The notes under the pieces were generated by a model. The model was not told the origin of the DNA. It ran no database searches and saw only the letters and a list, made by a program, of their open reading frames with translations. DNA of 64,000 nt from Alphaproteobacteria bacterium (GTDB lineage: Bacteria > Pseudomonadota > Alphaproteobacteria > RF32 > CAG-239). Positions 1 through 64,000 of this stretch are shown one piece after another (the first letter of the stretch is position 1; each line of letters opens with the position of its first letter). The position numbers and the translations under genes were made by a program. The stretch is taken from the NCBI GenBank assembly GCA_045659785.1, contig JAZRCM010000011.1, positions 4,902 to 68,901 of the forward strand, in the 5' to 3' direction.

Positions 1-204
1 GAAGTTTAAACCAAATTTTAGCATGTTCTTTTTCGTTGTTTGCTGTTTGTTCAAACTTGTCGGCAATAATGTTATAGCCTTCTTTTTTAGCTTTTGACGC
101 ATAATATGTATATTTGTTGCGAGCTTGCGATTCTCCGGCAAAAGCTTCCATTAAATTTTTTTCGGTTTTGGATCCTTTAAGTTCCATAGTTTAAACTCCT
201 TATA

Positions 205-585
205 TTAGTTTTTAGTTTGACAATTTTTGCACGTGCCTTGAAAGGAAAGTTCTGTTCTTTCAATGGCAAAACCTGTTTTTTTCCAAACATTGTCGGCAAT
301 ATCCGATGCAATATCATAGGGAATATCATATATCTTATTGCATTTTGTGCAAATAAAATGATGATGGTTGTGGGTATTATGGTCAAAGTGAGCTGCATCG
401 TCAAGTCCGTATATTTTTTTGATGATACCTTTTTCTGCCAAAAGATTAAGGTTGCGATATACGGTTGCCAGCCCAATGTTTGGAAAATCTTTTATTATCA
501 GTTTATACAGTTCATCGGCAGTAGGGTGAATTACATTCTCCTCTAAAGCTTTCAGAACTATTTCTCTTTGTTTTGAATATTTCAT
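205..585 (-). CDS. fur: Fur-family metal-responsive transcriptional regulator (Fur/Zur/PerR-like)
   Basis: 126 aa. N-terminal winged-helix region followed by HFDHNTHNHHHFICTKCNKIYD and CKNCQ metal-binding motifs typical of the Fur family. A near-consensus Fur box lies in its own promoter. Confidence 0.8.
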   Translation of the reverse strand: MKYSKQREIVLKALEENVIHPTADELYKLIIKDFPNIGLATVYRNLNLLAEKGIIKKIYGLDDAAHFDHNTHNHHHFICTKCNKIYDIPYDIASDIADNVWKKTGFAIERTELSFQGTCKNCQTKN

Positions 586-601
586 TTTTTATCCTTAAAC
601 T

Positions 602-620
602 GATAATGATTATCATTATC
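602..620. promoter_or_regulatory. Fur box (gataatgattatcattatc, 18/19 match to the GATAATGATAATCATTATC consensus) in the fur promoter
   Basis: Read directly from the sequence immediately upstream of the fur start on the minus strand. Implies autoregulation. Confidence 0.6.
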
Positions 621-663
621 AATATAAGAAAAATAAAATAAGTCAATATTTAAAATAAAAATA

Positions 664-684
664 ATCCCGATTTTTTCGGGATTA
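664..684. terminator. Bidirectional rho-independent terminator hairpin (aatcccga-ttttt-tcgggatt) flanked by A and T runs
   Basis: 8 bp perfect stem. Sits downstream of gcrA (minus strand) and within the fur promoter region. Confidence 0.5.
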
Positions 685-697
685 TTTTTTGAAATTG

Positions 698-1234
698 TTA
701 TTTTTTATTGTTAGGCTTGACATAAGCAAGTGCGGCATGTTCTTCACAATAGGTTTGTCCTAATTTTATTTTTCTGCCACAGAAATGAAAATTTTCATCT
801 TTCGGGTCACCAATCGGCCAACGGCAAGTGTGATTGTCTAAATCGGTGAGTTTTGCGTTGCCGTTATAAGTTTTTGCCGGAGTAACCGGTTTGGGAGTAA
901 AAGTTTTTACTTCTTCAATAACCGGTTCAGGAGCTTTTTCTACAACCTTTTCTACAACTTTTTCCTCTTTTTTTACTTCTGCTTTTTCTTTTTCAACAGT
1001 TTTTTCTGCTGATTTTGATTTGCAGGATTTTTTTTCTTTTTTGGTTTCTTTAACTTCTTCCGGTTCTTTCTTTTTTATCGGAGACGGACGGGCATCAAGC
1101 TGCAAACGGTGTACTTTACCGACAATAGAGTTTTTGGATACACCGAGACGTTTTCCGATTTCTCCGGTAGTTAATCCTTGTTTCCACATAATTTTGAGGT
1201 CTTCAACCATCTTTTCAGTCCAAGCCATAGCCAT
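698..1234 (-). CDS. gcrA: GcrA cell-cycle regulator
   Basis: N-terminal KMWxxGLTTGEIGKRLGVSKNSIVGKVHRL helix-turn-helix. Lys/Glu-rich linker. C-terminal CRWPIGDP...FCG...YCEEH block characteristic of alphaproteobacterial GcrA. Confidence 0.8.
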   Translation of the reverse strand: MAMAWTEKMVEDLKIMWKQGLTTGEIGKRLGVSKNSIVGKVHRLQLDARPSPIKKKEPEEVKETKKEKKSCKSKSAEKTVEKEKAEVKKEEKVVEKVVEKAPEPVIEEVKTFTPKPVTPAKTYNGNAKLTDLDNHTCRWPIGDPKDENFHFCGRKIKLGQTYCEEHAALAYVKPNNKK

Positions 1235-1355
1235 TTCTCCTTAAAAAATTAACAACACAATAGTAAAACAATATTTTTTGCGAGTCTAGTATTTTCTTTA
1301 CTTGATTACTTTTTATTAAATGTATTATTATTATAATGTAAAAGAGGTGCGTTTT

Positions 1356-2600
1356 ATGAAGTTTAGATTTTTTATATTTATTTGTTTTTTACTGATATTA
1401 TCCGGTGGCAAGGCAAATGCTATTTCGCCGGCGGATTATGCCGATCGTTTCAAGATTGATTTGGAAGCATCTCTTCCGAAAATCGAAGATTTACGCATTC
1501 AATTTGCTCCGGCTCCGGTTTATGACCGAAAATATAAGTATTATTGGTCGATAGGAGATAAGTTTGATAAAGAATTTGCTCAAACAATTCGTAAGTATGG
1601 AACAAGAGAAAAACGCATAAAATGGCAAGGCGAAGACGAATATTATGAAATGATAAAATCTATGCCTCCGCAAATGTATGAATATATCGGACCATATTTG
1701 CACACTGTTCCGGGGATTCCGGAAAAAGTCTTGAATATGCCGGGGATTAAGGAAACAAAAAATAAATTTCCTAGCAGAATCGCTCCGCAACTTGCGGATA
1801 TAGAAGATATAGAGATGATTTCTCCGGTTTTATATTTTCTCCTAATGCCCGAAATGTGGCCTAATGAAAATGAGGCGGAAGAAATTGTAATGCCTAAGCC
1901 AATGCCTGAACCTGCAAATAAGTATAATTCAAAACTTTTGGATGATATTGCTAAAAAATTGTCTCCGCAGGATTATGCTCCGGGTGTTACGGCAAAAAGT
2001 AATATTAAAAGCCGTTTGAGAACCATAAGTCCTGATGAAAATTCTCCTTTAACCGCGGCTGATGTTAAAGCAGTAATCGATACATTTAATGATTTAAAAA
2101 ATTTCGGTTCTGACATAGTAACGCAGGTACAATTGGTGGAGGCCGGGTATTTGCTGGATGCTTGGGAAGATGCCAACGGAACAGGGGTTGGTTTATCTAA
2201 CCTAAAAGATTTGGTTACTCCCTGTGCAAGGTTGGTACAAAAAATACGCCTTATCGGAAAAAGCACCGAGTTTCAAAGTGTAATATCTAAAAAAGGCTTT
2301 AGCGAAAATGAGTGGGCTTATACTTGTGATAAAACCATAAAAGCGTACAGATTATTGAGAATGAGCCAAGTTGAGCTATTGACAATAAGGTTATATAGAA
2401 AAAATGTTTTTCAACATTCTTTACAGTCATACAATTATAAATACGGACCGAAAATTGCGGCAACAATGCAGAGTATGATTGAAAGATATGACTCTACGGT
2501 TGATGATATGCTGGAAGTTAAGAAAAATTCCAAGGCGTTAGATGAGGTTTTACATGACTCAAAATTCCGAATCGTGGGACAAGAAATTTTTATGAAGTAA
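1356..2600 (+). CDS. Secreted hypothetical protein (signal peptide MKFRFFIFICFLLILSGGKANA)
   Basis: Start moved to the ATG at 1356, which is preceded by an aaagaggtg RBS. Cleavable signal peptide. No recognisable domain. Confidence 0.55.
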   Translation: MKFRFFIFICFLLILSGGKANAISPADYADRFKIDLEASLPKIEDLRIQFAPAPVYDRKYKYYWSIGDKFDKEFAQTIRKYGTREKRIKWQGEDEYYEMIKSMPPQMYEYIGPYLHTVPGIPEKVLNMPGIKETKNKFPSRIAPQLADIEDIEMISPVLYFLLMPEMWPNENEAEEIVMPKPMPEPANKYNSKLLDDIAKKLSPQDYAPGVTAKSNIKSRLRTISPDENSPLTAADVKAVIDTFNDLKNFGSDIVTQVQLVEAGYLLDAWEDANGTGVGLSNLKDLVTPCARLVQKIRLIGKSTEFQSVISKKGFSENEWAYTCDKTIKAYRLLRMSQVELLTIRLYRKNVFQHSLQSYNYKYGPKIAATMQSMIERYDSTVDDMLEVKKNSKALDEVLHDSKFRIVGQEIFMK

Positions 2601-2705
2601 AAACAATGATGTATTCTCAGAAAAGTACGGTTTTTCTTGCCAGTTCGGCAAAATAAGGTTATATTCGGGCAAAAATATGTTTTAACACTAAAAAAAGGTA
2701 AAAAA

Positions 2706-3185
2706 ATGGCTAGAGTTACAGTTGAAGATTGTATTGATAAAATCCCTAATCGTTATGATTTGGTTATGATTTCTACACAAAGAGCGAAAGATATTTCTTC
2801 CGGTTCTCCGATTACGGTTGCTCGCGATAACGATAAAAATCCGGTTATTGCATTGCGTGAAATTGCCGAAGAGACAGTAAGTGTTGAAGATTTGCAAAAA
2901 TCTTTGGTTATGGGACTTCAAAAATATGTTGAAATTGAAGAACCGCAAGAAGAAGAAATGGAAATTATGGCTGCGGAGAGAGAATTGGCAGAATTGGATG
3001 AACAATTCTCTGGTGTTTTGTTGGAAAGCGAAGTTGCGGAAGGTATGCAAATTTCTTCTGATGAAGATATTGATTTTGATGCGGCAATGGATGATGCTGA
3101 CGAAGATTTTGACGGCGAAGATGATCTCGGTTTTGATGACGGAGCAGATTTCGGCGACGATATGGGTGATTTTGACGAAGAATAA
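2706..3185 (+). CDS. rpoZ: DNA-directed RNA polymerase omega subunit with a long acidic C-terminal tail
   Basis: [31 protein letters not shown] is the canonical RpoZ N-terminus. An acidic D/E-rich extension follows. Start moved to the internal ATG at 2706. Confidence 0.8.
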
Positions 3186-3205
3186 TATTTTAGGCAATTA
3201 TCCGG

Positions 3206-5344
3206 ATGTTAAGACAGTACGAATTAGTTGATTTGGTCACATCTTATGACCCTGATGCAGATGAAGACGCATTAAACCGCGCTTATGTGTTTGCTATGAA
3301 AAAACACGGGGCACAATTACGTGCGTCCGGCGATCCGTACTATTCTCATCCGGTTGAAGTTGCCGGTATTCTTACGAAATTTAAACTCGACAGCAATTCG
3401 GTTATTGCCGGATTGTTGCATGATACGGTTGAAGATACCGACACGACGATTGAAGAAGTACGCAATTTGTTTGGTGAACAAGTAGCCGGCATTGTTGACG
3501 GTTTAACTAAGTTGGCAATGATTGAACAAAAATCAGTTTATACCAAACAGGCTGAAAACTTCCGCAAGTTGCTTTTGGCAATGTCGGAAGATATCCGAGT
3601 TTTGCTGATTAAGTTGGCAGACAGATTGCATAATATGCGTACTTTACACTTCTTAAAGCCGGAAAAAAGAGCTCGTATTGCCAGAGAAACTTTGGATATT
3701 TATGCTCCATTGGCCGAACGTATCGGTATGCAGGAGGTTAAGAGCGAGTTGGAAGAACTTGCTTTTAGCGAATTGTATAAAGATGCACACGACTCTATCA
3801 TTGCTCGTTTGAACTTTTTACGTGAGCAAGGAAGTGATATCGTTCCGAAGATTATTGCCGCGTTGAAAAAAGATATGGCAGACAATGGGGTTAATTGCAT
3901 TGTTACCGGTCGAGAAAAGACACCTTATTCTATATGGCGTAAAATGCAGCAGAAAAATGCTTCTTTTGAGCAACTTTCGGATATTATGGCATTTAGAATT
4001 TGTGTCGATGATATTGGCGCATGTTACCAAGCTCTGGGTATTGTTCACAGCAAATATCACATGGTGCCTCGTCGTTTCAAAGACTATATTTCAACGCCTA
4101 AACCTAACGGATATCAATCTATACATACCGGAGTTATCGGGCCGGAAAATACCAGAATCGAGATACAAATTCGTACATTTGAAATGCACGAAATTGCAGA
4201 AAAAGGTGTGGCAGCTCACTGGGCATATAAACAAGGACAAAAGGCAGAAGGTAAAAACTTCCGGTGGATTAGGGAATTGTTGGAAATTTTGGAACAGGCT
4301 TCTAATCCGGAAGAGTTTTTGGAAAATACAAAACTTGAGATGTATAATGACCAAGTATTTTGTTTTACTCCGAAAGGCGATTTGATAGGATTGCCGGTCA
4401 ATTCTACTCCGGTTGACTTTGCTTATGCCGTTCACTCTTCTGTCGGAGACACTTGTGTCGGAGCAAAAATCAATGGCGAAATCAGACCGTTGAGAACGAT
4501 TTTGCAAAATGGTGACCAAGTAGAAATTTTGACCTCAAAGGCTCAACATCCCTCTACCGAATGGGAACGTTTTGTCGTTACCGGAAAAGCTAAAGCGGCA
4601 ATTCGCAGATATGTGCGTGCAAACAAGAGAGACCAGTTTATTGTTCTGGGGCAAGAGATTTTAGAAAAATTATTTAAGAATGAAAATCTTGATTTTTCTG
4701 AAAAGAGTTTGGTTAATGTTTTATCCTCTTTTGAAGCAGAATCAATTAATGATTTATATGCAAAAGTAGGTGAGGGGCTTGTAACCGGTTGGGATGTTAT
4801 GAAGGCGGTTTATCCGGCTTATAAACAATCAAAGTTGGATAAAGTTGTTCAGGCAATTAAGGTTCCGAGCTTTAAAAAGACAAAGAAAAAAGATGCTTCT
4901 CCTTTGCAAATAGAGGGGCTAATCCCCGGTATGGCAATGCACTTTGCCGGTTGTTGTCACCCGTTGCCGGGAGACAGAATTGTCGGTATCGTAACTACCG
5001 GAAAAGGTGTTGCTGTACATACAATAGATTGTAAGGCTTTAGAAAAATTTGCTAATGAACCGGAACGATGGTTGGATATTTCTTGGGGAAAACAAGAAGC
5101 AACCGATATTCATACCGGACGATTGAAAGTTATGCTCTCTAACGAACCCGGAACTTTGGGCGAAATATCAAATATTTTAGCTCGCCATAATACTAATATT
5201 TCGAATTTAAATATTGTATATCGAACAGTCAGCTATTTTGAGATTATATTAGATGTAGAAGTTAAAAGTGTTCATCAGCTAAACGATGTGATTGCTGCAC
5301 TAAAATCTTCAAAAGTTGTCAGTTATGTTGCTCGTTCAAGTTAG
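3206..5344 (+). CDS. spoT: Bifunctional (p)ppGpp synthetase/hydrolase (Rsh/SpoT)
   Basis: 712 aa. HD hydrolase motif (LLHDTVEDT), RelA/SpoT synthetase region, TGS and ACT C-terminal domains. Sits directly downstream of rpoZ as in alphaproteobacteria. Confidence 0.9.
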   Translation: MLRQYELVDLVTSYDPDADEDALNRAYVFAMKKHGAQLRASGDPYYSHPVEVAGILTKFKLDSNSVIAGLLHDTVEDTDTTIEEVRNLFGEQVAGIVDGLTKLAMIEQKSVYTKQAENFRKLLLAMSEDIRVLLIKLADRLHNMRTLHFLKPEKRARIARETLDIYAPLAERIGMQEVKSELEELAFSELYKDAHDSIIARLNFLREQGSDIVPKIIAALKKDMADNGVNCIVTGREKTPYSIWRKMQQKNASFEQLSDIMAFRICVDDIGACYQALGIVHSKYHMVPRRFKDYISTPKPNGYQSIHTGVIGPENTRIEIQIRTFEMHEIAEKGVAAHWAYKQGQKAEGKNFRWIRELLEILEQASNPEEFLENTKLEMYNDQVFCFTPKGDLIGLPVNSTPVDFAYAVHSSVGDTCVGAKINGEIRPLRTILQNGDQVEILTSKAQHPSTEWERFVVTGKAKAAIRRYVRANKRDQFIVLGQEILEKLFKNENLDFSEKSLVNVLSSFEAESINDLYAKVGEGLVTGWDVMKAVYPAYKQSKLDKVVQAIKVPSFKKTKKKDASPLQIEGLIPGMAMHFAGCCHPLPGDRIVGIVTTGKGVAVHTIDCKALEKFANEPERWLDISWGKQEATDIHTGRLKVMLSNEPGTLGEISNILARHNTNISNLNIVYRTVSYFEIILDVEVKSVHQLNDVIAALKSSKVVSYVARSS

Positions 5345-5355
5345 GGAGATGGCGG

Positions 5356-5916
5356 TTGTTCAAAAGAAGAAAAAAACAAACACTGTTGACCAGAGCAAAA
5401 TCGTGGTTTTGGCCCTCTATCGGTTGGAGCAAATACAGACAATATTTGGTATTACGACTGAGCCGATTGGGGAGTACGCCGTATTCTATTGCGGCCGGAG
5501 TTGCCTGCGGGGTTGCAATATCTTTTACTCCGTTTGTCGGTTTGCATTTTGTGTTGGCAGCAATTACCGCTTTTTTGTGTCGCGGAAATATTTTAGCTTC
5601 TGCCGTTGGAACGGCAATGGGAAATCCGTGGACTTTTCCGATTATTTGGGTATCGGTATATTATACCGGAAAATGGTTTTTGGGTATCGGAGTTGATAAG
5701 CATGTTTCGTTTATGCAAACTTTTGAAAAAGGAATGCATGCTTTGATGAGTTTTGATTTTTCAAATTTTGTAACCGATGTTTGGCCGGTTATATATCCGA
5801 TGATGGTAGGTTGCATACCCTATTACATCGTTTCATGGTTGTTAAGCTATTATATTGTTTGGCATGCCTTAAATCATATAAGCAGAAAAAAGAAACAAAA
5901 AAGGAATGTAATATGA
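5356..5916 (+). CDS. DUF2062-family membrane protein
   Basis: 186 aa, multiple TM helices, conserved GNPWTFP motif. Confidence 0.55.
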   Translation: MFKRRKKQTLLTRAKSWFWPSIGWSKYRQYLVLRLSRLGSTPYSIAAGVACGVAISFTPFVGLHFVLAAITAFLCRGNILASAVGTAMGNPWTFPIIWVSVYYTGKWFLGIGVDKHVSFMQTFEKGMHALMSFDFSNFVTDVWPVIYPMMVGCIPYYIVSWLLSYYIVWHALNHISRKKKQKRNVI

Positions 5917-6299
5917 TAATCGGGCTTGGAAATGACATATGCAATATTACGCGAATTGAACAAAGTTATAAAAAATTCGGTCAGCATTTTATCAAACGTT
6001 GTTTTGGTAAAAACGAGCAAGCAGAGTTGCAACAGCTTGCAGATGAAAAGAAATTTTGTGCGTCTTTAGCCAAAAGGTTTGCTGCAAAGGAGGCTTTCAG
6101 TAAGGCTTTAGGAACAGGTTTTAAGAACGGACTTGTTTGGGCGGAGATAGAAATTTTACATAAGAAAGACGGACAACCTTATGTTTGTCTTTCCGAGAAA
6201 ACAGAACAGCTCATAAAAGAAAAAGGAGCTAAAAATATTTTTGTAAGTTTATCCGATGACTATCCTTTTGCACAAGCGGTGGTCATTATTGAGGGTTAG
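5913..6299 (+). CDS. acpS: Holo-[acyl-carrier-protein] synthase
   Basis: MIIGLGNDICNITRIE...FAAKEAFSKALGTG is the AcpS signature. ATG overlaps the upstream stop (atga). Confidence 0.8.
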   Translation: MIIGLGNDICNITRIEQSYKKFGQHFIKRCFGKNEQAELQQLADEKKFCASLAKRFAAKEAFSKALGTGFKNGLVWAEIEILHKKDGQPYVCLSEKTEQLIKEKGAKNIFVSLSDDYPFAQAVVIIEG

Positions 6300-6315
6300 A
6301 TTAAGAGAGGAAACT

Positions 6316-7047
6316 ATGGAAGAAAGAGAAAGTTTTGCCGATACAATTAAGACAGTAGTATTAGCTATCGTTATTGCTGTTTTAATCAGAAGTTTTTTAT
6401 TTGAGCCGTTCAAAATTCCGTCCGGTTCAATGTATCCTAATTTGTATGTCGGGGATTTTTTGTTTGTGTCAAAATATACGTACGGATATTCAAAGCACTC
6501 TTTCCCGTTCAGTATTCCTCTGTTTTCTGGCAGGATTTGGGCAGATGAGCCTAAAGTCGGTGATGTTGTGGTATTTAAATATCCTCAAGATAATCGCACT
6601 GATTTTATCAAAAGAATTGTCGGTGTTCCCGGAGATAAAATCAAATTGGAAAACGGTCGTTTATTTATAAACGGCAAAGAACTTCCGCGTGAAGAAAAAG
6701 AAAATTTCGTCGTTCGCAATAATATGGGATATGCGGAACGTTATCATCAATATGTTGAAACCTTGCCAAATGGTTTGGAACATACAATTTTAGAAATTTC
6801 CGATAACGAAAATGATGATAATTTTGCAGAAGTTACCGTTCCTGAAAATAATTATTTTATGATGGGCGATAATCGTGATCGTTCTGATGACAGTCGTATT
6901 CATGTCGGTTTTGTTCCTTATGAAAACTTGGTAGGAAAAGCTCGTTTCTTGTTCTTTTCTTATGATCCTCATGAAGGAGCTTGGTATAAGCCTTGGACTT
7001 GGGGCAAAAAAATTCGTTGGCGCCGTTTGTTTAATAAAATATCATAA
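6316..7047 (+). CDS. lepB: Signal peptidase I
   Basis: N-terminal TM helix, SGSMYPNL catalytic Ser box, KRIVGVPGD and GDNRDRSDDSR boxes. Start at ATG 6316 after an agagagg RBS. Confidence 0.85.
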   Translation: MEERESFADTIKTVVLAIVIAVLIRSFLFEPFKIPSGSMYPNLYVGDFLFVSKYTYGYSKHSFPFSIPLFSGRIWADEPKVGDVVVFKYPQDNRTDFIKRIVGVPGDKIKLENGRLFINGKELPREEKENFVVRNNMGYAERYHQYVETLPNGLEHTILEISDNENDDNFAEVTVPENNYFMMGDNRDRSDDSRIHVGFVPYENLVGKARFLFFSYDPHEGAWYKPWTWGKKIRWRRLFNKIS

Positions 7048-7061
7048 AAAAGCAGGTAAAT

Positions 7062-7730
7062 ATGGAAGCATTAGAAAACAAACTCGGATATAAGTTTAAT
7101 GATAGGACATTGTTATTCAGGGCTTTAACTCATAGCAGTATTACCGGCAACTTATCTGCAAATTATGAGCGCTTGGAATTTTTAGGCGATAGAGTTTTGG
7201 GGGTGGCTGTTGCGGCAATGCTGTGCCGATTGTTTCCTAATGAGCCGGAAGGAAATTTGTCGCAAAGATTTATGGCCTTGGTTTGTAAAGAAACTGTTTC
7301 GGAAGTTGCTTTAGATTTAGGCTTAGATAAATATATTCGAGCCGAAGGTATAGATGTAAAAAATAATGATAATGTTCTTTGTGATGTCGGAGAAGCAATT
7401 ATCGGTGCCATATATACGGACAGCGGTTGTGTGCAGGCGATAGAGTTTGTTGAAAAACATTGGGGGGCGTTGATTAATACTCATACCAATCCGCCCAAAG
7501 ATGCTAAAACTGCTTTGCAGGAATATGCTCACAGCAAAGGATGGAATACTCCCAAATATACGGAAGTAGGTCGTGAAGGAACTGAACATAATCCTATTTT
7601 TTCAATGAAAGTTGTTGTTAACGGACAGGATGAACAAATCGGAAAAGGACATAATAAAAAACTGGCCGAACAAGATGCAGCTCAAAAGATGTTAAAAGCT
7701 TTAGGAGTAAAAAATGGAACAAAAAAATAA
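7062..7730 (+). CDS. rnc: Ribonuclease III
   Basis: ERLEFLGDRVLG RNase III signature plus C-terminal dsRBD. Confidence 0.9.
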   Translation: MEALENKLGYKFNDRTLLFRALTHSSITGNLSANYERLEFLGDRVLGVAVAAMLCRLFPNEPEGNLSQRFMALVCKETVSEVALDLGLDKYIRAEGIDVKNNDNVLCDVGEAIIGAIYTDSGCVQAIEFVEKHWGALINTHTNPPKDAKTALQEYAHSKGWNTPKYTEVGREGTEHNPIFSMKVVVNGQDEQIGKGHNKKLAEQDAAQKMLKALGVKNGTKK

Positions 7731-8625
7731 TCTTCCGTCTCGATGCGGTTTTGTTACTCTTATCGGAGCTCCTAATGCCGGAAAATCTACGATTACCAAT
7801 GATTTTGTCGGATCTAAAGTGTCGATTGTAAGCCCTAAAGCTCAAACGACCAGAACAATGGTTAAGGGGATAGGTATTTATGAAAATACCCAAATTATTT
7901 TTCAGGATACCCCGGGAATTTTTAAGCCTAAACGTCGGTTAGACAGGTCTATGGTTGCTTCGGCGTGGGGCGGAGCAAAAGACGGCGATATTTTGGTTTT
8001 GGTGGTCGATGCAAAACGCGGATTTGATAATGAAACCAGAACTATAATTGATGAACTTAATAAACAAAACAGAGAAGCAGTTTTGGTCTTAAATAAGGTT
8101 GATATGTTGAGCAAAGAGAAGCTGTTACCTTTATCTGCAGAACTCAATGCTTACGGACATTTTGCGGAAACTTTTATGGTGTCGGCTACTACCGGCGAAA
8201 ATATGGATATTTTTTATAAATATTTAGCAGATAATTTGCCTTTATCTACGTGGTATTATCCGGAAGAACAAATGTCGGATATGCCATTGAAACTGTTGGC
8301 AGCAGAGGTTGTTAGAGAAAAACTGTTTTTAATGTTGCAACAAGAAATTCCATATTCTTTAACTGTTGAACCGGAATTGTGGCAAAGACGTGATGATAAT
8401 TCTGTTCGTGCGGAAATGACTATTTATGTGGAAAGAGAAGGACAGAAGAAGATTATTGTCGGACAGGGCGGAACGATGATTAAAAAGATAGGTGAAAAGG
8501 CTCGTCACGAATTAGAGAATATGCTTGATTGCCGTATTCACTTGTTTTTGTTTGTGAAAGTTCGTGAAAATTGGGTGAATGATCCTGCCAGATATAGCGA
8601 TTGGGGATTGAATTATAACGCTTAA
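7714..8625 (+). CDS. era: GTPase Era
   Basis: GAPNAGKST P-loop, DTPG, NKVD motifs and C-terminal KH domain. Overlaps the rnc 3' end. Confidence 0.9.
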   Translation: MEQKNNLPSRCGFVTLIGAPNAGKSTITNDFVGSKVSIVSPKAQTTRTMVKGIGIYENTQIIFQDTPGIFKPKRRLDRSMVASAWGGAKDGDILVLVVDAKRGFDNETRTIIDELNKQNREAVLVLNKVDMLSKEKLLPLSAELNAYGHFAETFMVSATTGENMDIFYKYLADNLPLSTWYYPEEQMSDMPLKLLAAEVVREKLFLMLQQEIPYSLTVEPELWQRRDDNSVRAEMTIYVEREGQKKIIVGQGGTMIKKIGEKARHELENMLDCRIHLFLFVKVRENWVNDPARYSDWGLNYNA

Positions 8626-9230
8626 ATTCCGATTTTTTGTAAAAAGTCAAATAGTTCGTCGGCTATAATTTCATGTCCTTCTGCGTTGGGATGTGTGGCA
8701 TCTTTATATAAATTTTCTAAATTTCGGTTTTTCCATTTATTATAACGAGCGAAAAAAGTAATATTACGTTTTAGGCAAATGTTTTCGATAATTTGGTTAT
8801 ATTTTTCAACATCTTCATTGCGACGAATTAAAGTTGCCTGTTCTGTATAACGATTTTCAACTACCGGAATTAAGTCGGTAACAATAATTTGGGCATTGGT
8901 TTTATTTAAGGTATCAAGTAGTCGATTCCAATAAACGACTCGAGCTCCTTCTGATATATCGGTTTCTAAATTACTGTCTTTACGACGTCGTAAATCATTA
9001 ATTCCGATATTAACGATAATAACGTCAAAACTACGGGTTAGAGCTTCAGTAATTGCTCTAAACGAAGCGTCTGCGATATTGTCTCCGGCTTGTGACATAT
9101 TGTTGAATACATATTCTCCGGCTTTTTCTTGCAACATTTTTTGTGCTAAACGGGAAACCCAGCCAAGATTGTTTTCATCATAAAATCCGTGCGCTATACT
9201 GTCGCCGATAATGCCGATTTTTTTCATCAC
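8622..9230 (-). CDS. SGNH/GDSL-family hydrolase
   Basis: IGDSIAHGF (GDS block with catalytic Ser), later DATHPNAEGH (DxxH block). No signal peptide. Confidence 0.7.
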   Translation of the reverse strand: MMKKIGIIGDSIAHGFYDENNLGWVSRLAQKMLQEKAGEYVFNNMSQAGDNIADASFRAITEALTRSFDVIIVNIGINDLRRRKDSNLETDISEGARVVYWNRLLDTLNKTNAQIIVTDLIPVVENRYTEQATLIRRNEDVEKYNQIIENICLKRNITFFARYNKWKNRNLENLYKDATHPNAEGHEIIADELFDFLQKIGI

Positions 9231-9392
9231 AGTTTTCCTTTTTTAGAAAAAAATTGCCAAAAATTTAAAAATACGCTTGCTTTTTGGTGCATTTTTGTAT
9301 ATAGTACATTCATTCAAACAATTTTTATCACTATAATATTTCCAAAAGTTTAACAGTCTGTGAAGGTGCAGACAAAATTAAATCAAAATCTT

Positions 9393-9947
9393 ATGAAAAG
9401 GTTTATGTTGATGATGTGCGCGATGCTCTCTGTAGTAGTTGCGTCTGCGCAGGGTGTTGATCTCTCAAAGTGGAGATTCCACGTTGCTCCAACTGTTTAC
9501 GGCGGTTATAACTGCCTTGAAAGTACCCCTGTTGCGGGTATTGCTATCCCTGTCTATGCAGGTTTGATTCGTGCCGAGGCTGAACTCAGCTACAATATGC
9601 ACGATACCTCGCTCGGACACTACAATTACTTTACCTACGGTCACTACTTCGGTATGCAGTACGGTAATGACAAGATAAAAGGATATGCGCTGATAGGTGC
9701 AACCACATGGCCTTGCATAACGAGAGTCGGAGCTCCTTATTATCAGGGAGATGAAGACTACTTTAGTGTTTGCGACATTCAGGGAAAGATTAAGTGCGGC
9801 GTTGATGTAACCCTGTACAAAAAGCTTTTCCTCAATGCAGAACTCGGTTATGTGCTGGTTTCTGACGGCGGTCAGTACTATGAAACTTTCAATCAGCTCG
9901 CGATACGCATAGGTATCGGTTGGCGGTTTGGTTTCAAACACGCATAA
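9393..9947 (+). CDS. Small outer-membrane beta-barrel protein, paralog 1 (Bacteroidetes-style signal peptide ending ASAQ)
   Basis: Signal peptide MKRFMLMMCAMLSVVVASAQ. Alternating amphipathic strands. C-terminal IGIGWRFGFKHA aromatic terminus. G+C is visibly higher than in neighbouring genes. The ORF track extends to 9360; the internal Met is chosen as start. Confidence 0.55.
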   Translation: MKRFMLMMCAMLSVVVASAQGVDLSKWRFHVAPTVYGGYNCLESTPVAGIAIPVYAGLIRAEAELSYNMHDTSLGHYNYFTYGHYFGMQYGNDKIKGYALIGATTWPCITRVGAPYYQGDEDYFSVCDIQGKIKCGVDVTLYKKLFLNAELGYVLVSDGGQYYETFNQLAIRIGIGWRFGFKHA

Positions 9948-9953
9948 TTTCCA

Positions 9954-9986
9954 AGAGGGGCGTCTTTCGACCCCCTCTTTTTTTGT
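9954..9986 (+). terminator. Rho-independent terminator (agaggggcgtctttcgaccccctct + T run)
   Basis: GC-rich hairpin followed by tttttttg. Confidence 0.5.
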
Positions 9987-10083
9987 TAATAATTTTTTAT
10001 AAAATAGAGTTTGATTTTTTTTGTTTTTTGTCATATAATGTGAGTAATGAAAATCATTATTAACAAATTAAAACCTTATAGCT

Positions 10084-10629
10084 ATGAAAAAGTTTTTTGT
10101 ACTTTTCGTGATGATGTTTTCGGTGATTGCATCATCATCTGCACAGTCAAAGTGGATTGAGGATTCAGATTGGAAGTTGCACGTTGCTCCTACCGTTTAT
10201 GGCGGATACAACTGCTTGGAGAATGCTCCGATTGCCGGAGTGGCCGTTCCTATCTATGTCAACTTTATCCGTGCCGAGCTTGACTTTGGGTATACTTATC
10301 TCAACACATACCTCGGTCACAAGGATTTTATGACATTCTCACCATCTATTGGTGTGCAGTATGGCAACAAGGTTCGTGGATATGCGATGTACGGATGGAC
10401 AACTTGGGCAAATATTACCAAGGTAGGAGCTCCGAACAGTAAATGTCCTACGGACCGTTTCTACTCTGACCTTTTCCACCACAAGATTAAGGGCGGTGTA
10501 GAGGTTATCCTGACGAAGAAGCTTTTCCTCAATGCGGAGGTTGGCTATGTCTTCTCTAGGGAGAGTAGTACCTACTATGAGAATTTCAGCAACTTGTCAC
10601 TCCGTGCGGGTCTAGGTTGGAGATTCTAA
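10084..10629 (+). CDS. Small outer-membrane beta-barrel protein, paralog 2
   Basis: Signal peptide MKKFFVLFVMMFSVIASSSAQ. Shares WxxHVAPTVYGGYNCLE, FIRAE, KKLFLNAE[LV]GYV and GWRF blocks with paralog 1. Confidence 0.55.
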   Translation: MKKFFVLFVMMFSVIASSSAQSKWIEDSDWKLHVAPTVYGGYNCLENAPIAGVAVPIYVNFIRAELDFGYTYLNTYLGHKDFMTFSPSIGVQYGNKVRGYAMYGWTTWANITKVGAPNSKCPTDRFYSDLFHHKIKGGVEVILTKKLFLNAEVGYVFSRESSTYYENFSNLSLRAGLGWRF

Positions 10630-10650
10630 AAGGGTTTACCCTATAGTCGC

Positions 10651-10690
10651 ATGGCGTTGTTCACAGAACAGCGCCTTTCTTATTTTAAAA
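10651..10690 (+). terminator. Rho-independent terminator (ggcgttgttcacagaacagcgcc + T-rich tail)
   Basis: 9 bp stem with one G-U pair, followed by tttcttatttt. Confidence 0.4.
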
Positions 10691-10721
10691 AAGCAAAAAC
10701 TCCCGAAAGGGAGTTGATGAT

Positions 10722-10808
10722 TGGTGCTCTGGAAAGGACTTGGACCTTCACGGGAAAACTCCCATAAGTACCTGAAACTTACGTGTCTACCAATTCCACC
10801 ACCAGAGC
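10722..10808 (-). tRNA. tRNA-Leu (anticodon CAG), class II with long variable arm
   Basis: The reverse complement reads GCTCTGG-TG-GTG-GAATTGGTAGA-CAC-G-TAAGT-TTCAGGT-ACTTA-variable arm-GAAGG-TCCAAGT-CCTTT-CCAGAGC-ACCA. 7 bp acceptor stem, 3 bp D stem, anticodon loop TTCAGGT, encoded CCA. T-loop reads TCCAAGT (C at position 55 is unusual). A terminator hairpin (ctccctttcgggag plus T run) follows on the minus strand at about 10696-10718. Confidence 0.8.
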
Positions 10809-10948
10809 GATGACTTACAATTAATAAGAATTTTTTGTTGTTTAGTCAATAATAAAATTTAAAATGTCTTTTTTTTGTAACATAAAAATTGTTGAAAATA
10901 CGTTATCATAATTGGTATTATGTAAAGAAGATGATAATGGAGGGGAAA

Positions 10949-11932
10949 ATGTGTAAGTACATCAGAATAGTTGCGCTTTTATCTATGATGGCATTTGCTT
11001 CAAATACTTATGCCTCTGTTATCGAATCTTCAAAATATTCTAAAAATGAAACTTCTGAGGTATGGCAGGAAGTCAGCACCAATATATCAGAACTCAATGC
11101 ATTGATGCACCACTGCTCAAATCCGATAGAGGAAAACGGAGTTTATAAAGTTGCGGTTGACTTGAGTGCTGTCGGTGTAAGCTCAAAAGATGTTCAAGTA
11201 AAGGTGATTAAAGGTGGAACGATTGATACCTTGGTTGTGTTAGTTTTACAACGTAGAGATGACGGTGTTAATGTTATGTCTAGCTCAATATCTCTCTCAA
11301 AACCGGTTAACGAAAAAGGTATAGAAACAAAATTTGATGATGACGATAATTTGATAATTACAATCCCTATAAAATATAGTGCGCAGCTTATTGATGATGA
11401 AAAAGATATTAAAGTTTTGCCTGAACTCCGTGCAGCACAAGAAAAAATGCAACAGCTTCTCAATGTCGGAGTTGTATGGGACACAAGAGGATATGTTCGA
11501 GGGGAACCGATTGATGCGACTATGGCGCAAATTGATGTAAACGGTGTTTCATATACCAGAAGCAGTGATGCTTATGACTATAATATCATTATAAATTCGA
11601 TGAAAGATATTGTTATTTATGATTCTATGTCGAATCAAAAAGTTATTACTCCTAAAACTGATGATAAAATGTTTAAGACTTATCTTATCGGGACAGATAA
11701 GGAACTTTCACAGTATTATCAAGCCGGAATGAGAGAAATAAACGGCGAAAAATGTCGAGTATACAAAAGCGATATAGAAGGAGGAGAACTCTGTATCAGT
11801 GAAGATTGGGGTATTCCTATTTATCGTAAAAATACATTTTGGAAGTATGAACAAACAATCAGCAATATCGGTGTTGGCGGTATAAAAATGGGATGGTTTG
11901 ATATTCCGCAAGATGCGATAAACGGCAGATAA
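10949..11932 (+). CDS. Secreted hypothetical protein
   Basis: Start at the ATG preceded by a ggagggg RBS. Signal peptide MCKYIRIVALLSMMAFASNTYA. No recognisable domain. AT-rich like the host. Confidence 0.5.
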   Translation: MCKYIRIVALLSMMAFASNTYASVIESSKYSKNETSEVWQEVSTNISELNALMHHCSNPIEENGVYKVAVDLSAVGVSSKDVQVKVIKGGTIDTLVVLVLQRRDDGVNVMSSSISLSKPVNEKGIETKFDDDDNLIITIPIKYSAQLIDDEKDIKVLPELRAAQEKMQQLLNVGVVWDTRGYVRGEPIDATMAQIDVNGVSYTRSSDAYDYNIIINSMKDIVIYDSMSNQKVITPKTDDKMFKTYLIGTDKELSQYYQAGMREINGEKCRVYKSDIEGGELCISEDWGIPIYRKNTFWKYEQTISNIGVGGIKMGWFDIPQDAINGR

Positions 11933-12001
11933 AAACCTTTACTTTTATATAAAAATCGTATATAAGATAATTTATCAGAAACACTATTAATCTTATATAT
12001 T

Positions 12002-12517
12002 ATGGAATTTACATTAACCCAACTGGAGCAATCCGGTTTGAGAGTTTTGCTTGAAGTCAAAGGCTCTCATAAGTTTGGCAGAAAGGTTGCTGATTTTATT
12101 CAGGACATTTATCTGCAGCAAGTTACTTTCTTTGACGTTCCGGTCAATTATGACGGAGTAAATGCTGTATCGGTCGCCCAAATTGATCCGCAAACCTTAA
12201 GGATGGTAATGTGGAAGTATTTTAAGAGTGTGCGTTCCGAGAGCAAGTATGTTCCGGACGAGGCCCTCTTGAGAAAAATTGAAAAGCTTTTTGCTTTTCG
12301 TGATAGCTGTGACAATCACCTTGAGTATTATCGTGAAAATAAGCGAGGCTCATGGTATTCTAATTGGCGTAAGCGCAGAATTATCAATAGGTATTTGCGT
12401 AGAGCGGATATGGAGTTGACTGTGCAGGATCTGTGGTCGGTGCTGATTGCTTTCTATGTTCGTAGCGGTTTCGGAACCGTTGAGGATTTTAAGGAAGCCG
12501 TTCATCATCTGAACTAG
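12002..12517 (+). CDS. Hypothetical protein (paralog A of a two-member family), higher G+C
   Basis: 171 aa. Shares a C-terminal HLE[YF]Y...R/K-rich...hydrophobic block with the next gene. Confidence 0.45.
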   Translation: MEFTLTQLEQSGLRVLLEVKGSHKFGRKVADFIQDIYLQQVTFFDVPVNYDGVNAVSVAQIDPQTLRMVMWKYFKSVRSESKYVPDEALLRKIEKLFAFRDSCDNHLEYYRENKRGSWYSNWRKRRIINRYLRRADMELTVQDLWSVLIAFYVRSGFGTVEDFKEAVHHLN

Positions 12518-12628
12518 TTTTTCATTAAAAATTTTATGGCGAGGAATAATAATTCTTCGCCATTTTTTTATTTGACAATTTTTGTCTATAATGCTAAATT
12601 GTTTTCATAGACTAAATTTTTATGGCTT

Positions 12629-13093
12629 ATGATATACGATAAAATTTGTTGCTTCCATGATGTTGCAAACATTATGAGCATTGAAAACAGACAGCAATTT
12701 CTTGCCAATTTGATGAACTTTTTTTATGAATCTTTAGACCAACTGAATATGATGGATTGTGATGTCCACACAGCTGATCAGAAAGATTTTGAATTCAAAT
12801 TGTTTTTGCAGATGGTTCCGCTCAATTACAATGTGCCGAACCTCCGCAAGTTGCAAGATGATGTAAAGATGGATGAGATTTATGATCGTCATCTCGAGTT
12901 CTACAAGGCAAATATCTTCAACCGATTTAAGTATCGTGAGATTATTCGCCACCTTGAGTATCGTAAACTGAGAATGAACAGAGTTTTGAGTATCAGCGAG
13001 GTTTTTGAACTTGCCGCTTCTCACTACTTCCAGCAAAACTGGGGAGATGCTCAGACACTCAAGAGAGATTTGGAGATACTTACTATCAAGTAA
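12629..13093 (+). CDS. Hypothetical protein (paralog B)
   Basis: 154 aa. DRHLEFYKANIFNRFKYREIIRHLEYRKLRMNR block is similar to paralog A. Preceded by its own promoter-like region and followed by a terminator. Confidence 0.45.
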   Translation: MIYDKICCFHDVANIMSIENRQQFLANLMNFFYESLDQLNMMDCDVHTADQKDFEFKLFLQMVPLNYNVPNLRKLQDDVKMDEIYDRHLEFYKANIFNRFKYREIIRHLEYRKLRMNRVLSISEVFELAASHYFQQNWGDAQTLKRDLEILTIK

Positions 13094-13111
13094 ATCTCTT
13101 GTCAGAAAAAT

Positions 13112-13150
13112 TAAAGGAGAAAGCTTTATGCTTTCTCCTTTGTTTTTTTT
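13112..13150. terminator. Bidirectional terminator hairpin (aaggagaaagc...gctttctcctt + T run)
   Basis: 11 bp stem between convergent genes. Confidence 0.5.
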
Positions 13151-14621
13151 AGCTAATATTAACAATTCCTCGTGAAAAGGCATATATAGCCCATAAGGCA
13201 ATTACAATCAACAAACAAGCGAGAGCCGCTTCTCCTACCGTAAATGCTTTTTCGTTAGGGGAAGATTGTTTGCGAGCCCATACGAAAACCGGTATTCCGG
13301 CAGCCATAAATATTACGGCCATCAACAGATAGTTCAATCCTGCTGCATAAATAAGCCACAAAGCATAAATTGAACCGATAATTCCGGAGATTAGTGCAAC
13401 CGAGCGTTTGATATAAATGCCCACCGGATATTCTCCATCTTCACATATTTTCCATAAATAAGCACAGCTTGAAAAATATGCCGGTAAAACCATTACACCG
13501 GTAATACTTAACATTGTGTTCCAGGCGTTATTTGAAAAATATACCAATAAAATAAACAACTGCATCATAATACTTGTAATCCATAATGATGTAGATGGAG
13601 CGCCATATTTGTTTTCGGTTGCAAATTGTTTTGGGAAGGTTCCGTTAGATGCGGCGGCTTGCGGAATTTGAGCCGTAATCATAGTCCAAGCCAACCAACT
13701 GGTTAATACCGAAATCAACAATCCGATATTCATTAACCATGCTCCCCATTTGCCGACAACTTTTTCTAAGATTCCGGCAGTTGAGGGATTGGCAACATCC
13801 GCTAATTCAGCTTGTGACATAAAGCCGTAAGGTAAAACCGAAAGCAAAATATAGATACCCAAACAGCCTAAAAATCCCAATAATGTTGCTCTTCCCACTG
13901 TTTTTGGGCTTTTTGCGTGCTGTGATAAAACAACGGCTCCTTCTATACCGATAAATGCCCACAAGGTTACAAGCATCGTACTTTTAATTTGTGTACTTAA
14001 ACCTCCTAAATGTTTGCTGTTTTCTCCCCAGAAATCAAATTCAAATTTATCGAGATGAAAAACAAACATTGAGATTATGATAAACAAAATTAACGGAACG
14101 ATTTTAGCGATTGTTCCGATGGTATTAATCAGAGTTGCTTGTTTTAAGCCGCGCAAAACCAAAAAATTAAATCCCCAAATCAGGATTGAACCGCCGATAA
14201 TCGATGCAAGATTGTTTCCTCCGGCAAAATATGGCGGAAAGAAATAATTTAGTGCATCCATTGTAATAACTGCATATCCGACATTTCCGCATATTTGACA
14301 CAGCCAATATGACCACCCGATAGTAAAACCGACATAAGGGCCGAAACCTTCTCTGCTATACATGTAGATTCCGGCTGTTAAATCCGGTTTTGCCGCAGAT
14401 AAAATGCGAAATGTGTTAGCGATAAAATATACTCCGAAACCGGTGATTGCCCAAGATAAAATTACGGCACCGACAGATGCTCCGGCAGCCATATTTTGCG
14501 GTAAGGAGTATATTCCTCCGCCAATCATTGAACTCACAACAATAGCGGCAAGGGCTAAAACACCTAATCCTCCGCTGTTTGCTGATTTATTATTTAAATT
14601 TGTTTTATTGTTATCAGTCAT
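13149..14621 (-). CDS. APC-superfamily basic amino acid/amine antiporter (AaxC/ArcD-like arginine:agmatine exchanger)
   Basis: About 490 aa, 12-13 TM helices, GGGIYSLPQNMA and FGPYVGFTIGWSYW motifs of the APA/ArcD-type antiporters. Start set at the ATG with a gagga RBS; the ORF track's 14669 start is a TTG. Confidence 0.75.
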   Translation of the reverse strand: MTDNNKTNLNNKSANSGGLGVLALAAIVVSSMIGGGIYSLPQNMAAGASVGAVILSWAITGFGVYFIANTFRILSAAKPDLTAGIYMYSREGFGPYVGFTIGWSYWLCQICGNVGYAVITMDALNYFFPPYFAGGNNLASIIGGSILIWGFNFLVLRGLKQATLINTIGTIAKIVPLILFIIISMFVFHLDKFEFDFWGENSKHLGGLSTQIKSTMLVTLWAFIGIEGAVVLSQHAKSPKTVGRATLLGFLGCLGIYILLSVLPYGFMSQAELADVANPSTAGILEKVVGKWGAWLMNIGLLISVLTSWLAWTMITAQIPQAAASNGTFPKQFATENKYGAPSTSLWITSIMMQLFILLVYFSNNAWNTMLSITGVMVLPAYFSSCAYLWKICEDGEYPVGIYIKRSVALISGIIGSIYALWLIYAAGLNYLLMAVIFMAAGIPVFVWARKQSSPNEKAFTVGEAALACLLIVIALWAIYAFSRGIVNIS

Positions 14622-14751
14622 CTTATAATCCTCATAAAATGATGTTGCTAACGAAAGGAGGCGAAGCAACCTTTACAGATTGTTCCGCCTCTCGTTCGGC
14701 ATTGGTTTCTCAAAATTTTTGAAAATATCAAAAACTGCTATCGAAACCAAT

Positions 14752-15336
14752 TTATGCTACCGTTACAGGGGCTGCATGCTCAAAGTTTAGGAAACCTAAA
14801 CAGGTTAAGCAGTAACCGAATTGTTGGGTTATATTTATATAATTATGGAAGAGCTGGAATTCTGAGTGTTTTGTAACACCTCTGATTTCAAGCTCGTGAT
14901 TCAACGATTTGTTGAGCCACATTTCACAATGCGTGCGAGCAATATCGTCATCGATGAAAGTATCAAAATATTCGACATATTCTGCTGCCCATCCTCCGAT
15001 AAGTTCGCCTTTTGCATCTCTTCCCCAACAAATTCCTACACCGGTGGCAATAGCTTTATGTTCGTCACGGCTTGCACCGTTTCCGGCCATAATAACTTCT
15101 AAAACCGCACCATGTTTGAAATGGTTGACAACTTTGTCAACAGGTACAATGTTGCCATATAATTCTTTCGGCAAAACCGATGTGTACGGAACAATATTAA
15201 AGTTTTCGATTTTTGCTTGTAAAAGAGCCGAGTCATAACAGAAGGTTTCAAACGGCTGTGGGGGAATGCCAACATCAGACTGTCCTGCACCACCGGTTTG
15301 AAAAGCTAAAGTAGGATAACGAACACCTTCGGTCAT
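14752..15336 (-). CDS. pdaD: Pyruvoyl-dependent arginine decarboxylase (PdaD/AaxB family)
   Basis: About 194 aa from the ATG with a perfect aaggag RBS. NIVPYT|SVLPKE matches the Thr/Ser-Ser self-cleavage site that generates the pyruvoyl group in PdaD/AaxB. Size matches this family, not the pyruvoyl histidine decarboxylases (about 310 aa). Confidence 0.7.
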
Positions 15337-15495
15337 ATTTTTTCTCCTTATTAAATTTTTTTTTGAATACAAACAAAAATTAATTACGGATAGTAAAATT
15401 TCAACCGAACCTATACTAATTGCATAGTCATATCTTTTTATTTTCTAAATAGTGAATATATAAGTTTTGTTTGAAATAACTTTAGGGGAATTGAA

Positions 15496-16704
15496 ATGAA
15501 TAAAACTTTAGGATTTTTATTGTTATCCGGTTTGATGGTGTTTTCATCTTCCGTATATGCAGGAGCAAATAAAGGGGCTGTCAAACGAGGAGAAGCTGCA
15601 CAAGAAAGACATAATTGGAGTTTTAGTGAGTTTGGTAATGACTATGCCGAATTTAAAAATAAGCTGAATAAAGATTATGGTTTTAATTATGCGGTAGATG
15701 TTTCTTTTATGCCACAAAGAGGTGCTCCTAACGGAGACAAAACCGCATGGCAAACTATGATTTATCCGAGTTTCAGTTGGACTACATTTAATAATGAATA
15801 CGGAACCGGAACATTGAATTTTGCGTATAATATTGTTCGTTATGGTGGTTCTTCCGCTTCTCGAATCGGTAATAATATCGGTGTAGTCAGCGGAATTAAT
15901 GATTATGCAACAAAATCAAATTCTTTTGATGAACTTTATTATACTTATCAATTTGGAGGTAAAGCAGATTGGCTTACTTTAGCACTGGGTCAATTTCCGA
16001 TTTATAATTTTGACGGAACAGATTATGACTCAAATCAACAGGTTAATTTTATAAATTTTGCCTTATCACAAAATGCCAGCTCAACTTATCCGACTGCAGG
16101 TGTAGGAACTTATGTTCAAATTACACCTAATGATGAGTGGAGTTTTGTATTAGGTGGACAAGATGCAAGTAATGTTGAAGCTATAAGTGTTCGAGTTAAT
16201 GATTTGAAAGATAAACATTTTACAAGTTTTGCTTATGCTTCATATACACCGACGATAAAAAAATTAGGACAAAGCGAAATTTCGGTTTTGTTATACAATC
16301 AACCCGGAGTTAAAGAGCAACCGGAAACAACAAACGGTTGGTCGTTGAATATAAGTCAAAATATCGGTGAGAAGTTTGCTATCTTTGGTAGAGTAAACGG
16401 TGTTTCGGGCAATACTGCCGAAATAAATCAGTCATGGGTGTTAGGCGGAGTTTATAACAATCCGCTAAACCGAAATCCGCTTGACCAAATCGGGCTAGCT
16501 TTTGCGTATAATAAAGTTGATGAAAAAGCAGTCGGAAGCAACTTATCAAGTTCAGCAGAAAAAGTTATCGAAGCTTATTGGGCATGGGGAATTTCAAAAT
16601 GGGCAACGATAACACCGGATATTCAATTTTATATTGATCCCGCTCAAAACTCAAAATCCGATTACGGAACAGTATTGTCGCTTCGTGCAACATTATTTTT
16701 CTGA
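15496..16704 (+). CDS. Outer-membrane porin, OprB/AaxA-like
   Basis: Signal peptide MNKTLGFLLLSGLMVFSSSVYA. About 380-aa mature beta-barrel with alternating-hydrophobic strands. C-terminal ...LRATLFF aromatic terminus. Divergently transcribed from the decarboxylase-antiporter pair. Confidence 0.6.
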   Translation: MNKTLGFLLLSGLMVFSSSVYAGANKGAVKRGEAAQERHNWSFSEFGNDYAEFKNKLNKDYGFNYAVDVSFMPQRGAPNGDKTAWQTMIYPSFSWTTFNNEYGTGTLNFAYNIVRYGGSSASRIGNNIGVVSGINDYATKSNSFDELYYTYQFGGKADWLTLALGQFPIYNFDGTDYDSNQQVNFINFALSQNASSTYPTAGVGTYVQITPNDEWSFVLGGQDASNVEAISVRVNDLKDKHFTSFAYASYTPTIKKLGQSEISVLLYNQPGVKEQPETTNGWSLNISQNIGEKFAIFGRVNGVSGNTAEINQSWVLGGVYNNPLNRNPLDQIGLAFAYNKVDEKAVGSNLSSSAEKVIEAYWAWGISKWATITPDIQFYIDPAQNSKSDYGTVLSLRATLFF

Positions 16705-16726
16705 TATAGATGTAGAGGTTGTCGCA

Positions 16727-17854
16727 CTAGACTCTGTTTCTGGTGCGACGACGGGTATCTACTGAAGCTAACATCGGAGACTGTTTTACAATATTATGAT
16801 TTTTTCTGTTTTTATCAGTAAAATCATCAATAAAAATTTCTCTCATTTGTGCATTTTCTTCCGCTTTTGCTAGCAACATAGGGCTGATTTCATGGGGGGT
16901 AACTTCTTGAATAGGGGCTTGAATATCCATACCTGCCGATAAATAGTCTTTAATTTGACGAGCTTGTTCAATCGGTAAAATGGTATCTATATTTTCCCAA
17001 TCACCATTAATTAAATTTTCTCTTTCCAAATTTTGCATAATAGCTTTTTTGGTTAATTTTTTCATATGAATAACGATTGCGGTCGAATTTTTTAGCTCTC
17101 TAATACCGTCAATGTTAAAATTTAAGCAATAATGTTTTCCGTTAGTTTTTCCCAAATATTGACGGGCATGTCGGTCACCGTTACTGTTTCTGACCGTAAG
17201 TATAATATCTCCAGGCTCAAGATTGTTATAATTTATACGACCTGATTCCATGCAGTCTTTATATCCTTTTTGTCGTAAATATTCGGCAAAAGCATTGCAG
17301 CCGTTAGCATAACGACATTCTGAACTGTTAGGATCGGGTAAGACGTGAGATAAATCTCCGCCATAAGAATTTGCATCAATCAACGCTCGGTTTAATGCGG
17401 TAATACAATATGGGGTAGTTCCGGGAAGACCACGAACGGGAGAAACAACATCAAAAAAGTTTTCTTTTACATATTTTGTTTTGTTTCCGCAACTTTGGAG
17501 TGCTTCCAAATGATATTTTGCCGACTCTAAAAATTTTGAAATGAACCAATCAGCCCTTCTTTCTACTTCGGCATTTATGTTGAAAACAACCTTTCTTTCA
17601 TAGGCCAACAAATCGTCAGAAGGTTGGTCAAGCATTATGTTATGAGCTAACATTTCGGTATTATCTGGAATGTAATCAGATTGAACAGGATTGGGTGTTT
17701 GTGCCTGAACGTTAGAAATATTAAGAGCCACAGATGCAACGGTAGGCAGCAAAATCTTGCTTCCGGCTTTGATTATTCCATAGCGTTTAACGTAATATTT
17801 TAATTTATTGAGACGCACGAGGGCGGCTGTTTTCTGATTTTTTTTGTTCATCAT
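16727..17854 (-). CDS. Hypothetical protein (possible Cys/His hydrolase)
   Basis: 375 aa with an N-terminal hydrophobic segment. Conserved-looking Cys (TPYCITALNRAL) and His (GDRHARQY) residues. No confident family assignment. Confidence 0.45.
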   Translation of the reverse strand: MMNKKNQKTAALVRLNKLKYYVKRYGIIKAGSKILLPTVASVALNISNVQAQTPNPVQSDYIPDNTEMLAHNIMLDQPSDDLLAYERKVVFNINAEVERRADWFISKFLESAKYHLEALQSCGNKTKYVKENFFDVVSPVRGLPGTTPYCITALNRALIDANSYGGDLSHVLPDPNSSECRYANGCNAFAEYLRQKGYKDCMESGRINYNNLEPGDIILTVRNSNGDRHARQYLGKTNGKHYCLNFNIDGIRELKNSTAIVIHMKKLTKKAIMQNLERENLINGDWENIDTILPIEQARQIKDYLSAGMDIQAPIQEVTPHEISPMLLAKAEENAQMREIFIDDFTDKNRKNHNIVKQSPMLASVDTRRRTRNRV

Positions 17855-18007
17855 TCCCCCTAATTCTTACTTACGGGCGAATTATATACCAAAATGATTG
17901 TTATGTCATTAAAAAATTTTGATAAAAAATGCTTTTTTTCTTTACAAATTTTAGTGTTTGGAAGTAAATTGCATTAACAATGGTTTTTATTTTTTTGAAG
18001 ATAAAAG

Positions 18008-18571
18008 ATGAATAATATTTTTACAAAAACTATACTGATTACTCTTGCCACAGTTTTGATGTGTGCGTGCGCAAACAAAGAAGTTCGTCCCGCGATTGTT
18101 CCGGGAGTTGAAATTAAACGAGAAGAACCTAAGAAAGTCGAACCGATTAAGACTAAAACTCATAAACTGGGAGTTATCGGAGCGATTGAACCGATATATT
18201 TCTTGCCCATGAAAACCCCGTTTAATGCCCGAATTGATACCGGAGCAGAAACATCTGCCGTTGATGTTGAAAATTTAGAATATTTTGAAAGAGACGGGGA
18301 AAAGTGGGTTTCTTTTGATTTGATAAACAGATTAAATAATGAAACACATCATTTTGAAAAGAAAATATATCGCAATCAAAAAGTAAAACGTTCAGAAGGC
18401 AGGGAAGAAAGGTTAGTGGTTTTGATGCAGGTAAAGTTCGGCGGAGAAATTATTAATGCTCAATTCAGCCTTTCGGACAGAGATAAATTCAAATATCAAG
18501 GTTTGGTCGGACGCAACATAATTACCGGTCGAGCGATTGTAGATACAGCAATAAGTAATACACTAAAATAG
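18008..18571 (+). CDS. Retropepsin-like aspartyl peptidase lipoprotein (the family mis-named 'ATP-dependent Zn protease', RimK-associated)
   Basis: Lipoprotein signal ...VLMCACANKE. IDTGAETSAVD D-T/S-G active-site motif. Second half-barrel with GRNIITGRAIVD. Confidence 0.65.
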   Translation: MNNIFTKTILITLATVLMCACANKEVRPAIVPGVEIKREEPKKVEPIKTKTHKLGVIGAIEPIYFLPMKTPFNARIDTGAETSAVDVENLEYFERDGEKWVSFDLINRLNNETHHFEKKIYRNQKVKRSEGREERLVVLMQVKFGGEIINAQFSLSDRDKFKYQGLVGRNIITGRAIVDTAISNTLK

Positions 18572-18583
18572 TCAGGAAAACTA

Positions 18584-20116
18584 ATGTTACAAAAACTTAA
18601 ATCAGTTAGAATGTTATTGGGCATCGGGCTTTTTGCTTCGGTGCTTTTTGCCGCATACAGTATTTATTATAAAATCGAATATTGGGGGTTTAGTTGGGCT
18701 CCGAAACAAAAAACAGCGGTATGGACAATAGAAGCTCATGTCGCCTTTAAGCCTACCGGAACACCCATAAAAGTATCAATAGCCAGACCATCGGCTTCTA
18801 AAGGTTTTAAGGTTTTGGATGAAGATGTCGTTGCTCCTAAATATGATATAGATATGCAAGAAGAAAAAGTTATTTTGACTTCTAAACCTCGCAGTAAAAT
18901 GCAAGATGTGTATTATCGTGTTTTGTTGTACGATAATGTAGAGAGCAGAGGCAAAACGCCGGCACCTAAACCGGAAAAAATTGTTAAACCGATATTAGAT
19001 GAGCAGTCTTTGAGTGTCGCTTATCAAATTTTGGAAACAGCAAAGGGTATAGACGGAGATGAGGTTTGTCAGGTTATAAAACTGTTAAATCAAACTCCTC
19101 CCGATGAAACCGTGCGCTCTTTTATGCCGGAACGTCGCAGCGATAAAGAAACAGCTCAGGCAATTGTTGATTTATTGGCATTGAAAAATATTTCGGCTCG
19201 TATGGTCAGAGGTATAAAATTACAAGAAGATAAAAAAACATTTATGCCGGATGTTATGATTGAGGCATATATGGATAATATGTGGAAAATATATAATCTT
19301 CATACCGGAAAAAAAGGTTTACCGAGTGACTTTATCATTTTTCAAAGAGGTAACCGCCCATTGGTTGATGTGGTCGGGGGAGAAGATTCGGTTATAAAAT
19401 ATTCGGTTATGAAATCCTTAAGCACCTCATATAAAATGGCCGGTCATCGTGCAAAGTTGGCAAATCAGGAAGGACGCTTCGGTTATTCTATTTATAATTT
19501 GCCGCTTAACCAACAAAATGCTTTGAAGTGGTTGATGATATTCCCATTAGCTATTTTGGTAGTAGTTTTGATGCGTAATGTCGTCGGTATTTCTACAATG
19601 GGTACATTTACTCCGATGTTGATTGCAATGTCTTTGGTTGAAACAGGTTTTGTTTATGGTTTGGCCTGTTTCACCATTATTATCGGTATCGGAATTTTGA
19701 TAAGAGCTCTTTTATCACGATTAAATTTATTGTTAGTTCCGAGAATTTCAGCGGTGGTAATTTTTGTTATTATCATAATGCAAATTTTAGCGATTATCGG
19801 CTATAATTGGCAGTTACCGATAGCTTCTTCCGCTTTGTTCTTCCCGATTATTATTACCGCATGGATAATTGAGAGAGCTTCAATAACTTGGGAAGAAGAC
19901 GGAGCAAGAAATGCGTTGAGAGAAATTGTAAACAGTGTATTGGCTGCGATTGTAACTTATTTCGTTATTGTAAATGATACAATCCGTCATATCATGTTTG
20001 CATTTAACGAACTGAATTTAGTGATTTTATTTGTTGTAATGTTGCTTGGTACATATACCGGATATCGTATAACCGAATTAACTCGTTTTGCACCTTTAGC
20101 TAAAAAGGAAAAATAA
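18584..20116 (+). CDS. Inactive transglutaminase-like domain fused to a 7TM domain
   Basis: 510 aa. N-terminal TM, periplasmic transglutaminase-like region, C-terminal cluster of about 7 TM helices. Confidence 0.6.
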   Translation: MLQKLKSVRMLLGIGLFASVLFAAYSIYYKIEYWGFSWAPKQKTAVWTIEAHVAFKPTGTPIKVSIARPSASKGFKVLDEDVVAPKYDIDMQEEKVILTSKPRSKMQDVYYRVLLYDNVESRGKTPAPKPEKIVKPILDEQSLSVAYQILETAKGIDGDEVCQVIKLLNQTPPDETVRSFMPERRSDKETAQAIVDLLALKNISARMVRGIKLQEDKKTFMPDVMIEAYMDNMWKIYNLHTGKKGLPSDFIIFQRGNRPLVDVVGGEDSVIKYSVMKSLSTSYKMAGHRAKLANQEGRFGYSIYNLPLNQQNALKWLMIFPLAILVVVLMRNVVGISTMGTFTPMLIAMSLVETGFVYGLACFTIIIGIGILIRALLSRLNLLLVPRISAVVIFVIIIMQILAIIGYNWQLPIASSALFFPIIITAWIIERASITWEEDGARNALREIVNSVLAAIVTYFVIVNDTIRHIMFAFNELNLVILFVVMLLGTYTGYRITELTRFAPLAKKEK

Positions 20117-21075
20117 TGTTCGGATGGTTTAAAAATTTTGCTACTCCTTCGCAACTTAGAGCTGCCGGTGTTTTAGGTATGAATGCTCGCAATTATGATA
20201 TTATTGCCAAGAGTAACAAACGTCGCTTATATCCTTTGGTTGATGATAAGGTACAAACCAAAAAGTTAGCTAATGAAGTTGGGATTAACACTCCTCGTCT
20301 TATCGGAATAGTGGAAGTTCAAAACGAAGTTGATAAATTTTTGGATTTGGTAAAAGACTATAAAGAATTTGTAATTAAACCAGCTCACGGCTCCGGTGGA
20401 AAAGGTGTTTTGGTTATCAAGCAATATGATGCCGAAAACTTTGTTACCGCTTCTGAAAAAGTTTTAACTTATAACGAGGTGTATCAGCATATTTCCAATA
20501 TTTTGAGCGGACTTTACAGTTTAGGCGGCAAATATGACATTGCTTTGATTGAAGAAATGGTGCACTTTTCCAATCAGTTTCAAGATTTCAGTTATCAAGG
20601 TATTCCTGATGTGCGAGTTATTGTATATCAAGGTTTTCCGGCATTGGCAATGATGCGTTTGGCAACAAAAGAATCGGGAGGCAGAGCAAATTTACACCAA
20701 GGTGCGGTAGGCGTAGGAATTGATGTAAAAACCGGATGTGCGATTTCTGCCGTTTCACACAATTTGCCGATAGCAATTCATCCCGATACTAAAGCCGATT
20801 TAATGGAGTTAAAAGTTCCTTTTTGGCGAGAGCATTTAGAGATTGCGGTTAAAGGTTATGAAATGACCGGATTGGGATATTTAGGTGCAGACATCGTTTT
20901 GGATAAATTTAGAGGTCCGATGATGTTGGAGCTTAATGCCCGCCCCGGTCTGGCAATTCAAATTGCTAACAATCGCGGTTTGCGAAATATTTTAGAAGAC
21001 ATAAAAAATAATTATCCCAAAGGCTTAAATCCGCAACAACGTTTGGATTATGTGTTAGGTGTTGCGAAAGACTAA
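20116..21075 (+). CDS. RimK-like ATP-grasp ligase (alpha-L-glutamate ligase-related protein)
   Basis: N-terminal GMNARNYDIIAKSNKR, ATP-grasp core (KPAHGSGGKGVLVI, ELNARPGLAIQ). ATG overlaps the stop of the upstream gene. Confidence 0.7.
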   Translation: MFGWFKNFATPSQLRAAGVLGMNARNYDIIAKSNKRRLYPLVDDKVQTKKLANEVGINTPRLIGIVEVQNEVDKFLDLVKDYKEFVIKPAHGSGGKGVLVIKQYDAENFVTASEKVLTYNEVYQHISNILSGLYSLGGKYDIALIEEMVHFSNQFQDFSYQGIPDVRVIVYQGFPALAMMRLATKESGGRANLHQGAVGVGIDVKTGCAISAVSHNLPIAIHPDTKADLMELKVPFWREHLEIAVKGYEMTGLGYLGADIVLDKFRGPMMLELNARPGLAIQIANNRGLRNILEDIKNNYPKGLNPQQRLDYVLGVAKD

Positions 21076-21120
21076 AACATTACCTATATATAAAGCAGTT
21101 AATTTTTAAGGAGATGAAAT

Positions 21121-21726
21121 ATGGCCGAATTACTGGATGATAAAAAAACAGCTAAATTAGAAAAACCGGATACAAAAGAGTTAGGCGGAGCAGATACCAA
21201 AAAACTCACACAAAGCGAAACCAGAGCCAAAAAAGAAAAGGCAAAATATAATGTTAAAGATGCCGAAAATTCTTTGTTGTTAAAGGTTAAAGATGGAGAT
21301 GTTGTGATTGAAATGTATCCTGATGATGCTCCGAATCATGTTGCACGCATTAAAGAATTAGTCAGAGAAGGTTTTTATAACGGCTTAAAATTTCATCGTG
21401 TTATTGAAGGTTTTATGGCGCAGACAGGTTGTCCTTTAGGAACAGGAACCGGTGGAAGCGGTAAAAAATTGAAAGCTGAATTTAATAAACGTCCGCATTT
21501 GCGTGGTACTGTTTCTATGGCAAGAGCTATGGATCCTAACAGTGGTGACAGTCAATTTTTTATCTGTTTTGCCGATGCTCCGTGGTTGAACGGGCAATAT
21601 ACCGTGTGGGGAGAAGTAACTTCAGGTATGGAATATGTTGATATGATAAAACGCGGTGGTGGTGCAAACGGTATGGTGCATAATCCTGATGAAATTATAT
21701 CAATAGATGTAATTGCCGATTTATAA
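21121..21726 (+). CDS. Cyclophilin-type peptidyl-prolyl cis-trans isomerase with a K/E-rich N-terminal extension
   Basis: FHRVIEGFMAQTG, GDSQFFI, WLNGQYTVWGEV cyclophilin motifs. Confidence 0.8.
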   Translation: MAELLDDKKTAKLEKPDTKELGGADTKKLTQSETRAKKEKAKYNVKDAENSLLLKVKDGDVVIEMYPDDAPNHVARIKELVREGFYNGLKFHRVIEGFMAQTGCPLGTGTGGSGKKLKAEFNKRPHLRGTVSMARAMDPNSGDSQFFICFADAPWLNGQYTVWGEVTSGMEYVDMIKRGGGANGMVHNPDEIISIDVIADL

Positions 21727-21756
21727 TATTTATAGCTTTTTTACAGCTTTTACCAA

Positions 21757-21780
21757 ACCGCCTTTTAAAAGGCGGTTTAT
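21757..21780 (+). terminator. Rho-independent terminator (aaaccgccttttaaaaggcggttt)
   Basis: Perfect 9 bp stem after the PPIase gene. Confidence 0.5.
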
Positions 21781-21875
21781 TCTTATTATAAAGACTTGCT
21801 TTTTAGATTAAATTTAATATACTTTTCTCATCGTATCCTATGCGAGTAAAGTTATAACTTTTAAGGATTTTAAAT

Positions 21876-24734
21876 ATGACAAAAAGAACACAGTTTTTCA
21901 CTATGTTATTAGCCGGAACTTTTATTACTTCATCGGCAATGGCAGATATTTATAGCGATATTCCGCAGACAGAATTTGGAAGCGGTAATGAAACTAAATA
22001 TTTTGAATGGACGTCTCCTTTTGAGGGAGCTGAAGACCTCTTTGGTTTTATGAGCGAAGTTGATACTCCTACTTCAGGCAAAACCACAGTAACAGCAAAA
22101 TATTCGGAACCGACAGAAACAGAAAGATTGTATATTGATGATGAAGGCGATATTAATGCTAATTTTGTTGATATTGTCAGCGAACAATATACAGATTTTT
22201 ATGGCGGTGCTATTTACAATGAAATGGCTTATGGTAACAACATAAAAGGTACTTTTATCGGTAATATGGCTATGCCGTACATCCAAGGACCTACAAATTT
22301 AACTCCTGAATCTATCGGTGTTAGCCTGATGGAATATACACCATCTTATGATTACGATTCTGCTTGGGGTGGAGCTATCGCAAACGGTCGAGCAGATGCA
22401 GTATTAGGTAATGTTGAAGGCACTTTTATCGGTAATGTTGCTTATGCTGAAGTAAGCGCCGGTGGAGGAGCAATAAGTAACTCCGGACAAATGGGAGATA
22501 TAAAAGGAGATTTTATTGGCAATACGGCGGTTGGAGGTGAGGCTGTTTTTGGCGGTGCAATTGTTACTTCGGCATTTTTGACCGAGTATTACAATCCGAC
22601 CGCATCTTCCGGTACAATTTCGGGTAATTTTTATGGTAATACAGCTATTGCTACTTATGGAGCCGCATTTGGTGGTGCGATAACTGCCGGAAGTTACAAA
22701 GAAATTAATATCGAAAATTCTAACTTCTATAACAATACAGTTGCCGGTGATTATTGGGCACAAGGCGGAGCAATTTATGCTTACAGATTGTCTGAAACCG
22801 ACGGAAGTTGGTTGCCGGTAGTTGTTAAAAATTCTAATTTTTATAACAATGGAGCGATAAGTGGTAACGGGTATGTAACGGTCGGTGGCGCTATTTCTGC
22901 TGACTCAGAATTAACGATTATAAATTCTAACTTTTATAACAATTATGTAATGTCTACATCGCCTAATGGAAATACTATTCCTTTTGGTGGAGCTATAGGT
23001 CTTTTATACGGCAATAAGCTCAATATCTATGCAGATGGAGCAGATTCCGTATTTTCAGGTAACTACATATCTATTCAAGGCGAAAAAATTGATAATGCGA
23101 TTATGACGTCAGGAGATATAAATCTTAATGTTAAAAACAATGGTAAAATCGTTTTTGATGATAGTATAATTGCAGGTGATTTAATGGGAGTTGGGACTAT
23201 TCCTAATTTGAATATTAGTGGCGATAAATGCCCTAATTGTTTGGTAAACAGCGTTATTTTCAATAGTGGTGTTATGGTGCCAGGTAATGTAACTCTTGAT
23301 ACTACACAAATGGTGTTAGGTAAAAATGCGGCGATTTTAGCATATGGGGATTATGAAGCTAAAAATAATCCGATTTTGCGAGTTGAATTAGATGCTTCAA
23401 CCGGAGAAGCCGGAAAACTTTATGCGGGTGATATTAAAGGAACAACAGGAGTTATTGTTGATACCAAAAACTATAAAGATATACGCGGGCAAGGAAGTAT
23501 TTTTTTTGCTGCAGCTGGTGTTGCTGATGGCGAAGCTAATGAAAAATCTTTTGAAATTTTACGCGTAATCGGTTCTCCTTATATGTATAAAATTGATTAT
23601 CAAACAGATATGACGGTAGATATTAGTGGTACATGGTTTGAAAAAATGGAAGGTATAACAGAGGTTGATGTAGCCAAGGCTTGGGGTGTAACAATGACCG
23701 ATGAAGCAAACACCTATACCGAAGACTGCGATCCTAAACCGGAACCACAACCACAACCACAACCACAACCTTTAGGTCCGGTTGAGGTTGCTCCGGAGGT
23801 TATTGCCATGGAAGCATTGCCTTCAGCAGCAGTTGCTCAAACCAGTGGAATGATTTATAACATTATGCGTAAAGTTAATATAAACAGATTATATTGCCCC
23901 GGTTGCGGTTTCTATGACTATAATTGGGACGGCAAACCTTTGCATAATGCTTGGGTAGATACTTTCTATAACGGTTTGGAAATTGATGCTCCGGTTGCTA
24001 TTGATGCTGATGTATGGGGTATTGAAGCCGGTGCTGATATTCAACATGATTTGAGCAACAAACTCGGTATATTCGTATCTTATCGTCAAGGTAATTATGA
24101 AATGGACGGTAAAGGAGACAAATATTATTCAAAATCCGGAAGTGAACTTGATATCGATAGTTATTTAGCCGGATTGTATTATCGTTATGATAATAATAAT
24201 TGGTACGCATTTGCTACTTTGTACGGCGGTATGCAAGAAGCTGAAGTTACAACAGATGACGGTCTTTCCAATTATGATACCGACGGCATAGAATTTGGTG
24301 GAAGCGCTGAAGTAGGTTATAGCTATGCTTTGAACAACACCGTATATGTAACACCAAGTTTAGGTGTATTCTATACTCAAGTAAATTATGATGATGCCAC
24401 AGATAATCTTGGTAAAACCGTCGAATATGATGATTTGAAACAAGTTGAATTAGAGGCTGGTATAAAATTGAGTAAAGCTATTTATACAGACAATGGTGCT
24501 GCAAGCATTTATGTCAAACCTAGTGTTGTTCAAACTTTGGTTGATGGTGATGAGGTTAATATTACCAAAATCGGCAAAGTTGATACAATCGAAGATGAAA
24601 CATTAGGCAGAGTTGAAGTCGGCGGAAACTATGGTTTCAATGACAACTGGTCAGCATACGGTTGGGCTAACTATACCTTCGGCTCAGACTATGAGGCTAC
24701 ATCTCTTGGTTTAGGTGTTAATTATAGTTGGTAA
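21876..24734 (+). CDS. Autotransporter (type Va) with a beta-helical Gly-rich passenger and C-terminal 12-strand barrel
   Basis: Signal peptide. Repeated FGGAI / GGAI(S/T) pectin-lyase-like turns. PEPQPQPQPQP linker. C-terminal barrel ending GLGVNYSW. Confidence 0.75.
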   Translation: MTKRTQFFTMLLAGTFITSSAMADIYSDIPQTEFGSGNETKYFEWTSPFEGAEDLFGFMSEVDTPTSGKTTVTAKYSEPTETERLYIDDEGDINANFVDIVSEQYTDFYGGAIYNEMAYGNNIKGTFIGNMAMPYIQGPTNLTPESIGVSLMEYTPSYDYDSAWGGAIANGRADAVLGNVEGTFIGNVAYAEVSAGGGAISNSGQMGDIKGDFIGNTAVGGEAVFGGAIVTSAFLTEYYNPTASSGTISGNFYGNTAIATYGAAFGGAITAGSYKEINIENSNFYNNTVAGDYWAQGGAIYAYRLSETDGSWLPVVVKNSNFYNNGAISGNGYVTVGGAISADSELTIINSNFYNNYVMSTSPNGNTIPFGGAIGLLYGNKLNIYADGADSVFSGNYISIQGEKIDNAIMTSGDINLNVKNNGKIVFDDSIIAGDLMGVGTIPNLNISGDKCPNCLVNSVIFNSGVMVPGNVTLDTTQMVLGKNAAILAYGDYEAKNNPILRVELDASTGEAGKLYAGDIKGTTGVIVDTKNYKDIRGQGSIFFAAAGVADGEANEKSFEILRVIGSPYMYKIDYQTDMTVDISGTWFEKMEGITEVDVAKAWGVTMTDEANTYTEDCDPKPEPQPQPQPQPLGPVEVAPEVIAMEALPSAAVAQTSGMIYNIMRKVNINRLYCPGCGFYDYNWDGKPLHNAWVDTFYNGLEIDAPVAIDADVWGIEAGADIQHDLSNKLGIFVSYRQGNYEMDGKGDKYYSKSGSELDIDSYLAGLYYRYDNNNWYAFATLYGGMQEAEVTTDDGLSNYDTDGIEFGGSAEVGYSYALNNTVYVTPSLGVFYTQVNYDDATDNLGKTVEYDDLKQVELEAGIKLSKAIYTDNGAASIYVKPSVVQTLVDGDEVNITKIGKVDTIEDETLGRVEVGGNYGFNDNWSAYGWANYTFGSDYEATSLGLGVNYSW
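23745..23770 (+). repeat. Coding (ccacaa)n hexanucleotide microsatellite encoding the PQPQPQPQ linker of the autotransporter
   Basis: Four to five tandem ccacaa units read directly. The repeat length is a multiple of 3, so frame is kept. Confidence 0.6.
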
Positions 24735-24916
24735 TGACACTCCTCATTATCACAAAGAAGGGAGGCTATTTGCCTCCCTTTGTCATTATGAGAAAATTTA
24801 TTGCCATGAAAGTTAAAAAATACTCATTATTGTTAATAAAAATCATAAAAAAGTGCAATTTTCATTATATTCATATATTTTATAACCAAAGATGTGAAAT
24901 TTTATGGAGAATGACT

Positions 24917-26035
24917 ATGAATTTATGTCGTAAATTGTTTTTATTAACCGGTTGTATTTTGGCGTTTAGTGCTTGTAAGGACAACAATACAAATCAAGCG
25001 GCTCAAACTGCACCGCAAAAGGTTAGTGTGTTGGAATTAACACCGCAAAATATTCCTTTGAGTTTTGAGTTTTCCGCTCGTGCTCAAGGTTCAAAAGAAA
25101 CCGAAGTTCGTGCTCGTGTCAGCGGAATTTTGTTAAAACGCAACTATGTTGAAGGCTCTAAGGTTGAAGAAGGCAGTGTTTTGTTTGAGATTGACCCGGA
25201 TCAATATAAAGTTGCTTTAGATCAGGCAAAAGCTCAATTAGCTCAAGCAAAGGCACAATTTATAAATGCCGAAACACAATGGAAACGTACAGATGAACTC
25301 CATAAACAAGGTTTTGCCAGTGATAAAGCTTTAGACGAAGCAAGAGCAACCATGGACTCTTTAGCTGCTTCTAAAGAGTTGGCAGAAGCTGCTGTTGAAG
25401 CTGCTAAACTTAATTTTGACTATACAACGGTTAAAGCTCCGATTAGCGGTATCACAAGCATGGAAGCTCAATCGGAAGGAAGTTTGATTTCAACAACCGG
25501 GTTGCTGACCAAAATTGTTCAGGTAGATCCTATTTATGTGATTTTCTCAGCTTCTGAAAAAGAAATTATGTCTTTGCGTGATATGACTGAAAGAGGTCTT
25601 ATTAAAAACCCGGAAAATAAATCAGAAATCGTTGCTAAAGTAAAATTTGGAGACGATACTTTGTATAACCAAAGCGGAACCGTTAACTTTATTAATCCTA
25701 CCGTTGACGAAAGTACCGGGACAATCAAACTTCGTGCCGTATTTCCTAACGAAGAAGGAAGAGTTCGTCCGGGACAATTTTTGCGTTTGGTTATGGAAGG
25801 TTTAACTCGTTTAGATGCTTTAACACTTCCGCAAGAGGCTGTTATGCAAGAAGCAAACGGTTCTTATGTATATCGTGTAAATGCCGAAAATAAGGTGGAA
25901 TCCGTTGCCGTAAGAACAGGGCTTACAACACCTGACGGAAAATGGATTATTGATGAAGGTCTTAAAGCCGGCGATAAAGTAATCGTTTCCGGATTGCTCA
26001 AGCTTCGTCCGGGAATGAGTGTTGTTGCCGAATAA
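24917..26035 (+). CDS. RND efflux membrane-fusion protein lipoprotein (AcrA-like)
   Basis: Lipobox LLTGCILAFSAC. Coiled-coil hairpin (LAQAKAQ...). Beta-barrel and MP domains. Start at the ATG with a ggaga RBS. Confidence 0.8.
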   Translation: MNLCRKLFLLTGCILAFSACKDNNTNQAAQTAPQKVSVLELTPQNIPLSFEFSARAQGSKETEVRARVSGILLKRNYVEGSKVEEGSVLFEIDPDQYKVALDQAKAQLAQAKAQFINAETQWKRTDELHKQGFASDKALDEARATMDSLAASKELAEAAVEAAKLNFDYTTVKAPISGITSMEAQSEGSLISTTGLLTKIVQVDPIYVIFSASEKEIMSLRDMTERGLIKNPENKSEIVAKVKFGDDTLYNQSGTVNFINPTVDESTGTIKLRAVFPNEEGRVRPGQFLRLVMEGLTRLDALTLPQEAVMQEANGSYVYRVNAENKVESVAVRTGLTTPDGKWIIDEGLKAGDKVIVSGLLKLRPGMSVVAE

Positions 26036-26050
26036 TAGTGAGGATTTAAT

Positions 26051-29000
26051 ATGTTTTCAAAGTTTTTTATTGAAAGACCGATTTTCTCTACGGTAATTTC
26101 TTTGGTTATCGTTTTGGCCGGTCTTGTTTCTATGAAAGCCTTGCCGATTGAACAATATCCTAATATTGTTCCTACCGAAATTCAAATTACGGCAATGTAT
26201 CCGGGGGCTACGGCAGAAGTTTTGGCCGATACCGTTGCTGCTCCTATTGAACAAGAATTAAACGGCGTTAAGAATATGATTTATATGTATTCTAATGCTA
26301 CATCCAGCGGTTATTTGACAATCGGTGCCGTATTCGAAATCGGTACAGATCCCGACCAGGCAACCATTGACGTTAACAACAAAGTTCAGGCTGCAACTTC
26401 AAAACTTCCGAGCGAAGTTACAAAAATGGGCGTTACCGTTGAGCAAAAATCTAACTCAATTCTTCAGGTTATTGCAATGCGTTCAACATCTGAAAAATAC
26501 GATTCAGTATATGTTGCAAACTATGCTTTGTTGAACGTGTTGGATGAAATTAAACGTATTAAAGGTGTAGGTAGTGCTTCGTTGTTCGCATCGCAAGACT
26601 ATTCTATGCGCATTTGGTTGAGTCCTGATAAATTGGCAGATTATAATATGACACCGCAAGATGTCATTGCAGCCGTTCAAGAACAAAACTCTCAATTTGC
26701 TGCCGGTCAATTTGGGCAAGAACCGATGGACGAATATCAACCGTACACATATTCGGTGAACACTAAAGGCCGTTTGGTTGATGAAAAAGAGTTTGGAGAA
26801 ATCATTCTCAGAACAGATGAAAAAGGCGGAATTTTGCGTCTTAAAGATGTTGCTCGTATAGAGTTGGGGGCACAAGATTATAGTGTTACCTCAACTTTTA
26901 ACGGCAAAGAAGCCGTTGCTTTCGCTATCTATCTGCAACCGGGAGCAAATGCTCTTGAAACAGCAGAGTTAGTAAATAACAAAATGCAAGAATTATCTAA
27001 AAACTTCCCTGACGGCATTACCTATGAAATTCCGTATGATACGACTTTGTTTGTGAACGTATCTATTCATGAGGTTATTCATACCTTTTTTGAAGCGGTT
27101 GTTTTGGTTATTATCGTAGTATATTTGTTCTTGCAAAGTATTCGTGCCACAATCATTCCGATTTTGGCGGTTCCGGTTTCTATTATCGGTGCTTTTGCCG
27201 GAATGTATTTGTTAGGCTTTTCAATTAACTTGCTGACTTTGTTCGGGTTGATTTTGGCAATCGGTATCGTGGTGGACGATGCGATTATTGTGTTGGAAAA
27301 CGTTGAACGTTTGATGCACGATGAAAAACTGTCACCGAAAGAGGCGGCAATCAAGGCGATGCAAGAAGTTTCTGGTCCGGTAGTGGCTGTGGCTTTAGTG
27401 CTTTCGGCTGTGTTCTTACCGATTGCATTTTTAGGCGGTATGACCGGTGTAATGTATAAACAATTTTCGGTAACCATTGCCGTTTCGGTGCTGATTTCAG
27501 CTCTTGTGGCTTTAACTTTGACACCATCACTTTGTGCTTTGATTATTAAAGATGAACATAAAGAACCTAAAGGATTTTTCCGTTGGTTTAATGCTTTCTT
27601 TGATAAATTGACCGAATGGTATTTAGCCGGTGTAAAATTCTGCTTAAATTATCGCAAAATTACAATGTTAGGTTTTGCCGGTGTTTGTGTAGCAATCGTA
27701 ATGTTGTTTAAAATTGTTCCGGGAGGTTTGGTTCCTAACGAAGATTTAGGAAACCTTTTGATGGCGTATAATATGCCGGAAGCATCATCATTACCTCGTA
27801 CGGAAAAACTTACCGATACGGTCAGTAAGGCAATTATGGAAAATCCTGATGTTGTTGATGTGTTGACAATTAACGGATTTAATATGTTATCTGCAAGCCA
27901 AAATACATATTCTGCCGTTAGCTTTATTATATTGAAGGATTGGGAAGAAAGAAAGTTATTAACTCAATCTGCAGACCATTTGGCAAAAGTGTTTAGCGGT
28001 ATCGGAATGAGCCAACCGGAAGGTGTTGCTGCTGCTTTCTCAATGCCGCCGATTACAGGTATGAGTATGACCGGAGGTTTTGAAGGTTATATTCAAAACC
28101 GTTCAGGTAAAACATCACAAGAATTGATGGCTAAAACTCAAGAGTTTATTGCAGAAGCATCAAAAAGACCTGAATTGGCAAATGTAAAAACTACGTTTTC
28201 GGTCAGCACACCGCAATATCGTATTGATTTAGACCGTGAAAAAGCTCGAGTTATGAATGTACCGATTAATTCTGTTTATACGGTTATGCAATCAACATTC
28301 GGTAGCTTGTATGTTAATGACTTTACCTATATGGGACGTAATTTCCGTGTTAGTGTTCAGTCAGAGGCAAAATTCCGTCGTACTCCTGATGATTTGCGTT
28401 ATGTTTATGTTAAGTCAAATGACGGAAAACTTGTTCCGTTATCTACATTGCTCAATGTTGAAAGAGTAACCGGTCCGGAGTTGGTTAACCGCTTCAATAT
28501 TTTCCCTGCTGCAAAGGTTATGGGTGACCCTGCTAACGGTTATTCTTCCGGTCAGGCTATTGCCGCAATGGAAGAAGTGGCAGAAAAAGTATTGGGTAGC
28601 GAATACAGTTTGTCTTGGATTGGTTCCGCATATCAGGAAAAATTAGCAGGAGGTGCTTCTACACAGGCATTTGCTTTCGGATTGATAATGATATTCTTGA
28701 TTTTGGCAGCTCAATACGAAAAATGGTCTTTACCGATGGTAGTTATTCTTTCGGTTCCGTTCGCCGTATTAGGTGCTTTGATTGCGGTTTATCTGCGTGG
28801 TATTCAAAACGATTTGTATTTCCAAGTAGGTTTGGTAACATTGATTGGTTTGGCTGCCAAAAACGCAATTTTGATTGTGGAATTTGCGGTAGTAAAAGTT
28901 GAAGAAGGCTTGAGCTATGCAAATGCCGCTATTGAGGCTGCAAAACTTCGTTTCCGTCCGATTGTTATGACTTCTTTGGCATTTACTTTCGGTGTATTGC

Positions 29001-29164
29001 CATTGGCAATTTCTACCGGAGCCGGTGCAGGAAGCCGTCACTCTATCGGTACCGGAATGATTGGCGGTATGATTTTATCAACTTTCGTAGCAACATTGTT
29101 TGTTCCGATGTTCTTTGCAATAATCGGAGAAATGTTTGATAAAAAACATAAAGTCAAAGGATAA
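26051..29164 (+). CDS. RND multidrug efflux transporter (AcrB/MexB-like)
   Basis: 1037 aa, 12 TM helices with two large periplasmic loops. Conserved VVDDAIVVLENVER and GxGAGS motifs. Confidence 0.9.
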   Translation: MFSKFFIERPIFSTVISLVIVLAGLVSMKALPIEQYPNIVPTEIQITAMYPGATAEVLADTVAAPIEQELNGVKNMIYMYSNATSSGYLTIGAVFEIGTDPDQATIDVNNKVQAATSKLPSEVTKMGVTVEQKSNSILQVIAMRSTSEKYDSVYVANYALLNVLDEIKRIKGVGSASLFASQDYSMRIWLSPDKLADYNMTPQDVIAAVQEQNSQFAAGQFGQEPMDEYQPYTYSVNTKGRLVDEKEFGEIILRTDEKGGILRLKDVARIELGAQDYSVTSTFNGKEAVAFAIYLQPGANALETAELVNNKMQELSKNFPDGITYEIPYDTTLFVNVSIHEVIHTFFEAVVLVIIVVYLFLQSIRATIIPILAVPVSIIGAFAGMYLLGFSINLLTLFGLILAIGIVVDDAIIVLENVERLMHDEKLSPKEAAIKAMQEVSGPVVAVALVLSAVFLPIAFLGGMTGVMYKQFSVTIAVSVLISALVALTLTPSLCALIIKDEHKEPKGFFRWFNAFFDKLTEWYLAGVKFCLNYRKITMLGFAGVCVAIVMLFKIVPGGLVPNEDLGNLLMAYNMPEASSLPRTEKLTDTVSKAIMENPDVVDVLTINGFNMLSASQNTYSAVSFIILKDWEERKLLTQSADHLAKVFSGIGMSQPEGVAAAFSMPPITGMSMTGGFEGYIQNRSGKTSQELMAKTQEFIAEASKRPELANVKTTFSVSTPQYRIDLDREKARVMNVPINSVYTVMQSTFGSLYVNDFTYMGRNFRVSVQSEAKFRRTPDDLRYVYVKSNDGKLVPLSTLLNVERVTGPELVNRFNIFPAAKVMGDPANGYSSGQAIAAMEEVAEKVLGSEYSLSWIGSAYQEKLAGGASTQAFAFGLIMIFLILAAQYEKWSLPMVVILSVPFAVLGALIAVYLRGIQNDLYFQVGLVTLIGLAAKNAILIVEFAVVKVEEGLSYANAAIEAAKLRFRPIVMTSLAFTFGVLPLAISTGAGAGSRHSIGTGMIGGMILSTFVATLFVPMFFAIIGEMFDKKHKVKG

Positions 29165-29172
29165 TAAAAACC

Positions 29173-29202
29173 AAAGGCGTCTCTGATGAGACGCCTTTTT
29201 TC
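29173..29202. terminator. Bidirectional terminator (aaaggcgtctctgatgagacgcctttttt)
   Basis: 10 bp stem between convergent genes. Confidence 0.5.
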
Positions 29203-29205
29203 AGA

Positions 29206-29673
29206 TTATGCAACCGCCTTTACAGGTTCAGGTTGCTCCTCCGGTTTTATGTAAGGAATAAGTTTTATACCTAATCCAAGTCGAAGTGATAATGAGTACC
29301 ATACCGCAACAACAAGTATTGTAAGGCATTTTCGCTTAATTTGCATTAAGCTTTCCTTATCCTTCAAATCCTCGCAAATTGCTACACCGGCAACAAATAT
29401 TGCGAATACGAGGATGCAGAATAATGCTTCGACTTCTTCAAACGGAGTCTGAATTGTCGGTTCACCAAATTTTATGGTAAATGCTTCTGCAGCCTGTGGC
29501 GATAACATTAGCGGTGTATCGTAATTTTGCGAATTATGACCTAAGATGATCATTATCACTGCAAAAACGATACCAGCTATAATCGCCGGTTTTTTAGTTT
29601 TTTTGCCGGTCAGGCAGTAAGATAAAATTACTGCCCCGACCAAAGCAGAGATAACAATCATCATCATGGTCAT
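29206..29673 (-). CDS. Small integral membrane protein (4 TM), hypothetical
   Basis: 155 aa. Translationally coupled to the upstream OMP gene. Higher G+C than the surroundings. Confidence 0.4.
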   Translation of the reverse strand: MTMMMIVISALVGAVILSYCLTGKKTKKPAIIAGIVFAVIMIILGHNSQNYDTPLMLSPQAAEAFTIKFGEPTIQTPFEEVEALFCILVFAIFVAGVAICEDLKDKESLMQIKRKCLTILVVAVWYSLSLRLGLGIKLIPYIKPEEQPEPVKAVA

Positions 29674-29679
29674 AAAAAA

Positions 29680-30600
29680 TTAAAACATAAAACTACCACC
29701 TGCACCGATATAAGGAGAGAGTACATTGCTGTACTTCAAACCGGCCTCGGCAAAAAGAGTGGCCTTACCCTTAGTAAGTCCGGTCACAAGGTGAATACCC
29801 TGAGCTGCACGCTTAGCCCAAGCAGAAGCAGAAACAGATAACATTCCATCACCAACCGCAATATTATTGCGAGCATAAGACAGAATAACGTTACTGTTTT
29901 CAGTTCCGAGCTTGTTGCCGGTTACGGTAATATGGTTATTACCGGCGACAACCTTGGCAGCAGCAAAACCGGAAACAGACTGACCGAAGTCAGCACCACC
30001 GGTAAGACGCAACCAGTTACATATAGGTACCTCTGTATAAGCGTACCAGTTACCGTCATTGAAACGGTAGAAGCTGCTACCTCCCTGATGACCGAAACCG
30101 AAAGTAAAATACTTGTGATTCAAAGCTAACTGCATAGCATTTGATACACCTGCGCCTTCACCCATAATAGTACAGTAGTTACTGAACTGTGGGTCAATCA
30201 TAGGAGTAACTATGGTTGAGCGCTTGAAATTACCCATTCGGTACTCAAGGTTAAGGTTGTCAAAGTTATAGCCCGCCTTGGCATAAAGTACCGGAGTACA
30301 AATACCAAACTCGGTTGAGAGACCACCCACCATATTTCCGCCTAAATAGAAACGGTCATAGTAGCGAGTGTGAGAACCTATAAGAATCAGCTGGAAAAGC
30401 TGCTGGTCAGTAGTAGCATTTACTGAAACAGAACCGCCGAGAGATGTCTCGGTTTTGCTCTTCTCGTTCAGCTCTTTAAGGTTCAAACCACCGTCACCGG
30501 CAGTAAACACGTTGTTATCTCCACCCTTTGGGGCAATAACAACAATAACAACTAAGATAGCAATCGTAACGATTGCGTAAAAGAAGTTTTTCTTGTTCAT
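29680..30600 (-). CDS. Outer-membrane beta-barrel protein, hypothetical
   Basis: N-terminal hydrophobic anchor/signal. Alternating strands. C-terminal ...GAGGSFMF aromatic terminus. Visibly higher G+C. Confidence 0.5.
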   Translation of the reverse strand: MNKKNFFYAIVTIAILVVIVVIAPKGGDNNVFTAGDGGLNLKELNEKSKTETSLGGSVSVNATTDQQLFQLILIGSHTRYYDRFYLGGNMVGGLSTEFGICTPVLYAKAGYNFDNLNLEYRMGNFKRSTIVTPMIDPQFSNYCTIMGEGAGVSNAMQLALNHKYFTFGFGHQGGSSFYRFNDGNWYAYTEVPICNWLRLTGGADFGQSVSGFAAAKVVAGNNHITVTGNKLGTENSNVILSYARNNIAVGDGMLSVSASAWAKRAAQGIHLVTGLTKGKATLFAEAGLKYSNVLSPYIGAGGSFMF

Positions 30601-30737
30601 ATATGTAATAAAATTAAAAATTATCTAAATAAGGTTTTACAGTTTCAGTCTATCTCATTTTGTCTAATATGTCAATATAGTTATGTGCTTGACATTTGTT
30701 TGCTGATATATATCTAATATTATATACGGAGAATAAA

Positions 30738-31619
30738 ATGGAACATTGTCATCATCACCATCATGAAATCAGTCATAAGACGGTAAAATATCTGTTGTTA
30801 TCGTTTATTATCAATATTGTTTTGAGCATTGTTGAAATTATCGGAGGAGTTATTTCGGGAAGTATGGCTCTAATCGGTGATGCTTTACATAATACATCAG
30901 ATGCTTTTTCCATATTAATAGCGGTTATTGCTTTCAAAATAGGGCATAAAAAAGCTGATAATAAATATACTTTCGGTTTTAAACGAGCAGAAATAATCGG
31001 TGGTTATACCAATCTTATTTTGTTGTTTGTTGCCGGAGTTTATTTGGCGGTTGAGGGAATTGAAAGACTGATAAATCCTCAAACAATAAATGGTAGTATC
31101 ATTATTTGGGTTTCAGTTGTTGCTTTGATAATTGATGGTATAACCGCAAAGCTTTCTCATCACGGAGCCGGACATAATACTAATATGCGTATGGTATTTT
31201 TGCACAATTTGGCCGATGCTTTGGGTTCGGTTGGAGTTATAATATCCGGATTGTTTGTGCTTTATTTTGATATATATTGGGTAGACGGTGTTGTTGCCTT
31301 AATTATTGCAGCATATATGATTTATCAATCAATTTTGACCTTTCCGAAAGTTGTAAATATTTTGATGAATGCCGTTCCTGATAATATTGATATAGAAGAA
31401 GTTAAGGAACAGATATTAAGTATCACCGGTGTTTGTGATGTTCATCATTTGCATATATGGAGTGTTAACGAGCATGATATATCACTTGAGTGTCACATTG
31501 TAACACAGGAAAAAGATATTATTCATAAAGTAACGGACATGTTGAAAGAAAAGTTTTCCATTGAGCATTGCAATATTCAAATTGAACACAATCCTTGTTG
31601 TAAAAAATGTGAATTGTAA
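30738..31619 (+). CDS. Cation diffusion facilitator (CzcD/ZitB-like) with a His-rich N-terminus (MEHCHHHHHE)
   Basis: 6 TM helices. HNTSDAF and HHLHIWS CDF motifs. Start at the ATG with an acggag RBS. Confidence 0.8.
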   Translation: MEHCHHHHHEISHKTVKYLLLSFIINIVLSIVEIIGGVISGSMALIGDALHNTSDAFSILIAVIAFKIGHKKADNKYTFGFKRAEIIGGYTNLILLFVAGVYLAVEGIERLINPQTINGSIIIWVSVVALIIDGITAKLSHHGAGHNTNMRMVFLHNLADALGSVGVIISGLFVLYFDIYWVDGVVALIIAAYMIYQSILTFPKVVNILMNAVPDNIDIEEVKEQILSITGVCDVHHLHIWSVNEHDISLECHIVTQEKDIIHKVTDMLKEKFSIEHCNIQIEHNPCCKKCEL

Positions 31620-31620
31620 A

Positions 31621-31655
31621 AAAGGTCTTATGTTTTTTAACATAAGACCTTTTGA
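31621..31655. terminator. Bidirectional terminator (aaaaggtcttatgttttttaacataagacctttt)
   Basis: 12 bp stem between convergent genes. Confidence 0.5.
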
Positions 31656-31669
31656 ATTTAATCATCTGC

Positions 31670-32842
31670 TTAAAGATTAGAGAGTTCATACTCCAGATTC
31701 TTGCGAGCCTGTTCTTCAAAATTATTGTAAAAGAACGAAGTGTGGAAAATTTGATTGCTTTCGGCAAATCTTTCGAGAACCTTTCTCCTTTCGGGAATAT
31801 AAATCTCGTCAGGATATACGGCATATTCTTTACGAATAGCGGTATTGTAGTTTTTCCATACACGTCTTTCAAATGTTCCGAGAACACTCAAGTCAAGGTC
31901 AGCAATCAACGCGTAGTCGTTGTTCAATCTGTCTCCGCTGTGAGAGGTTGCCATAACCAAACCTCGAGCCAGTTCAACAGATATTGTATCAACAAGGTCG
32001 TTGCGCATGTCGAAGATAACGCCGGCAGAAGCCATTTCGTTAGAATACGGTAACGGCATGCGACCATTGTCATTGACTTCCATCCTTGCAATCGACGAGT
32101 TGTCGCCATGGTCGGTATTATACACATAATCATGCATAAAAATTGCTAATACAAGCTCTTTATGGTTACTAAAGTCTGCACAATGAGAATTTTGTGACAG
32201 ATAAATTTGTAACATATTGAGCATATAAGCAATATGCGATAAGTTATGGTACTGACGACCACGATAAGCCTTTAGCAAATCTTTCCAATGATAAAGTGCA
32301 TCGACTTCGGTTTTGAACAATGTTAACCACAATTCGCGAAGATACAACTCACACATAGCCTCGTGAACATTTGCCGGTACACAGCGAGCTGCAGCAATGT
32401 ATTGGCGAAGTTCAAACAGATTTTTTACGGCTGTTGATGATATATTGGCAGAAAATACATCATTTGAGTTATAGAACTTTGTTTCAAGTTTAAACCCTCG
32501 TATTTTTGCCAGATATTGATTCATAACAGCTAACTTGTTTTCGTTTTCTAAGTCATTTGTGCCGGGACGAACACCTCGGATAAGGACGTTAGCATCGTAA
32601 GCCATTGCAACATCAACAGTCAAACCGCTTTCGGCGATTATCATAATGTTTTGACGCTCCGGCCAATCTTTGATAGCTTCCTTAATCAGCTCAACGCGTT
32701 TCTCAACGGAAAATAACGGTGTCTTTTCACTGTTTTTACCGACATTAACGATAACTGTTTTAAACGATTTTGCGGCTCTCTTGATTATATCAAGGTGAGC
32801 TACGGTAATAGGATCAAATGATCCGCTAAAAATTGCTCTCAT
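31670..32842 (-). CDS. coaD: Phosphopantetheine adenylyltransferase (CoaD) fused to a C-terminal HD-type phosphohydrolase-like domain
   Basis: The N-terminal ~160 aa (AIFSGSFDPITVAHLDII ... VLIRGVR) align with CoaD. About 230 extra C-terminal residues carry YHNLSH ... FMHDYVY ... DLDLS, an H..H/HD/D metal-binding pattern. Confidence 0.7.
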   Translation of the reverse strand: MRAIFSGSFDPITVAHLDIIKRAAKSFKTVIVNVGKNSEKTPLFSVEKRVELIKEAIKDWPERQNIMIIAESGLTVDVAMAYDANVLIRGVRPGTNDLENENKLAVMNQYLAKIRGFKLETKFYNSNDVFSANISSTAVKNLFELRQYIAAARCVPANVHEAMCELYLRELWLTLFKTEVDALYHWKDLLKAYRGRQYHNLSHIAYMLNMLQIYLSQNSHCADFSNHKELVLAIFMHDYVYNTDHGDNSSIARMEVNDNGRMPLPYSNEMASAGVIFDMRNDLVDTISVELARGLVMATSHSGDRLNNDYALIADLDLSVLGTFERRVWKNYNTAIRKEYAVYPDEIYIPERRKVLERFAESNQIFHTSFFYNNFEEQARKNLEYELSNL

Positions 32843-32945
32843 AGAAAATAATATTTTAGAGTGTTAATAATTTTCGAAACTTGTTTATTTTTAACACAAA
32901 TAAAATTTTTTGTCTATAAAAAACAACTTTAATGTCAGACAAAAC

Positions 32946-34616
32946 TTAAAACAAACCGGTGATTTTGCCGTTTTCATCAACATCAATTTTTTCTGCTGCC
33001 GGGTGGGCGGGAAGACCGGGCATGGTCATAATGTTACCTGCCAATACCACAACAAATCCGGCTCCTGCAGAAAGACGAACGTCTTTTACTTCAAATAAGT
33101 GACCTTGCGGAGCGCCAATGAGTTTACTGTCTGCAGAAATAGAATTTTGAGTTTTAGCTATACAAACCGGTAAGTTTGAATAGCCGTTTAGTTCAAATTC
33201 TGCCAGCTTTTTAGTTGCTGTTTCGCTATACTCAATTTTTCCGGCACGATAAATTTCTTTTGCAACGGTTTCTATTTTTTGTTTCAGCGTTTTATTTAAA
33301 TCATATATCGGAGCATAATTGTTAGGAGTATTTGTAATTTCAACAACTTTTTGAGCCAGCTCTTTCGCCCCTTCGCCTCCATGTTCCCATGATGATACCA
33401 TAATTGCTTCAACACCGTTTTGATGACATAATTCTTCTACGGCTTTAATTTCATCTGCGCTGTCGGTTATAAAGCGGTTGATTGCAACAACGATAGGTAA
33501 GCCATATTTTTGCATATTTTCAATATGAGTTTTCAGATTGGCAAAACCTTCTTTTACGGCCAAAACATTTTCTTCTTTAAGATTGTCTTTAGCAACTCCG
33601 CCGTGCATCTTTAGAGCTCTGATTGTAGCGACAATAACTGCGGCATCAGGTTTTAAGTTTGCAATTCGGCATTTTATATCCAAGAACTTTTCTGCACCTA
33701 AATCTGCTCCGAAGCCGGCTTCGGTAACAACATAATCAGCAAGTTTTAGAGCGGTTTTTGTAGCAATAATACTGTTACATCCATGAGCAATATTAGCAAA
33801 AGGTCCGCCATGAACAAGGGCGGGTGTTTTTTCTAATGTTTGAACAATATTCGGTTTTATGGCATCTTTTAACAATGCGGTCATTGCACCATGAGCATTA
33901 ATTTCTCCGGCTGTAACATAACGTCCGTCAAAGGTTTTACCGATGACAATTCTTTTTATGCGATTTTTCAAATCATCCAAATTTTCGGCCAAGCAAAAAA
34001 TAGCCATGATTTCGCTGGCAACACTAATATCAAAATGGTCTCCTCGAGGTGTGCCGTTTACTGATGAACCGAGAGCAATTTGTATCTCTCTTAATGCCCT
34101 ATCATTTAGGTCAAGACAGCGGTTCCAACGAATTTCATCGGGGTTTAATCCCAAGGTATTACCTTGTTTTATGTGATTATCAATCATTGCGGCAAGCAAA
34201 TTGTTCGCAGCCGTAATGGCATGAATATCTCCGGTAAAATGAAGATTTATTTCTTCCATCGGCACAATTTGAGCATATCCTCCGCCTGTTGCTCCGCCTT
34301 TTAAGCCGAAGCAAGGCCCCATAGACGGTTCACGCAGAGCTAAAATCGATTTTTTGCCGATTTTTTGTAATCCGTCAGCTAATCCTATGGATATGGTAGA
34401 TTTTCCCTCGCCGGCGGGGGTAGGGGTGAGGGCAGTTACTAAAATAAGTTTGCCGGAGGATTTTTTAGAGGCAAGTCTGTTTATGGTATCAAAAGATAGT
34501 TTTGCTTTATATTTTCCGTAAAGTTCCAAATCATCTTGATTAAGTCCTATTTTTTCAGCGATTTTTGTAATCGGTTCAAGATTGTTTTGTTGTGAAATTT
34601 CTATGTCAGAGAGCAT
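32946..34616 (-). CDS. fhs: Formate--tetrahydrofolate ligase
   Basis: 556 aa. PTPAGEGKST P-loop and the conserved FTHFS core throughout. Confidence 0.9.
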   Translation of the reverse strand: MLSDIEISQQNNLEPITKIAEKIGLNQDDLELYGKYKAKLSFDTINRLASKKSSGKLILVTALTPTPAGEGKSTISIGLADGLQKIGKKSILALREPSMGPCFGLKGGATGGGYAQIVPMEEINLHFTGDIHAITAANNLLAAMIDNHIKQGNTLGLNPDEIRWNRCLDLNDRALREIQIALGSSVNGTPRGDHFDISVASEIMAIFCLAENLDDLKNRIKRIVIGKTFDGRYVTAGEINAHGAMTALLKDAIKPNIVQTLEKTPALVHGGPFANIAHGCNSIIATKTALKLADYVVTEAGFGADLGAEKFLDIKCRIANLKPDAAVIVATIRALKMHGGVAKDNLKEENVLAVKEGFANLKTHIENMQKYGLPIVVAINRFITDSADEIKAVEELCHQNGVEAIMVSSWEHGGEGAKELAQKVVEITNTPNNYAPIYDLNKTLKQKIETVAKEIYRAGKIEYSETATKKLAEFELNGYSNLPVCIAKTQNSISADSKLIGAPQGHLFEVKDVRLSAGAGFVVVLAGNIMTMPGLPAHPAAEKIDVDENGKITGLF

Positions 34617-34703
34617 ACCAAATCCTCCGTAATTTGTTTAATTACGTTCATTATTGATAAATTTTGTTAAATTGCAACATCAAAACCTAAGTTTTGCAAG
34701 CTT

Positions 34704-35963
34704 TTAAGCGTTTTGTCTTTTCATTTGTGCGATTTTACCGGCAAGCCCATCGCTAATCTTTCTTGCGGTATTTGATTGCGGTTGATTTTGTGTAGCCTGT
34801 TCGGGAGAAGAAGCATTATTTTCTCGATGTTCAGATATACGCTCACGCCCTTCAGTAGATTTTACTTCACGTATCATAGCTCTTAATTCGGTATCATATC
34901 CTAAATATTGAGCAGTATCTTTAGCTCCACTTTGTTTTATACATGTACGTATCACTTCGTTTTTGCGTAAATCAATATCATGTATTCTTGTTTTAGAACA
35001 CATTTCATGAAATTCAGCTAACTGCTCATGAGTAAAGTCGGGTTCACGTGTGATTTCAAAAGTCATACGAAGTAAGTCTGCATCAGATTTTCCTTGTAAC
35101 AATTCGGGATTTTTTGCGTATTGTTCAAGTTGCTTGTATGTATTAGGCATTAGATATGTCATTGAGCCTTTTTTGATTTCTCTATCGAAATTATAATCAG
35201 AATTTCCACTTTGTGCTTTTTGAAAAGTTTCAATAGTATATTTAGATTTTGAACGGGCAAAATTATATACTTCCCACATTGTTTCTGCGTGTTCAGGATG
35301 TTCTTTCATCACTCGCAATAAAGCAAAAGTATCGCATTTTCTCTCGTCATCTGTTCCTAAAGCAGCATGCACGGCTTCATGATATAAACCTCGTTTTAGG
35401 GTCATCTCCTTAAAAACTTCGGGAGGAATTGCATCTACTTTGTCCATAATATCTTTTGGGAGACCTTTTGCGCTTTTCGGGAGTTTTTCAGAACTGTCCG
35501 GAAGGCAGATTATTTGTGCATTTCCAATGTGGCGACTTATGTAGTTAGTGTTAGATTTAGCTCCATTATATATTGTATCGGCATAAAATGCTTCAAGACT
35601 AACAGGTTTTCCGTTATTATAGAACAAAGTGTTTCCCATGCTTTCCGGAGAGATTTCTACTCCATTTTGTTTCAATAAATCTACAACCTTTTGGGCCCTA
35701 AGTTTTGTTTGCTCTGTTTCCGGAAGTGTTGAAATTATTTCACTATGTGTTTCAAATTCGTGAGCATTTGCTAATATTATGTTATCACATACAGGATTAT
35801 CGGCATCTCGTTGCATTGTTCCCGCATTATATAATGGGTCTTCAATAGTTTGGGGCAAGGTATCTTTGCAAGACAAATATGTTTGCCGCAATTGGCGAGC
35901 AAAGTCTTGGTGTTTGGCAATGAAATCATCATATACTTGACTTAAATCATCTTGCATATACAT
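34704..35963 (-). CDS. Hypothetical protein with a zincin-like HExxH motif (LYHEAVHAALG)
   Basis: 419 aa. No signal peptide. Single HEAVH motif. Low-complexity Q/N/S-rich C-terminus. Confidence 0.45.
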   Translation of the reverse strand: MYMQDDLSQVYDDFIAKHQDFARQLRQTYLSCKDTLPQTIEDPLYNAGTMQRDADNPVCDNIILANAHEFETHSEIISTLPETEQTKLRAQKVVDLLKQNGVEISPESMGNTLFYNNGKPVSLEAFYADTIYNGAKSNTNYISRHIGNAQIICLPDSSEKLPKSAKGLPKDIMDKVDAIPPEVFKEMTLKRGLYHEAVHAALGTDDERKCDTFALLRVMKEHPEHAETMWEVYNFARSKSKYTIETFQKAQSGNSDYNFDREIKKGSMTYLMPNTYKQLEQYAKNPELLQGKSDADLLRMTFEITREPDFTHEQLAEFHEMCSKTRIHDIDLRKNEVIRTCIKQSGAKDTAQYLGYDTELRAMIREVKSTEGRERISEHRENNASSPEQATQNQPQSNTARKISDGLAGKIAQMKRQNA

Positions 35964-36011
35964 TCTCCTTGCCCCTTATTATAAAATAATTTTTGTCTAA
36001 AGTCAAAAGTA

Positions 36012-37152
36012 TTATTGGTCTATTTTTCGGCTTAAGAAAATCAAATATACGATACCGCAAAGCATTACGGCAATATTTCCCATTTGACTTTGAACCATAT
36101 CGGAAACAAAGCCCATAATCAGCGGAAATACGGTTCCGCCGAAAACGCCCATGACCATCAAACCGGAAACTTCGTTTTTCTTGGTAGGCATAATTTGCAT
36201 TGCCTGTGCAAAAACAATCGGAAAAATATTGGCGTTTCCGTATCCGATGAAAGCGATACAAGTATAAAGAGCTGTTTTGCTGTCGAATAAAAATAGTCCG
36301 AACATTGCGCAGAACATCATAACTACGCTTATGCTGAAAAATTTTCGAGTTGACATTTTAGTCAACAGATATGAACCGGACAGAGAGCCTATGGTTCTGA
36401 ACAGAAAATATATACTTGTTGCAATTCCTGCCGTTTCAAGAGGAATTGCAAGCTTTTGCATCATTATTTTAGGGATGGATACGTTGCTTCCGACATCGAT
36501 ACCTACATGGCATATAATTCCTAAAAAGCACAACAAAATCGGAAGTTTTCCGAGAAGAGAAAAACATTCCTTAAAACTTGCCGGTTGCCCGATTTCGTCT
36601 TCTTCAATTTGTTCTCGTGAGAGCATAAAAATTGCCACTAAAGAGATAATCAGAAAAAACGGAAATAAAATTTGCCATGTTCCGAAATGTATCATACTCC
36701 AACCGGCTAAAATAGGAGCAACAAAAGAAGCACATGCCTTAACAAACTGTCCGAAAGTCAAAGCACTTGAAAGCCTTTCTTTGCTGACAATATTGGATAA
36801 TAGCGGGTTTAGAGATACTTGCATTATGGTGTTTCCGATACCCAATAATGAAAATGACAGCAAAATAATGAAAAGATTATATCCCAAAAAAGGAATCGCC
36901 AAGGCGACAACCGTAATCCATAAACTTAAAATTACGGTTTTTCGGCGTCCGATTTTGTTCATTAATATTCCGGTAGGAACCGAAAAAATTAAAAACCAAA
37001 AAAATACCATGGATGTAAATAAGTTTGCGATGGTATCCGAAAGCTGAAAGTCTAATTTTACATAGTTGGTTGCAATGCCCACAAAGTCAACAGCGCCCAT
37101 TGCAAAAAAAAGTTACCATAATCGGTAACAGTCTTAAAATGGTATTACTCAT
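36012..37152 (-). pseudogene. MFS transporter interrupted by a +1 frameshift in an A8 (T8 on the coding strand) homopolymer at 37104-37111
   Basis: The downstream ORF (36012-37100) encodes TM2-12. An upstream ATG at 37152 with an aggag RBS encodes MSNTILRLLPIMVTFF. Removing one T reads ...FFAMGAVDFVG (a typical MFS TM1) in frame. Confidence 0.6.
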
Positions 37153-37231
37153 AATCCGTCTCCTACATAAATTGGCATTATGATTTACAGATAGCTATTT
37201 TTTAGCAAAATCCAAGTTGTCGGAATATTTT

Positions 37232-38206
37232 TTAGTGTCTGTGATAGGGGAATTTTATCGGCATTTTAACATTACGACTTTTTTCGCCGCCGTCGATAGC
37301 TTGTAAAATATCTTGACAGTCATCGTAAAAAGGTGTGTCGGTGTATTTTTCTAAAGCATTTTTGATGCAGTCAAATTTGAAATTGTCGCTGTTTGCCGTT
37401 GCTTTATATACTTTATTAATTGCATATTTGCGACAAATTTCTTTGCCTTTGGAATCTGTTGTTCCGGTCAGTTCTTTTACTTTGCGATTCATTTTTATGC
37501 GGTGGTTTTGATATTGTTTTGTTATATCAATATGTTTGATGCTGTGTTCGCGCACCAGTCTCTCATAAAGAAGATTGATGTAGGTGGAACGATATGACAA
37601 TTTTTTGAGTAAGTCGTCATTTTTATATTCGAAAGCCCATTTATTTAGGCTATGTATTTCTTTGCCGATTTTTTCATTTTGAGTTTTTCTCATCATATCG
37701 GGCATAAGCTGATACATTTTTTGCAATTTCGGATTATGACTTTCACAATTTGCGAAAGTTTGGCTGAGGTGTTCAATATCTTGAGTGCTAAAATCGGTAG
37801 TTTTAATCTTTTCTAATATAAAATCTTGGTATCTTTTTATGAAACTGTCCGGAATACGGGAAGAAAAGTCACTGTTAACTTTATCTATAATTTGAACTAT
37901 TCGGGATAGGGCATTAATATCCGGTCGGCGAGATGATGCGGTTATCTCATCAAAAAGCTCTTGTTCTTGAGTTGATGATTTTCTCCATAAAAGCATATTT
38001 ATAGGATAAAAACTCACATAATCGTCTTTAGGCGACAACTTGGCAAATACGGTTACGAGCTTGTCGAATCCTTTGTTGTCAATTTTTTGACCGGACAGAA
38101 CATAGTTCTCCATGGTATGATATGCTTCGGCATAGTCATACACATTGTCAACATTGACAAACAAATCTTCAAACTCTTTAACCGCATTTGCCTTGTTGTC
38201 GGTCAT
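37232..38206 (-). CDS. Hypothetical protein
   Basis: 324 aa. No signal peptide, no recognisable motifs. Lys/Asp-rich. Confidence 0.45.
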   Translation of the reverse strand: MTDNKANAVKEFEDLFVNVDNVYDYAEAYHTMENYVLSGQKIDNKGFDKLVTVFAKLSPKDDYVSFYPINMLLWRKSSTQEQELFDEITASSRRPDINALSRIVQIIDKVNSDFSSRIPDSFIKRYQDFILEKIKTTDFSTQDIEHLSQTFANCESHNPKLQKMYQLMPDMMRKTQNEKIGKEIHSLNKWAFEYKNDDLLKKLSYRSTYINLLYERLVREHSIKHIDITKQYQNHRIKMNRKVKELTGTTDSKGKEICRKYAINKVYKATANSDNFKFDCIKNALEKYTDTPFYDDCQDILQAIDGGEKSRNVKMPIKFPYHRH

Positions 38207-38210
38207 TTTT

Positions 38211-38684
38211 TTAGTATCCGTTATAAGGGATTACACGAGCTCTTGAAGAACCGTCTCCATAAAGAACCATACAACGTTGACCGTTGGCTAACAATACATC
38301 GTTGCCTTGAGTTACGGTAATAATTCCGCCATTGTCGAGTTGAACAACATATTCATATCCGCCTTGGCTTGAAAGGCTGCCTTGAGCCAAGTTTCCGGCT
38401 GCACCGCCCAATAAAGCTCCTGCTGTTCCGCCGATTAAGGCTGCAGTATTGCCTTTGCCTACTTGAGAGCCTGCAATACCGCCGGCAATTGCTCCGAGTG
38501 CTGTACCACCGGACTTGTTGCTGTCACGAACAGTGATGCTGCGAACAGAAATTACGGTTCCTTTCAATGCTTTGGTGATAGAGCCTACTGAAGCAGAATC
38601 GTATTGGTTGGCACCGATATCGGCAGCACAGGCACTCATCAACATCAAAGCGGGAATGGCAAGAATTAATGCTATTTTTTTCAT
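38211..38684 (-). CDS. Glycine-zipper outer-membrane lipoprotein (SlyB/Pcp / 17-kDa-antigen-like)
   Basis: Lipobox LMLMSACA. GAIAGGIAGSQVGKGNTAALIGGTAGALLGGAAG glycine zipper. Confidence 0.7.
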   Translation of the reverse strand: MKKIALILAIPALMLMSACAADIGANQYDSASVGSITKALKGTVISVRSITVRDSNKSGGTALGAIAGGIAGSQVGKGNTAALIGGTAGALLGGAAGNLAQGSLSSQGGYEYVVQLDNGGIITVTQGNDVLLANGQRCMVLYGDGSSRARVIPYNGY

Positions 38685-38827
38685 TTTTTGCTCCTTATTT
38701 AAAATATTGTTAAAAACATATTAGCAATAGTTCACTTTTTGTCAATGCTGTACTAGACAATTAAAAATAACTGTTATAATATCGCAAACGGTAAAAATAT
38801 TTTTTAAATAAATAGGAAAAGGCTAAA

Positions 38828-40216
38828 ATGTTAAAAAGAACAAAAATTGTAAAGCTTCTAAAGTCGGATACTACACTTGACGAAGTATTGGTAAAAGGTT
38901 GGGTTAAAACCCGTCGTGATTCAAAAGATTTCATGTTTATTGAACTTAATGACGGATCTTGTTTGAAAAATATTCAAATTATTGCCAATAACAATTTAGC
39001 CAATTATGAAGATTTGAAAAAATTGACAACGGGGTCTTCTTTAGCTGTTAAAGGTGCTTTAATCGAATCTTTGGGCGGAAATCAAAAATATGAAATTAAG
39101 GCTGAAGAAATCGAAATTTATGATATTGCCAATGAAGATTTTCCTTTGCAAAAGAAAAAACATACAGACGAATATTTGCGCACAATAGCTCATTTGCGTC
39201 CGCGTACAAACAAATATGGTGCAGCTTTCCGTATTCGTTCGGAATTGTCTTATGCCATTCACAAGTTTTTTAATGAAAAAGGTTTTCGCTACGTTCATAC
39301 ACCGATTATTACGGCTTCTGACTGCGAAGGTGCCGGAGAAATGTTTCAGGTTACAACTCTTGACTTGAACAATGTGCCGAAGACAAAAGACGGAAAAGTT
39401 GATTATTCTCAAGACTTTTTCGGTAAAGAAGCAAGACTTACCGTATCAGGTCAATTAAACGGTGAAATGTATGCTATGGCTTTGGGGGATATTTATACTT
39501 TCGGGCCGACTTTCCGTGCCGAGAACTCTAATACAACTCGCCATGCTGCAGAATTTTGGATGATTGAACCTGAAATGGCTTTTGCAGATATTTACGACGA
39601 TATGGATTTAGCTGAAGATATGGTCAGATATTGTGTAAAACATGTTGTTGAACATTGTGCAGAAGATATTGAGTTGTTCAACAAATTTGTTGCTCCCGGT
39701 CTGATGGATACTTTGGATTCGATTATAAATCAGCCGTTTGCTCGCATTACATACAGCGAAGCAATCGAAATTATGCAAAAATCCGGCGAAAGTTTTGAAT
39801 ATAAACCGGAGTATGGCGTTGATATGCAAACAGAACACGAACGTTTCTTGGCTGAAAAATATTTCAAACGTCCGGTAATCGTGAGAGATTATCCGAAGGA
39901 AATTAAGGCATTTTATATGCGTATGAATGATGACAACAAAACTGTTGCCGCTATGGATGTTTTAGTTCCGGGTATCGGTGAGCTTATCGGCGGTTCACAA
40001 CGTGAAGAAAGATACGACAGATTAGTTGCTCGTATCGAAGAAATGGGAATGAAGGAAGAAGATTATTCTTGGTATTTGGATTCTCGTCGCTACGGTTCTG
40101 TTCCTCACGCCGGTTTCGGTTTAGGATTTGAACGTATGATGTTGCTTTTGACCGGAATCGGAAATATTCGTGACGTTATTCCGTTCCCGAGAACACCTAA
40201 ATCTGTTAATTTCTAG
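38828..40216 (+). CDS. asnS: Asparagine--tRNA ligase
   Basis: Class IIb aaRS. N-terminal OB fold. Motif 2 (FRAE) and motif 3 (GxGxGxER). Confidence 0.9.
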
Positions 40217-40226
40217 GAGAAAATAT

Positions 40227-40769
40227 ATGAAATATCTGTTATTGGCGGTTATGTCTTTGCTTTCGTTTAATGTTTTTGCTTCAGAGGCTGTTGAGCAAGA
40301 AGAAGCAATTATGATAATAGAAGCACCGCAAGCCGCCGATGAACAGAAAAGTGCGGATTTTCCTACTTGCAATAACGAAAAGTTGATTGATGTCGTACGT
40401 GAACATGTGAAATCTCATCTTGATAAAGAAACTTCCGGTTCAATAATGGATATCCGTAAAAGCCGATTGGTTCTCAAAAATATTAATTCATATACAGAAG
40501 TTCCCGTAAGCACTTTTGACAGTAAGGAAAACTTTTTGGTCGCTAATGAAATCGTAATGAACAAAATTAATCGTGATATTAAAGAAAGTGATATGCGTCT
40601 TTGTGTCGGAGAGGGTAAAAAGCCGATTTATTTGCTGATATATCCTGAAGATTTTCGTTATGTTGTGCAGATTATAAACTTTATTCCTCCGGTTGACGGT
40701 AAAAATGTTTTTTCGGTTTGGTACGTTCCTGAGGTCAAACAATATGATACTTTGATTGAGGCTGAATAA
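40227..40769 (+). CDS. Secreted hypothetical protein
   Basis: Start at the ATG after an aggaga RBS. Signal peptide MKYLLLAVMSLLSFNVFA. Confidence 0.5.
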   Translation: MKYLLLAVMSLLSFNVFASEAVEQEEAIMIIEAPQAADEQKSADFPTCNNEKLIDVVREHVKSHLDKETSGSIMDIRKSRLVLKNINSYTEVPVSTFDSKENFLVANEIVMNKINRDIKESDMRLCVGEGKKPIYLLIYPEDFRYVVQIINFIPPVDGKNVFSVWYVPEVKQYDTLIEAE

Positions 40770-40843
40770 TTTTAGGGTTGAAATTTGTTTTTTATGTAAT
40801 ATAATTTCCTATTGTGTGAAAAAAGAAAGTAGGTTGGTTTATT

Positions 40844-41734
40844 TTGAGTAACGGATCTTCAATAGTAGTAGTAAAGCCATCTTCCAATTTACCTTTGGTA
40901 ATTGATAATAATGGTTTGGTGGCATACTTTGAAAGAATAAAATCTTTTCCGGTTTTATCCGAAGAAGAAGAGGTTGCTCTTATCAATGATTTTAAGCAAA
41001 ATAACAATCTGGAAGCAGCTCATCGTTTGGTGGTATCTCACTTGCGTTTGGCGGCTAAAATTGCTTTAACTTATCGTCGTTACGGATTGCCTTTGGCTGA
41101 TATTATTTCTGAAGCAAATATCGGTCTTATGCAGGCAGTAAAAAAATTTGACTTGTCTAAAAAAGTTCGTCTCTCAACCTATGCAATTTGGTGGATTAAA
41201 GCTTCTATCAATGACTTTATTTTGCGCTCTTGGTCTTTGGTTAAAATAGGTACCGTTGCAGCACAGAAAAAGTTGTTCTATAACTTAAGCCGTATTAAAG
41301 CTCGTTTAGGTATATACGAGAATAAAGAATTAGAGCCGACAGTTGTAAAACAGATTGCCAATGAATTGGTTGTGGAAGAACAAGAAGTTGTAGAAATGAA
41401 TCGTCGTTTAAGCGGTGATACGTCGTTGAATGTCACAATCGGCGATGATGAAGACCGTGAAAGACAAGATTTGTTGGTTGACAGCAGACAAAATGTTGAA
41501 GAGGCTTTAGCAAGAAAGCAAGAAGCTAAATATAAACACCAAATTTTGATGTCTTGTCTTGGTAAGTTATCTGAACGTGAAGCATTTATTGTTAAGAATC
41601 GTATGTTAACCGATGAGCCGATGACATTGGAAGATATCGGAACAAAATATGAAATCAGCCGTGAACGTGTTCGTCAGATTGAAAAGAAAGCTTTTGAGCA
41701 CTTGGCAGAGTTGGTTAAACAAGAAGTTGCATAA
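40844..41734 (+). CDS. rpoH: RNA polymerase sigma-32 heat-shock factor
   Basis: Sigma-70 regions 2-4 and the RpoH box (QKKLFYNLSRIKARL). Confidence 0.85.
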   Translation: MSNGSSIVVVKPSSNLPLVIDNNGLVAYFERIKSFPVLSEEEEVALINDFKQNNNLEAAHRLVVSHLRLAAKIALTYRRYGLPLADIISEANIGLMQAVKKFDLSKKVRLSTYAIWWIKASINDFILRSWSLVKIGTVAAQKKLFYNLSRIKARLGIYENKELEPTVVKQIANELVVEEQEVVEMNRRLSGDTSLNVTIGDDEDRERQDLLVDSRQNVEEALARKQEAKYKHQILMSCLGKLSEREAFIVKNRMLTDEPMTLEDIGTKYEISRERVRQIEKKAFEHLAELVKQEVA

Positions 41735-41746
41735 ACGGGAGCGCAT

Positions 41747-41953
41747 ATGTCCGAAAAAAATGAAGACAAAACTGTTGTAACATTTGATTTTGAAGGTCAG
41801 ATGGAAGCAACGGATGTGCGAGGATTTGACTATAAAAATATTTTTTCTCCGGTTGAGTCTCTTGATGATATGCCGAAACGTATGGAAGACAGAATCAAAA
41901 AAGTAAGAAAAATTCGCAAAAATAAAATTTTCAAAGAACCTTTTAAAGCGTAG
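41747..41953 (+). CDS. Small hypothetical protein (68 aa)
   Basis: ORF with an RBS-like gggagcg upstream. Acidic N-terminus, basic C-terminus. Confidence 0.35.
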   Translation: MSEKNEDKTVVTFDFEGQMEATDVRGFDYKNIFSPVESLDDMPKRMEDRIKKVRKIRKNKIFKEPFKA

Positions 41954-41963
41954 CCTTAATAAA

Positions 41964-42794
41964 ATGACAATATCATTCGGAGATTTAGTTTCTTCTTTAT
42001 CAACTTTGGGGATTGATTCTCCCAGGTTGGAAGCGCGCATGATGTTAGCCGGAGTTTTGAATGTCGATGTTAATGTTATCGGAGCCGATATATCGGTTGA
42101 TGGTGAGCAAGAAGCAGAAGTAAAACAAATGTTGGCTCGCAGAATGAAGCATGAACCTCTTGATAAAATACTAGGCATTAAAGAGTTTTATAAAAGTTCA
42201 TTTATCGTTAATTCTGATGTTTTATCTCCACGTCCGGATAGTGAAATTTTGGTAGAAGAAGCAATAAAGATAGCTAAACAAAATAATCTGGATAAGATTA
42301 TAGAGTTTGGGGTGGGGTCCGGATGTTTGATATTATCCATATTGCAAGATGTTCCGCAGATGAGCGGTTTAGGTTTTGATAAATCTGAAAAAGCGCTTGA
42401 AGTTGCTAAACAAAATGCCAAAAGGTTAGGTTTGAAAGACCGAATTGATTTTGAAAAATTTGACTATTTTAATGATAAAACGGAAGCAAAAACTTCTCTT
42501 ATAATAAGTAATCCTCCGTATATTCCGACAAGTGATATTGACGAGTTGGATGAAGAAGTCAAAAAATATGATCCTTTTATGGCTTTAGACGGAGGAGAGG
42601 ACGGATATGTTCATTATCGCCGTATTGCCGAAATAGCTCCCTTGATTTTAGAAGATGGCGGATATATCTTATTGGAAGGCGGAATAGGGCAGGCAGATAT
42701 GATTGCCGAAATATTTGCGGATAAGGGATTAAAGCTGGTGGCAAAAGTATGCGACTTATCCGGGATAGAACGTTGTATAATTTTGAAAAAATAA
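41964..42794 (+). CDS. prmC: Release-factor glutamine N5-methyltransferase (PrmC/HemK)
   Basis: SAM-binding GVGSGC and the NPPY catalytic motif (IISNPPYIP). Confidence 0.8.
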   Translation: MTISFGDLVSSLSTLGIDSPRLEARMMLAGVLNVDVNVIGADISVDGEQEAEVKQMLARRMKHEPLDKILGIKEFYKSSFIVNSDVLSPRPDSEILVEEAIKIAKQNNLDKIIEFGVGSGCLILSILQDVPQMSGLGFDKSEKALEVAKQNAKRLGLKDRIDFEKFDYFNDKTEAKTSLIISNPPYIPTSDIDELDEEVKKYDPFMALDGGEDGYVHYRRIAEIAPLILEDGGYILLEGGIGQADMIAEIFADKGLKLVAKVCDLSGIERCIILKK

Positions 42795-42944
42795 GTTGCA
42801 ATTAATAAATTTAAATGTATTATGCCCTTGTAAACGCTATGACAAATGTCGTATGTTTTTTAGAATTTCCGTCATACTGAATACAGTTTTTTGTTTGGGA
42901 GCACAAAAGGTGCTTTTTAACCCTTTATATGGTAGTGATTTTAT

Positions 42945-43493
42945 ATGAAAAAAGTAAATAACAGATATCGTAATAATAATTCGAATAACGCAATATATTC
43001 TCTTAATTATAAATTTGACAGCAATTCTATTGCCGGAAAAATCAGCGGTACAGCTCTTGATTTGATAAAGAGATATAATGATTTGGCAAAAGAAGCTCAC
43101 AGTAATAATGACTATGTTACTGCAGAAATTTTCCGTCAATATGCTGAGCATTATCGTAAGATTGTAACCGAAATTAATGAACGTAAACAGGCAAGAGAAC
43201 AACAAGAAGCAAATGATAATGCAAATGCTAAGGTTGAAGCTGTGTCTGATAATTCGGATAATACTGCAAATGAAGTTGCAGTAGAAAATAAAGCTCCGGA
43301 AAAGGAAGTTGTTACAGAAGCTCCTGCCGAAACAGAAGTTAAAGAAGTAAAGAAAACCAAAAATGTCAGAAAAACATTTCATGTAATTGAAATTAATAAG
43401 ACAGATGCGGTTGAAAATGAAGAAAAAGAACCTGTAAAGGCTAAACGTGTATATCGTCGTAAAACAGTTGAGGCGGTAGCGGCACAAGCTTAA
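42945..43493 (+). CDS. DUF4167-family protein (alphaproteobacterial)
   Basis: N-terminal N/R-rich region and a conserved AEhFxQYAEHYRK block. Acidic/K-rich tail. Confidence 0.55.
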   Translation: MKKVNNRYRNNNSNNAIYSLNYKFDSNSIAGKISGTALDLIKRYNDLAKEAHSNNDYVTAEIFRQYAEHYRKIVTEINERKQAREQQEANDNANAKVEAVSDNSDNTANEVAVENKAPEKEVVTEAPAETEVKEVKKTKNVRKTFHVIEINKTDAVENEEKEPVKAKRVYRRKTVEAVAAQA

Positions 43494-43513
43494 ATTATTA
43501 TTCCGGAGGGAAA

Positions 43514-44641
43514 ATGTTTTTTGTGTATGCATCATTAATAATAGCTTTGGCTTGTTCGGTAATTACCGAAAGGACTTTATTAGGTTATAATAATGTCCAT
43601 TGGTCAATAAGAACATTTGTTTTTCTGCTTTTGGTATCAGCTTGGTTATCTCCGCTTATTATAAACGTTTTACGCCGTAAAATGTTGTTGGACGGACAAA
43701 TTTTTAATTCTTTTTCAAATGTAGGATATGCGTGTTTCGGTTTTGTATTTATCCTATTCATTATGTTGTTTTTCCGTGATGGTTTTTGGTTTGTAACCTA
43801 TAAATTTTTTGGAAAATCGCAGTCGTGGAATCCTACAAATGTATCGTTACTTACAAAGGTTAATGTAATAACAGTTTTGTTGGCTATGGCATTATCCGTT
43901 TATGCAATTTTTGAAGCAATAAAGCTTCCTATGGTTAAAAAGCTTGAAATTATAAGCAATAAGGTTAGTGAGCCGATTACAATATTACAAATTAATGATG
44001 TACATTTACACGGAAGAAAAAATGTTTCCGATGTTAAAAACTTGGTAAAACTTTCTAACTCTCTCAATCCTGATGTTATTGTTATGCCGGGAGATATTGT
44101 TGATGACGGTATAGGCTATATAAGTAATCATTTGAAAGAGTTGTCAAAACTATCCGCTAAATACGGGGTTTATGTTTCTGCCGGAAATCATGAATATTAT
44201 AACGGTTTGGTTCCTATTCAATGGCAGTTTCAAAATATGGGATTTTTCTTTTTATCCGAAAACGGTATGCGAGTAGGGGATAGCGGTGTTTACATTGCCG
44301 GTATTCCAGATAATTCAATGCAGAGAGTTGTAAAAGAATATCCCAAGATTTTGGATGGTAGTGAAATTGATGATTATAAGATTTTGTTGGCTCATAATCC
44401 TAAATTTGCCAAAGAATATTTGAACATGGGGTTTGATTTGCAACTGTCAGCTCATACTCACGGAGGACAAATTTTTCCGTTTCATATATTGGTAAAATGG
44501 GCAAATAATTATTTAGCCGGAAAGTATGAAATTGATGGTAAAATTTTATATATTTCACGAGGAGCAGGTTATTGGGGACCGCCGATGAGATTGCTCTCTC
44601 CTGCCGATATAACTCTTATTACTGTAAAACCTAAAAAATAA
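43514..44641 (+). CDS. Membrane-anchored calcineurin-like metallophosphoesterase
   Basis: 4 N-terminal TM helices. DVHL, GDIVDDG, GNHEY and HTHGGQ metallophosphatase motifs. Confidence 0.7.
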   Translation: MFFVYASLIIALACSVITERTLLGYNNVHWSIRTFVFLLLVSAWLSPLIINVLRRKMLLDGQIFNSFSNVGYACFGFVFILFIMLFFRDGFWFVTYKFFGKSQSWNPTNVSLLTKVNVITVLLAMALSVYAIFEAIKLPMVKKLEIISNKVSEPITILQINDVHLHGRKNVSDVKNLVKLSNSLNPDVIVMPGDIVDDGIGYISNHLKELSKLSAKYGVYVSAGNHEYYNGLVPIQWQFQNMGFFFLSENGMRVGDSGVYIAGIPDNSMQRVVKEYPKILDGSEIDDYKILLAHNPKFAKEYLNMGFDLQLSAHTHGGQIFPFHILVKWANNYLAGKYEIDGKILYISRGAGYWGPPMRLLSPADITLITVKPKK

Positions 44642-44653
44642 ACGAGAATAAAT

Positions 44654-45208
44654 ATGTTAGATCCTTTTTATTTGCCCGAAATTATTGAAGGAACAAATGT
44701 TGTTTTATACAAACGTGACCACAATTATGATAATGAAATGTGGTTGGCGATTGATAGTAATAGGAATTTTTTACGTCCGTATTTGATGTGGGTTGATAAA
44801 ACCGATTGTTTTGATAGTGTGACTAATGCTACGAAACATTTTAATTTAGCTTGGGCTTCTCAGGCTAAATTTGCGTATGTTATTGCTGATAAATGCTCAA
44901 AAAAATTGCTGGGGTCAATAGATATTCATAATATTGATTTGGATAATCACAGTGCAGAAATAGGCTATTGGTTAAAGGAAGATAAAACCGGATACGGATA
45001 TGTTTCTGATGCCTTAAAACAACTTGAAAAGTGTGCGTTTTCCGAAAAAATTAATCGCTTGGTTATTACTTGTGACAGTCGTAATCGTGCTTCGGCAAAT
45101 GTAGCAATTCGTAATGGGTATAAGTTTGAAAGTACTAACCGCAAAGCCATATTTGCTTATGGTAATTTCTATGACAGAGAAGTTTATGCTAAACTCATAA
45201 ATGAGTAG
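44654..45208 (+). CDS. GNAT-family N-acetyltransferase (RimL/RimJ-like)
   Basis: GYWLKEDKTGYGYVSDAL and R-N-x-AS-x-xV acetyl-CoA binding motifs. Confidence 0.7.
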   Translation: MLDPFYLPEIIEGTNVVLYKRDHNYDNEMWLAIDSNRNFLRPYLMWVDKTDCFDSVTNATKHFNLAWASQAKFAYVIADKCSKKLLGSIDIHNIDLDNHSAEIGYWLKEDKTGYGYVSDALKQLEKCAFSEKINRLVITCDSRNRASANVAIRNGYKFESTNRKAIFAYGNFYDREVYAKLINE

Positions 45209-45212
45209 TGTT

Positions 45213-45623
45213 TCAGATAACTTTTTGTAATTCTGATTTTATGGAAGAGAGTTCTTCGATTACATTTTTTAGTATATCGTTTGACAAAGATGATGCATTG
45301 TCTGCTGACGTTTCATCAGATGACAATTCTTCAGCAAATAAATCATCTAATATTGTGTTGCCGACAAAATTTTTGATACCTTTTTCTTTGAAAAGCTTTT
45401 GCACACCTTCTATGGTGTAACGTTCACTATGAAGAAGCTTTTGGATACATTCCAAAAGTTTTACATCATCAGGACGATAATAACGGCGACCGCCGTTCAT
45501 TTTTAGAGGCTTGATTTGTGTGAATTTGGTTTCCCAAAAACGAAGAACATGGGTGCCAACCCCTAACATATCAGCTACTTCTGCAATAGTTCTGAATGCT
45601 GCTTTTGACTTGTTGACAACCAT
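45213..45623 (-). CDS. MerR-family transcriptional regulator
   Basis: N-terminal [22 protein letters not shown]...GGRRYY MerR HTH. Adjacent to ihfA as in many alphaproteobacteria. Confidence 0.75.
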
Positions 45624-45639
45624 GTTACATCCGATAAAA

Positions 45640-45924
45640 TTATTTGTTCAAAGAAGAACGCATTGTTTGAGATGGTTTGAAAGAAATAACTTTACGAGAA
45701 GAAATTTCTGCTTCAACACCGGTTTTAGGGTTACGACCGATACGAGTGTTTTTTTGACGTACGGTAAAAGTACCGAAAGAAGAAATTTTTACATTGTTAC
45801 CCTTTACTAACTCATTGGTAACTTCTTCTAAAACCATATCCAAAATTTCACCAGAATCTTTGCGAGACAAACCAACTTCTTGGTATAAAGTTTCTGCAAT
45901 ATCAGATCTTGTAACTGTTCTCAT
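45640..45924 (-). CDS. ihfA: Integration host factor alpha subunit
   Basis: 94 aa, DNABII fold. [21 protein letters not shown] arm motif. Confidence 0.8.
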
Positions 45925-46012
45925 TTTTATTCCATCCTTCTATTTTTTTTAATTTTTTTCAATATAGCAACAAAAAAATATATCGCCAATATTTTTAAAA
46001 ACTATCTACAAC

Positions 46013-46993
46013 TTAAATTCTTATAACCATTCCGCCCCAAGTAAATCCGGCTCCCATTGAGCTAAAAGCAACCAAATCGCCTTTCTTTACTTTTCCGGAT
46101 TCGACAGATTCTGCTAATGCTAAAGGAATCGAGGCGGCAGAAGTGTTTCCGTGGTGATCAACGGTAACAATCACTTTGCTTTCATCTAATTCCAGTTTTT
46201 TTGCAACAGAATCAATAATTCTTAAATTTGCCTGATGAGGTATATACCAATCTACATCATTTATGTTTACGTTTGCGATAGCTAATGTTTCTTCAACACC
46301 TTGAACCAAACTTGGAACGGCAACCTTAAACACTTCTTTTCCATCCATGTGAATAAAACCGGATTTTTGGTTGAAAGAAACACCGCTGTCAGAACAAAGT
46401 TTGTCATATTGTGAGCCGTCAGCATAGATTTTTGTGGCTAATATACCTGTGTCGGTATTTTTGCCTTCACATTCTGCGGCCTTATATATAGCTGCACCGG
46501 CTCCGTCACCGAACAATACACAAGTATTTCGGTCGGTCCAGTCAGTAATTCTTGATAAAGTTTCAGCACCGATAACCAAAGCATTTTTAATTTGTCCTAA
46601 ACGAATCATATTATCGGCAATTTGTGTAGCATAAACAAAACCTGAACAAGCAGCATTAATATCCATTGCCGCAACTCCGGAGCGCAGTCCCAAAATCTTG
46701 GAAATTTTAGCGGCACAAGACGGAAAAGTATTGTCAGGTGTTACAGTTGCTAAGATTATAAAATCAATTTCTTCCGCAGTCATTTGAGCATTTTTCATAG
46801 CCATTTGAGCTGCTTTTACACAAAAATCAGATGTATATTCCCCTTCAGATGCAACGTGACGGCTTCTGATACCTGTTCGAGTGCTAATCCACTCGTCATT
46901 AGTTTCAACAATTTTTGATAAATCATCATTAGTTAATACTTTGGCAGGAAGGCTGTATCCGGTGCCAACTAATTGTGATCTTATAAGACTCAT
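46013..46993 (-). CDS. fabH: 3-oxoacyl-ACP synthase III
   Basis: AACSGF active-site Cys. His-Asn catalytic residues. GAGFTWGG C-terminus. Confidence 0.9.
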   Translation of the reverse strand: MSLIRSQLVGTGYSLPAKVLTNDDLSKIVETNDEWISTRTGIRSRHVASEGEYTSDFCVKAAQMAMKNAQMTAEEIDFIILATVTPDNTFPSCAAKISKILGLRSGVAAMDINAACSGFVYATQIADNMIRLGQIKNALVIGAETLSRITDWTDRNTCVLFGDGAGAAIYKAAECEGKNTDTGILATKIYADGSQYDKLCSDSGVSFNQKSGFIHMDGKEVFKVAVPSLVQGVEETLAIANVNINDVDWYIPHQANLRIIDSVAKKLELDESKVIVTVDHHGNTSAASIPLALAESVESGKVKKGDLVAFSSMGAGFTWGGMVIRI

Positions 46994-48045
46994 AGATAAT
47001 ATCCTTCGTAAATGCTTTCTTGGTTTAATTCGTCTAAATCAACTTTTTCAACTTCTTGACGAATCGTATCAACAAAGTTTTGGCGAACAAGTTTGGCGGC
47101 GTTATCAATAGCTACGGCATAGCCTTTTCCATCAGTTCCGCCATGGCTTTTTACACTTAAGCCATTTAAGCCGACAAGCATTGCTCCGTTATATGCACGA
47201 GGGTCCATACTCTTTTTAATTTTGAGCACAACTCCCATCATAAACGGAAGACCGATTTTGGCAAAAATAGAACGTTTAACTGCTCGCTTAATCAAACGTA
47301 CAACGAGTCTCGCAGTTCCTTCGGTAGCCTTGAGAGCAACATTGCCGGTAAAACCGTCGGCAACAATGACATCAGCAGCACCGTTAGCAATATCATGCGG
47401 TTCGATATATCCGGTACAGTTAATGTCAAGTTGCGGATTTTTCAAAATTTTCAGGGCTTGACGAATTTCTTCTTTACCCTTCATTTCTTCAGCACCGATA
47501 TTGAGCAATGACACGCGAGGAGTTTTGAGTCCTAAAGCGTGTTTGGCAAAAATGTTGCCCATAATGGCAAATTCTGCCAAATTGATTGCATCACACTCGG
47601 TGTTTGCACCTAAATCAAGCATAACATATTTGCCGTCAATATGTGGCATAATTGTACAAATTGCAGGACGATGAATTCCTTTAATGGTTTTGAGTACCAT
47701 TTTAGAAATAGCCATTAACGCACCGGTGTTTCCGGCGGAAACAACGGCACGGGCTCTACCTGAACGTACAGCATCGATTGCCATATACATACTGGTATTT
47801 CGATTGCGAATTACCTGCGAAGGCTTGTCTTCGTTTTTGACGTAGTCTTCGGTATGGATTACCTTTGAAACTTTAGCCACTTTAGGATATTGTTTCAATA
47901 AAGGCATAATTTTATTCTCATCGCCGAAAAGCAAGAAACGCAAATCAGAGTTACGCTTTGCAACGATGTTAATTCCTTCTATTACGACTCGAGGGGAATT
48001 ATCTCCCCCCATCGCATCAATTGAAATAACCAGATTATCAGACAA
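46990..48045 (-). CDS. plsX: Phosphate acyltransferase
   Basis: AMGGDN, GNTGA, NIGxEE PlsX motifs. Confidence 0.9.
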   Translation of the reverse strand: MSDNLVISIDAMGGDNSPRVVIEGINIVAKRNSDLRFLLFGDENKIMPLLKQYPKVAKVSKVIHTEDYVKNEDKPSQVIRNRNTSMYMAIDAVRSGRARAVVSAGNTGALMAISKMVLKTIKGIHRPAICTIMPHIDGKYVMLDLGANTECDAINLAEFAIMGNIFAKHALGLKTPRVSLLNIGAEEMKGKEEIRQALKILKNPQLDINCTGYIEPHDIANGAADVIVADGFTGNVALKATEGTARLVVRLIKRAVKRSIFAKIGLPFMMGVVLKIKKSMDPRAYNGAMLVGLNGLSVKSHGGTDGKGYAVAIDNAAKLVRQNFVDTIRQEVEKVDLDELNQESIYEGYYL

Positions 48046-48077
48046 ATTTTTGCTCCATCTAGGTTAATATGATTTAA

Positions 48078-48263
48078 TTATTCTGCTGCTTTTTTTGCAA
48101 CAACTTCACGTTTATCGTATTGTCCGCAAGAAGGGCAAACGTTGTGAGGTCTTTTTAACTCACCGCAGTTAGGGCACTCATGATAAGAGTTAGCACCTAA
48201 AGCATCGTGAGAACGGCGCATATTGCGACGTGATTTTGAAGTTTTATGTTTTGGTGTTGCCAT
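48078..48263 (-). CDS. rpmF: 50S ribosomal protein L32
   Basis: [19 protein letters not shown]...[18 protein letters not shown] zinc-ribbon L32. Confidence 0.9.
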
Positions 48264-48414
48264 TTTCTTATTCTTTTCAAAAAATCATTGTTATCACGAA
48301 AATTTCAAAGCACAGTAATAAAACATTTTTTTACAAAATGCAACATATTTTCTGCAACTCTGAAAAGGTTATGTGTCTTTTAACCAAAAAAAAACAGTTT
48401 TGCAAGCATAATTT

Positions 48415-48966
48415 TTATTTCTTTAGTTTTGCCAGTACGGCAAAAGGATTGTTTTTGACGTCATCTTCTTCGTCAAACTCGGAAACAAAGCTGAATTCTT
48501 CGCCTTCTTTACGAGGATAATCGTCTAAACGCAAAGCAATTTGCTCAATGGCAATGTCACCTAAATCAATTTTTCCGCCGATTACAACTTCCGGCATATC
48601 TTTGTCCCAATCGTCTCCTTCTTCTTTTTGGCTGGCAAGAGTTGCTTTTACATCATAATCGGTTTCAAAATCAAAATCATAGTCTGTGGAAAATGTTTCC
48701 AGTGAGATTACACTTTTTTGTACGACTTCTGCCTTGATATGTCCGGTTATGCTTAATATATTTGTGCTGTGATTAAGTTTTAACCTGAAGTCTGCATCAA
48801 GTAATTTTACTTCCGGTATTTGTAAAACTTCAGCCAAAAAGGTGAGGTTATCCTCATTTGCCGTCATGTGATAATGTTGTTCGTTTAACGGCATGTCAGC
48901 AACTGTTAAAGGGTAAGAAAATTCTTTTTGCATAAATATTTTCCCTGTGTTATATATGTTAAACAA
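48415..48966 (-). CDS. yceD: YceD/DUF177 large-ribosomal-subunit-associated protein
   Basis: Position upstream of rpmF. Acidic C-terminus. Conserved DUF177 fold features. Confidence 0.7.
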   Translation of the reverse strand: MFNIYNTGKIFMQKEFSYPLTVADMPLNEQHYHMTANEDNLTFLAEVLQIPEVKLLDADFRLKLNHSTNILSITGHIKAEVVQKSVISLETFSTDYDFDFETDYDVKATLASQKEEGDDWDKDMPEVVIGGKIDLGDIAIEQIALRLDDYPRKEGEEFSFVSEFDEEDDVKNNPFAVLAKLKK

Positions 48967-48996
48967 TTTAAGTCATAATGATAAGGAAGTAATAAT

Positions 48997-49455
48997 ATGT
49001 CAATAAACAAAGTATTTTTATTAAGTATGATAGCAATGCTTTCCGCCTGCAGTAGTGATGTTTTTATAACCCACACCGGTAATATGCCGTCTGAAGAAAA
49101 AATTTCAATGGTCTTTAACGGACAAACAAAAAATGATGTTTTAGAGGTGTTAGGCTCTCCTTCAAATGTGGTGTCACTTGATAAAGATACATGGATTTAT
49201 ATGTCTTCCGAAATTAAGCAAGTTGCCTTTTTTGCTCCTAAAGAAGTAAACAGAGAATTGTTAGTGATTAAATTTGATGCTGAAAACAGAGTTGCAAGTG
49301 TTGAGAAATTAAATAAAAAACATGGTGAAAAAGTAGAAATAACCGAAGAGCAAACACCGAATCAGGAACAAGAACAAGGTTTCTTCCGCAAATATTTCGG
49401 TGGTGTAGGACAATATTTGCCGTTTGGTAACGGTGGCGACAGCGGTCTAGAATAA
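48997..49455 (+). CDS. bamE: Outer-membrane lipoprotein BamE/SmpA-like
   Basis: Lipobox LSACSS. SmpA/OmlA-like domain (GQTKNDVLEVLGSPS). Confidence 0.6.
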   Translation: MSINKVFLLSMIAMLSACSSDVFITHTGNMPSEEKISMVFNGQTKNDVLEVLGSPSNVVSLDKDTWIYMSSEIKQVAFFAPKEVNRELLVIKFDAENRVASVEKLNKKHGEKVEITEEQTPNQEQEQGFFRKYFGGVGQYLPFGNGGDSGLE

Positions 49456-49465
49456 GGAAAAAGAA

Positions 49466-50110
49466 ATGATTGCCAAGTTACGAGGAATTGTTGACAGTTT
49501 TGGCGAGGATTGTGTTGTTATTGATGTCAACGGAGTAGGGTATTTGGTTTATGCCTCAAGCCGAACCTTATCAAAATTGGTAAAAGGCTCTGAAACAACA
49601 CTTTTTATAGAAACGGTAGTCAGAGAAGACAGTATAAGTTTATATGGTTTTGGTGCGGCATTAGAAAAAGAATGGTTTTTAACGCTTACTAAAGTGCAAG
49701 GAGTGGGCGCAAAGGTATGTTTAAGCATTTTATCTGCTTTGACACCGTCACAACTAGCACAAGCAATTGCGGCTCAGGATAAGGCTTCTTTCACTCGAGC
49801 AAACGGTGTAGGTCCGAAATTGGCTGCCAGAATCGTTACCGAATTAAAAGGAAAAATGGTGGGATTGCCGATTGGTGCAGATACGGCTGATTATGTTGCC
49901 GCTGTCGAAGATTCTCCGTTGACAATAAATGTTGCGGAAGAAAAAACAAACCGCCAAACGGAAGATGCTGTTTCAGCCTTGGTTAATTTGGGATATCCTC
50001 GTGTAGAGGCTTATAGAGCGGTAAATTTGGCATTGGCAAAAAATCCCGAAGCTGATTTTGCTTCTTTGATAAAATCTGCTTTGAAAGAATTTGGCAATAA
50101 GGAGATGTAG
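49466..50110 (+). CDS. ruvA: Holliday junction DNA helicase RuvA
   Basis: MIAKLRGIVD...GVGYLVY N-terminus, HhH motifs (VQGVGAKVCLSIL; ANGVGPKLAARIV). Confidence 0.9.
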   Translation: MIAKLRGIVDSFGEDCVVIDVNGVGYLVYASSRTLSKLVKGSETTLFIETVVREDSISLYGFGAALEKEWFLTLTKVQGVGAKVCLSILSALTPSQLAQAIAAQDKASFTRANGVGPKLAARIVTELKGKMVGLPIGADTADYVAAVEDSPLTINVAEEKTNRQTEDAVSALVNLGYPRVEAYRAVNLALAKNPEADFASLIKSALKEFGNKEM

Positions 50111-50113
50111 TAT

Positions 50114-51178
50114 ATGGAAGAAAGAATAGTTACACCTCATGAGTTGCCGGAAGATGATAACGGAGTTAATGCTCCGGCTAATTTGCGTCCGACCTCGTTG
50201 AGTGATTTTGTCGGGCAAAAGCAAGTTTGTGAAAACTTAAAAATTTTTATTGAAGCGGCAAAAATGCGTGGAGAATCGTTAGACCATGTGTTGTTGTTCG
50301 GACCTCCGGGATTGGGAAAAACAACCTTGGCTTCTATTGTTGCAAAAGAATTAGGAGTCAATTTTAAGGCAACATCCGCACCGATGATTACAAAATCAGG
50401 AGATTTGGCGGCAATTCTCACTAATTTGGAAGCAAATGACGTATTGTTTATTGATGAAATTCATCGTTTGAATCCGGCTATTGAAGAAGTTTTATATTCG
50501 GCGATGGAAGATTTTCAACTTGATTTGATTATCGGAGAAGGTCCGTCGGCTCGTTCTGTCAGACTTCCGTTGCAGCCGTTTACTTTAGTCGGAGCTACTA
50601 CACGTTCCGGATTGCTTTCTACACCTTTACGTGAACGTTTCGGTATTCCTTTACGTTTAGATTTTTACTCTCCGGAAGACTTGGAAAAAATAGTTCTTCG
50701 CGGAGCTCGATTGCTGAATGTTCCGATGTCACCTGAAGGGGCAAGAGAAGTTGCTCGCCGTTCGAGAGGAACGCCTCGTGTTGCCGGTCGATTGTTACGA
50801 CGAGTTCGTGATTTCGGGGCAGTTATTTGTGATGGTGAAATCGGAGAAAAAACTGCAGATATGGCCTTGCAAAGATTAAATGTCGATAAATTCGGGTTAG
50901 ATGCTTTTGATAAACGCTATTTGAATTGTATTGCCAAAAACTACGGCGGAGGTCCGGTCGGAGCGGATACTTTAGCTGCAGCCTTATCGGAAGAAAGAGA
51001 TACCATTGAAGAAGTTATTGAGCCGTTTTTGTTAAAACTGGGCTTTTTACAAAGGACTCCGAGAGGACGTGTTATTTCTGATTTGGGATGTGAATATTTG
51101 AGGATTCCGAAATTGCGTAAAAATGTAAAGCAATATAGCGAACAAGATGATTTATTCGGGAGCGAAGATAATGAGTAA
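50114..51178 (+). CDS. ruvB: Holliday junction ATP-dependent DNA helicase RuvB
   Basis: Walker [10 protein letters not shown], Walker [11 protein letters not shown], sensor and winged-helix domains. Confidence 0.95.
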
Positions 51179-51611
51179 GGTTGAAACTGCACAAGGTAAG
51201 TTTGAAGGAAATAAGTTTTATTTTCCGGTAAGAGTATATTATGAAGATACCGATGCCGGCGGTATAGTTTATTATGCTAACTATTTGAAGTTTGCGGAAA
51301 GAGCTCGTACCGAATATGTGAGAGCAATCGGTTTGCGACAACAAGATGCCTTAGAACAAGAAGAAAAAGCTGCATTTGTAGTTCGTCATTGTGATATTGA
51401 TTATAAATCTCCGGCGGTTTTGGATGATTTGTTGACCGTAGTTTGTGAAGTTACGGAGTTTGGAGGGGCTTCAGTGGTGATGCACCAAGATATTATGCGA
51501 GGAGATGATGTTTTGGTCAGTTTAGACATTAAAGTTGTTTATGTTTTGTTGAAAAATAAACGACCGTCCCGTTTGCCGGCAGAACTTATAAAAAGTTTTA
51601 AGGGGGAATAA
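51171..51611 (+). CDS. ybgC: Tol-Pal-associated acyl-CoA thioesterase
   Basis: 4HBT hot-dog fold ([15 protein letters not shown]). Overlaps the ruvB stop. Placed ruvB-ybgC-tolQ as in alphaproteobacteria. Confidence 0.8.
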
Positions 51612-51615
51612 AGAA

Positions 51616-51648
51616 AAAACCGTCGAATTATGATATTCGGCGGTTTTT
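51616..51648. terminator. Bidirectional terminator (aaccgtcgaattatgatattcggcggtt + T run)
   Basis: Repeated almost identically at 52589-52618, so it is part of the duplicated unit. Confidence 0.5.
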
Positions 51649-51668
51649 TGATTGTTTTTCAGAGTTGC

Positions 51669-52502
51669 TTACATATCTGCATGAACATAAGTATGTTTTT
51701 TCTTTTTCGGTTCCTTGTTTGTGCAATATGTATCAATGACAAACAGGAAGGCGATAAAACACAGTATGTAGGTGAATGAATATATCCACCAAGTGCTCGG
51801 AACAATCTCTCCGTACTTGAGGGTTTCTTCATCAATCAGCTTTTCAGATGCAAAAAATGTGTCTCTGAATTGATAAACATGGACATTCTGTCCTTCCACT
51901 AATGGTTCTTTGGTGCAAATGTCTTTTGAGTAGTGCAAAATTCCGTGAGGATTGTTGTAGTAAACGATGTTGTTCTCTACGCTCGAAATCGTTCCTTGCC
52001 CGACATATTTACTGCTTTCATAATCTAAAGCGACTATTATAATAATAGCTAAAGGAATCAAAAAGCAGATAATTTTGCCCTCTGTTGATACATTGACAAA
52101 TACAACAACCAGTATCAATACGATGATACCGACAATCAGGCAATTCGTTGAGGTTTCAGTATCGGAAAATTCGGTTTCTTTCAACATGTCCCTAATTGCG
52201 CGAGCATCTTCAAGATTTACTTTGCTGATTGCGTACTGGTCATCACAACGATAGACATAAACTCCGGTTGTATCTTCAACTAAAATACGCTGAAGAGCCC
52301 AACTCGGATTAGCTAAGTCTTCGGTGTTGGGAACAATATAAGTTACATCGGTGCTGTCTTTTTCAACACGGATATACTTATCACGAACAATCTCACATTT
52401 TTCGGCATAATCAATCAATTCACACTCGGTATCGATATGGTTGCAGGCAGTAAATGCGGACAACAACACGATACTGGTCAAAAACAGAAAAATCTTTTTC
52501 AT
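51669..52502 (-). CDS. Lipoprotein with Cys-rich N-domain, TM hairpin and C-terminal domain, tandem paralog 1
   Basis: Lipobox LLSAFTAC. CxxxxC..C..C cluster. DARAIR motif. 2+1 TM helices. NPHGIL and VPSTWWIY blocks are shared with the next gene. Confidence 0.55.
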   Translation of the reverse strand: MKKIFLFLTSIVLLSAFTACNHIDTECELIDYAEKCEIVRDKYIRVEKDSTDVTYIVPNTEDLANPSWALQRILVEDTTGVYVYRCDDQYAISKVNLEDARAIRDMLKETEFSDTETSTNCLIVGIIVLILVVVFVNVSTEGKIICFLIPLAIIIIVALDYESSKYVGQGTISSVENNIVYYNNPHGILHYSKDICTKEPLVEGQNVHVYQFRDTFFASEKLIDEETLKYGEIVPSTWWIYSFTYILCFIAFLFVIDTYCTNKEPKKKKHTYVHADM

Positions 52503-52588
52503 AAGCGTGTATTTTAATAAGTTAATAATTTTTTTTCGTGCGAAAAATATACATCACCACAAAAGTAAAGTCAATTTTTTTAATAAAA

Positions 52589-52618
52589 AAACCGTCGAAT
52601 ATAAAAATTCGGCGGTTT
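52589..52618. terminator. Terminator (aaaaaaaccgtcgaatataaaaattcggcggttt), a copy of the 51616 element
   Basis: Same stem sequence as the 51616-51648 hairpin. Confidence 0.5.
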
Positions 52619-52638
52619 GTTTTACGGTCATTTGAAAA

Positions 52639-53523
52639 CTACTCTTTGTTGTCTTCTTTTACCTCCTCAACGCTGTGTTCGTAGAACATCTTGTTTTTGT
52701 GTCGGCAGAAGATAAATTGCCAAAGTGCATATATGACAAGAAGTACGGCGATGAGATAGAAAACAATAAACGATGCTATAAACGTTATGGTGTAAATCCA
52801 CCAAGTGCTCGGAACAGTTTCCGAATACTGAAGAGTTGCATCGTCAATTCGCTTTTCTGAAGCAAAGTACGTGTCTTCAAACTGATAGATGTTAACTTCC
52901 TGACCTTCGTGCAGAGGTTTGCTTGTGCAAATGTCGTTCGAATGTTGCAAGATACCGTGAGGATTGTCCACATATACAACATTGTTTTCAATGTTAGTGA
53001 CGGTTCCTTTTCCTATAAATTTTACGGCTTCTACATCAGCAGCAGTTGCGATGATTATAAAGCCTATCGGAATGAATAACAGCAAGAACTTGATGCTGTC
53101 TTTGCTTGTCATAGAGAAAAGTATGAAAACAATCAGTGCTATAACGAGCACAATTCCGCATCTTGCGGCAATTTTCCAATTGCTGAACTCTTCACTTTTT
53201 AAGACATTACGAATAGCGCGGGCATCGTCTACGTTAATTTTGCTGATGGCATATTTGTCATCACACTTGTAGATATAGACATTTTCGCCGTCGTTAACCA
53301 GATTTCTGACTAAAAACGAGGCGGATGGCTCCAAGAAGTCCTCAGTATTGGGGACCATGTAGAAGACATCTGCACTATCTTTTTCAACGCAGACATACTC
53401 GTCAGTAACTACCATGCAGTTTTCGGCATAGTCAACAAGTTCACACTCTGTATTGATTTTGTTGCAGGCAGTAAATGCGGACAACAAAACAATTCCGGTC
53501 AAGAATAAAAAAACTTTTTTCAT
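52639..53523 (-). CDS. Lipoprotein, tandem paralog 2 (roughly 55-60% identical to paralog 1 by eye)
   Basis: Same architecture and collinear motifs as 51669-52502. Own TTGACT-type promoter and conserved aaagtcaattttttta upstream motif. Confidence 0.55.
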   Translation of the reverse strand: MKKVFLFLTGIVLLSAFTACNKINTECELVDYAENCMVVTDEYVCVEKDSADVFYMVPNTEDFLEPSASFLVRNLVNDGENVYIYKCDDKYAISKINVDDARAIRNVLKSEEFSNWKIAARCGIVLVIALIVFILFSMTSKDSIKFLLLFIPIGFIIIATAADVEAVKFIGKGTVTNIENNVVYVDNPHGILQHSNDICTSKPLHEGQEVNIYQFEDTYFASEKRIDDATLQYSETVPSTWWIYTITFIASFIVFYLIAVLLVIYALWQFIFCRHKNKMFYEHSVEEVKEDNKE

Positions 53524-53691
53524 AAGCTGGAAATTTAATGTGTTAATAATTTTTCTTTATGGACAAAAATTTATACTAAACGGATGAAAAAGTCAATTTT
53601 TTTATTTAAAATGCTATAAATTAATTGATTTTTTAACTTTTTATAGTAGGTTATGCTCAACTATCAGTATGTCAAATTTTATGAGGTAAAA

Positions 53692-54435
53692 ATGGAAACG
53701 CAAACTTTAGCAGATGTTGCAAACGGCAGTTCTATGTCGATGTGGGATATGATTTGGAATTCTGACTTTGTTACTCAGGTGGTAATGATCGGTTTGATTT
53801 TGGCTTCGGTATGGTCTTGGGCGATTATTATTGACAAAGTTGTTACTTTAAGAGATGTAAGACGTCGTTCTCGCAGTTTTGAGTCTAAATTTTGGTCTGG
53901 CGGTTCATTGGATAAGCTTTATGAAAATATAGATAACACTCCTGATAATCCGATGGCGGCAATGTTTGTTGCGGCAATGAGAGAATGGCGTCGTACCAAT
54001 ATTATGAAATCCAAAACTGACAGAGGTTTGCGAGGTGTTTCTTTGCAACAAAGAATTGAAAAAGCGATGGCTGTATCAATGGATAAAGAGATTGAAGCTC
54101 TTGATACCAAAATGGGGTTTTTAGCTTCTACCGGTTCGGTTGCTCCGTTGGTAGGTTTGTTTGGAACGGTTTGGGGAATTATCGACTGCTTTAATGCTAT
54201 CGCTGCAACGCAAAGTAATTCTTTAGGGGCGATTGCTCCGGGTATTGCGGAAGCTCTTTATACAACCGCTTTCGGTTTGATTGCCGCTATCCCTGCGTGG
54301 GTTGCTTATAATAAAATTTCTGCTGATATTGACAGTTATGCTAATAAACTTGAAAATTTTTCTGCTGAATTTTCAAGCATTTTATCTCGTGAAATTGATG
54401 ATACTGCGATTAGGGCTGATATGGCAGGTGAATAA
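53692..54435 (+). CDS. tolQ: Tol-Pal system protein TolQ
   Basis: MotA/TolQ/ExbB family. 3 TM helices and the conserved C-terminal GLxGTVxG motif. Start at the ATG with a gaggt RBS. Confidence 0.85.
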   Translation: METQTLADVANGSSMSMWDMIWNSDFVTQVVMIGLILASVWSWAIIIDKVVTLRDVRRRSRSFESKFWSGGSLDKLYENIDNTPDNPMAAMFVAAMREWRRTNIMKSKTDRGLRGVSLQQRIEKAMAVSMDKEIEALDTKMGFLASTGSVAPLVGLFGTVWGIIDCFNAIAATQSNSLGAIAPGIAEALYTTAFGLIAAIPAWVAYNKISADIDSYANKLENFSAEFSSILSREIDDTAIRADMAGE

Positions 54436-54905
54436 TGGCATATTTGTTAAGAACAAAAACAAGTCGCCGCAGAAGTCGTCGTAATGCCGAGGTTAATATG
54501 ACAAACCTCATGGATATTATGATGGTTTTGTTGGTGGTGTTTATGGTTACGGCTCCTATGATGACATCGGGGATTGCTCTCGATTTACCTAAAGTAGGAG
54601 GTAAAAATTTAGTAGGAAAAGAAACAACCTTAAATATCAGTGTTGATGAGGCCGGTTATTATTACATCGGTAAAGAAGAAATTCCTGCCGATGAAATTGT
54701 AAATAAAGTAAAAGCCGTAAGAGATGCTAATCCGGAAATAAGTGTTATAATTTCCGGAGATACCGGAGCTCAATACGGTAGAGTTTTGGGGTTGATGGCT
54801 TTGCTTAAAAATGCCGGTTTTGATAAAGTAGGGTTAAAAACCGATCCGGCTCCTAACAGTAATGTAAAAACTCAAAATAATAATGTAAAAACAAAGAAGA
54901 AGTAA
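54435..54905 (+). CDS. tolR: Tol-Pal system protein TolR
   Basis: ExbD/TolR family. Single TM with conserved Asp (NLMDIMMVLLVVF). Confidence 0.8.
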   Translation: MAYLLRTKTSRRRSRRNAEVNMTNLMDIMMVLLVVFMVTAPMMTSGIALDLPKVGGKNLVGKETTLNISVDEAGYYYIGKEEIPADEIVNKVKAVRDANPEISVIISGDTGAQYGRVLGLMALLKNAGFDKVGLKTDPAPNSNVKTQNNNVKTKKK

Positions 54906-54909
54906 AAAA

Positions 54910-55872
54910 TTGAGAAAATCGTCCTTATATAAATCACTGGCTTTGCATTTGGTTGTCGTTATTTTAACGGCAATTGATGTGTCAGTGCTGTGGCGTAAGG
55001 ATATGTCGTTAGACCAAGTGCCGATTATTGTCGATTTGAATGAGGTGAAACTTTCAGAGTTGACCAATCTTCCGACTAAAGCAGAATTTGGCGAAAAAAA
55101 TACTCCGGCAACTAAGGTAAAAAAAGAACAACCGAAGGCAAAAGAAAAAGAACAGCCGAAACAAGATGAGCCTAAAGAAGTAAAAGTTGAAAAGACAAAA
55201 GAAAAAACTCCGCAAAAGGAAGAACCTGTAAATCCTAAAAAAGATTTTATCGTTCCTCCCGAGCCGGAAAAGAAGCCTGAGCCTAAGAAAAAACCGGAAC
55301 CTAAGCCTAAACCGGCCCCTAAGCCTCAGCCTAAAAAGAAAGAAGTTGCCAAGAAAAAGCCGGAGACTAAAAAGCCTGCTCCCAAAAAATCAGAACCGGT
55401 TTTAGCTAATCCGCTAAAAGATTTGTTGGCCTCCGTTGACAATATGGAGAAAAAACTCGGTGAACAAAATGCAAATGCAACCATCAAGACCGGTACTAAG
55501 GTTAACAATATGGGAATAGAGGGCGGTATCGGAGGTTCATATTTTAGCGACTTATCAATTTCCGAAGCCGATGCTATTGCCGGAAGATTACGTGCTTGTT
55601 GGAATTTGGACCCCGGAGCAATGGGGATTGAAGACATGATAATAGAAATCAGAGCTTCGCTCAATAAGGACGGAACCGTCAAAGATGTTGATATTTTAGA
55701 TAAAGCAAGATATAACAGTGACAGACACTTTAAGGCGGTTGCCGATAGTGCAAAACGTGCGGTTTATATTTGTGCTCCTTATGGTATTTTGTCGCAAAAA
55801 TATCCGCATAAGTATGATATGTGGAAAACGATGTTGTTAAGGTTTAATCCGATTAATCATAGTGTGAATTAA
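54910..55872 (+). CDS. tolA: TolA-like protein
   Basis: N-terminal TM anchor, long K/E/P-rich domain II, small C-terminal globular domain. TTG start per the ORF track. Confidence 0.65.
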   Translation: MRKSSLYKSLALHLVVVILTAIDVSVLWRKDMSLDQVPIIVDLNEVKLSELTNLPTKAEFGEKNTPATKVKKEQPKAKEKEQPKQDEPKEVKVEKTKEKTPQKEEPVNPKKDFIVPPEPEKKPEPKKKPEPKPKPAPKPQPKKKEVAKKKPETKKPAPKKSEPVLANPLKDLLASVDNMEKKLGEQNANATIKTGTKVNNMGIEGGIGGSYFSDLSISEADAIAGRLRACWNLDPGAMGIEDMIIEIRASLNKDGTVKDVDILDKARYNSDRHFKAVADSAKRAVYICAPYGILSQKYPHKYDMWKTMLLRFNPINHSVN

Positions 55873-55885
55873 TTAAGGAAATAAT

Positions 55886-56617
55886 ATGGCAGAAATAAGA
55901 AAAATTTTGCTTAAGAGATTGTTTGTAAACAGTACAAAATATTGTATCAGAAAATGGCATGAAATGGCGTTATTTTCGATTGTAAATGCTATTTTTATGA
56001 TTGTCGGTTTTAAGTTTATTAACGGATGGCAAGATAAACTTTTTTTATTGTGGCTAATCCCTTACTATATGTTTTGGTATTCGTTTTTCCGTTTTTATTT
56101 TGAACGAAAACCATATATGATAACATCAAAGATTTTTGAAACATTGATGCCGTCTTCGCGTATTTTCGGTTTGATGTTGTTTTTTACAACTCTGCTTATC
56201 GCTATTCCGTTGGTAATTCCGTTTATTAGTGATAACCACTCTTGGGTGGATAGATACATATTCTATCTGCAAAAACATATGGAAGATCCGTTGATTTTGA
56301 ATACGATAACCATGGTTATATTCAGTATTGCTTCGCCGTTTATTTTTTATCGCCCGATGATGGGGTGGATTGGTTCGGTTATCGGTCGTAGCGGCTTACT
56401 TTCTAGCGCATACGCACGCACAAAAGGAAACTATTGGGAATTTTTATTAATCACCATCGTTTTTAATTTGGTGTATTCAATAATGCAATTTTGTGACAAT
56501 CATTTGGGAACAGCAGGATGGTTAACAATTTTGTTAGGTTCTCCCGTGGTCGTGTTTATGAACGTGATTTTAGCAAAAACATACGAATATTTCTTTTTGG
56601 AAATAGACAACGGTTAA
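55886..56617 (+). CDS. Polytopic membrane protein, hypothetical
   Basis: 243 aa, about 6 TM helices, no family recognised. Occupies the position where tolB would be expected. Confidence 0.45.
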   Translation: MAEIRKILLKRLFVNSTKYCIRKWHEMALFSIVNAIFMIVGFKFINGWQDKLFLLWLIPYYMFWYSFFRFYFERKPYMITSKIFETLMPSSRIFGLMLFFTTLLIAIPLVIPFISDNHSWVDRYIFYLQKHMEDPLILNTITMVIFSIASPFIFYRPMMGWIGSVIGRSGLLSSAYARTKGNYWEFLLITIVFNLVYSIMQFCDNHLGTAGWLTILLGSPVVVFMNVILAKTYEYFFLEIDNG

Positions 56618-56642
56618 AAGATTTTTCTTAATTTTGCTACGT

Positions 56643-57302
56643 TTATTTTAATATTTTCAAAATAGCGACAACTTTCGCCAAGCAAGACAATTTATTTAAA
56701 TTACTGATTGTTATTGGCGGATATAAAGGGTTGTCGGATATTATTTGTGCATTGTGCTCAAATTCGTTAAAACAAAGGCGTTTTATAAATAATTCTCCTT
56801 GTAATTCGAACAAATAAATACCGTCATATTCAGGTTTTGTAATTGATGTGTCAACAATGGCTATATCTTTGTCGCATACTGTGGGCAACATGGTGTCTCC
56901 GCGCACAATAATTGCTTTCAGTGAATGTATGGAAGCGGAGCCAAGATTGTTGAAAAAGTTTTTGCTGATAGGATATTGTCCGACAACCGGAGCGGATAAT
57001 CCTTTTCCTTCCGTTGTGGCGCAGTCAATAATATCTGCAAAAAATATTTGCTCATCGGTTGTTGATGATTTTTGTGTCGGTTGAGGAATTTCGTTTGAAA
57101 AACCGGAATTGAATTTGGTTAGAGCTTCCAAATCGAGATTGAAAAATTGTGCGGCAGGTAAAACTTTATCAACCGGTAAATCTCTTTTTCCACATAAAAG
57201 TTCTGATATTCGAGGCTTTTTCCAATTCAATGCTTCAGCGGCATCTTGTTGGCTGATTTTGTTTTGACGCATATAATCTCTTAACCATTTCCATTTTGAC
57301 AT
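56643..57302 (-). CDS. Phage CI/LexA-like repressor (XRE HTH + S24 peptidase domain)
   Basis: N-terminal HTH (NKISQQDAAEALNWKKPRISEL). C-terminal S24 fold (IVRGDTMLPT; FIKRL with catalytic Ser/Lys spacing). Confidence 0.75.
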   Translation of the reverse strand: MSKWKWLRDYMRQNKISQQDAAEALNWKKPRISELLCGKRDLPVDKVLPAAQFFNLDLEALTKFNSGFSNEIPQPTQKSSTTDEQIFFADIIDCATTEGKGLSAPVVGQYPISKNFFNNLGSASIHSLKAIIVRGDTMLPTVCDKDIAIVDTSITKPEYDGIYLFELQGELFIKRLCFNEFEHNAQIISDNPLYPPITISNLNKLSCLAKVVAILKILK

Positions 57303-57398
57303 ATTTTCTTCCTTTTACCAAATATGTATTTTTTATATTACGATAATTCATTTAAATCAAGTAATAGTTGCGTATCAGAATAAAAATATCAACATATT

Positions 57399-57435
57399 TA
57401 CATAAAATGTATTGACAACAATTACATAAAATGTA
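57399..57435. promoter_or_regulatory. Two copies of the palindrome tacataaaatgta (57399-57411 and 57423-57435) flanking a ttgaca -35 hexamer, candidate repressor operators
   Basis: Read directly. Located in the divergent region between the repressor gene and the rightward gene. Confidence 0.45.
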
Positions 57436-57457
57436 TTTTATTTTTGCGGAGGTCAAT

Positions 57458-57955
57458 ATGAAAAAATATGATGAAACATACATTGATAAAGCTAAATGTA
57501 TAAAAGATGGTTTTATTCGCACTAAAAAAGGCGTTTGTAAAATGACGGTTTTGGAAAGGTTATATCATAAAGGAAAACTTGATTTCGGTTCATCAGGAGC
57601 AGGAGCTGTTGACCGCCTAAAAGCCGGAGAATATTTGGCATCAGATTATGAAAAAGGGCATTTTAACGTAATCGGTTCCGCTTGGGGCGGCGAGAAGGTA
57701 GATTGCGGAAATTCCAATGTTTCAAACGGTGTTTTAACCGAAATGAGAAGTCGCTATTTTATGGCGGCAAAATCCGTTCCGTCAGAATTTTGGCCCATTG
57801 TCAGAGCTGTTTGTATTGAAAATAAATTACCGGAAATTGACAATTCTTATTCTGAAAGGAAAAGAGGAGAAATTGCGTATTTGCAATATTGTGACCTGTG
57901 TCGTGGTTTGGACAGATTAATAGAATTTTATCATAAGACAAAAATACAACTATAA
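57458..57955 (+). CDS. Hypothetical protein (prophage early region)
   Basis: Start at the ATG after a gcggaggt RBS. Cys-containing. No family recognised. Confidence 0.4.
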   Translation: MKKYDETYIDKAKCIKDGFIRTKKGVCKMTVLERLYHKGKLDFGSSGAGAVDRLKAGEYLASDYEKGHFNVIGSAWGGEKVDCGNSNVSNGVLTEMRSRYFMAAKSVPSEFWPIVRAVCIENKLPEIDNSYSERKRGEIAYLQYCDLCRGLDRLIEFYHKTKIQL

Positions 57956-58058
57956 GTATATATTAAATTATGTTTTGCAAATTTCTGTTATTAATTGTAA
58001 AAAATGATTTTTAATAATTTTAGGTTGTGTTATAGGTTGTTTATAAATGGAGGTTTTT

Positions 58059-58373
58059 ATGAAAATGGAACTAATTACTGCAAAGAAAACAAAGGTATCT
58101 CCGCAAAATATTACGGATGGGATATATGGTTTGATTAATTTACTTTCAAATACAGACTTAAATAATAAGCAATCTATATTGATATATAACATATTATACG
58201 GAGCTTATGCCTTATTGAAAAGATATGAAACAGCAAGCAGGGAATCTTTACTTATCGCATCGGTTGAGGAGGATAATGATAATATGCGTAAATATATCGA
58301 AACTTTACATAAAAATGCTCTTCATGATGAGGTTATAATTCCTATGATAGTGGCGGAAAATATAGATATTTGA
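58059..58373 (+). CDS. Hypothetical protein
   Basis: ATG 5 nt after a ggagg RBS. About 104 aa. Confidence 0.35.
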   Translation: MKMELITAKKTKVSPQNITDGIYGLINLLSNTDLNNKQSILIYNILYGAYALLKRYETASRESLLIASVEEDNDNMRKYIETLHKNALHDEVIIPMIVAENIDI

Positions 58374-58551
58374 AAAGTTATCCACAACCTTAATTAGATA
58401 ATATTGACTTTTTCGACGGTTTGTGGTATGTATTTTTTCTAGAATGGAACAGGTGGCTTCAGAGATAAGCTGCCTGTTTTTTTGTGTGAAATTTGACCGA
58501 AGAGAGTATGTTATTTTCTTCGGTTTTTTTATTTTTAGGAGAGAATAAAAA

Positions 58552-59274
58552 ATGGCAAACGAAACTTATAACATTTTACAAGGCATATTTAACGGACAAA
58601 CACCGATACAACGCAGTAATCCGGTGAGCGGAGAAAGCAATTATTATTATATGAAACCTAATCAAAATTCTTATACTCCGTTGTCACAAATGCAAACCGT
58701 TGATGTGCCGTCGGCAACAACTCCAAATCCGTATTTGAGGGAGGGATATGGTAATTCGTATTCTAAAAACTCTTTTGGAGATTATTTTGCAGAAAATATT
58801 ACGGATAAGACTATGACTGATAATAAAGAAAAATTTGATATAAACAGATTTATGAAAATATATGCAGAGAATTTAAATAATTTAAATCCTGGATATAGAA
58901 TTGGCGAGACAGCGAATAATCTTTATGAAGGGAAAAGTTTTTTGAGAAACGCCAAAGTTCACGGATTAGATAATTATGTTCATCGTTTAGCGATGTGTCA
59001 AAACGCACAAGACGGAATAGACAAGTACTTATATACACAAGGGATGGGATTATTAAACGAAGCAAAGGATTTAATTGAAAAAACGGAGTTTTCTAGACTT
59101 AATGAAAAAGAGGTGAGAGAAAAATTTGTTAATGACCTTATAGACTCTGGAAAGGATATAAAAAATAACTTTGAAGGAGCAAATTGGGGCTTGCTTAATC
59201 CAAATAAATCTTGTATAATGTGGCTTAAAGATTTAGATTATAAAAACAATGTTTGGAAGAATAAAAATGATTAA
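58552..59274 (+). CDS. Polymorphic-toxin-like protein 1: conserved 60-aa N-terminus + unique C-terminal domain
   Basis: The first ~60 residues (MANETYNILQGIFNGQTPIQR.NP.SG.SNYYYMKPNQNSYTPLSQMQTVDVPSATTPN) are nearly identical to 59430-59921. The C-terminal 180 aa are unrelated to it. Preceded by two terminator hairpins. Confidence 0.5.
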   Translation: MANETYNILQGIFNGQTPIQRSNPVSGESNYYYMKPNQNSYTPLSQMQTVDVPSATTPNPYLREGYGNSYSKNSFGDYFAENITDKTMTDNKEKFDINRFMKIYAENLNNLNPGYRIGETANNLYEGKSFLRNAKVHGLDNYVHRLAMCQNAQDGIDKYLYTQGMGLLNEAKDLIEKTEFSRLNEKEVREKFVNDLIDSGKDIKNNFEGANWGLLNPNKSCIMWLKDLDYKNNVWKNKND

Positions 59275-59362
59275 AGAATTTAAGTTAATATGCAAGACCA
59301 CGTTAATTTGCATGGGTGTAACTTTTTTTGTTATTGCTCCCATTGTGGGATTATTTTTATAA
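59267..59362 (+). CDS. Tiny single-TM protein (31 aa, MIKEFKLICKTTLICMGVTFFVIAPIVGLFL) overlapping the toxin-1 stop, immunity-like
   Basis: ATG embedded in the aatgattaa stop context. Related to the 45-aa protein at 60190-60327. Confidence 0.3.
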   Translation: MIKEFKLICKTTLICMGVTFFVIAPIVGLFL

Positions 59363-59429
59363 CAGAAAGTAATTTTTTTACAAGCCGCTCTTTAATTAGG
59401 GCGGTTTTTGTTTTTGGTAGAATATAAAA

Positions 59430-59921
59430 ATGGCAAATGAAACTTATAATATTTTACAAGGCATATTTAACGGGCAAACTCCGATACAACGCACTAACCC
59501 GATGAGCGGACAAAGCAATTATTATTATATGAAACCTAATCAAAATTCTTATACTCCATTGTCACAAATGCAAACCGTTGATGTGCCGTCAGCAACAACT
59601 CCAAACCTGTATTTGACGGAAGAGGAACCTAATTTTATAGAAAAAGGTATTTCTTTAATTCAAGACGGAGTAACGGCTTTCAAATATTATAAGGAAATGG
59701 ATGAAACAAATAAAAAGCTTATAAATATGTATGGAAAAGGGGCTTTTGATTTTGTTAGAAAAAATAATAGGCCTTGGACAGAAGTATCTGCAGATGCGAT
59801 AAAGGACTTGACGAACAATCGCTATGGTTCTAAAGTCGGTTATAGTAATAGAGAGGCAAATTGCAGAGATTTGTTGGGACATTTAAGGACAGGAAATATG
59901 ATAAATGCAGGTATTAAATAA
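59430..59921 (+). CDS. Polymorphic-toxin-like protein 2: same N-terminus, different C-terminal domain
   Basis: 163 aa. N-terminal 60 aa match protein 1. The C-terminus (..GSKVGYSNREANCRDLLGHLRTGN..) is unrelated to it. Confidence 0.5.
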   Translation: MANETYNILQGIFNGQTPIQRTNPMSGQSNYYYMKPNQNSYTPLSQMQTVDVPSATTPNLYLTEEEPNFIEKGISLIQDGVTAFKYYKEMDETNKKLINMYGKGAFDFVRKNNRPWTEVSADAIKDLTNNRYGSKVGYSNREANCRDLLGHLRTGNMINAGIK

Positions 59922-60102
59922 AATACTGGATGTGTTATTAAAGATAACTATATTTCCTTACATTATCGTTCTGTTATTGTTTATCGGATATAAAATTTAT
60001 GAACATAATGTAAAAAAGGAATATATTGAAGCTTGTTTAAAACATGAGAAGAATGTAGAGGTCTGTTCTCAAGAAGCAAATAAAGTTTTTGATGAAATGT
60101 GA
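59905..60102 (+). CDS. Small TM protein with CX8C (65 aa), immunity-like partner of toxin-like protein 2
   Basis: Overlaps the 3' end of 59430-59921. Single TM helix then ...EACLKHEKNVEVCSQ. Paralog at 60525-60692. Confidence 0.4.
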   Translation: MQVLNKILDVLLKITIFPYIIVLLLFIGYKIYEHNVKKEYIEACLKHEKNVEVCSQEANKVFDEM

Positions 60103-60107
60103 AAAAT

Positions 60108-60200
60108 TGATATGGCTTGCAAAACCCGAATAAATCTTGTATAATGTGGCTTAAAGATTTAGACTACAAAAATAATGTTTGGAGAAAAAATGATACGAGA
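60108..60200 (+). pseudogene. Orphan 3' fragment of a toxin-1-type C-terminal domain (..NPNKSCIMWLKDLDYKNNVWRKND)
   Basis: About 80 nt nearly identical to 59197-59274. No start codon or N-terminal region. Confidence 0.45.
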
Positions 60201-60327
60201 TAAAATTACTTTTATTTCTAAGGATGGAATAAAAACCGACTGTAAAAATATCGTCAATGGTGTTATGAAGATTTGTTTATATGTGTGGGCAATTTTAATT
60301 TTGGCAACACCATTTTTTGTTCCATAG
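60190..60327 (+). CDS. Small TM protein (45 aa, MIRDKITFISKDGIKTDCKNIVNGVMKICLYVWAILILATPFFVP), full-length version of the 59267 gene
   Basis: ggag RBS. ATG overlaps the end of the orphan fragment exactly as 59267 overlaps toxin 1. Confidence 0.4.
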   Translation: MIRDKITFISKDGIKTDCKNIVNGVMKICLYVWAILILATPFFVP

Positions 60328-60337
60328 TGTTGATTTA

Positions 60338-60372
60338 TGTTTTTTATAAACCGCTCTTTTTAGAGCGGTTTT
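60338..60372 (+). terminator. Rho-independent terminator (aaaccgctctttttagagcggtttttt)
   Basis: Perfect 9 bp stem. A degenerate copy of the same element follows the 59267 gene at about 59376-59400. Confidence 0.5.
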
Positions 60373-60395
60373 TTGTTTTTATGGGAGAATAAAAA

Positions 60396-60524
60396 ATGAA
60401 ACTTATAATAAGAATTTTAAGGACTTGACGAATAATCGCTATGGTTTTAAAGTTGGCTATAGTGATAAAACGGCAAATTGCAGAGATTTGTTGGGGCATT
60501 TAAGAACAGGAAAGATAAAAAAAT
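60396..60524 (+). pseudogene. Internally deleted remnant of a toxin-2-type gene (start codon + 12 nt joined to the last ~110 nt of the C-terminal domain)
   Basis: The upstream context ggagaataaaaaatg and the segment ggacttgacgaataatcgctatgg...gcagagatttgttggggcatttaagaacagga match 59430-59921. Stop codon after 10 codons. Confidence 0.45.
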
Positions 60525-60692
60525 ATGAATTTTTATAAAAGACTTGCGTATTATTCAGTGGTTTTCATACTGTTTTTTGCGATATTGATTTATATGCTTA
60601 TCGTAGATTATGAAAAATCCGGCGATAAGTTTATATTAGAATGTATGCAAGCCGGTAAAAGTTATGAATTTTGTAAAAACCAGTGGTATTAA
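60525..60692 (+). CDS. Small TM protein with CX9C (55 aa), paralog of 59905-60102
   Basis: MNFYKRLAYYSVVFILFFAILIYMLIV TM helix then ILECMQAGKSYEFCKNQWY. Followed by a gccccaattatttggggc terminator at about 60694-60720. Confidence 0.4.
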   Translation: MNFYKRLAYYSVVFILFFAILIYMLIVDYEKSGDKFILECMQAGKSYEFCKNQWY

Positions 60693-60898
60693 GAAAAAAA
60701 GCCCCAATTATTTGGGGCTTGTTCCAATCCTTTACCTGGGCTAGCAACTCAAGTAAAGATACTAAATGAGCGATTTCGATTTCTATCTCACTAGTGGATA
60801 GTGACAATATATCATATATAAAGGTGAAAATCAATAAAAAGATAAAGATACTTCGTAAAATATAGAGATGTTTCTTATTGATTTTGTGATAAAAAACA

Positions 60899-60955
60899 AA
60901 AAATGTTCTATTTTTGTTCAAAAAATATTTGACAATGTTCTATTTTTGTTCTATT
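60899..60955 (+). promoter_or_regulatory. Promoter with a direct repeat: aaaatgttctatttttgttc appears twice, with ttgaca between the copies and a tattgt -10
   Basis: The ~19-nt unit is repeated about 33 nt apart, the second copy forming the spacer of a ttgaca-17-tattgt promoter upstream of the 60988 gene. Confidence 0.35.
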
Positions 60956-60987
60956 GTTTTTTTATAATCAAAATTGGGGGAATAAAA

Positions 60988-61203
60988 ATGAATAAGACAA
61001 TAAGTTTTGAAGATGTATTGATATTTTTTACAGCAATAGCAGCTGTTTTAAGTTTGTTTATGATGATAGTGGTTATTTGCTTGAGCGGAACAAAATATTT
61101 GGCATTTATATTTTTTAATATTATGTTGGTTGTAGGAGCTTGGATTTTAGATTATAAAGGCATAAATCCAAAGAGTATGTTAAAAATTTGTTTGCGCAGG
61201 TAA
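60988..61203 (+). CDS. Small membrane protein (2 TM, 71 aa)
   Basis: ATG after a ttggggga RBS. Hydrophobic. Confidence 0.4.
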   Translation: MNKTISFEDVLIFFTAIAAVLSLFMMIVVICLSGTKYLAFIFFNIMLVVGAWILDYKGINPKSMLKICLRR

Positions 61204-61204
61204 T

Positions 61205-61648
61205 ATGAAAAAAGCAAAAAGAATATTGGGCTTAGCAATAAAATTTACAATAATATTTATTGTTTTGTCGGTAGTTTTTGATTTTGTTGCTGAAATTAAT
61301 ACTATAGCTGCATATATGCCAAAAGATAGATATGTTTTAATTTTGAGTGAAATTTTGGCGATATTGGGAATATGGAAAATTACGAAAACAAAATGGAAAT
61401 GGTGGGTTAAGCTTTTTGCTGTTCTTTTTACGGTAGTTTTTTTGAGCAAAATATTGACCATATTTCCGGAGTATCGTTTTTATAAAGCGGAAGAGATGTG
61501 TCATGAAGGAAAAATTTGCCGACAAGGTATTGTGTTAGAGGATGAATATGGCAAAAAATATTCAGTAGATGAAAAAATATGTAAGGAATATAACGGAAGG
61601 TGGATGACAGAATATCAGGCTTGTGATTTTAATCCGCCTCAACCTTAA
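61205..61648 (+). CDS. Membrane protein with a Cys-rich C-terminal domain
   Basis: 147 aa. 3 TM helices then CHEGKICRQG...CKEYNGRWMTEYQACDF. A terminator hairpin (aaatcgctcttatgagcgattt + T9) follows at about 61663-61690. Confidence 0.4.
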   Translation: MKKAKRILGLAIKFTIIFIVLSVVFDFVAEINTIAAYMPKDRYVLILSEILAILGIWKITKTKWKWWVKLFAVLFTVVFLSKILTIFPEYRFYKAEEMCHEGKICRQGIVLEDEYGKKYSVDEKICKEYNGRWMTEYQACDFNPPQP

Positions 61649-61716
61649 AACAGGTACATTAAATCGCTCTTATGAGCGATTTTTTTTTGTGAAATATTTT
61701 AAAAAAGGAAATTAAA

Positions 61717-63075
61717 ATGAATTTTAGAAATGTGTGGGAAGATACATTAGATGTTGGAAAATCCGTAGGCAAAGGTTTATTATCCGGAACGGAAAGTGCA
61801 TTAAACGGAGCAACTTTAGGCGGTTATCGTTGGTTGGGAGATAAGGTTGGTTTGGGAGTTTCGCAAAGAGCGAGAGAATTGCAACAACAGGCAGATGCAG
61901 CCGGAGTAGGCGGCTTAAATCAAGTCGGTAATTTTTTTGCAGAAATGGGAGGTTCTTTGCGAGGATTAAGCAATTTAGGGTATAATGCCATCAGAAAAGG
62001 AATTAGTATTTTAGCACCGCAAATGTCAAAATCAGTTGTTGCACCGAGCATATTATCCGGCACGGCAGAATCAGCAATAAACAGCACATTTGAAAATGAT
62101 TTTTTAAATTGGCAAGAGGTTGGAAAAGATACAGTTCAAGGATTGGGAATATCAACCCTTTTGAGCAGATTTGGAACATTGGCAAATAAAGGATTGCGTA
62201 GTTTACGAGATTATATGACCTTACCTTATAAAAATATAGAAACAATGAACTTTGCCCCTACAAGAGAACAACTATTAAAATATCCTGCAGAAAGCAGGTT
62301 TAACTTACCCGAAAAAACTTTGACTACTTCCGAGGCTGAAAATGTTTTGCGTAATAGAGCCCAGAATAGTGGTGTTGAGATTGGAGGAAATATTGACCAT
62401 TATTTAAATAAAAGGGGGAGACAACAATATGTAAGAACATTATCAAATACTCTTGAAAATCCTGATATTACTTATTCTTTAGGTAATAAAAATTATTTTG
62501 TAAAAAAATATAATGGGGTTCAAGGAAAAGAAGTGAAACTGTTTAATGATTTCATTGTTAAAAAGGATGGTAAATTATATACTAAGTTTGTTCCTGATGA
62601 TTTGGATTACGTAAGTAATCAGCTAATAAAAAACAACCCGCAAGACCTGTCCTTACGGGGAGTTACCAACAGTACGGAGCCGACAGGTGGTAAAGTTGGA
62701 ACCTCTTTTTACAAAAAAAATATACCATATTATGATATTGTTGTCAATTCCAAACTGCCTCACGTTAGCTCGTTATCCGAGGGGTTAAATGGTGTTCAAA
62801 AACAACAATTCGGTGATAGTTTTCGAGATGTAATGAGAAATAATTCTCAAAAATTGGGGACATTAGGTAGTATGTATCAATTACGGGATAATATTGAAAA
62901 TAAACCGTACTTGAGTTCGGTTACCGACAAGTTAAGCGAGGCAATTTTGACAGCAGAGCAGAATGCCAATATGCCAAGATGGACAAGATTGTTACAATCA
63001 ATGCCAAATAAATTTAATAGTAAATATCCTTATTTTGCCAATACATTAAGTTGGATGGGAAGCAGAGAATATTAA
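61717..63075 (+). CDS. Hypothetical protein (452 aa), Gly-rich N-terminal region
   Basis: No signal peptide. GxxxG-rich N-terminus. A terminator (aaaccgctcataaaagcggttt + T8) follows at about 63064-63095. Confidence 0.4.
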   Translation: MNFRNVWEDTLDVGKSVGKGLLSGTESALNGATLGGYRWLGDKVGLGVSQRARELQQQADAAGVGGLNQVGNFFAEMGGSLRGLSNLGYNAIRKGISILAPQMSKSVVAPSILSGTAESAINSTFENDFLNWQEVGKDTVQGLGISTLLSRFGTLANKGLRSLRDYMTLPYKNIETMNFAPTREQLLKYPAESRFNLPEKTLTTSEAENVLRNRAQNSGVEIGGNIDHYLNKRGRQQYVRTLSNTLENPDITYSLGNKNYFVKKYNGVQGKEVKLFNDFIVKKDGKLYTKFVPDDLDYVSNQLIKNNPQDLSLRGVTNSTEPTGGKVGTSFYKKNIPYYDIVVNSKLPHVSSLSEGLNGVQKQQFGDSFRDVMRNNSQKLGTLGSMYQLRDNIENKPYLSSVTDKLSEAILTAEQNANMPRWTRLLQSMPNKFNSKYPYFANTLSWMGSREY

Positions 63076-63108
63076 ACCGCTCATAAAAGCGGTTTTTTTT
63101 ATGGAGAT

Positions 63109-63612
63109 ATGATGAAAAAAACAAAAGATTATAAAAGTGAATATGCTCAAAAACTTGTAGCGTGGTTTCGTGATGCTCCGTTGTTTGTTGAAGAAACAAA
63201 AGAAGTTTTCAGCAAAAAGTCGGATAAAATAGAAACAATTATCGAAAAACAACCCGCTCCTTGCCCGAGTGTAGTTCGTTTTGCCGATAATCTGAAAATA
63301 AATGTTGAGGATATTTTGCGTTGGCGAGAAAAAAATTCCGAATTTAAATCCGCTTATGAGCAAGCAATGTATTTTCGGGAAGAATGGTTGATGAATGCAG
63401 CCGGATTGGGTTTTTATAATTCATCAATGTCAATTATGGCATTGAAGGCAAATCACGGTTGGTCGGAGAAAAGCGAAAAACAGTTGATTGATGACGGGAT
63501 CAAACAAGTTTTAGTTCAATTTGTAAAAGATAAAGGAGAAAATTATGAAAAAAATAACGGCGAAAATTCCGCAAATATTTGCTCCGCTAATGACGAAAAA
63601 ATATCGGATTAA
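63109..63612 (+). CDS. Phage terminase small subunit
   Basis: 167 aa. Conserved helix-rich region VVRFADNLKINVEDILRWREKNSEFKSAYEQAMYFREEWLMNAAGLG typical of TerS. Overlaps the start of the next gene. Confidence 0.55.
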   Translation: MMKKTKDYKSEYAQKLVAWFRDAPLFVEETKEVFSKKSDKIETIIEKQPAPCPSVVRFADNLKINVEDILRWREKNSEFKSAYEQAMYFREEWLMNAAGLGFYNSSMSIMALKANHGWSEKSEKQLIDDGIKQVLVQFVKDKGENYEKNNGENSANICSANDEKISD

Positions 63613-64000
63613 ATTTTATTATGGAGGGAGAGCCGGCGGAAAAAGTTATGCTTTTGCTGACAGTTTGTTGTTGTTGGGCAGAAAGAAAAAATTGTTCATA
63701 GCTTGTTTGCGCGAAATTCAGGATAGCATAAAAGATTCCGTTTATAAGTTGTTGTGTGACAGAATATCTTTTTACGGTTTGAACGACTACAAGATTTTTG
63801 AGGATAAAATAGAAAACAAAATTACCGGAACACGTTTTATTTTTAAGGGGTTGCGAGAGCAAGATGCACAAAAAATAAAATCGTTGGAAGGTGTTGATAT
63901 AGCTTGGATTGAAGAGGCTCAAACCATATCGGCAACTTCGTGGGAAGTACTAGAGCCGACTATCAGAAAAGACGGTTCAGAAATTTGGATTTCGATGAAT
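63545..64000 (+). CDS. Phage terminase large subunit (partial, runs off the window end)
   Basis: Translates to MKKITAKIPQIFAPLMTKKYRIKFYYGGRAGGKSYAFADSLLLLGRKKKLFIACLREIQDSI... Contains a Walker A GGRAGGKS and a PBSX/XtmB-type TerL N-terminus. Not in the ORF track because no stop codon occurs before the end of the window. Confidence 0.75.
   Translation, partial: MKKITAKIPQIFAPLMTKKYRIKFYYGGRAGGKSYAFADSLLLLGRKKKLFIACLREIQDSIKDSVYKLLCDRISFYGLNDYKIFEDKIENKITGTRFIFKGLREQDAQKIKSLEGVDIAWIEEAQTISATSWEVLEPTIRKDGSEIWISMN

Follow-up and report, generated by a model that had tools for sequence, protein, structure and literature searches.

The right-hand part of the window, by which we mean the whole 64,000-nucleotide stretch analysed, carries host genes followed by phage-like DNA (Table 1). 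Upstream of tolQRA lies ybgC, whose profile score was over its cutoff. TolQ shows 77-96% amino acid identity across relatives, and the TolR orthologs of relatives match PF02472 (ExbD). The TolA-like gene was assigned because of its place after tolQR and ybgC; among 1016 homologs of its product, 1 bears the JGI name tolA. The 6-TM ORF that follows gave no family match in profile searches. Since element-free relatives carry this gene (a homolog follows tolA in L007-L009, with 59% identity, and that of L005/L006 shows 38%), we consider it a host gene. The G+C content then drops from 0.38-0.42 (49-55 kb) to 0.28-0.35 past 56.5 kb. Judged from the genes found there and in relatives, positions 56643-64000 are the left third of a compact podovirus-type phage-derived element. 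The preliminary description had listed a 6-TM protein, a repressor, small ORFs, a 452-aa protein, TerS and TerL after tolA; all were found in place, and the phage derivation that it proposed is supported.

Table 1. Features at the left end of the element and in its host flank
Feature	Position	Strand	Remarks
tolQ	53653-54435	+	host left flank; TIGR02796, 257 bits (cutoff 221)
tolR	54435-54905	+	host; best match TIGR02801, 5e-31, under cutoff
TolA-like gene	54910-55872	+	host; weak TIGR02794 match
243-aa multi-TM (6-TM) ORF	55886-56617	+	host gene, outside element
Left junction	56618-56642		~226-aa host gene lost in window
CI/LexA-like repressor, HTH + S24	56643-57302	-	PF00717 8e-15, PF01381, phrog_4 7e-31
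Divergent control region	57303-57457		palindromes, promoter-like match
o174, 165 aa counted from ATG after RBS	57458-57955	+	remote DUF6456 (GafA-type)
o108, small early gene	58047-58373	+	orthologs in L002, L004, L016, L022, L010
Two tandem intrinsic-terminator-like hairpins	58446-58525	+	after o108
o240, cassette protein	58552-59274	+	shared N-terminal ~64 aa; repeat D1
Intrinsic-terminator-like hairpin	59382-59407	+	after o240
o163, second cassette protein	59430-59921	+	N-terminal module as o240, C-terminus different
o65, small membrane protein	59905-60102	+	after o163; 95% identical in L002, L004
Orphan cassette remnants	60114-60544	+	repeats D2, D3, D4
o55, small membrane protein	60525-60692	+	98% identical in L002, L004
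o111 and o147, small membrane proteins	60868-61648	+	terminator next, 61661-61682
o452, 452 aa, variable gene	61717-63075	+	no family match
Intrinsic-terminator-like hairpin	63074-63095	+	directly 5' of terS; same hairpin in L011, 282-303
TerS, P22 gp3-like	63109-63612	+	phrog_3064 1e-21; PF16677 29.1 bits (cutoff 29.4)
TerL, N-terminal 152 aa	63545-64000	+	true start 63545; runs off window

Repressor, control region and candidate regulator

The leftmost gene of the element encodes the repressor (dN/dS of 0.08 against L002). Alignment of the active-site motif indicated that the catalytic Ser is changed to Thr (GDTM) in the window; since most copies have Thr or Ala at this position, self-cleavage of the classical RecA-driven kind is doubtful. 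Within the control region, two 13-bp palindromes TACATAAAATGTA (57399-57411 and 57423-57435) flank the −35 sequence TTGACA (57412-57417), and a third, imperfect copy is found at positions 57316-57328. These motifs are unchanged across five lineages, whose repressors are just 52-58% identical. The first rightward gene, o174, shows remote homology to DUF6456, which is the annotation of GafA (PMC9638019; PMC9765227), as well as a Q21/sigma region-4-like fold, and is a candidate late-gene activator or antiterminator. Profile searches gave no family match for o108.

Terminators and accessory cassettes

Between 55800 and 64000 we counted 18 terminator-like sites (compare with 4.2±2.0 in shuffled sequences), and such sites are present within the late operon of relatives too. 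The C-terminal half of o240 is 44% identical to a 142-aa protein encoded beside the endolysin gene in relatives (tblastn, alignment). The dS of o240 against L002 is low (0.11) and that of o163 is 0.16, while o65 may be an immunity-like protein. The remnants beyond o65 consist of copies of the o240 and o163 3' ends and of a truncated copy of the cassette start, with an ORF (o50, 60175-60327) and a terminator (60348-60371) among them; in L002, the cassette genes contain in-frame stops. As for the other variable genes, o147 is missing from the closest relatives, L001 and L058, and o452 is shared by the window and L002 alone (70% identity, dN/dS of 0.45), being absent from L001, L003, L004 and L058.

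Packaging, structural and lysis genes

TerS and the TerL N-terminus share 97% and 98.7% amino acid identity with L002 (dN/dS of 0.03 and 0.012, respectively), and the TerL ortholog of relatives matches PF04466 (1.5e-35) and phrog_3717. As the window stops within terL, the right part of its element is described here from relatives. The last 928 bp (63073-64000) are 99.35% identical to the metagenome contig L058, which carries intact genes for TerL, GroES-like, portal, scaffold, major capsid, tail, fibre and endolysin proteins; none of the 17 late genes seen in it contains a stop, and each is complete or cut only by the end of the contig. The same late genes are intact in L002/L011 (~89% identity), so that the structural genes expected past 64000 by the preliminary description do exist in relatives, and the structural module is also intact in L012, L013 and L016. 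They form a long rightward operon in the order TerS, TerL, GroES-like, portal, scaffold, major capsid protein (Mx8/Brucella-Tb-like) and tail proteins, then three fibre genes, holin-like genes, endolysin and an overlapped spanin-like pair.

Boundaries of the element and neighbouring genes

In the nearest relative with both ends known (~89% identical, composite of L002 and L011), the element is ~21.8 kb long. At its left end the repressor stop lies 12 bp past the host 226-aa gene, and at its right end the spanin-like pair lies 75 bp before an ABC transporter gene, which is followed by a U32 peptidase gene (three relatives). The junction sequences were compared: at the left-junction spot, L002, L004, L016, L022 and L007 each have a gene of 223-230 aa, which in relatives with the element comes after the 6-TM gene and before the repressor. 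Among the ORFs scanned in about ten element copies, none matched an integrase, an excisionase or a replication gene, although unassigned ORFs (o108, o452 and small ORFs) could conceal a recombinase or replication initiator of a new type. No tRNA adjoins the element and no flanking direct repeats of at least 10 bp were found, the two junctions having no common 10-mer in relatives with both ends known. A search for an empty site bordered by this right flank found none, so that ancestral and repeated insertion are not told apart by a precise junction.

In many Alphaproteobacteria, tolB-pal come after tolA. Here, neither gene was recognisable upstream of tolQ (ORFs of at least 110 aa, judged by eye), and the 10-kb flanks of tolA in five lineages of relatives contained no Pfam TolB, PD40 or OmpA-type genes. 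In the element-free L007-L009 the order is tolQRA, 6-TM gene, 226-aa gene and then unrelated minus-strand genes, and in the element-free L005/L006 it is tolQRA, HTH gene, DGR, 6-TM homolog and ligA.

Conserved locus and selection

The element is found at the same locus in four lineages, the carriers being the window, L002, L004, L022/L023 and L016, with TolA identity going from 90% to 65%. The trees of the element are congruent with those of the host, and L007, which lacks the element, falls within the carriers. Between the window and L002, dS is 0.34-0.83 for tolR, tolA and the 6-TM gene, and 0.47-1.05 for the repressor, o174, o108, terS and terL, with dN/dS of 0.01-0.14. For L002/L011 against L003/L012, the structural genes have a dN/dS of 0.01-0.15 and the flanks a dS of 0.05-0.46. 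Between two lineages with this flank divergence, the dS of terS and terL is 0.02; this mosaic indicates that recombination between elements occurs, and strictly vertical descent is thus an approximation. The element appears to have stayed at one chromosomal spot while several uncultured gut alphaproteobacteria diverged.

Discussion

Full-size relatives of ~35 kb in IMG/VR carry a 514-aa serine integrase (phrog_95, 3.5e-58), a Cro-like gene and methylases, and the element is therefore a reduced derivative; taken with the lack of integrase, excisionase and replication genes here, this argues for descent from a temperate phage. Minimal versions of ~16 kb at a different locus are devoid of integrase too. 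The major capsid protein is 72-74% identical to that of the IMG/VR relatives and 43-46% identical to those of Myxococcus phage Mx8 and Bradyrhizobium phage ppBjS10J-1, and the gene order from terL to the fibres is as in these phages, the Brucella Tb-like phages and the IMG/VR relatives. However, the element is smaller than these genomes (39-53 kb) and contigs (about 35 kb), and it is without the integrase, Cro-like gene, methylases and further early genes of the temperate podoviruses and IMG/VR relatives. A related 17-kb scaffold from human faeces (MT835830.1, deposited as 'Bacteriophage sp.') could represent such DNA in virus-like particles, an observation that counts against the reading preferred below.

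The preliminary description pictured a complete temperate prophage within a tolQRA-tolB-pal operon, tolB-pal lying just past its right end. Foreign, lower-G+C, phage-like DNA does directly follow tolQ-tolR-tolA, but the right flank of three relatives consists of ABC transporter and U32 peptidase genes, integrase and att sites are absent, and Pfam TolB, PD40 or OmpA-type genes are missing from the 10-kb flanks of tolA in all five lineages. Because element-free relatives also lack tolB-pal after tolA, insertion inside the cluster and displacement of tolB-pal are unsupported, and we regard this model as highly improbable. The refuting case that it had named, a short GTA-like cluster, comes close to the finding. 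That the element is an unusually small temperate phage, active and self-transmissible, is unlikely, though less so. It would integrate and replicate through unrecognised genes of its own or through host or helper functions, such as the serine integrase of a helper phage, the site shared across species being a conserved attB. The full set of packaging, head, tail and lysis genes, on which strong purifying selection acts, the presence of a repressor and operator switch, the classing of related contigs as viral in IMG/VR and GenBank, and the existence of integrase-bearing full-size relatives that could help all fit such a phage; moreover, the near-identity of terS/terL between lineages with diverged flanks shows that at least part of the element was recently transferred horizontally. 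Yet integrase, excisionase and replication protein were found in 0 of about ten copies, att-like repeats and a tRNA are absent, host genes lie within 12 and 75 bp of the ends, the dS of regulatory and terminase genes matches that of flanking host genes, with agreeing trees, and 16-22 kb is less than half of the 39-53 kb genomes with related capsid proteins.

We also consider it improbable that the element is a functionless cryptic prophage remnant decaying towards loss, the window copy being possibly truncated past 64000. Neutral decay should give a dN/dS near 1 and frameshifts, whereas the values are 0.01-0.15 for regulatory and structural genes at a dS of up to about 1, the L058 late genes are stop-free, and the operator and promoter motifs are invariant between lineages. 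The missing integrase and replication genes, the loss of the 226-aa host gene in the window, the stops in L002 cassette genes together with the orphan fragments in the window, the degenerate catalytic Ser of the repressor and the lack of the element in L007 (lost or never present) would nevertheless be compatible with decay.

The element is probably a domesticated, chromosomally fixed GTA- or PBSX-like element of podovirus type, predicted to produce particles. Its ancestor would be a temperate phage that lost mobility and replication functions; since then, purifying selection would have maintained the element during vertical descent at its place downstream of tolQRA-6TM(-226aa). Its own repressor, lysis genes and accessory cassettes are nonetheless kept, as in an ordinary prophage. 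PBSX, the phage-like bacteriocin of Bacillus subtilis, is likewise a fixed, non-infectious phage derivative conserved at one locus, and, like the element, it retains genes for a repressor, a regulator of late genes, terminase, head and tail proteins and lysis; however, PBSX is myovirus-like, from Firmicutes and controlled by Xre and a sigma-like factor, and killing activity or packaging of small DNA fragments are candidate features of the element. Like RcGTA and CcGTA, the alphaproteobacterial gene transfer agents (GTAs), the element is a compact set of structural and lysis genes of phage origin that lacks integrase and replication genes, occupies a fixed place in the chromosome, has diverged together with its host and is under purifying selection, and its repressor upstream of a DUF6456-related regulator recalls GafA, GafY-GafZ and RogA. 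In contrast, its head and tail proteins are encoded by podovirus genes of the Mx8/Brucella-Tb-like type rather than by RcGTA-like ones, its regulator is a 165-aa single-domain protein whose gene lies inside the element beside that of a CI-like repressor, the cluster includes lysis genes as well as accessory cassettes, and the element (16-22 kb) is not obviously bigger than the head capacity; packaging of random DNA is a candidate property. Intrinsic terminators are also found within the CcGTA cluster, where GafZ bypasses them (PMC11150451), and GTA clusters are controlled by a repressor and GafZ or BrrG antiterminators (PMC11150451; bioRxiv 10.1101/2024.11.20.624540). Compared with lambdoid Q/Q21 late antitermination and the Pseudomonas AlpR-AlpA module, the fold match of o174 is modest, with no sequence-level similarity to Q proteins and no defined Q-binding element or pause site, and the repressor lacks a conserved catalytic Ser.

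We propose that the repressor, bound to the TACATAAAATGTA operators, would hold the rightward promoter off until a signal leads to o174 synthesis. With this protein, RNA polymerase may then continue past the numerous intrinsic terminators and transcribe the packaging, head, tail and lysis genes; particles would be produced and freed by lysis. Since the element can neither excise nor replicate, headful packaging by the gp3-type TerS would load the heads with chromosomal DNA, which, if true, would be a GTA-like, PBSX-like or lateral-transduction-like behaviour.

Gene order downstream of tolA

The host is a low-G+C alphaproteobacterium whose nearest public relatives are uncultured gut MAGs, the closest being "Alphaproteobacteria bacterium" RGIG4207 (roe deer colon) and RGIG9009 (water deer rectum). 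More distant TolA homologs carry the labels "Azospirillum sp. 47_25" and "Candidatus Scatocola", the latter belonging to the Rhodospirillales in NCBI taxonomy. As the preliminary description had pointed out, tolA is followed by phage-like genes and not by tolB-pal: the gene order is that of the table, the G+C content falls past 56.5 kb, and neither tolB nor pal is visible within the whole window. On the other side of the tol genes, two tandem paralogs of 277 and 294 aa, each with a lipoprotein-type N-terminus and internal TM segments, separate ybgC from tolQ and break their usual adjacency; a single partial homolog was found in the related contig L004, and none in more distant relatives.

Features of the window and, where a contig is named, of its relatives
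Feature	Coordinates	Strand	Remark
ruvA, ruvB	49466-51178	+	
ybgC	51147-51611	+	above NCBIfam cutoff
two paralogous lipoprotein-like membrane genes	51669-53523	-	
tolQ	53653-54435	+	above NCBIfam cutoff
tolR	54435-54905	+	weaker match, assignment partly by context
TolA-like gene	54910-55872	+	weaker match, assignment partly by context
243-aa multi-TM gene (6TM)	55886-56617	+	
site of the lost 226-aa gene	56618-56642		compared with L002 2151-2831
HTH + S24 repressor	56643-57302	-	
plus-strand ORFs	57458-63075	+	
o240/o163 layout	58527-60544		
orphan copies of o240/o163 3' ends	60114-60190; 60419-60544		
truncated module start	60370-60410		
TerS	63109-63612	+	
TerL	63545 to window end	+	
serum-amyloid-A-like gene	L002 11780-12196; L012 2399-2764; L016 10022-10561		
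lysozyme-type genes	L011 20539-20900; L012/L013 19592-20404; L022 2737-3666		host flanks
diversity-generating retroelement	L005 11681-17375; L006 11372-17536		

The proposal that the element had inserted inside a tol-pal cluster did not survive the comparison with relatives. No tolB or pal gene was found within 10 kb of tolA in L004, L016 and L022, which carry the element, or in L005/L006 and L007-L009, which are free of it. Since the two genes are missing directly after tolA in the element-free lineages too, their absence from this position is a property of the lineage and is not caused by the insertion, a sobering outcome for the original tol-pal question. Nor do they reappear on the far side: in the relatives whose contigs reach the right end, the neighbours are an ABC transporter and a U32 peptidase gene instead.

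The 6TM gene and the 226-aa gene that follows it in relatives are host genes; both lie downstream of tolA in L007-L009, and 6TM is also found in L005/L006. A gene of about 226 aa stands between 6TM and the next gene in every relative, with or without the element, and this membrane protein gene has been deleted from the window by a clean loss of about 660 bp. L007-L009 continue with minus-strand genes of no relation to these and with a tRNA-Thr. Between tolA and 6TM, L005/L006 contain a diversity-generating retroelement, and ligA comes after 6TM; mobile DNA therefore seems to have landed repeatedly downstream of tolA. This retroelement, found in a human-gut relative of the "Azospirillum sp. 47_25" type (TolA 58% identical), is made up of an HTH gene, target genes of the Lcl_C type, bAvd and a reverse transcriptase.

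Structural genes and boundaries of the element

The window itself holds only TerS and the start of TerL, and a search with its TerS gave no more than a JGI contig of 967 bp. A near-identical metagenome contig, L058, matches window positions 63073-64000 at 99.35% identity and continues for 12.4 kb. It encodes a full-length TerL, a GroES-like protein, portal, scaffold, major capsid protein and two tail proteins, as well as an acetyltransferase, three fibre genes, two small holin-like genes and an endolysin reaching the contig end; no late gene of this contig contains an in-frame stop. The whole element, about 21.8 kb, is covered by a composite of L002, a species-level relative with about 89% nucleotide identity to the window, and L011, which is 100% identical to L002 across their overlap. 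The expectation that structural genes lie past position 64000 is thus borne out, with intact packaging, head, tail and lysis modules in both the near-identical and the close relatives.

At the left end, in L002, the repressor gene stops 12 bp past the host 226-aa gene. The right end consists of a Hydrolase_2 endolysin gene, genes of 142 and 47 aa, a strong terminator and two small overlapping genes, a pair that stops 75 bp short of the ABC transporter and U32 peptidase genes; L012 and L013 end in the same way. Distant copies retain both members of the pair, one of which is a lipoprotein, and we therefore call it spanin-like. Outside the element, the host flanks of several relatives contain lysozyme-type genes (Glyco_hydro_108, weak Pesticin-like and Phage_lysozyme matches), which could be bacteriocin-like or remnants of other prophages.

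The capsid protein is of the same lineage as those of Mx8, ppBjS10J-1 and Brucella Tb-like podoviruses. Because the genomes of these phages measure 39-53 kb, the heads may be larger than the element requires. A scan of IMG/VR with the 520-aa tail protein gave no match, and relatives in that collection were found by alignment of capsid proteins instead.

Missing mobility functions and a series of larger and smaller relatives

No recombinase match was obtained for any ORF of the element in the window, L002/L011, L012, L013, L016, L019 or L031, and ORF scans together with precomputed Pfam lists gave no match to an integrase, excisionase, transposase or replication protein in any copy. No tRNA adjoins the element. 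The junctions of the L002+L011 composite have no 10-mer in common (0.7 expected in shuffles) and hence no direct repeat of at least 10 bp. The interval from the repressor to terS contains o174 (the first rightward gene), o108 and accessory cassettes only, with no recognisable replication or early module. Of the earlier prophage reading, the phage origin and the portal, capsid and tail genes past the window are upheld; a complete temperate phage is not, there being no recognisable integrase, replication genes, att repeats or tRNA. Integration and replication genes are likewise absent from gene transfer agents (GTAs), which do not propagate themselves and whose particles, by definition, hold random host DNA in pieces too short for the entire cluster. 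Having terminase, portal and capsid genes of its own, the element was judged to be neither a satellite nor a tailocin.

Relatives of about 35 kb in IMG/VR, with capsid proteins 72-73% identical, carry a Cro-like gene, a GapR-like gene, DUF6291 and DNA methylases; to the left of their repressor gene there are also eight small genes and one for a serine integrase of 514 aa. Versions of about 16 kb contain the repressor, an o174 homolog, a 47-aa ORF and the genes from terS through the spanins, and nothing else; they occupy a different locus, beside anmK, and again have no integrase. Given these longer relatives with mobility functions and shorter ones without, the element of the window looks to have arisen from a temperate podovirus by reduction. 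The three forms, about 35 kb with integrase, about 21 kb with cassettes and about 16 kb minimal, offer a natural series for domestication. A precise empty site with the ABC/U32 flank could not be reconstructed, the downstream genes of L007-L009 and L005/L006 being different.

Control region, repressor and the candidate regulator o174

A 155-bp region separates the repressor gene from o174 (57458-57955), and the two are transcribed away from each other. Within it the palindrome TACATAAAATGTA occurs once on each side of the −35 sequence TTGACA; another copy, an imperfect one, is found close to where the repressor gene starts. The motifs do not vary between lineages, although the repressors are only 52-58% identical.

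The repressor matches PF01381 (25.7 bits) and PF00717 (55 bits), both over the cutoff, and thus combines an HTH with an S24 domain. The catalytic Ser motif reads GDTM in the window and L002 and GDAM in L022 and L019, GDSM being found only in L016; in L019 the catalytic Lys is also replaced by Arg. There is no Ala-Gly cleavage site at the aligned linker position of the window repressor, which therefore does not show the Ser-Lys dyad plus Ala-Gly site of self-cleaving S24 repressors. With the Ser motif altered in most copies and no Ala-Gly site in the window, classical RecA-stimulated self-cleavage is doubtful. Even so, purifying selection acts on the gene (dN/dS 0.08), which suggests a non-cleavable CI-like repressor that would be controlled in some other way.

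By itself, o174 matched no family, PF20057 (DUF6456) included, and no sequence in the PDB, against which Foldseek gave nothing significant either. Colinear but sub-threshold PF20057 matches were found in 13 of 17 homologs, the best at 26.1 bits against a gathering threshold of 26.3. A family profile search of 1.84 billion proteins returned 152 relatives, and two of the ten that were scanned pass the threshold (28.5 and 27.9 bits; profile E 2e-16 and 1e-5). The match of o174 to a Q21-like, sigma region-4-like fold is modest. The same pattern has been reported for GafZ, GafA and BrrG (bioRxiv 10.1101/2024.11.20.624540).

Positions 55800-64000 contain 18 terminator-like sites, a fourfold excess over shuffled sequences (4.2 +/- 2.0). 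Six plus-strand terminators mark gene boundaries: o108 is followed by two, and o240, o50, o147 and o452 by one apiece, that of o452 standing immediately before terS; similar hairpins occur inside the late operons of L011 and L019. Terminators thus separate the regulator gene from the genes it putatively controls, as with Q21 and GafZ. The control region, the repressor, the relatives of o174 and the terminator excess lead us to propose a circuit in which the repressor would govern o174, which, we infer, would act as a Q-like antiterminator on the late operon. Such a circuit would resemble RogA-GafYZ of Caulobacter (PMC11150451) and AlpR-AlpA.

Accessory cassettes

Two ORFs of the accessory block (58.5-63.1 kb), o240 and o163, have a common 216-nt 5' module (89% identical) and are unlike each other downstream. 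Small membrane ORFs (o65, o55, o50) come next, and the same stretch also contains the module start in truncated form and orphan copies of the 3' ends of both ORFs. A terminator closes each cassette, recalling phage accessory genes that have a promoter and a terminator to themselves. In layout, the block is similar to polymorphic toxin/immunity loci; a toxin domain was not found in the window, and the accessory block of L016 gave a weak Pesticin-like match. Over its C-terminal half, o240 shares 44% identity with the 142-aa protein encoded beside the endolysin.

Cassette number differs between relatives, and the presence of o452 and o147 varies even among the closest ones. Compared with L002, the cassettes show a dS of 0.11-0.16 beside neighbouring genes at 0.5-1.0, values suggesting that they were recently exchanged.

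Elements of relatives also carry a gene of the serum amyloid A family (PF00277, 8e-18, 65 bits against a cutoff of 30.8), placed directly after terL or within the accessory block. The fold of a vertebrate acute-phase protein in the phage-derived element of a gut bacterium may reflect host mimicry. Homology between this protein and the cassette proteins was considered and rejected (hhalign E 0.014, probability 3%), only a G-x-D-x-Y-x-H motif being common to them.

Conservation and divergence of the locus

The position of the element, after tolQRA, 6TM and the 226-aa gene and beginning with the repressor, is the same in the window (where the 226-aa gene is lost), L002, L004, L022/L023 and L016, whose TolA proteins range from 90% to 65% identity to that of the window. 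In pairwise identity matrices, host TolQ, TolR, TolA and 6TM group in the same way as the repressor, o174 and o108 of the element, and the element-free L007 nests among the carriers. Between the window and L002, dS is 0.34-0.83 for tolR, tolA and 6TM and 0.47-1.05 for the repressor, o174, o108, terS and terL, with dN/dS of 0.01-0.14.

Across all structural and lysis genes, dN/dS between L002/L011 and a further copy, L003/L012, is 0.01-0.15. The dS values of this pair form a mosaic: 0.02 for terS and terL, whose proteins are 100% identical between these species-level lineages, up to 0.89 for the fibres, and 0.05-0.46 for host genes of the right flank. This contrast implies that the packaging module recombined recently between elements. 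As for GTAs, the data indicate vertical inheritance at a conserved locus under purifying selection, in a small sample in which terS and terL have recombined. On the simplest reading, the element was inserted in an ancestor and then passed on vertically while its function was selected for; L007 would have lost it, and elements would now and then have recombined with each other. It is less likely that elements lacking an integrase entered one and the same site several times independently.

Nature of the element

In our view the element is probably of the GTA/PBSX kind: a podovirus-type element that was domesticated, is inherited vertically and has a GafZ/Q21-like regulator. An active phage of unusually small size would also possess the full structural and lysis set, and would have to rely on integration and replication functions that are unrecognised or borrowed; we regard it as unlikely. 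The reduced gene content would suit a decaying remnant, which is still less probable for late genes that are open and under purifying selection, and a temperate prophage inside tol-pal, as first described, hardly comes into consideration once element-free relatives are taken into account. The domesticated element is distinct from the RcGTA lineage: its genes for portal, capsid and tail are assigned to PHROGs and phage groups of Mx8/Brucella-Tb-type podoviruses and show no structural-gene homology to the RcGTA cluster.

More tentatively, and on balance doubtfully, the element may be the first representative of a gene-transfer or killer-particle system of podovirus type, undescribed so far and domesticated independently, that would be widespread in uncultured gut Alphaproteobacteria (Rhodospirillales-affiliated, NCBI). 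Such a system would be switched by a GafZ/Q21-like antiterminator, would package host DNA by the headful from a fixed chromosomal site, and would also be a platform on which toxin/immunity-like cassettes are rapidly exchanged and host-mimicking accessory genes such as the serum-amyloid-A-like one are carried. A narrow literature search found no papers tying GTAs to this gut lineage, which lends weak support to its novelty.

If particles are made, this would be a phage domestication independent of the known alphaproteobacterial GTAs, in common human and animal gut bacteria, and from another phage type (Mx8/Tb-like podovirus), yet with a GafA-domain-related regulator and a terminator-laden operon. 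If true, it would support the descent of GafA/GafZ-type regulators from phage late-gene antiterminators, and antitermination as a general control of domesticated phage clusters.

Follow-up and report, generated by a model that had tools for sequence, protein, structure and literature searches.

A prophage of an uncultured gut alphaproteobacterium carries a probable polymorphic toxin–immunity array with a shared N-terminal leader

In CDI (CdiA-CT/CdiI) and Rhs systems, tandem 5'-truncated toxin ends are found together with intact immunity genes, both left by recombination at a conserved sequence that precedes the variable C-terminus. Temperate phages encode polymorphic toxins of the MuF type (Jamet et al., 2017, PMC5576092), Bxa and Apk2 among them (PMC11699363). 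Another described polymorphic-toxin tip is prok-SAA of the Lipocone superfamily (Burroughs, Nicastro and Aravind, 2025, PMC12419801), whose immunity proteins are transmembrane (TM) proteins or lipoproteins; the main text of that paper gives T4SS, T6SS, T7SS, T9SS and MuF as its routes, and Cystatin-like and TPM as packaging domains. TelC–TipC of the Streptococcus intermedius T7SS combines a lipid II phosphatase with a membrane-anchored immunity protein (PMC12419801). Finally, BteO–BtiO is a T6SS effector–immunity pair of Bacteroides fragilis (PMC12541434; PDB 9UU0); the helical antibacterial effector BteO acts in the periplasm and makes cells elongate, bleb and lyse, with a His, a Glu and two Asp among the residues essential to it (PMC12541434).

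The array described here lies in a window of 64,000 nucleotides, this being the whole stretch of DNA analyzed. It is carried by a prophage; the host is an uncultured gut alphaproteobacterium. The array region has a low GC content (0.31) and is located between the S24 repressor gene and the genes for terminase small and large subunits, portal and major capsid protein (Table 1); TerL, portal and major capsid protein follow the terminase small subunit in haplotypes L001 and L005. The window contains one intact toxin (T1), one toxin predicted to be dead (T2Δ36) and two putative orphan immunity modules. We consider this locus to be, with good probability, a prophage-borne polymorphic toxin–immunity array. 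Such an architecture, proposed in an earlier note on this DNA, is supported by leader/C-terminus swapping, a toxin-family domain and type-specific small TM partners.

Like MuF toxins, the array genes are prophage-encoded in or beside the DNA-packaging module, combine a conserved N-terminus with exchangeable C-terminal toxins, and are accompanied by small downstream immunity-like ORFs and extra orphan copies of these. Unlike MuF toxins, T1 and T2 have no MuF domain, their leader being merely ~62 aa long and predicted disordered; the array toxins are predicted to act mostly on the periplasm or envelope, whereas MuF toxins are cytoplasmic enzymes, for example ADP-ribosyltransferases or (p)ppApp synthetases; and the genes form tandem arrays in an alphaproteobacterium rather than in Firmicutes or Bacteroidales. 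The trail of 5'-truncated toxin ends with intact putative immunity genes resembles CDI and Rhs loci, but the toxins there are very large secreted proteins that carry delivery domains for the T5SS or T6SS, while the array effectors are 160-300 aa long and reside in a prophage.

Table 1. Features of the array and its surroundings (window coordinates)
Feature	Position	Strand	Evidence or remark
CI-like HTH + Peptidase_S24 repressor, left end of prophage-like region	56643..57302	-	phrog_4, E 7e-31
Two tandem terminator-like hairpins (58446-58480, 58495-58525)	58446..58525	+	14-pair stems and T-runs
Toxin T1, 240 aa, apparently intact	58552..59274	+	ORF, profiles, residues, model
i37, tail-anchored single-TM ORF, 37 aa (31 aa from ATG 59267)	59249..59362	+	overlaps T1 stop
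Terminator-like hairpin, end of unit 1	59382..59407	+	related to 60348-60371 hairpin
Toxin T2, 163 aa, leader and SAA-like domain with 36-aa in-frame deletion	59430..59921	+	alignment with P0009, P0007, P0005
i65, 65 aa, N-in/C-out single TM, periplasmic YE...C-x9-C tail	59905..60102	+	TM prediction, pairing
Orphan 3' fragment, last ~30 codons of P0002-type SAA toxin	60111..60203	+	repeat match, paralog alignment
i50, 50-aa tail-anchored TM ORF, orphan here	60175..60327	+	pairing, TM prediction
Terminator-like hairpin, end of units 2 and 3	60348..60371	+	related to 59382-59407 hairpin
T2/P0007-type toxin remnant, start codon region joined to last ~30 codons	60396..60538	+	
i55, 55-aa TM protein, Cys pair, orphan	60525..60692	+	homology, TM prediction
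GC-rich hairpin, minus-strand T-run, right edge of array	60699..60720	-	unrelated in sequence to other hairpins
71-aa two-TM protein and 147-aa membrane protein with 4-Cys C-terminal tail	60988..61648	+	
452-aa protein	61717..63075	+	weak PBECR2 (barnase/EndoU/RelE-like) match, E 0.011
Terminase small subunit, packaging module start	63109..63612	+	phrog_3064, E 1e-21

The near-identity of the first ~60 residues of T1 and T2, reported earlier, corresponds to a common block of 216 nt (89% identity) made up of the ribosome-binding site and the first 62 codons. In T1 this leader (residues 1-62, 58552-58737) is followed by a disordered linker to residue ~95 and a prok-SAA/Lipocone domain (~96-240). 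The C-terminal domains of T1 and T2 had been described as unrelated; this has to be corrected, as both are SAA-like, the T1 family and the full-length T2 family matching in profile-profile comparison with 96.8% probability (E 2e-10). By this comparison they are divergent copies of one toxin fold. The T1 sequence alone had no match in Pfam, and the SAA assignment rests on profiles: P0010 and a stand-alone copy exceed the Pfam SAA cut-off and are connected to T1 by hhalign (92.5% and 96.8% probability), while a profile including T1 retrieved 126 proteins, nearly all with PF00277, and matched solved SAA structures at E 2e-12 to 7e-11. The toxin-family search suggested in the earlier note thus led to a described toxin tip. 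Residues D140, H144, E170, D173, D202 and N206 (T1 numbering) are invariant across 14 divergent copies and coincide with the Lipocone H2-His, H3-Glu and H4-Asp..Asn positions (PMC12419801); judged from the alignment, T1 retains all predicted Lipocone catalytic residues. The array toxins share with prok-SAA the domain family and its His/Glu/Asp pocket, the sNxxG-type H4 motif, the predicted solubility with a fifth helix, and membrane or periplasmic immunity proteins, which in the array are putative; they differ in the leader, which is not named in the main text of PMC12419801.

Structure prediction, also suggested earlier, agreed with this assignment. The AF2 model of T1 (pLDDT 71.7) was predicted soluble with a fifth helix, and its best Foldseek match was SAA3 (probability 0.97-0.99, with modest E-values of 0.4-0.9). 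The model also resembles BteO, although a BteO match to T1 was not found by sequence profile at E≤10; in contrast to the array toxins, BteO is T6SS-delivered and described as non-enzymatic, acting through binding of OmpA-C-like domains. T2 derives from P0009/P0007 by an in-frame loss of 36 aa and lacks the core DNYYH..C..AQ.G. The deletion, a class that recurs in haplotype L005, takes out helix H2 with the catalytic His and most of H3, and T2 is predicted to be inactive. Neither toxin contains a hydrophobic 19-mer (maximum Kyte-Doolittle value 0.3) and therefore neither has a signal peptide, in line with the earlier reading.

The leader (consensus G-x2-P-[IVL]-x-R-x-N-P-x2-G-[EQ]-S-x-[YW]-Y-Y ... 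[IV]-D-V-P-x3-[ST]-P-N-P) had no match in Pfam, PHROGs, NCBIfam or PDB, which speaks against a known structural phage protein. A leader profile search yielded 75 representative proteins or clusters (defined at 50% identity; 53-532 aa), the match being always N-terminal (residues ~1-65). A Pfam scan of 51 of the 75 detected SAA (7), Glyco_hydro_108 (4), Tlde1 (4), Phage_Mu_F (3, directly behind the leader), Phage_lysozyme (3), T6SS_VgrG3-like_C (VgrG3-like_C, 2), Pesticin (1) and YkuD (1). Overall, the leader is fused to SAA, Tlde1, GH108, GH24/pesticin lysozyme, VgrG3-C, RNase-like and MuF domains, and at least six C-terminal types stand behind one leader within this prophage lineage alone. 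Leader homologs with other C-termini, which the earlier note had proposed to look for, are thus present, and their different folds argue against a merely fast-evolving C-terminus.

Leader-bearing genes are located in phage packaging or structural modules, with tail protein phrog_6013, phrog_5107 and virion protein phrog_6121 as neighbors. In the IMG/VR phage L010 the leader gene, fused to MuF and lysozyme, directly follows TerL, and in L009 and L030 it adjoins tail or virion proteins; in these phages tandem membrane or periplasmic paralogs stand 3' of the leader gene, even behind a frameshifted toxin. The leader was absent from 13 ordinary IMG/VR MuF loci, and its link to packaging is therefore circumstantial. 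Such a location is also what would be seen if the leader anchored envelope-degrading effectors in or on the particle for wall breach, and if the resident prophage used its small membrane proteins to block the effectors of related incoming phages. In phage T4, the virion-borne wall-degrading gp5 tail lysozyme is inhibited by the small envelope protein Spackle, which the resident phage encodes (superinfection exclusion). The T4 pair is not homologous, however, and consists of a single enzyme and a single inhibitor; a cassette array and a shared leader are both absent. The molecular pairs would be those of a toxin–immunity system, the selective purpose being directed at phages rather than at bacteria. 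Besides the structural and packaging neighbors and the MuF fusion after TerL, the leader's partner domains, mostly classic wall-degrading enzymes, would fit an entry role; the RNase-type member has no immunity gene, as expected of an injected anti-host effector, and orphan inhibitors would widen the exclusion range. Yet one entry enzyme per phage would suffice, while the arrays carry up to three intact effectors. An entry role that is essential would also not be expected to tolerate dead toxins such as those with Δ36 or nonsense codons. Moreover, SAA, Tlde1, VgrG3-C and pesticin-type domains are known as killing toxins, not entry enzymes (PMC12419801; PMC12541434). We regard superinfection exclusion as unlikely.

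The polymorphic toxin–immunity reading draws further support from the small ORFs. Those of 37, 65, 50 and 55 aa each have one hydrophobic 19-mer (Kyte-Doolittle 2.1-2.6), and pN/pS of the partner ORFs is 0.07-0.27 overall. First, i65 is the partner of the T2/P0009-type toxin and always stands behind P9-type toxins (pN/pS 0.17-0.23). Second, i50 is the partner of the P0002-type toxin, behind intact P0002 in L007 and L008 (pN/pS 0.13). It had been taken for a copy of the T1 partner and the fragment before it for a T1 fragment; both assignments are rejected, as the fragment is 97% identical to the P0002 3' end vs 86% to T1 (the 77-nt copy of the T1-type 3' end at 60114-60190 has 87% identity). 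Third, i55 is a candidate orphan immunity protein (pN/pS 0-0.27). The T2-type 3' remnant before it was recognized correctly in the earlier note (a 126-nt copy of the T2 3' end at 60419-60544, 82%; start-region copy at 60370-60410), and the 60396-60538 chimera is identical in L007 and L008; i55 itself, joined to this remnant, is the core of a 70-aa P0010-type partner, 5'-truncated and with a new ATG. Finally, i37 is a candidate T1 immunity protein with the weakest coding status among the small ORFs: its protein is 100% identical in L005, L034 and L037, also where it follows degraded T1 copies, but this conservation may partly come from a conserved cassette-end DNA block. A 45-aa ORF (59290-59427), also listed earlier as a small TM ORF, extends across the terminator and is unlikely to be a gene.

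In seven distinct arrays each toxin type always occurs with its own small ORF, and this cognate ORF stands directly downstream of all 11 intact SAA-type toxins of these haplotypes. The partner ORF survived intact in at least seven events that inactivated the toxin (Δ36, leader nonsense codons, ΔP2, ΔP9 chimera, ΔP5, ΔP10, T1 internal deletion), with no converse case, in this sample of seven haplotypes from closely related MAGs and metagenomes, where some events are common by descent. The small ORFs are in this sense conserved, toxin-type-specific partners. The RNase-like leader protein (P0008 type) is never followed by a small partner ORF. The Y-E...C...C positions are invariant despite 28-36% identity, and the Cys-pair tail is periplasmic by the positive-inside rule; these single-TM partners fall outside the immunity folds listed in PMC12419801. 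It could be argued that the array consists of functionless, recombination-scarred duplicated moron genes with chance ORFs in AT-rich DNA: three of the four window units are damaged, low GC (0.31) favors spurious hydrophobic ORFs, and i37 lies within a conserved nucleotide block. Such decay is hardly credible given an intact T1 with every predicted catalytic residue, small ORFs that are intact in every haplotype under low pN/pS and with the invariant motif, and independent phages in which an effector is likewise accompanied by a membrane or periplasmic partner.

Terminator-like hairpins are enriched in the array (8 found vs 1.4±1.3 expected). Of the related terminators ascribed earlier to each unit, the one closing unit 1 and the one closing units 2 and 3 are indeed related; none was found after T2 and i65, and the right-edge hairpin is of a different sequence. 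The tandem hairpins stand immediately upstream of the T1 ribosome-binding site, in a region kept in L001, L004, L005 and L007, and therefore transcription would enter the array from the early operon by read-through or antitermination. Promoter-like sites were not above chance (29 found vs 26.7 expected); they include TTGCAA-17-TATAAT at 60117-60145, inside the P0002-type fragment, and TTGACG-17-TAAAGT at 60425-60453, inside the T2/P0007-type remnant. Such sites would allow a lysogen to express immunity, but with their chance-level frequency and the inter-unit terminators this expression is no more than a possibility.

Between the array and the terminase, the 71-aa and 147-aa genes are found in nearly all haplotypes (L007 has only a fragment of the 147-aa gene); their products had no family match and are possibly holin-like or further immunity proteins. 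The 452-aa protein gene is present in some haplotypes and absent from others; the N-terminal part of the protein is similar to the central region of the leader-bearing RNase-type effector P0008 (E 0.004). The position immediately upstream of TerS is the holin/endolysin site of lambdoid phages, and the array might then be a lysis cassette, with SAA-like, lysozyme and Tlde1 domains as endolysin equivalents (e.g., by lipid II block) and small TM ORFs as holins or antiholins. The effectors have no signal peptide, the small TM ORFs overlap effector stop codons, relatives carry GH24 and GH108, typical of endolysins, and a canonical endolysin was not seen within the ~20 kb of prophage examined, although a normal lysis cassette may lie beyond. 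But a single enzyme is enough for lysis, whereas the array has paralogs in tandem, orphan TM genes, and dead enzymes whose partners are conserved; the partners are specific to the enzyme subtype, a property not required of holins; the leader is also fused to RNase-like and MuF head-protein domains; and the L009, L010 and L030 genes lie inside head/tail modules, not lysis modules. A lysis role is accordingly very improbable.

For the polymorphic toxin–immunity array, we infer toxicity, neutralization, target, expression timing and delivery route as follows. A full cassette effector would consist of the leader, a low-complexity linker and a soluble helical prok-SAA/Lipocone domain. By analogy with TelC, a lipid II phosphatase (PMC12419801), and BteO, which is periplasmic and binds OmpA-C-like domains (PMC12541434), this domain probably attacks the envelope from within the periplasm, either by cleaving a lipid-linked head group via the His/Glu/Asp/Asp-x3-Asn pocket kept in T1, or by binding an envelope protein. 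TelC is likewise a Lipocone-superfamily toxin, active only outside the cytoplasm, with TipC acting on the external side of the membrane (PMC12419801); it differs from the array toxins in Lipocone clade, LXG/T7SS delivery and Gram-positive host, and no prok-SAA is known to act on lipid II. The downstream overlapping ORF would encode a toxin-type-specific inner-membrane immunity protein, either a tail-anchored TM peptide or a protein of N-in/C-out topology whose Cys-pair tail is periplasmic, and the small membrane protein is most likely the antidote of the preceding toxin. Cassettes would be swapped by recombination at the shared leader and conserved 3' ends, leaving truncated toxins beside intact immunity genes.

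The array lies behind tandem terminators, between early repressor-side genes and terminase, and toxins are therefore probably made on induction. Since relatives are found in packaging and tail modules, some as leader-MuF fusions, the leader probably directs toxins into or onto the phage particle; alternatively, they may be released by lysis. The array would thereby add a new candidate delivery tag to the known phage-borne polymorphic toxins.

The array contains two candidate toxin genes, T1 and T2, and four small ORFs, referred to below by their length in amino acids (i37, i50, i55 and i65), each of which encodes one strongly hydrophobic 19-mer. T1 and T2 have in common a 216-nt block (89% identity) that spans the ribosome-binding site and the first 62 codons, i.e., the shared N-terminal domain, which we call the leader. 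No hydrophobic 19-mer was found in T1 or T2, which therefore lack a signal peptide. The ORFs and the partial gene copies between them, recovered by ORF listing and repeat finding, agree with the anatomy proposed in an earlier note on this DNA. The same note had each unit ending in a related hairpin, which holds for the T1 unit and for i50, but no hairpin follows T2 and i65, and the last one is unrelated in sequence to the others. Terminator-like hairpins are approximately six-fold enriched (8 observed versus 1.4±1.3 expected), and no known RNA was found by Rfam in positions 56500-64000. The arrangement resembles that of the related locus L007, where a gene of the database paralog P0002 with leader and i50 is followed by a truncated T2 with i55; it looks as if the 5' part of P0002 has been replaced in the window by incoming T1 and T2 cassettes.

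Features of the toxin array and of its neighborhood in the window
Feature	Position	Strand	Size	Remarks
CI-like HTH/Peptidase_S24 repressor	56643-57302	minus		with two small early genes, left of the array
Two terminator-like hairpins	58446-58480, 58495-58525			just upstream of T1
T1 toxin gene	58552-59274		240 aa	
i37	59249-59362		37 aa	
Terminator-like hairpin	59382-59407			after T1 unit
T2 toxin gene	59430-59921		163 aa	
Twin of the promoter-like sequence at 60425	59808			
i65	59905-60102		65 aa	
T1-type 3' end copy	60114-60190		77 nt	
Promoter-like sequence	60117			TTGCAA-17-TATAAT
i50	60175-60327		50 aa	
Terminator-like hairpin	60348-60371			after i50; related to hairpin 59382-59407
Start-region copy	60370-60410			joined to the T2 3' end copy
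T2 3' end copy	60419-60544		126 nt	
Promoter-like sequence	60425			TTGACG-17-TAAAGT
i55	60525-60692		55 aa	
Last hairpin	60699-60720	minus		
Tandem direct repeat	60902-60965		32-nt unit	
Promoter-like sequence	60929-60957			TTGACA-17-TATTGT; overlapped by tandem repeat
Two-TM protein and 4-Cys membrane protein genes	60988-61648		71 aa, 147 aa	between array and terminase
Weak PBECR2 match	61717-63075		452 aa	
Terminase small subunit (TerS)	63109-63612			right of the array

The location inside a prophage-like region, as claimed in the note, is correct, since the array is flanked by the S24 repressor and the terminase, and its homologs run into further phage genes. Homologous loci from metagenomes and MAGs (L001-L008, L011, L033-L041; two of the records originate from deer gut) occupy the same chromosomal slot after ExbB/ExbD and are followed by TerL, a GroES-like gene, portal (phrog_12082) and major capsid protein (phrog_9953) genes. 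No tRNA was found at the prophage edge, a phage DNA collection yielded nothing related to the array, and a scan of JGI metagenomes gave one, truncated locus. In most related loci a 226-aa gene is located between the gene of a 243-aa membrane protein and the repressor (window 55886-56617 versus L001:3735-5139); the window lacks it, and the left junction of the region is therefore itself polymorphic. Nearly all haplotypes encode two membrane proteins in the interval between array and terminase, one of 71 aa with two TM segments and one of 147 aa that ends in a 4-Cys tail, L007 retaining only a fragment of the gene for the latter. They may act in lysis, like holins, or provide further immunity; neither they nor the early 174-aa and 108-aa proteins have a usable match in Pfam, PHROGs or NCBIfam. 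A tandem 32-nt direct repeat (AATGTTCTATTTTTGTTC...) just upstream of the 71-aa gene could serve as operator or promoter for a transcription unit of its own that extends into the terminase genes. The 452-aa protein, encoded in the window, L004 and L005 and missing from L001, L007, L033 and L037, has a weak match to PBECR2 (barnase/EndoU/RelE-like). Its N-terminal segment resembles the middle region of P0008, a leader-bearing RNase-type effector; the protein possibly belongs to the same effector set, as a relative devoid of the leader.

Direct scans of T1, T2 and the small ORFs against Pfam, PHROGs and NCBIfam gave nothing usable. The database relatives of T1 include P0004 and P0010, which carry the Pfam domain SAA (serum amyloid A, PF00277), whose curated cut-off is passed by P0010 and by a stand-alone 121-aa copy after TerL. 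With the leader removed, profile-profile comparison linked the T1 family to this Pfam-positive family (hhalign, 92.5%, E 5e-7) and to the full-length T2 family (96.8%, E 2e-10). The two C-terminal domains, described in the note as unrelated, hence belong to one fold. Aligned with the paralogs P0009, P0007 and P0005, T2 proved to be a derivative with a 36-aa in-frame deletion, missing "AANGTDNYYHALLQCDLAQKGDLHLQNGLALGYGKE". A profile containing T1 retrieves 126 proteins, almost all annotated as PF00277, and matches solved serum amyloid A chains in PDB (E 2e-12 to 7e-11), so that membership of T1 in the SAA family comes through profiles, T1 alone giving no Pfam match. With 10 aligned sequences, AF2 modeled full-length T1 too poorly for a structure search (pLDDT 50.7). 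Repeated on residues 96-240 with 58 sequences, it gave a model with six helices (pLDDT 71.7, pTM 0.63), including the four-helix cone and the short fifth helix. The top three PDB matches of this model by Foldseek are mouse SAA3 (probability 0.97-0.99; all others ≤0.2), while Foldseek of viral structures (BFVD) returned only noise.

Burroughs, Nicastro and Aravind (PMC12419801) placed SAA in the Lipocone superfamily and inferred for the SAA-Wnt clade an ancestral pocket of His (H2), Glu (H3) and Asp (H4) with an sNxxG(R) motif. According to the same study, prok-SAA serves as a polymorphic-toxin tip, the immunity proteins being TM proteins or lipoproteins in all cases, and cleavage or transfer of lipid head groups by prok-SAA is a prediction only (PMC12419801). 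Every position of this pocket is retained in T1 (H144, E170, D173, D202, N206-x2-G209), and six positions (D140, H144, E170, D173, D202 and N206 in T1 numbering) are invariant in an alignment of 14 domain sequences. The window T2 lacks the pocket, as H2 and most of H3 are deleted; judged by its sequence, T2 is probably catalytically dead, yet it is retained. The deletion, with the junction ...YGKGAFDF in the window (59733-59756) versus ...YGKEAFDF in L005 (9082-9435), is flanked by short direct repeats (YGKG/YGKE); it may have arisen more than once, or a single later substitution may separate the copies. BteO, a structural neighbor of T1, is described as non-enzymatic (PMC12541434).

Two further groups of SAA proteins were observed. 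First, a module without leader is located between TerL and the GroES-like/portal genes (L001:12864-13369; L005:15093-15902; also L034 and L038-L041). It consists of a stand-alone SAA protein of 121-138 aa, followed by an 84-aa TM protein with four Cys and a 43-aa TM ORF. The 138-aa form is strikingly animal-SAA-like ('GNDDYFHCKGNFEATQRG'). The 84-aa protein, which shows no detectable relation to the 147-aa 4-Cys protein, may represent the '4-Cys helix + 4 strands' immunity type (PMC12419801). Second, many other SAA proteins of gut Alphaproteobacteria start with a different conserved leader, 'YPKY.SP.GYQ.G..GID.YGV.HS.F..RDE..YQ.AR ... NYPQY.TNFWG' (P0083, P0087, P0091, P0092, P0099, P0107, P0109, P0116, P0117, P0119, P0137, P0143, P0165 and P0168), suggesting that a second, unrelated trafficking module serves the same toxin family.

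Seven distinct array haplotypes were mapped (window, L007 type, L001 type, L004, L005 type, L033 and L037). Throughout them the pairing of toxin types with small ORFs is constant: T1 with i37, P0002 with i50, T2/P0009 with i65, P0005 with i66, and P0010 with i70, sometimes accompanied by a 40-aa ORF. The cognate ORF lies directly downstream in 11 of the 11 intact SAA-type toxins, so the small TM ORFs are indeed conserved partners in homologous loci; cognate, type-specific immunity genes are recognized here at the genomic level only. The partner has stayed intact through at least seven different events that inactivated the toxin: the 36-aa deletion, nonsense codons in both L005 leaders, 5' truncations of the P0002, P0005 and P0010 types, a chimera of a T2 remnant with i70, and an internal T1 deletion of ~90 aa in L037. 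No converse case was found. Such asymmetry is expected if loss of immunity is lethal while the toxin is kept, and immunity is still useful after the toxin is lost. Recombination has produced orphan or displaced cassettes of toxin ends with partners, i.e., truncated P0002 with i50 and truncated P0009 with i55 in the window, and truncated P0005 with i66, truncated P0010 with i70 and internally deleted T1 with i37 elsewhere. Both L005 leader copies (8064-8249 and 8944-9129; also in L034 and L036) have a stop at codon Q38 and an in-frame Met at 47, which suggests that the leader repeats have undergone gene conversion with each other and that the toxin domains may be translated without a leader.

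The partner ORFs show pN/pS of 0.07-0.27 (from small counts) and form a lineage-restricted family, with 4 clusters in 5.8 billion proteins. The 65-, 66- and 70-aa partners are 28-36% identical, the Tyr-Glu just after the TM segment and two Cys being invariant; positive N-flanks and acidic C-flanks place the Cys pair in the periplasm. Partners in the T1/P0002 subfamily (37 and 50 aa) lack a periplasmic domain and are tail-anchored TM peptides. The least secure partner is i37, as much of this ORF is inside a conserved nucleotide block that includes the terminator, and codon-position counts over its region picked out no single coding frame. In two phages, relatives of the lysozyme type are paired with periplasmic proteins of 154-158 aa that are homologous to one another; the RNase-type member has no partner ORF. 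As the main rival reading, the same molecules could serve superinfection exclusion, virion entry enzymes being blocked by inhibitors of the resident prophage, as in the parallel of T4 gp5 and Spackle. Genomics alone cannot separate this purpose from toxin–immunity; we regard superinfection exclusion as unlikely.

A profile of the first 65 residues found the leader in 75 proteins (E<1e-3) among 1.84 billion representatives, always at the protein's own N-terminus, in proteins of 53-532 aa. The pattern is G-x2-P-[IVL]-x-R-x-N-P-x2-G-[EQ]-S-x-[YW]-Y-Y ... [IV]-D-V-P-x3-[ST]-P-N-P, and the leader is predicted by AF2, from a shallow alignment, to be disordered. A Pfam scan of 51 members revealed SAA (7), Glyco_hydro_108 (4), Tlde1 (4), Phage_Mu_F (3), Phage_lysozyme (3), T6SS_VgrG3-like_C (2), Pesticin, YkuD and PG_binding_3; other members have an RNase-like (PBECR-type) end or a Gly-rich domain without known function. 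With polymorphic toxin systems taken as defined by Zhang et al. (2012; PMC3482391), the C-termini are polymorphic, as the 75 clusters join the leader to at least seven Pfam domain types, RNase-like and unknown domains. The leader is accordingly not a known structural phage protein with a single fast-evolving tail. By sequence, most of the different folds joined to it are effectors that target the envelope, of types familiar from T6SS or colicin-type antagonism. No recognizable export or delivery module was found, in line with the note: T1 and T2 have neither signal peptide nor TM segment, and the leader has no match in Pfam, PHROGs, NCBIfam or PDB sequences. A scan with alignment A9 also gave no match. 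A double-glycine (bacteriocin-type) leader was rejected on inspection, as "FNG-Q" is present with no GG/GA cleavage motif. The match from scan A13, locus L029, was not confirmed by HMM. The contexts of leader genes show no conserved upstream synteny with the early genes of the window; P0055, P0012 and P0034 are on contigs of too little length to be informative, and P0026 is at a contig end beside chromosomal genes.

In other phages the leader genes are located among packaging or structural genes. In the IMG/VR contig L010, the gene that immediately follows TerL and precedes the major capsid protein encodes a fusion of the leader with MuF and a lysozyme-like domain. In L009 a leader-Tlde1 gene among tail/virion genes is followed by three tandem three-TM paralogs. 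Loci L030-L032 contain an intact leader gene after the tail protein phrog_6013 and phrog_5107, and a frameshifted leader-lysozyme remnant after the portal, which is followed by three 154-aa paralogs in tandem, each with a signal peptide; these are homologous to the 158-aa secreted protein adjoining the L010 effector (E 6e-9). These phages and the window's prophage have portal, capsid and TerL families in common.

MuF toxins have an N-terminal Phage_Mu_F domain (PF04233), whereas no MuF match was found in T1, T2 or any toxin of the prophage lineage, and MuF occurs in only 3 of 51 leader-bearing relatives; therefore, the window locus is not a MuF toxin. Nor is the leader simply part of MuF, since 13 ordinary MuF loci have no leader (scan A12). 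Like the window locus, with S24 upstream and TerS, TerL, portal and major capsid genes downstream, MuF toxins reside in temperate phages or prophages, in or beside the packaging module, and the locus probably works like them. A lysis cassette would be consistent with the position upstream of the terminase and with effectors devoid of signal peptides. However, such a cassette should comprise one muralytic enzyme and one holin per phage, both intact and required, whereas an array has 1-3 intact enzymes plus 1-3 degraded ones. Nor does a lysis cassette account for the orphans, for dead enzymes whose subtype-specific partners are conserved, for RNase and MuF fusions of the leader, or for placement in head/tail modules of related phages; on the part of the prophage covered, we consider a lysis function very improbable.

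Each inter-unit terminator lies only ~20 nt from the following start codon, and tandem terminators directly precede the T1 ribosome-binding site. This placement points to toxin transcription that comes from the early operon upon induction and reaches the array by read-through or antitermination. Both orphan fragments begin a few bases from promoter-like hexamers inside toxin 3' ends. That the immunity genes have their own promoters is treated here as a hypothesis, because promoter-like matches are no commoner than chance in this AT-rich DNA (29 versus 26.7 expected).

The best-supported interpretation is a prophage-borne polymorphic toxin–immunity array, with neutralization by the partners deduced from gene context. 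From the periplasmic side, the toxins would attack the envelope, either as Lipocone-type lipid-head-group enzymes or by BteO-like protein binding, and the small inner-membrane partners would neutralize them. The leader would most likely couple the effectors to the phage particle or packaging machinery, the alternative being release at lysis. We tentatively suggest, as a possibility short of an even chance, that the leader is an unrecognized, MuF-independent signal for virion incorporation or ejection that loads periplasm-acting antibacterial toxins into or onto temperate-phage particles. The cargo would comprise Lipocone, Tlde1, lysozymes and VgrG3-C-like domains, and the particles could derive from a domesticated element at a fixed chromosomal site. 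Induced lysogens would release armed particles that kill non-immune neighbors from outside, kin being protected by the small inner-membrane immunity peptides. If true, this would be phage-particle toxin delivery functionally parallel to T6SS.

Prophage-encoded polymorphic toxins are already known: MuF toxins (PMC5576092) and Bxa, which has immunity and possible poly-immunity genes (PMC11699363). Phage-borne prok-SAA is not mentioned, beyond the MuF listing, in the main text of PMC12419801. New here are the leader family, the set of envelope-targeting effectors attached to it, a family of miniature TM/Cys-pair immunity proteins, and, within the prophage of an alphaproteobacterium from the gut, an orphan trail of the CDI/Rhs kind. 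Polymorphic toxins are classed by their routing N-terminal module, and the locus defines a new one, short, absent from Pfam, PHROGs and NCBIfam, and present on at least 75 protein clusters. Through this module, effectors that target the envelope, and that are elsewhere part of T6SS/colicin-type warfare, become connected with phage particles or with phage induction. The animal descendants of prok-SAA toxins are the serum amyloid A proteins. The locus offers a compact prok-SAA pair, a ~145-aa domain with a 37-70-aa membrane partner, which lets two published views of the fold be compared: a lipid-head-group enzyme and a non-enzymatic binder of OmpA-C-like domains. If the leader is a virion-loading signal, it could be used for loading cargo into phage particles, and would explain how prophages of gut bacteria arm their hosts.
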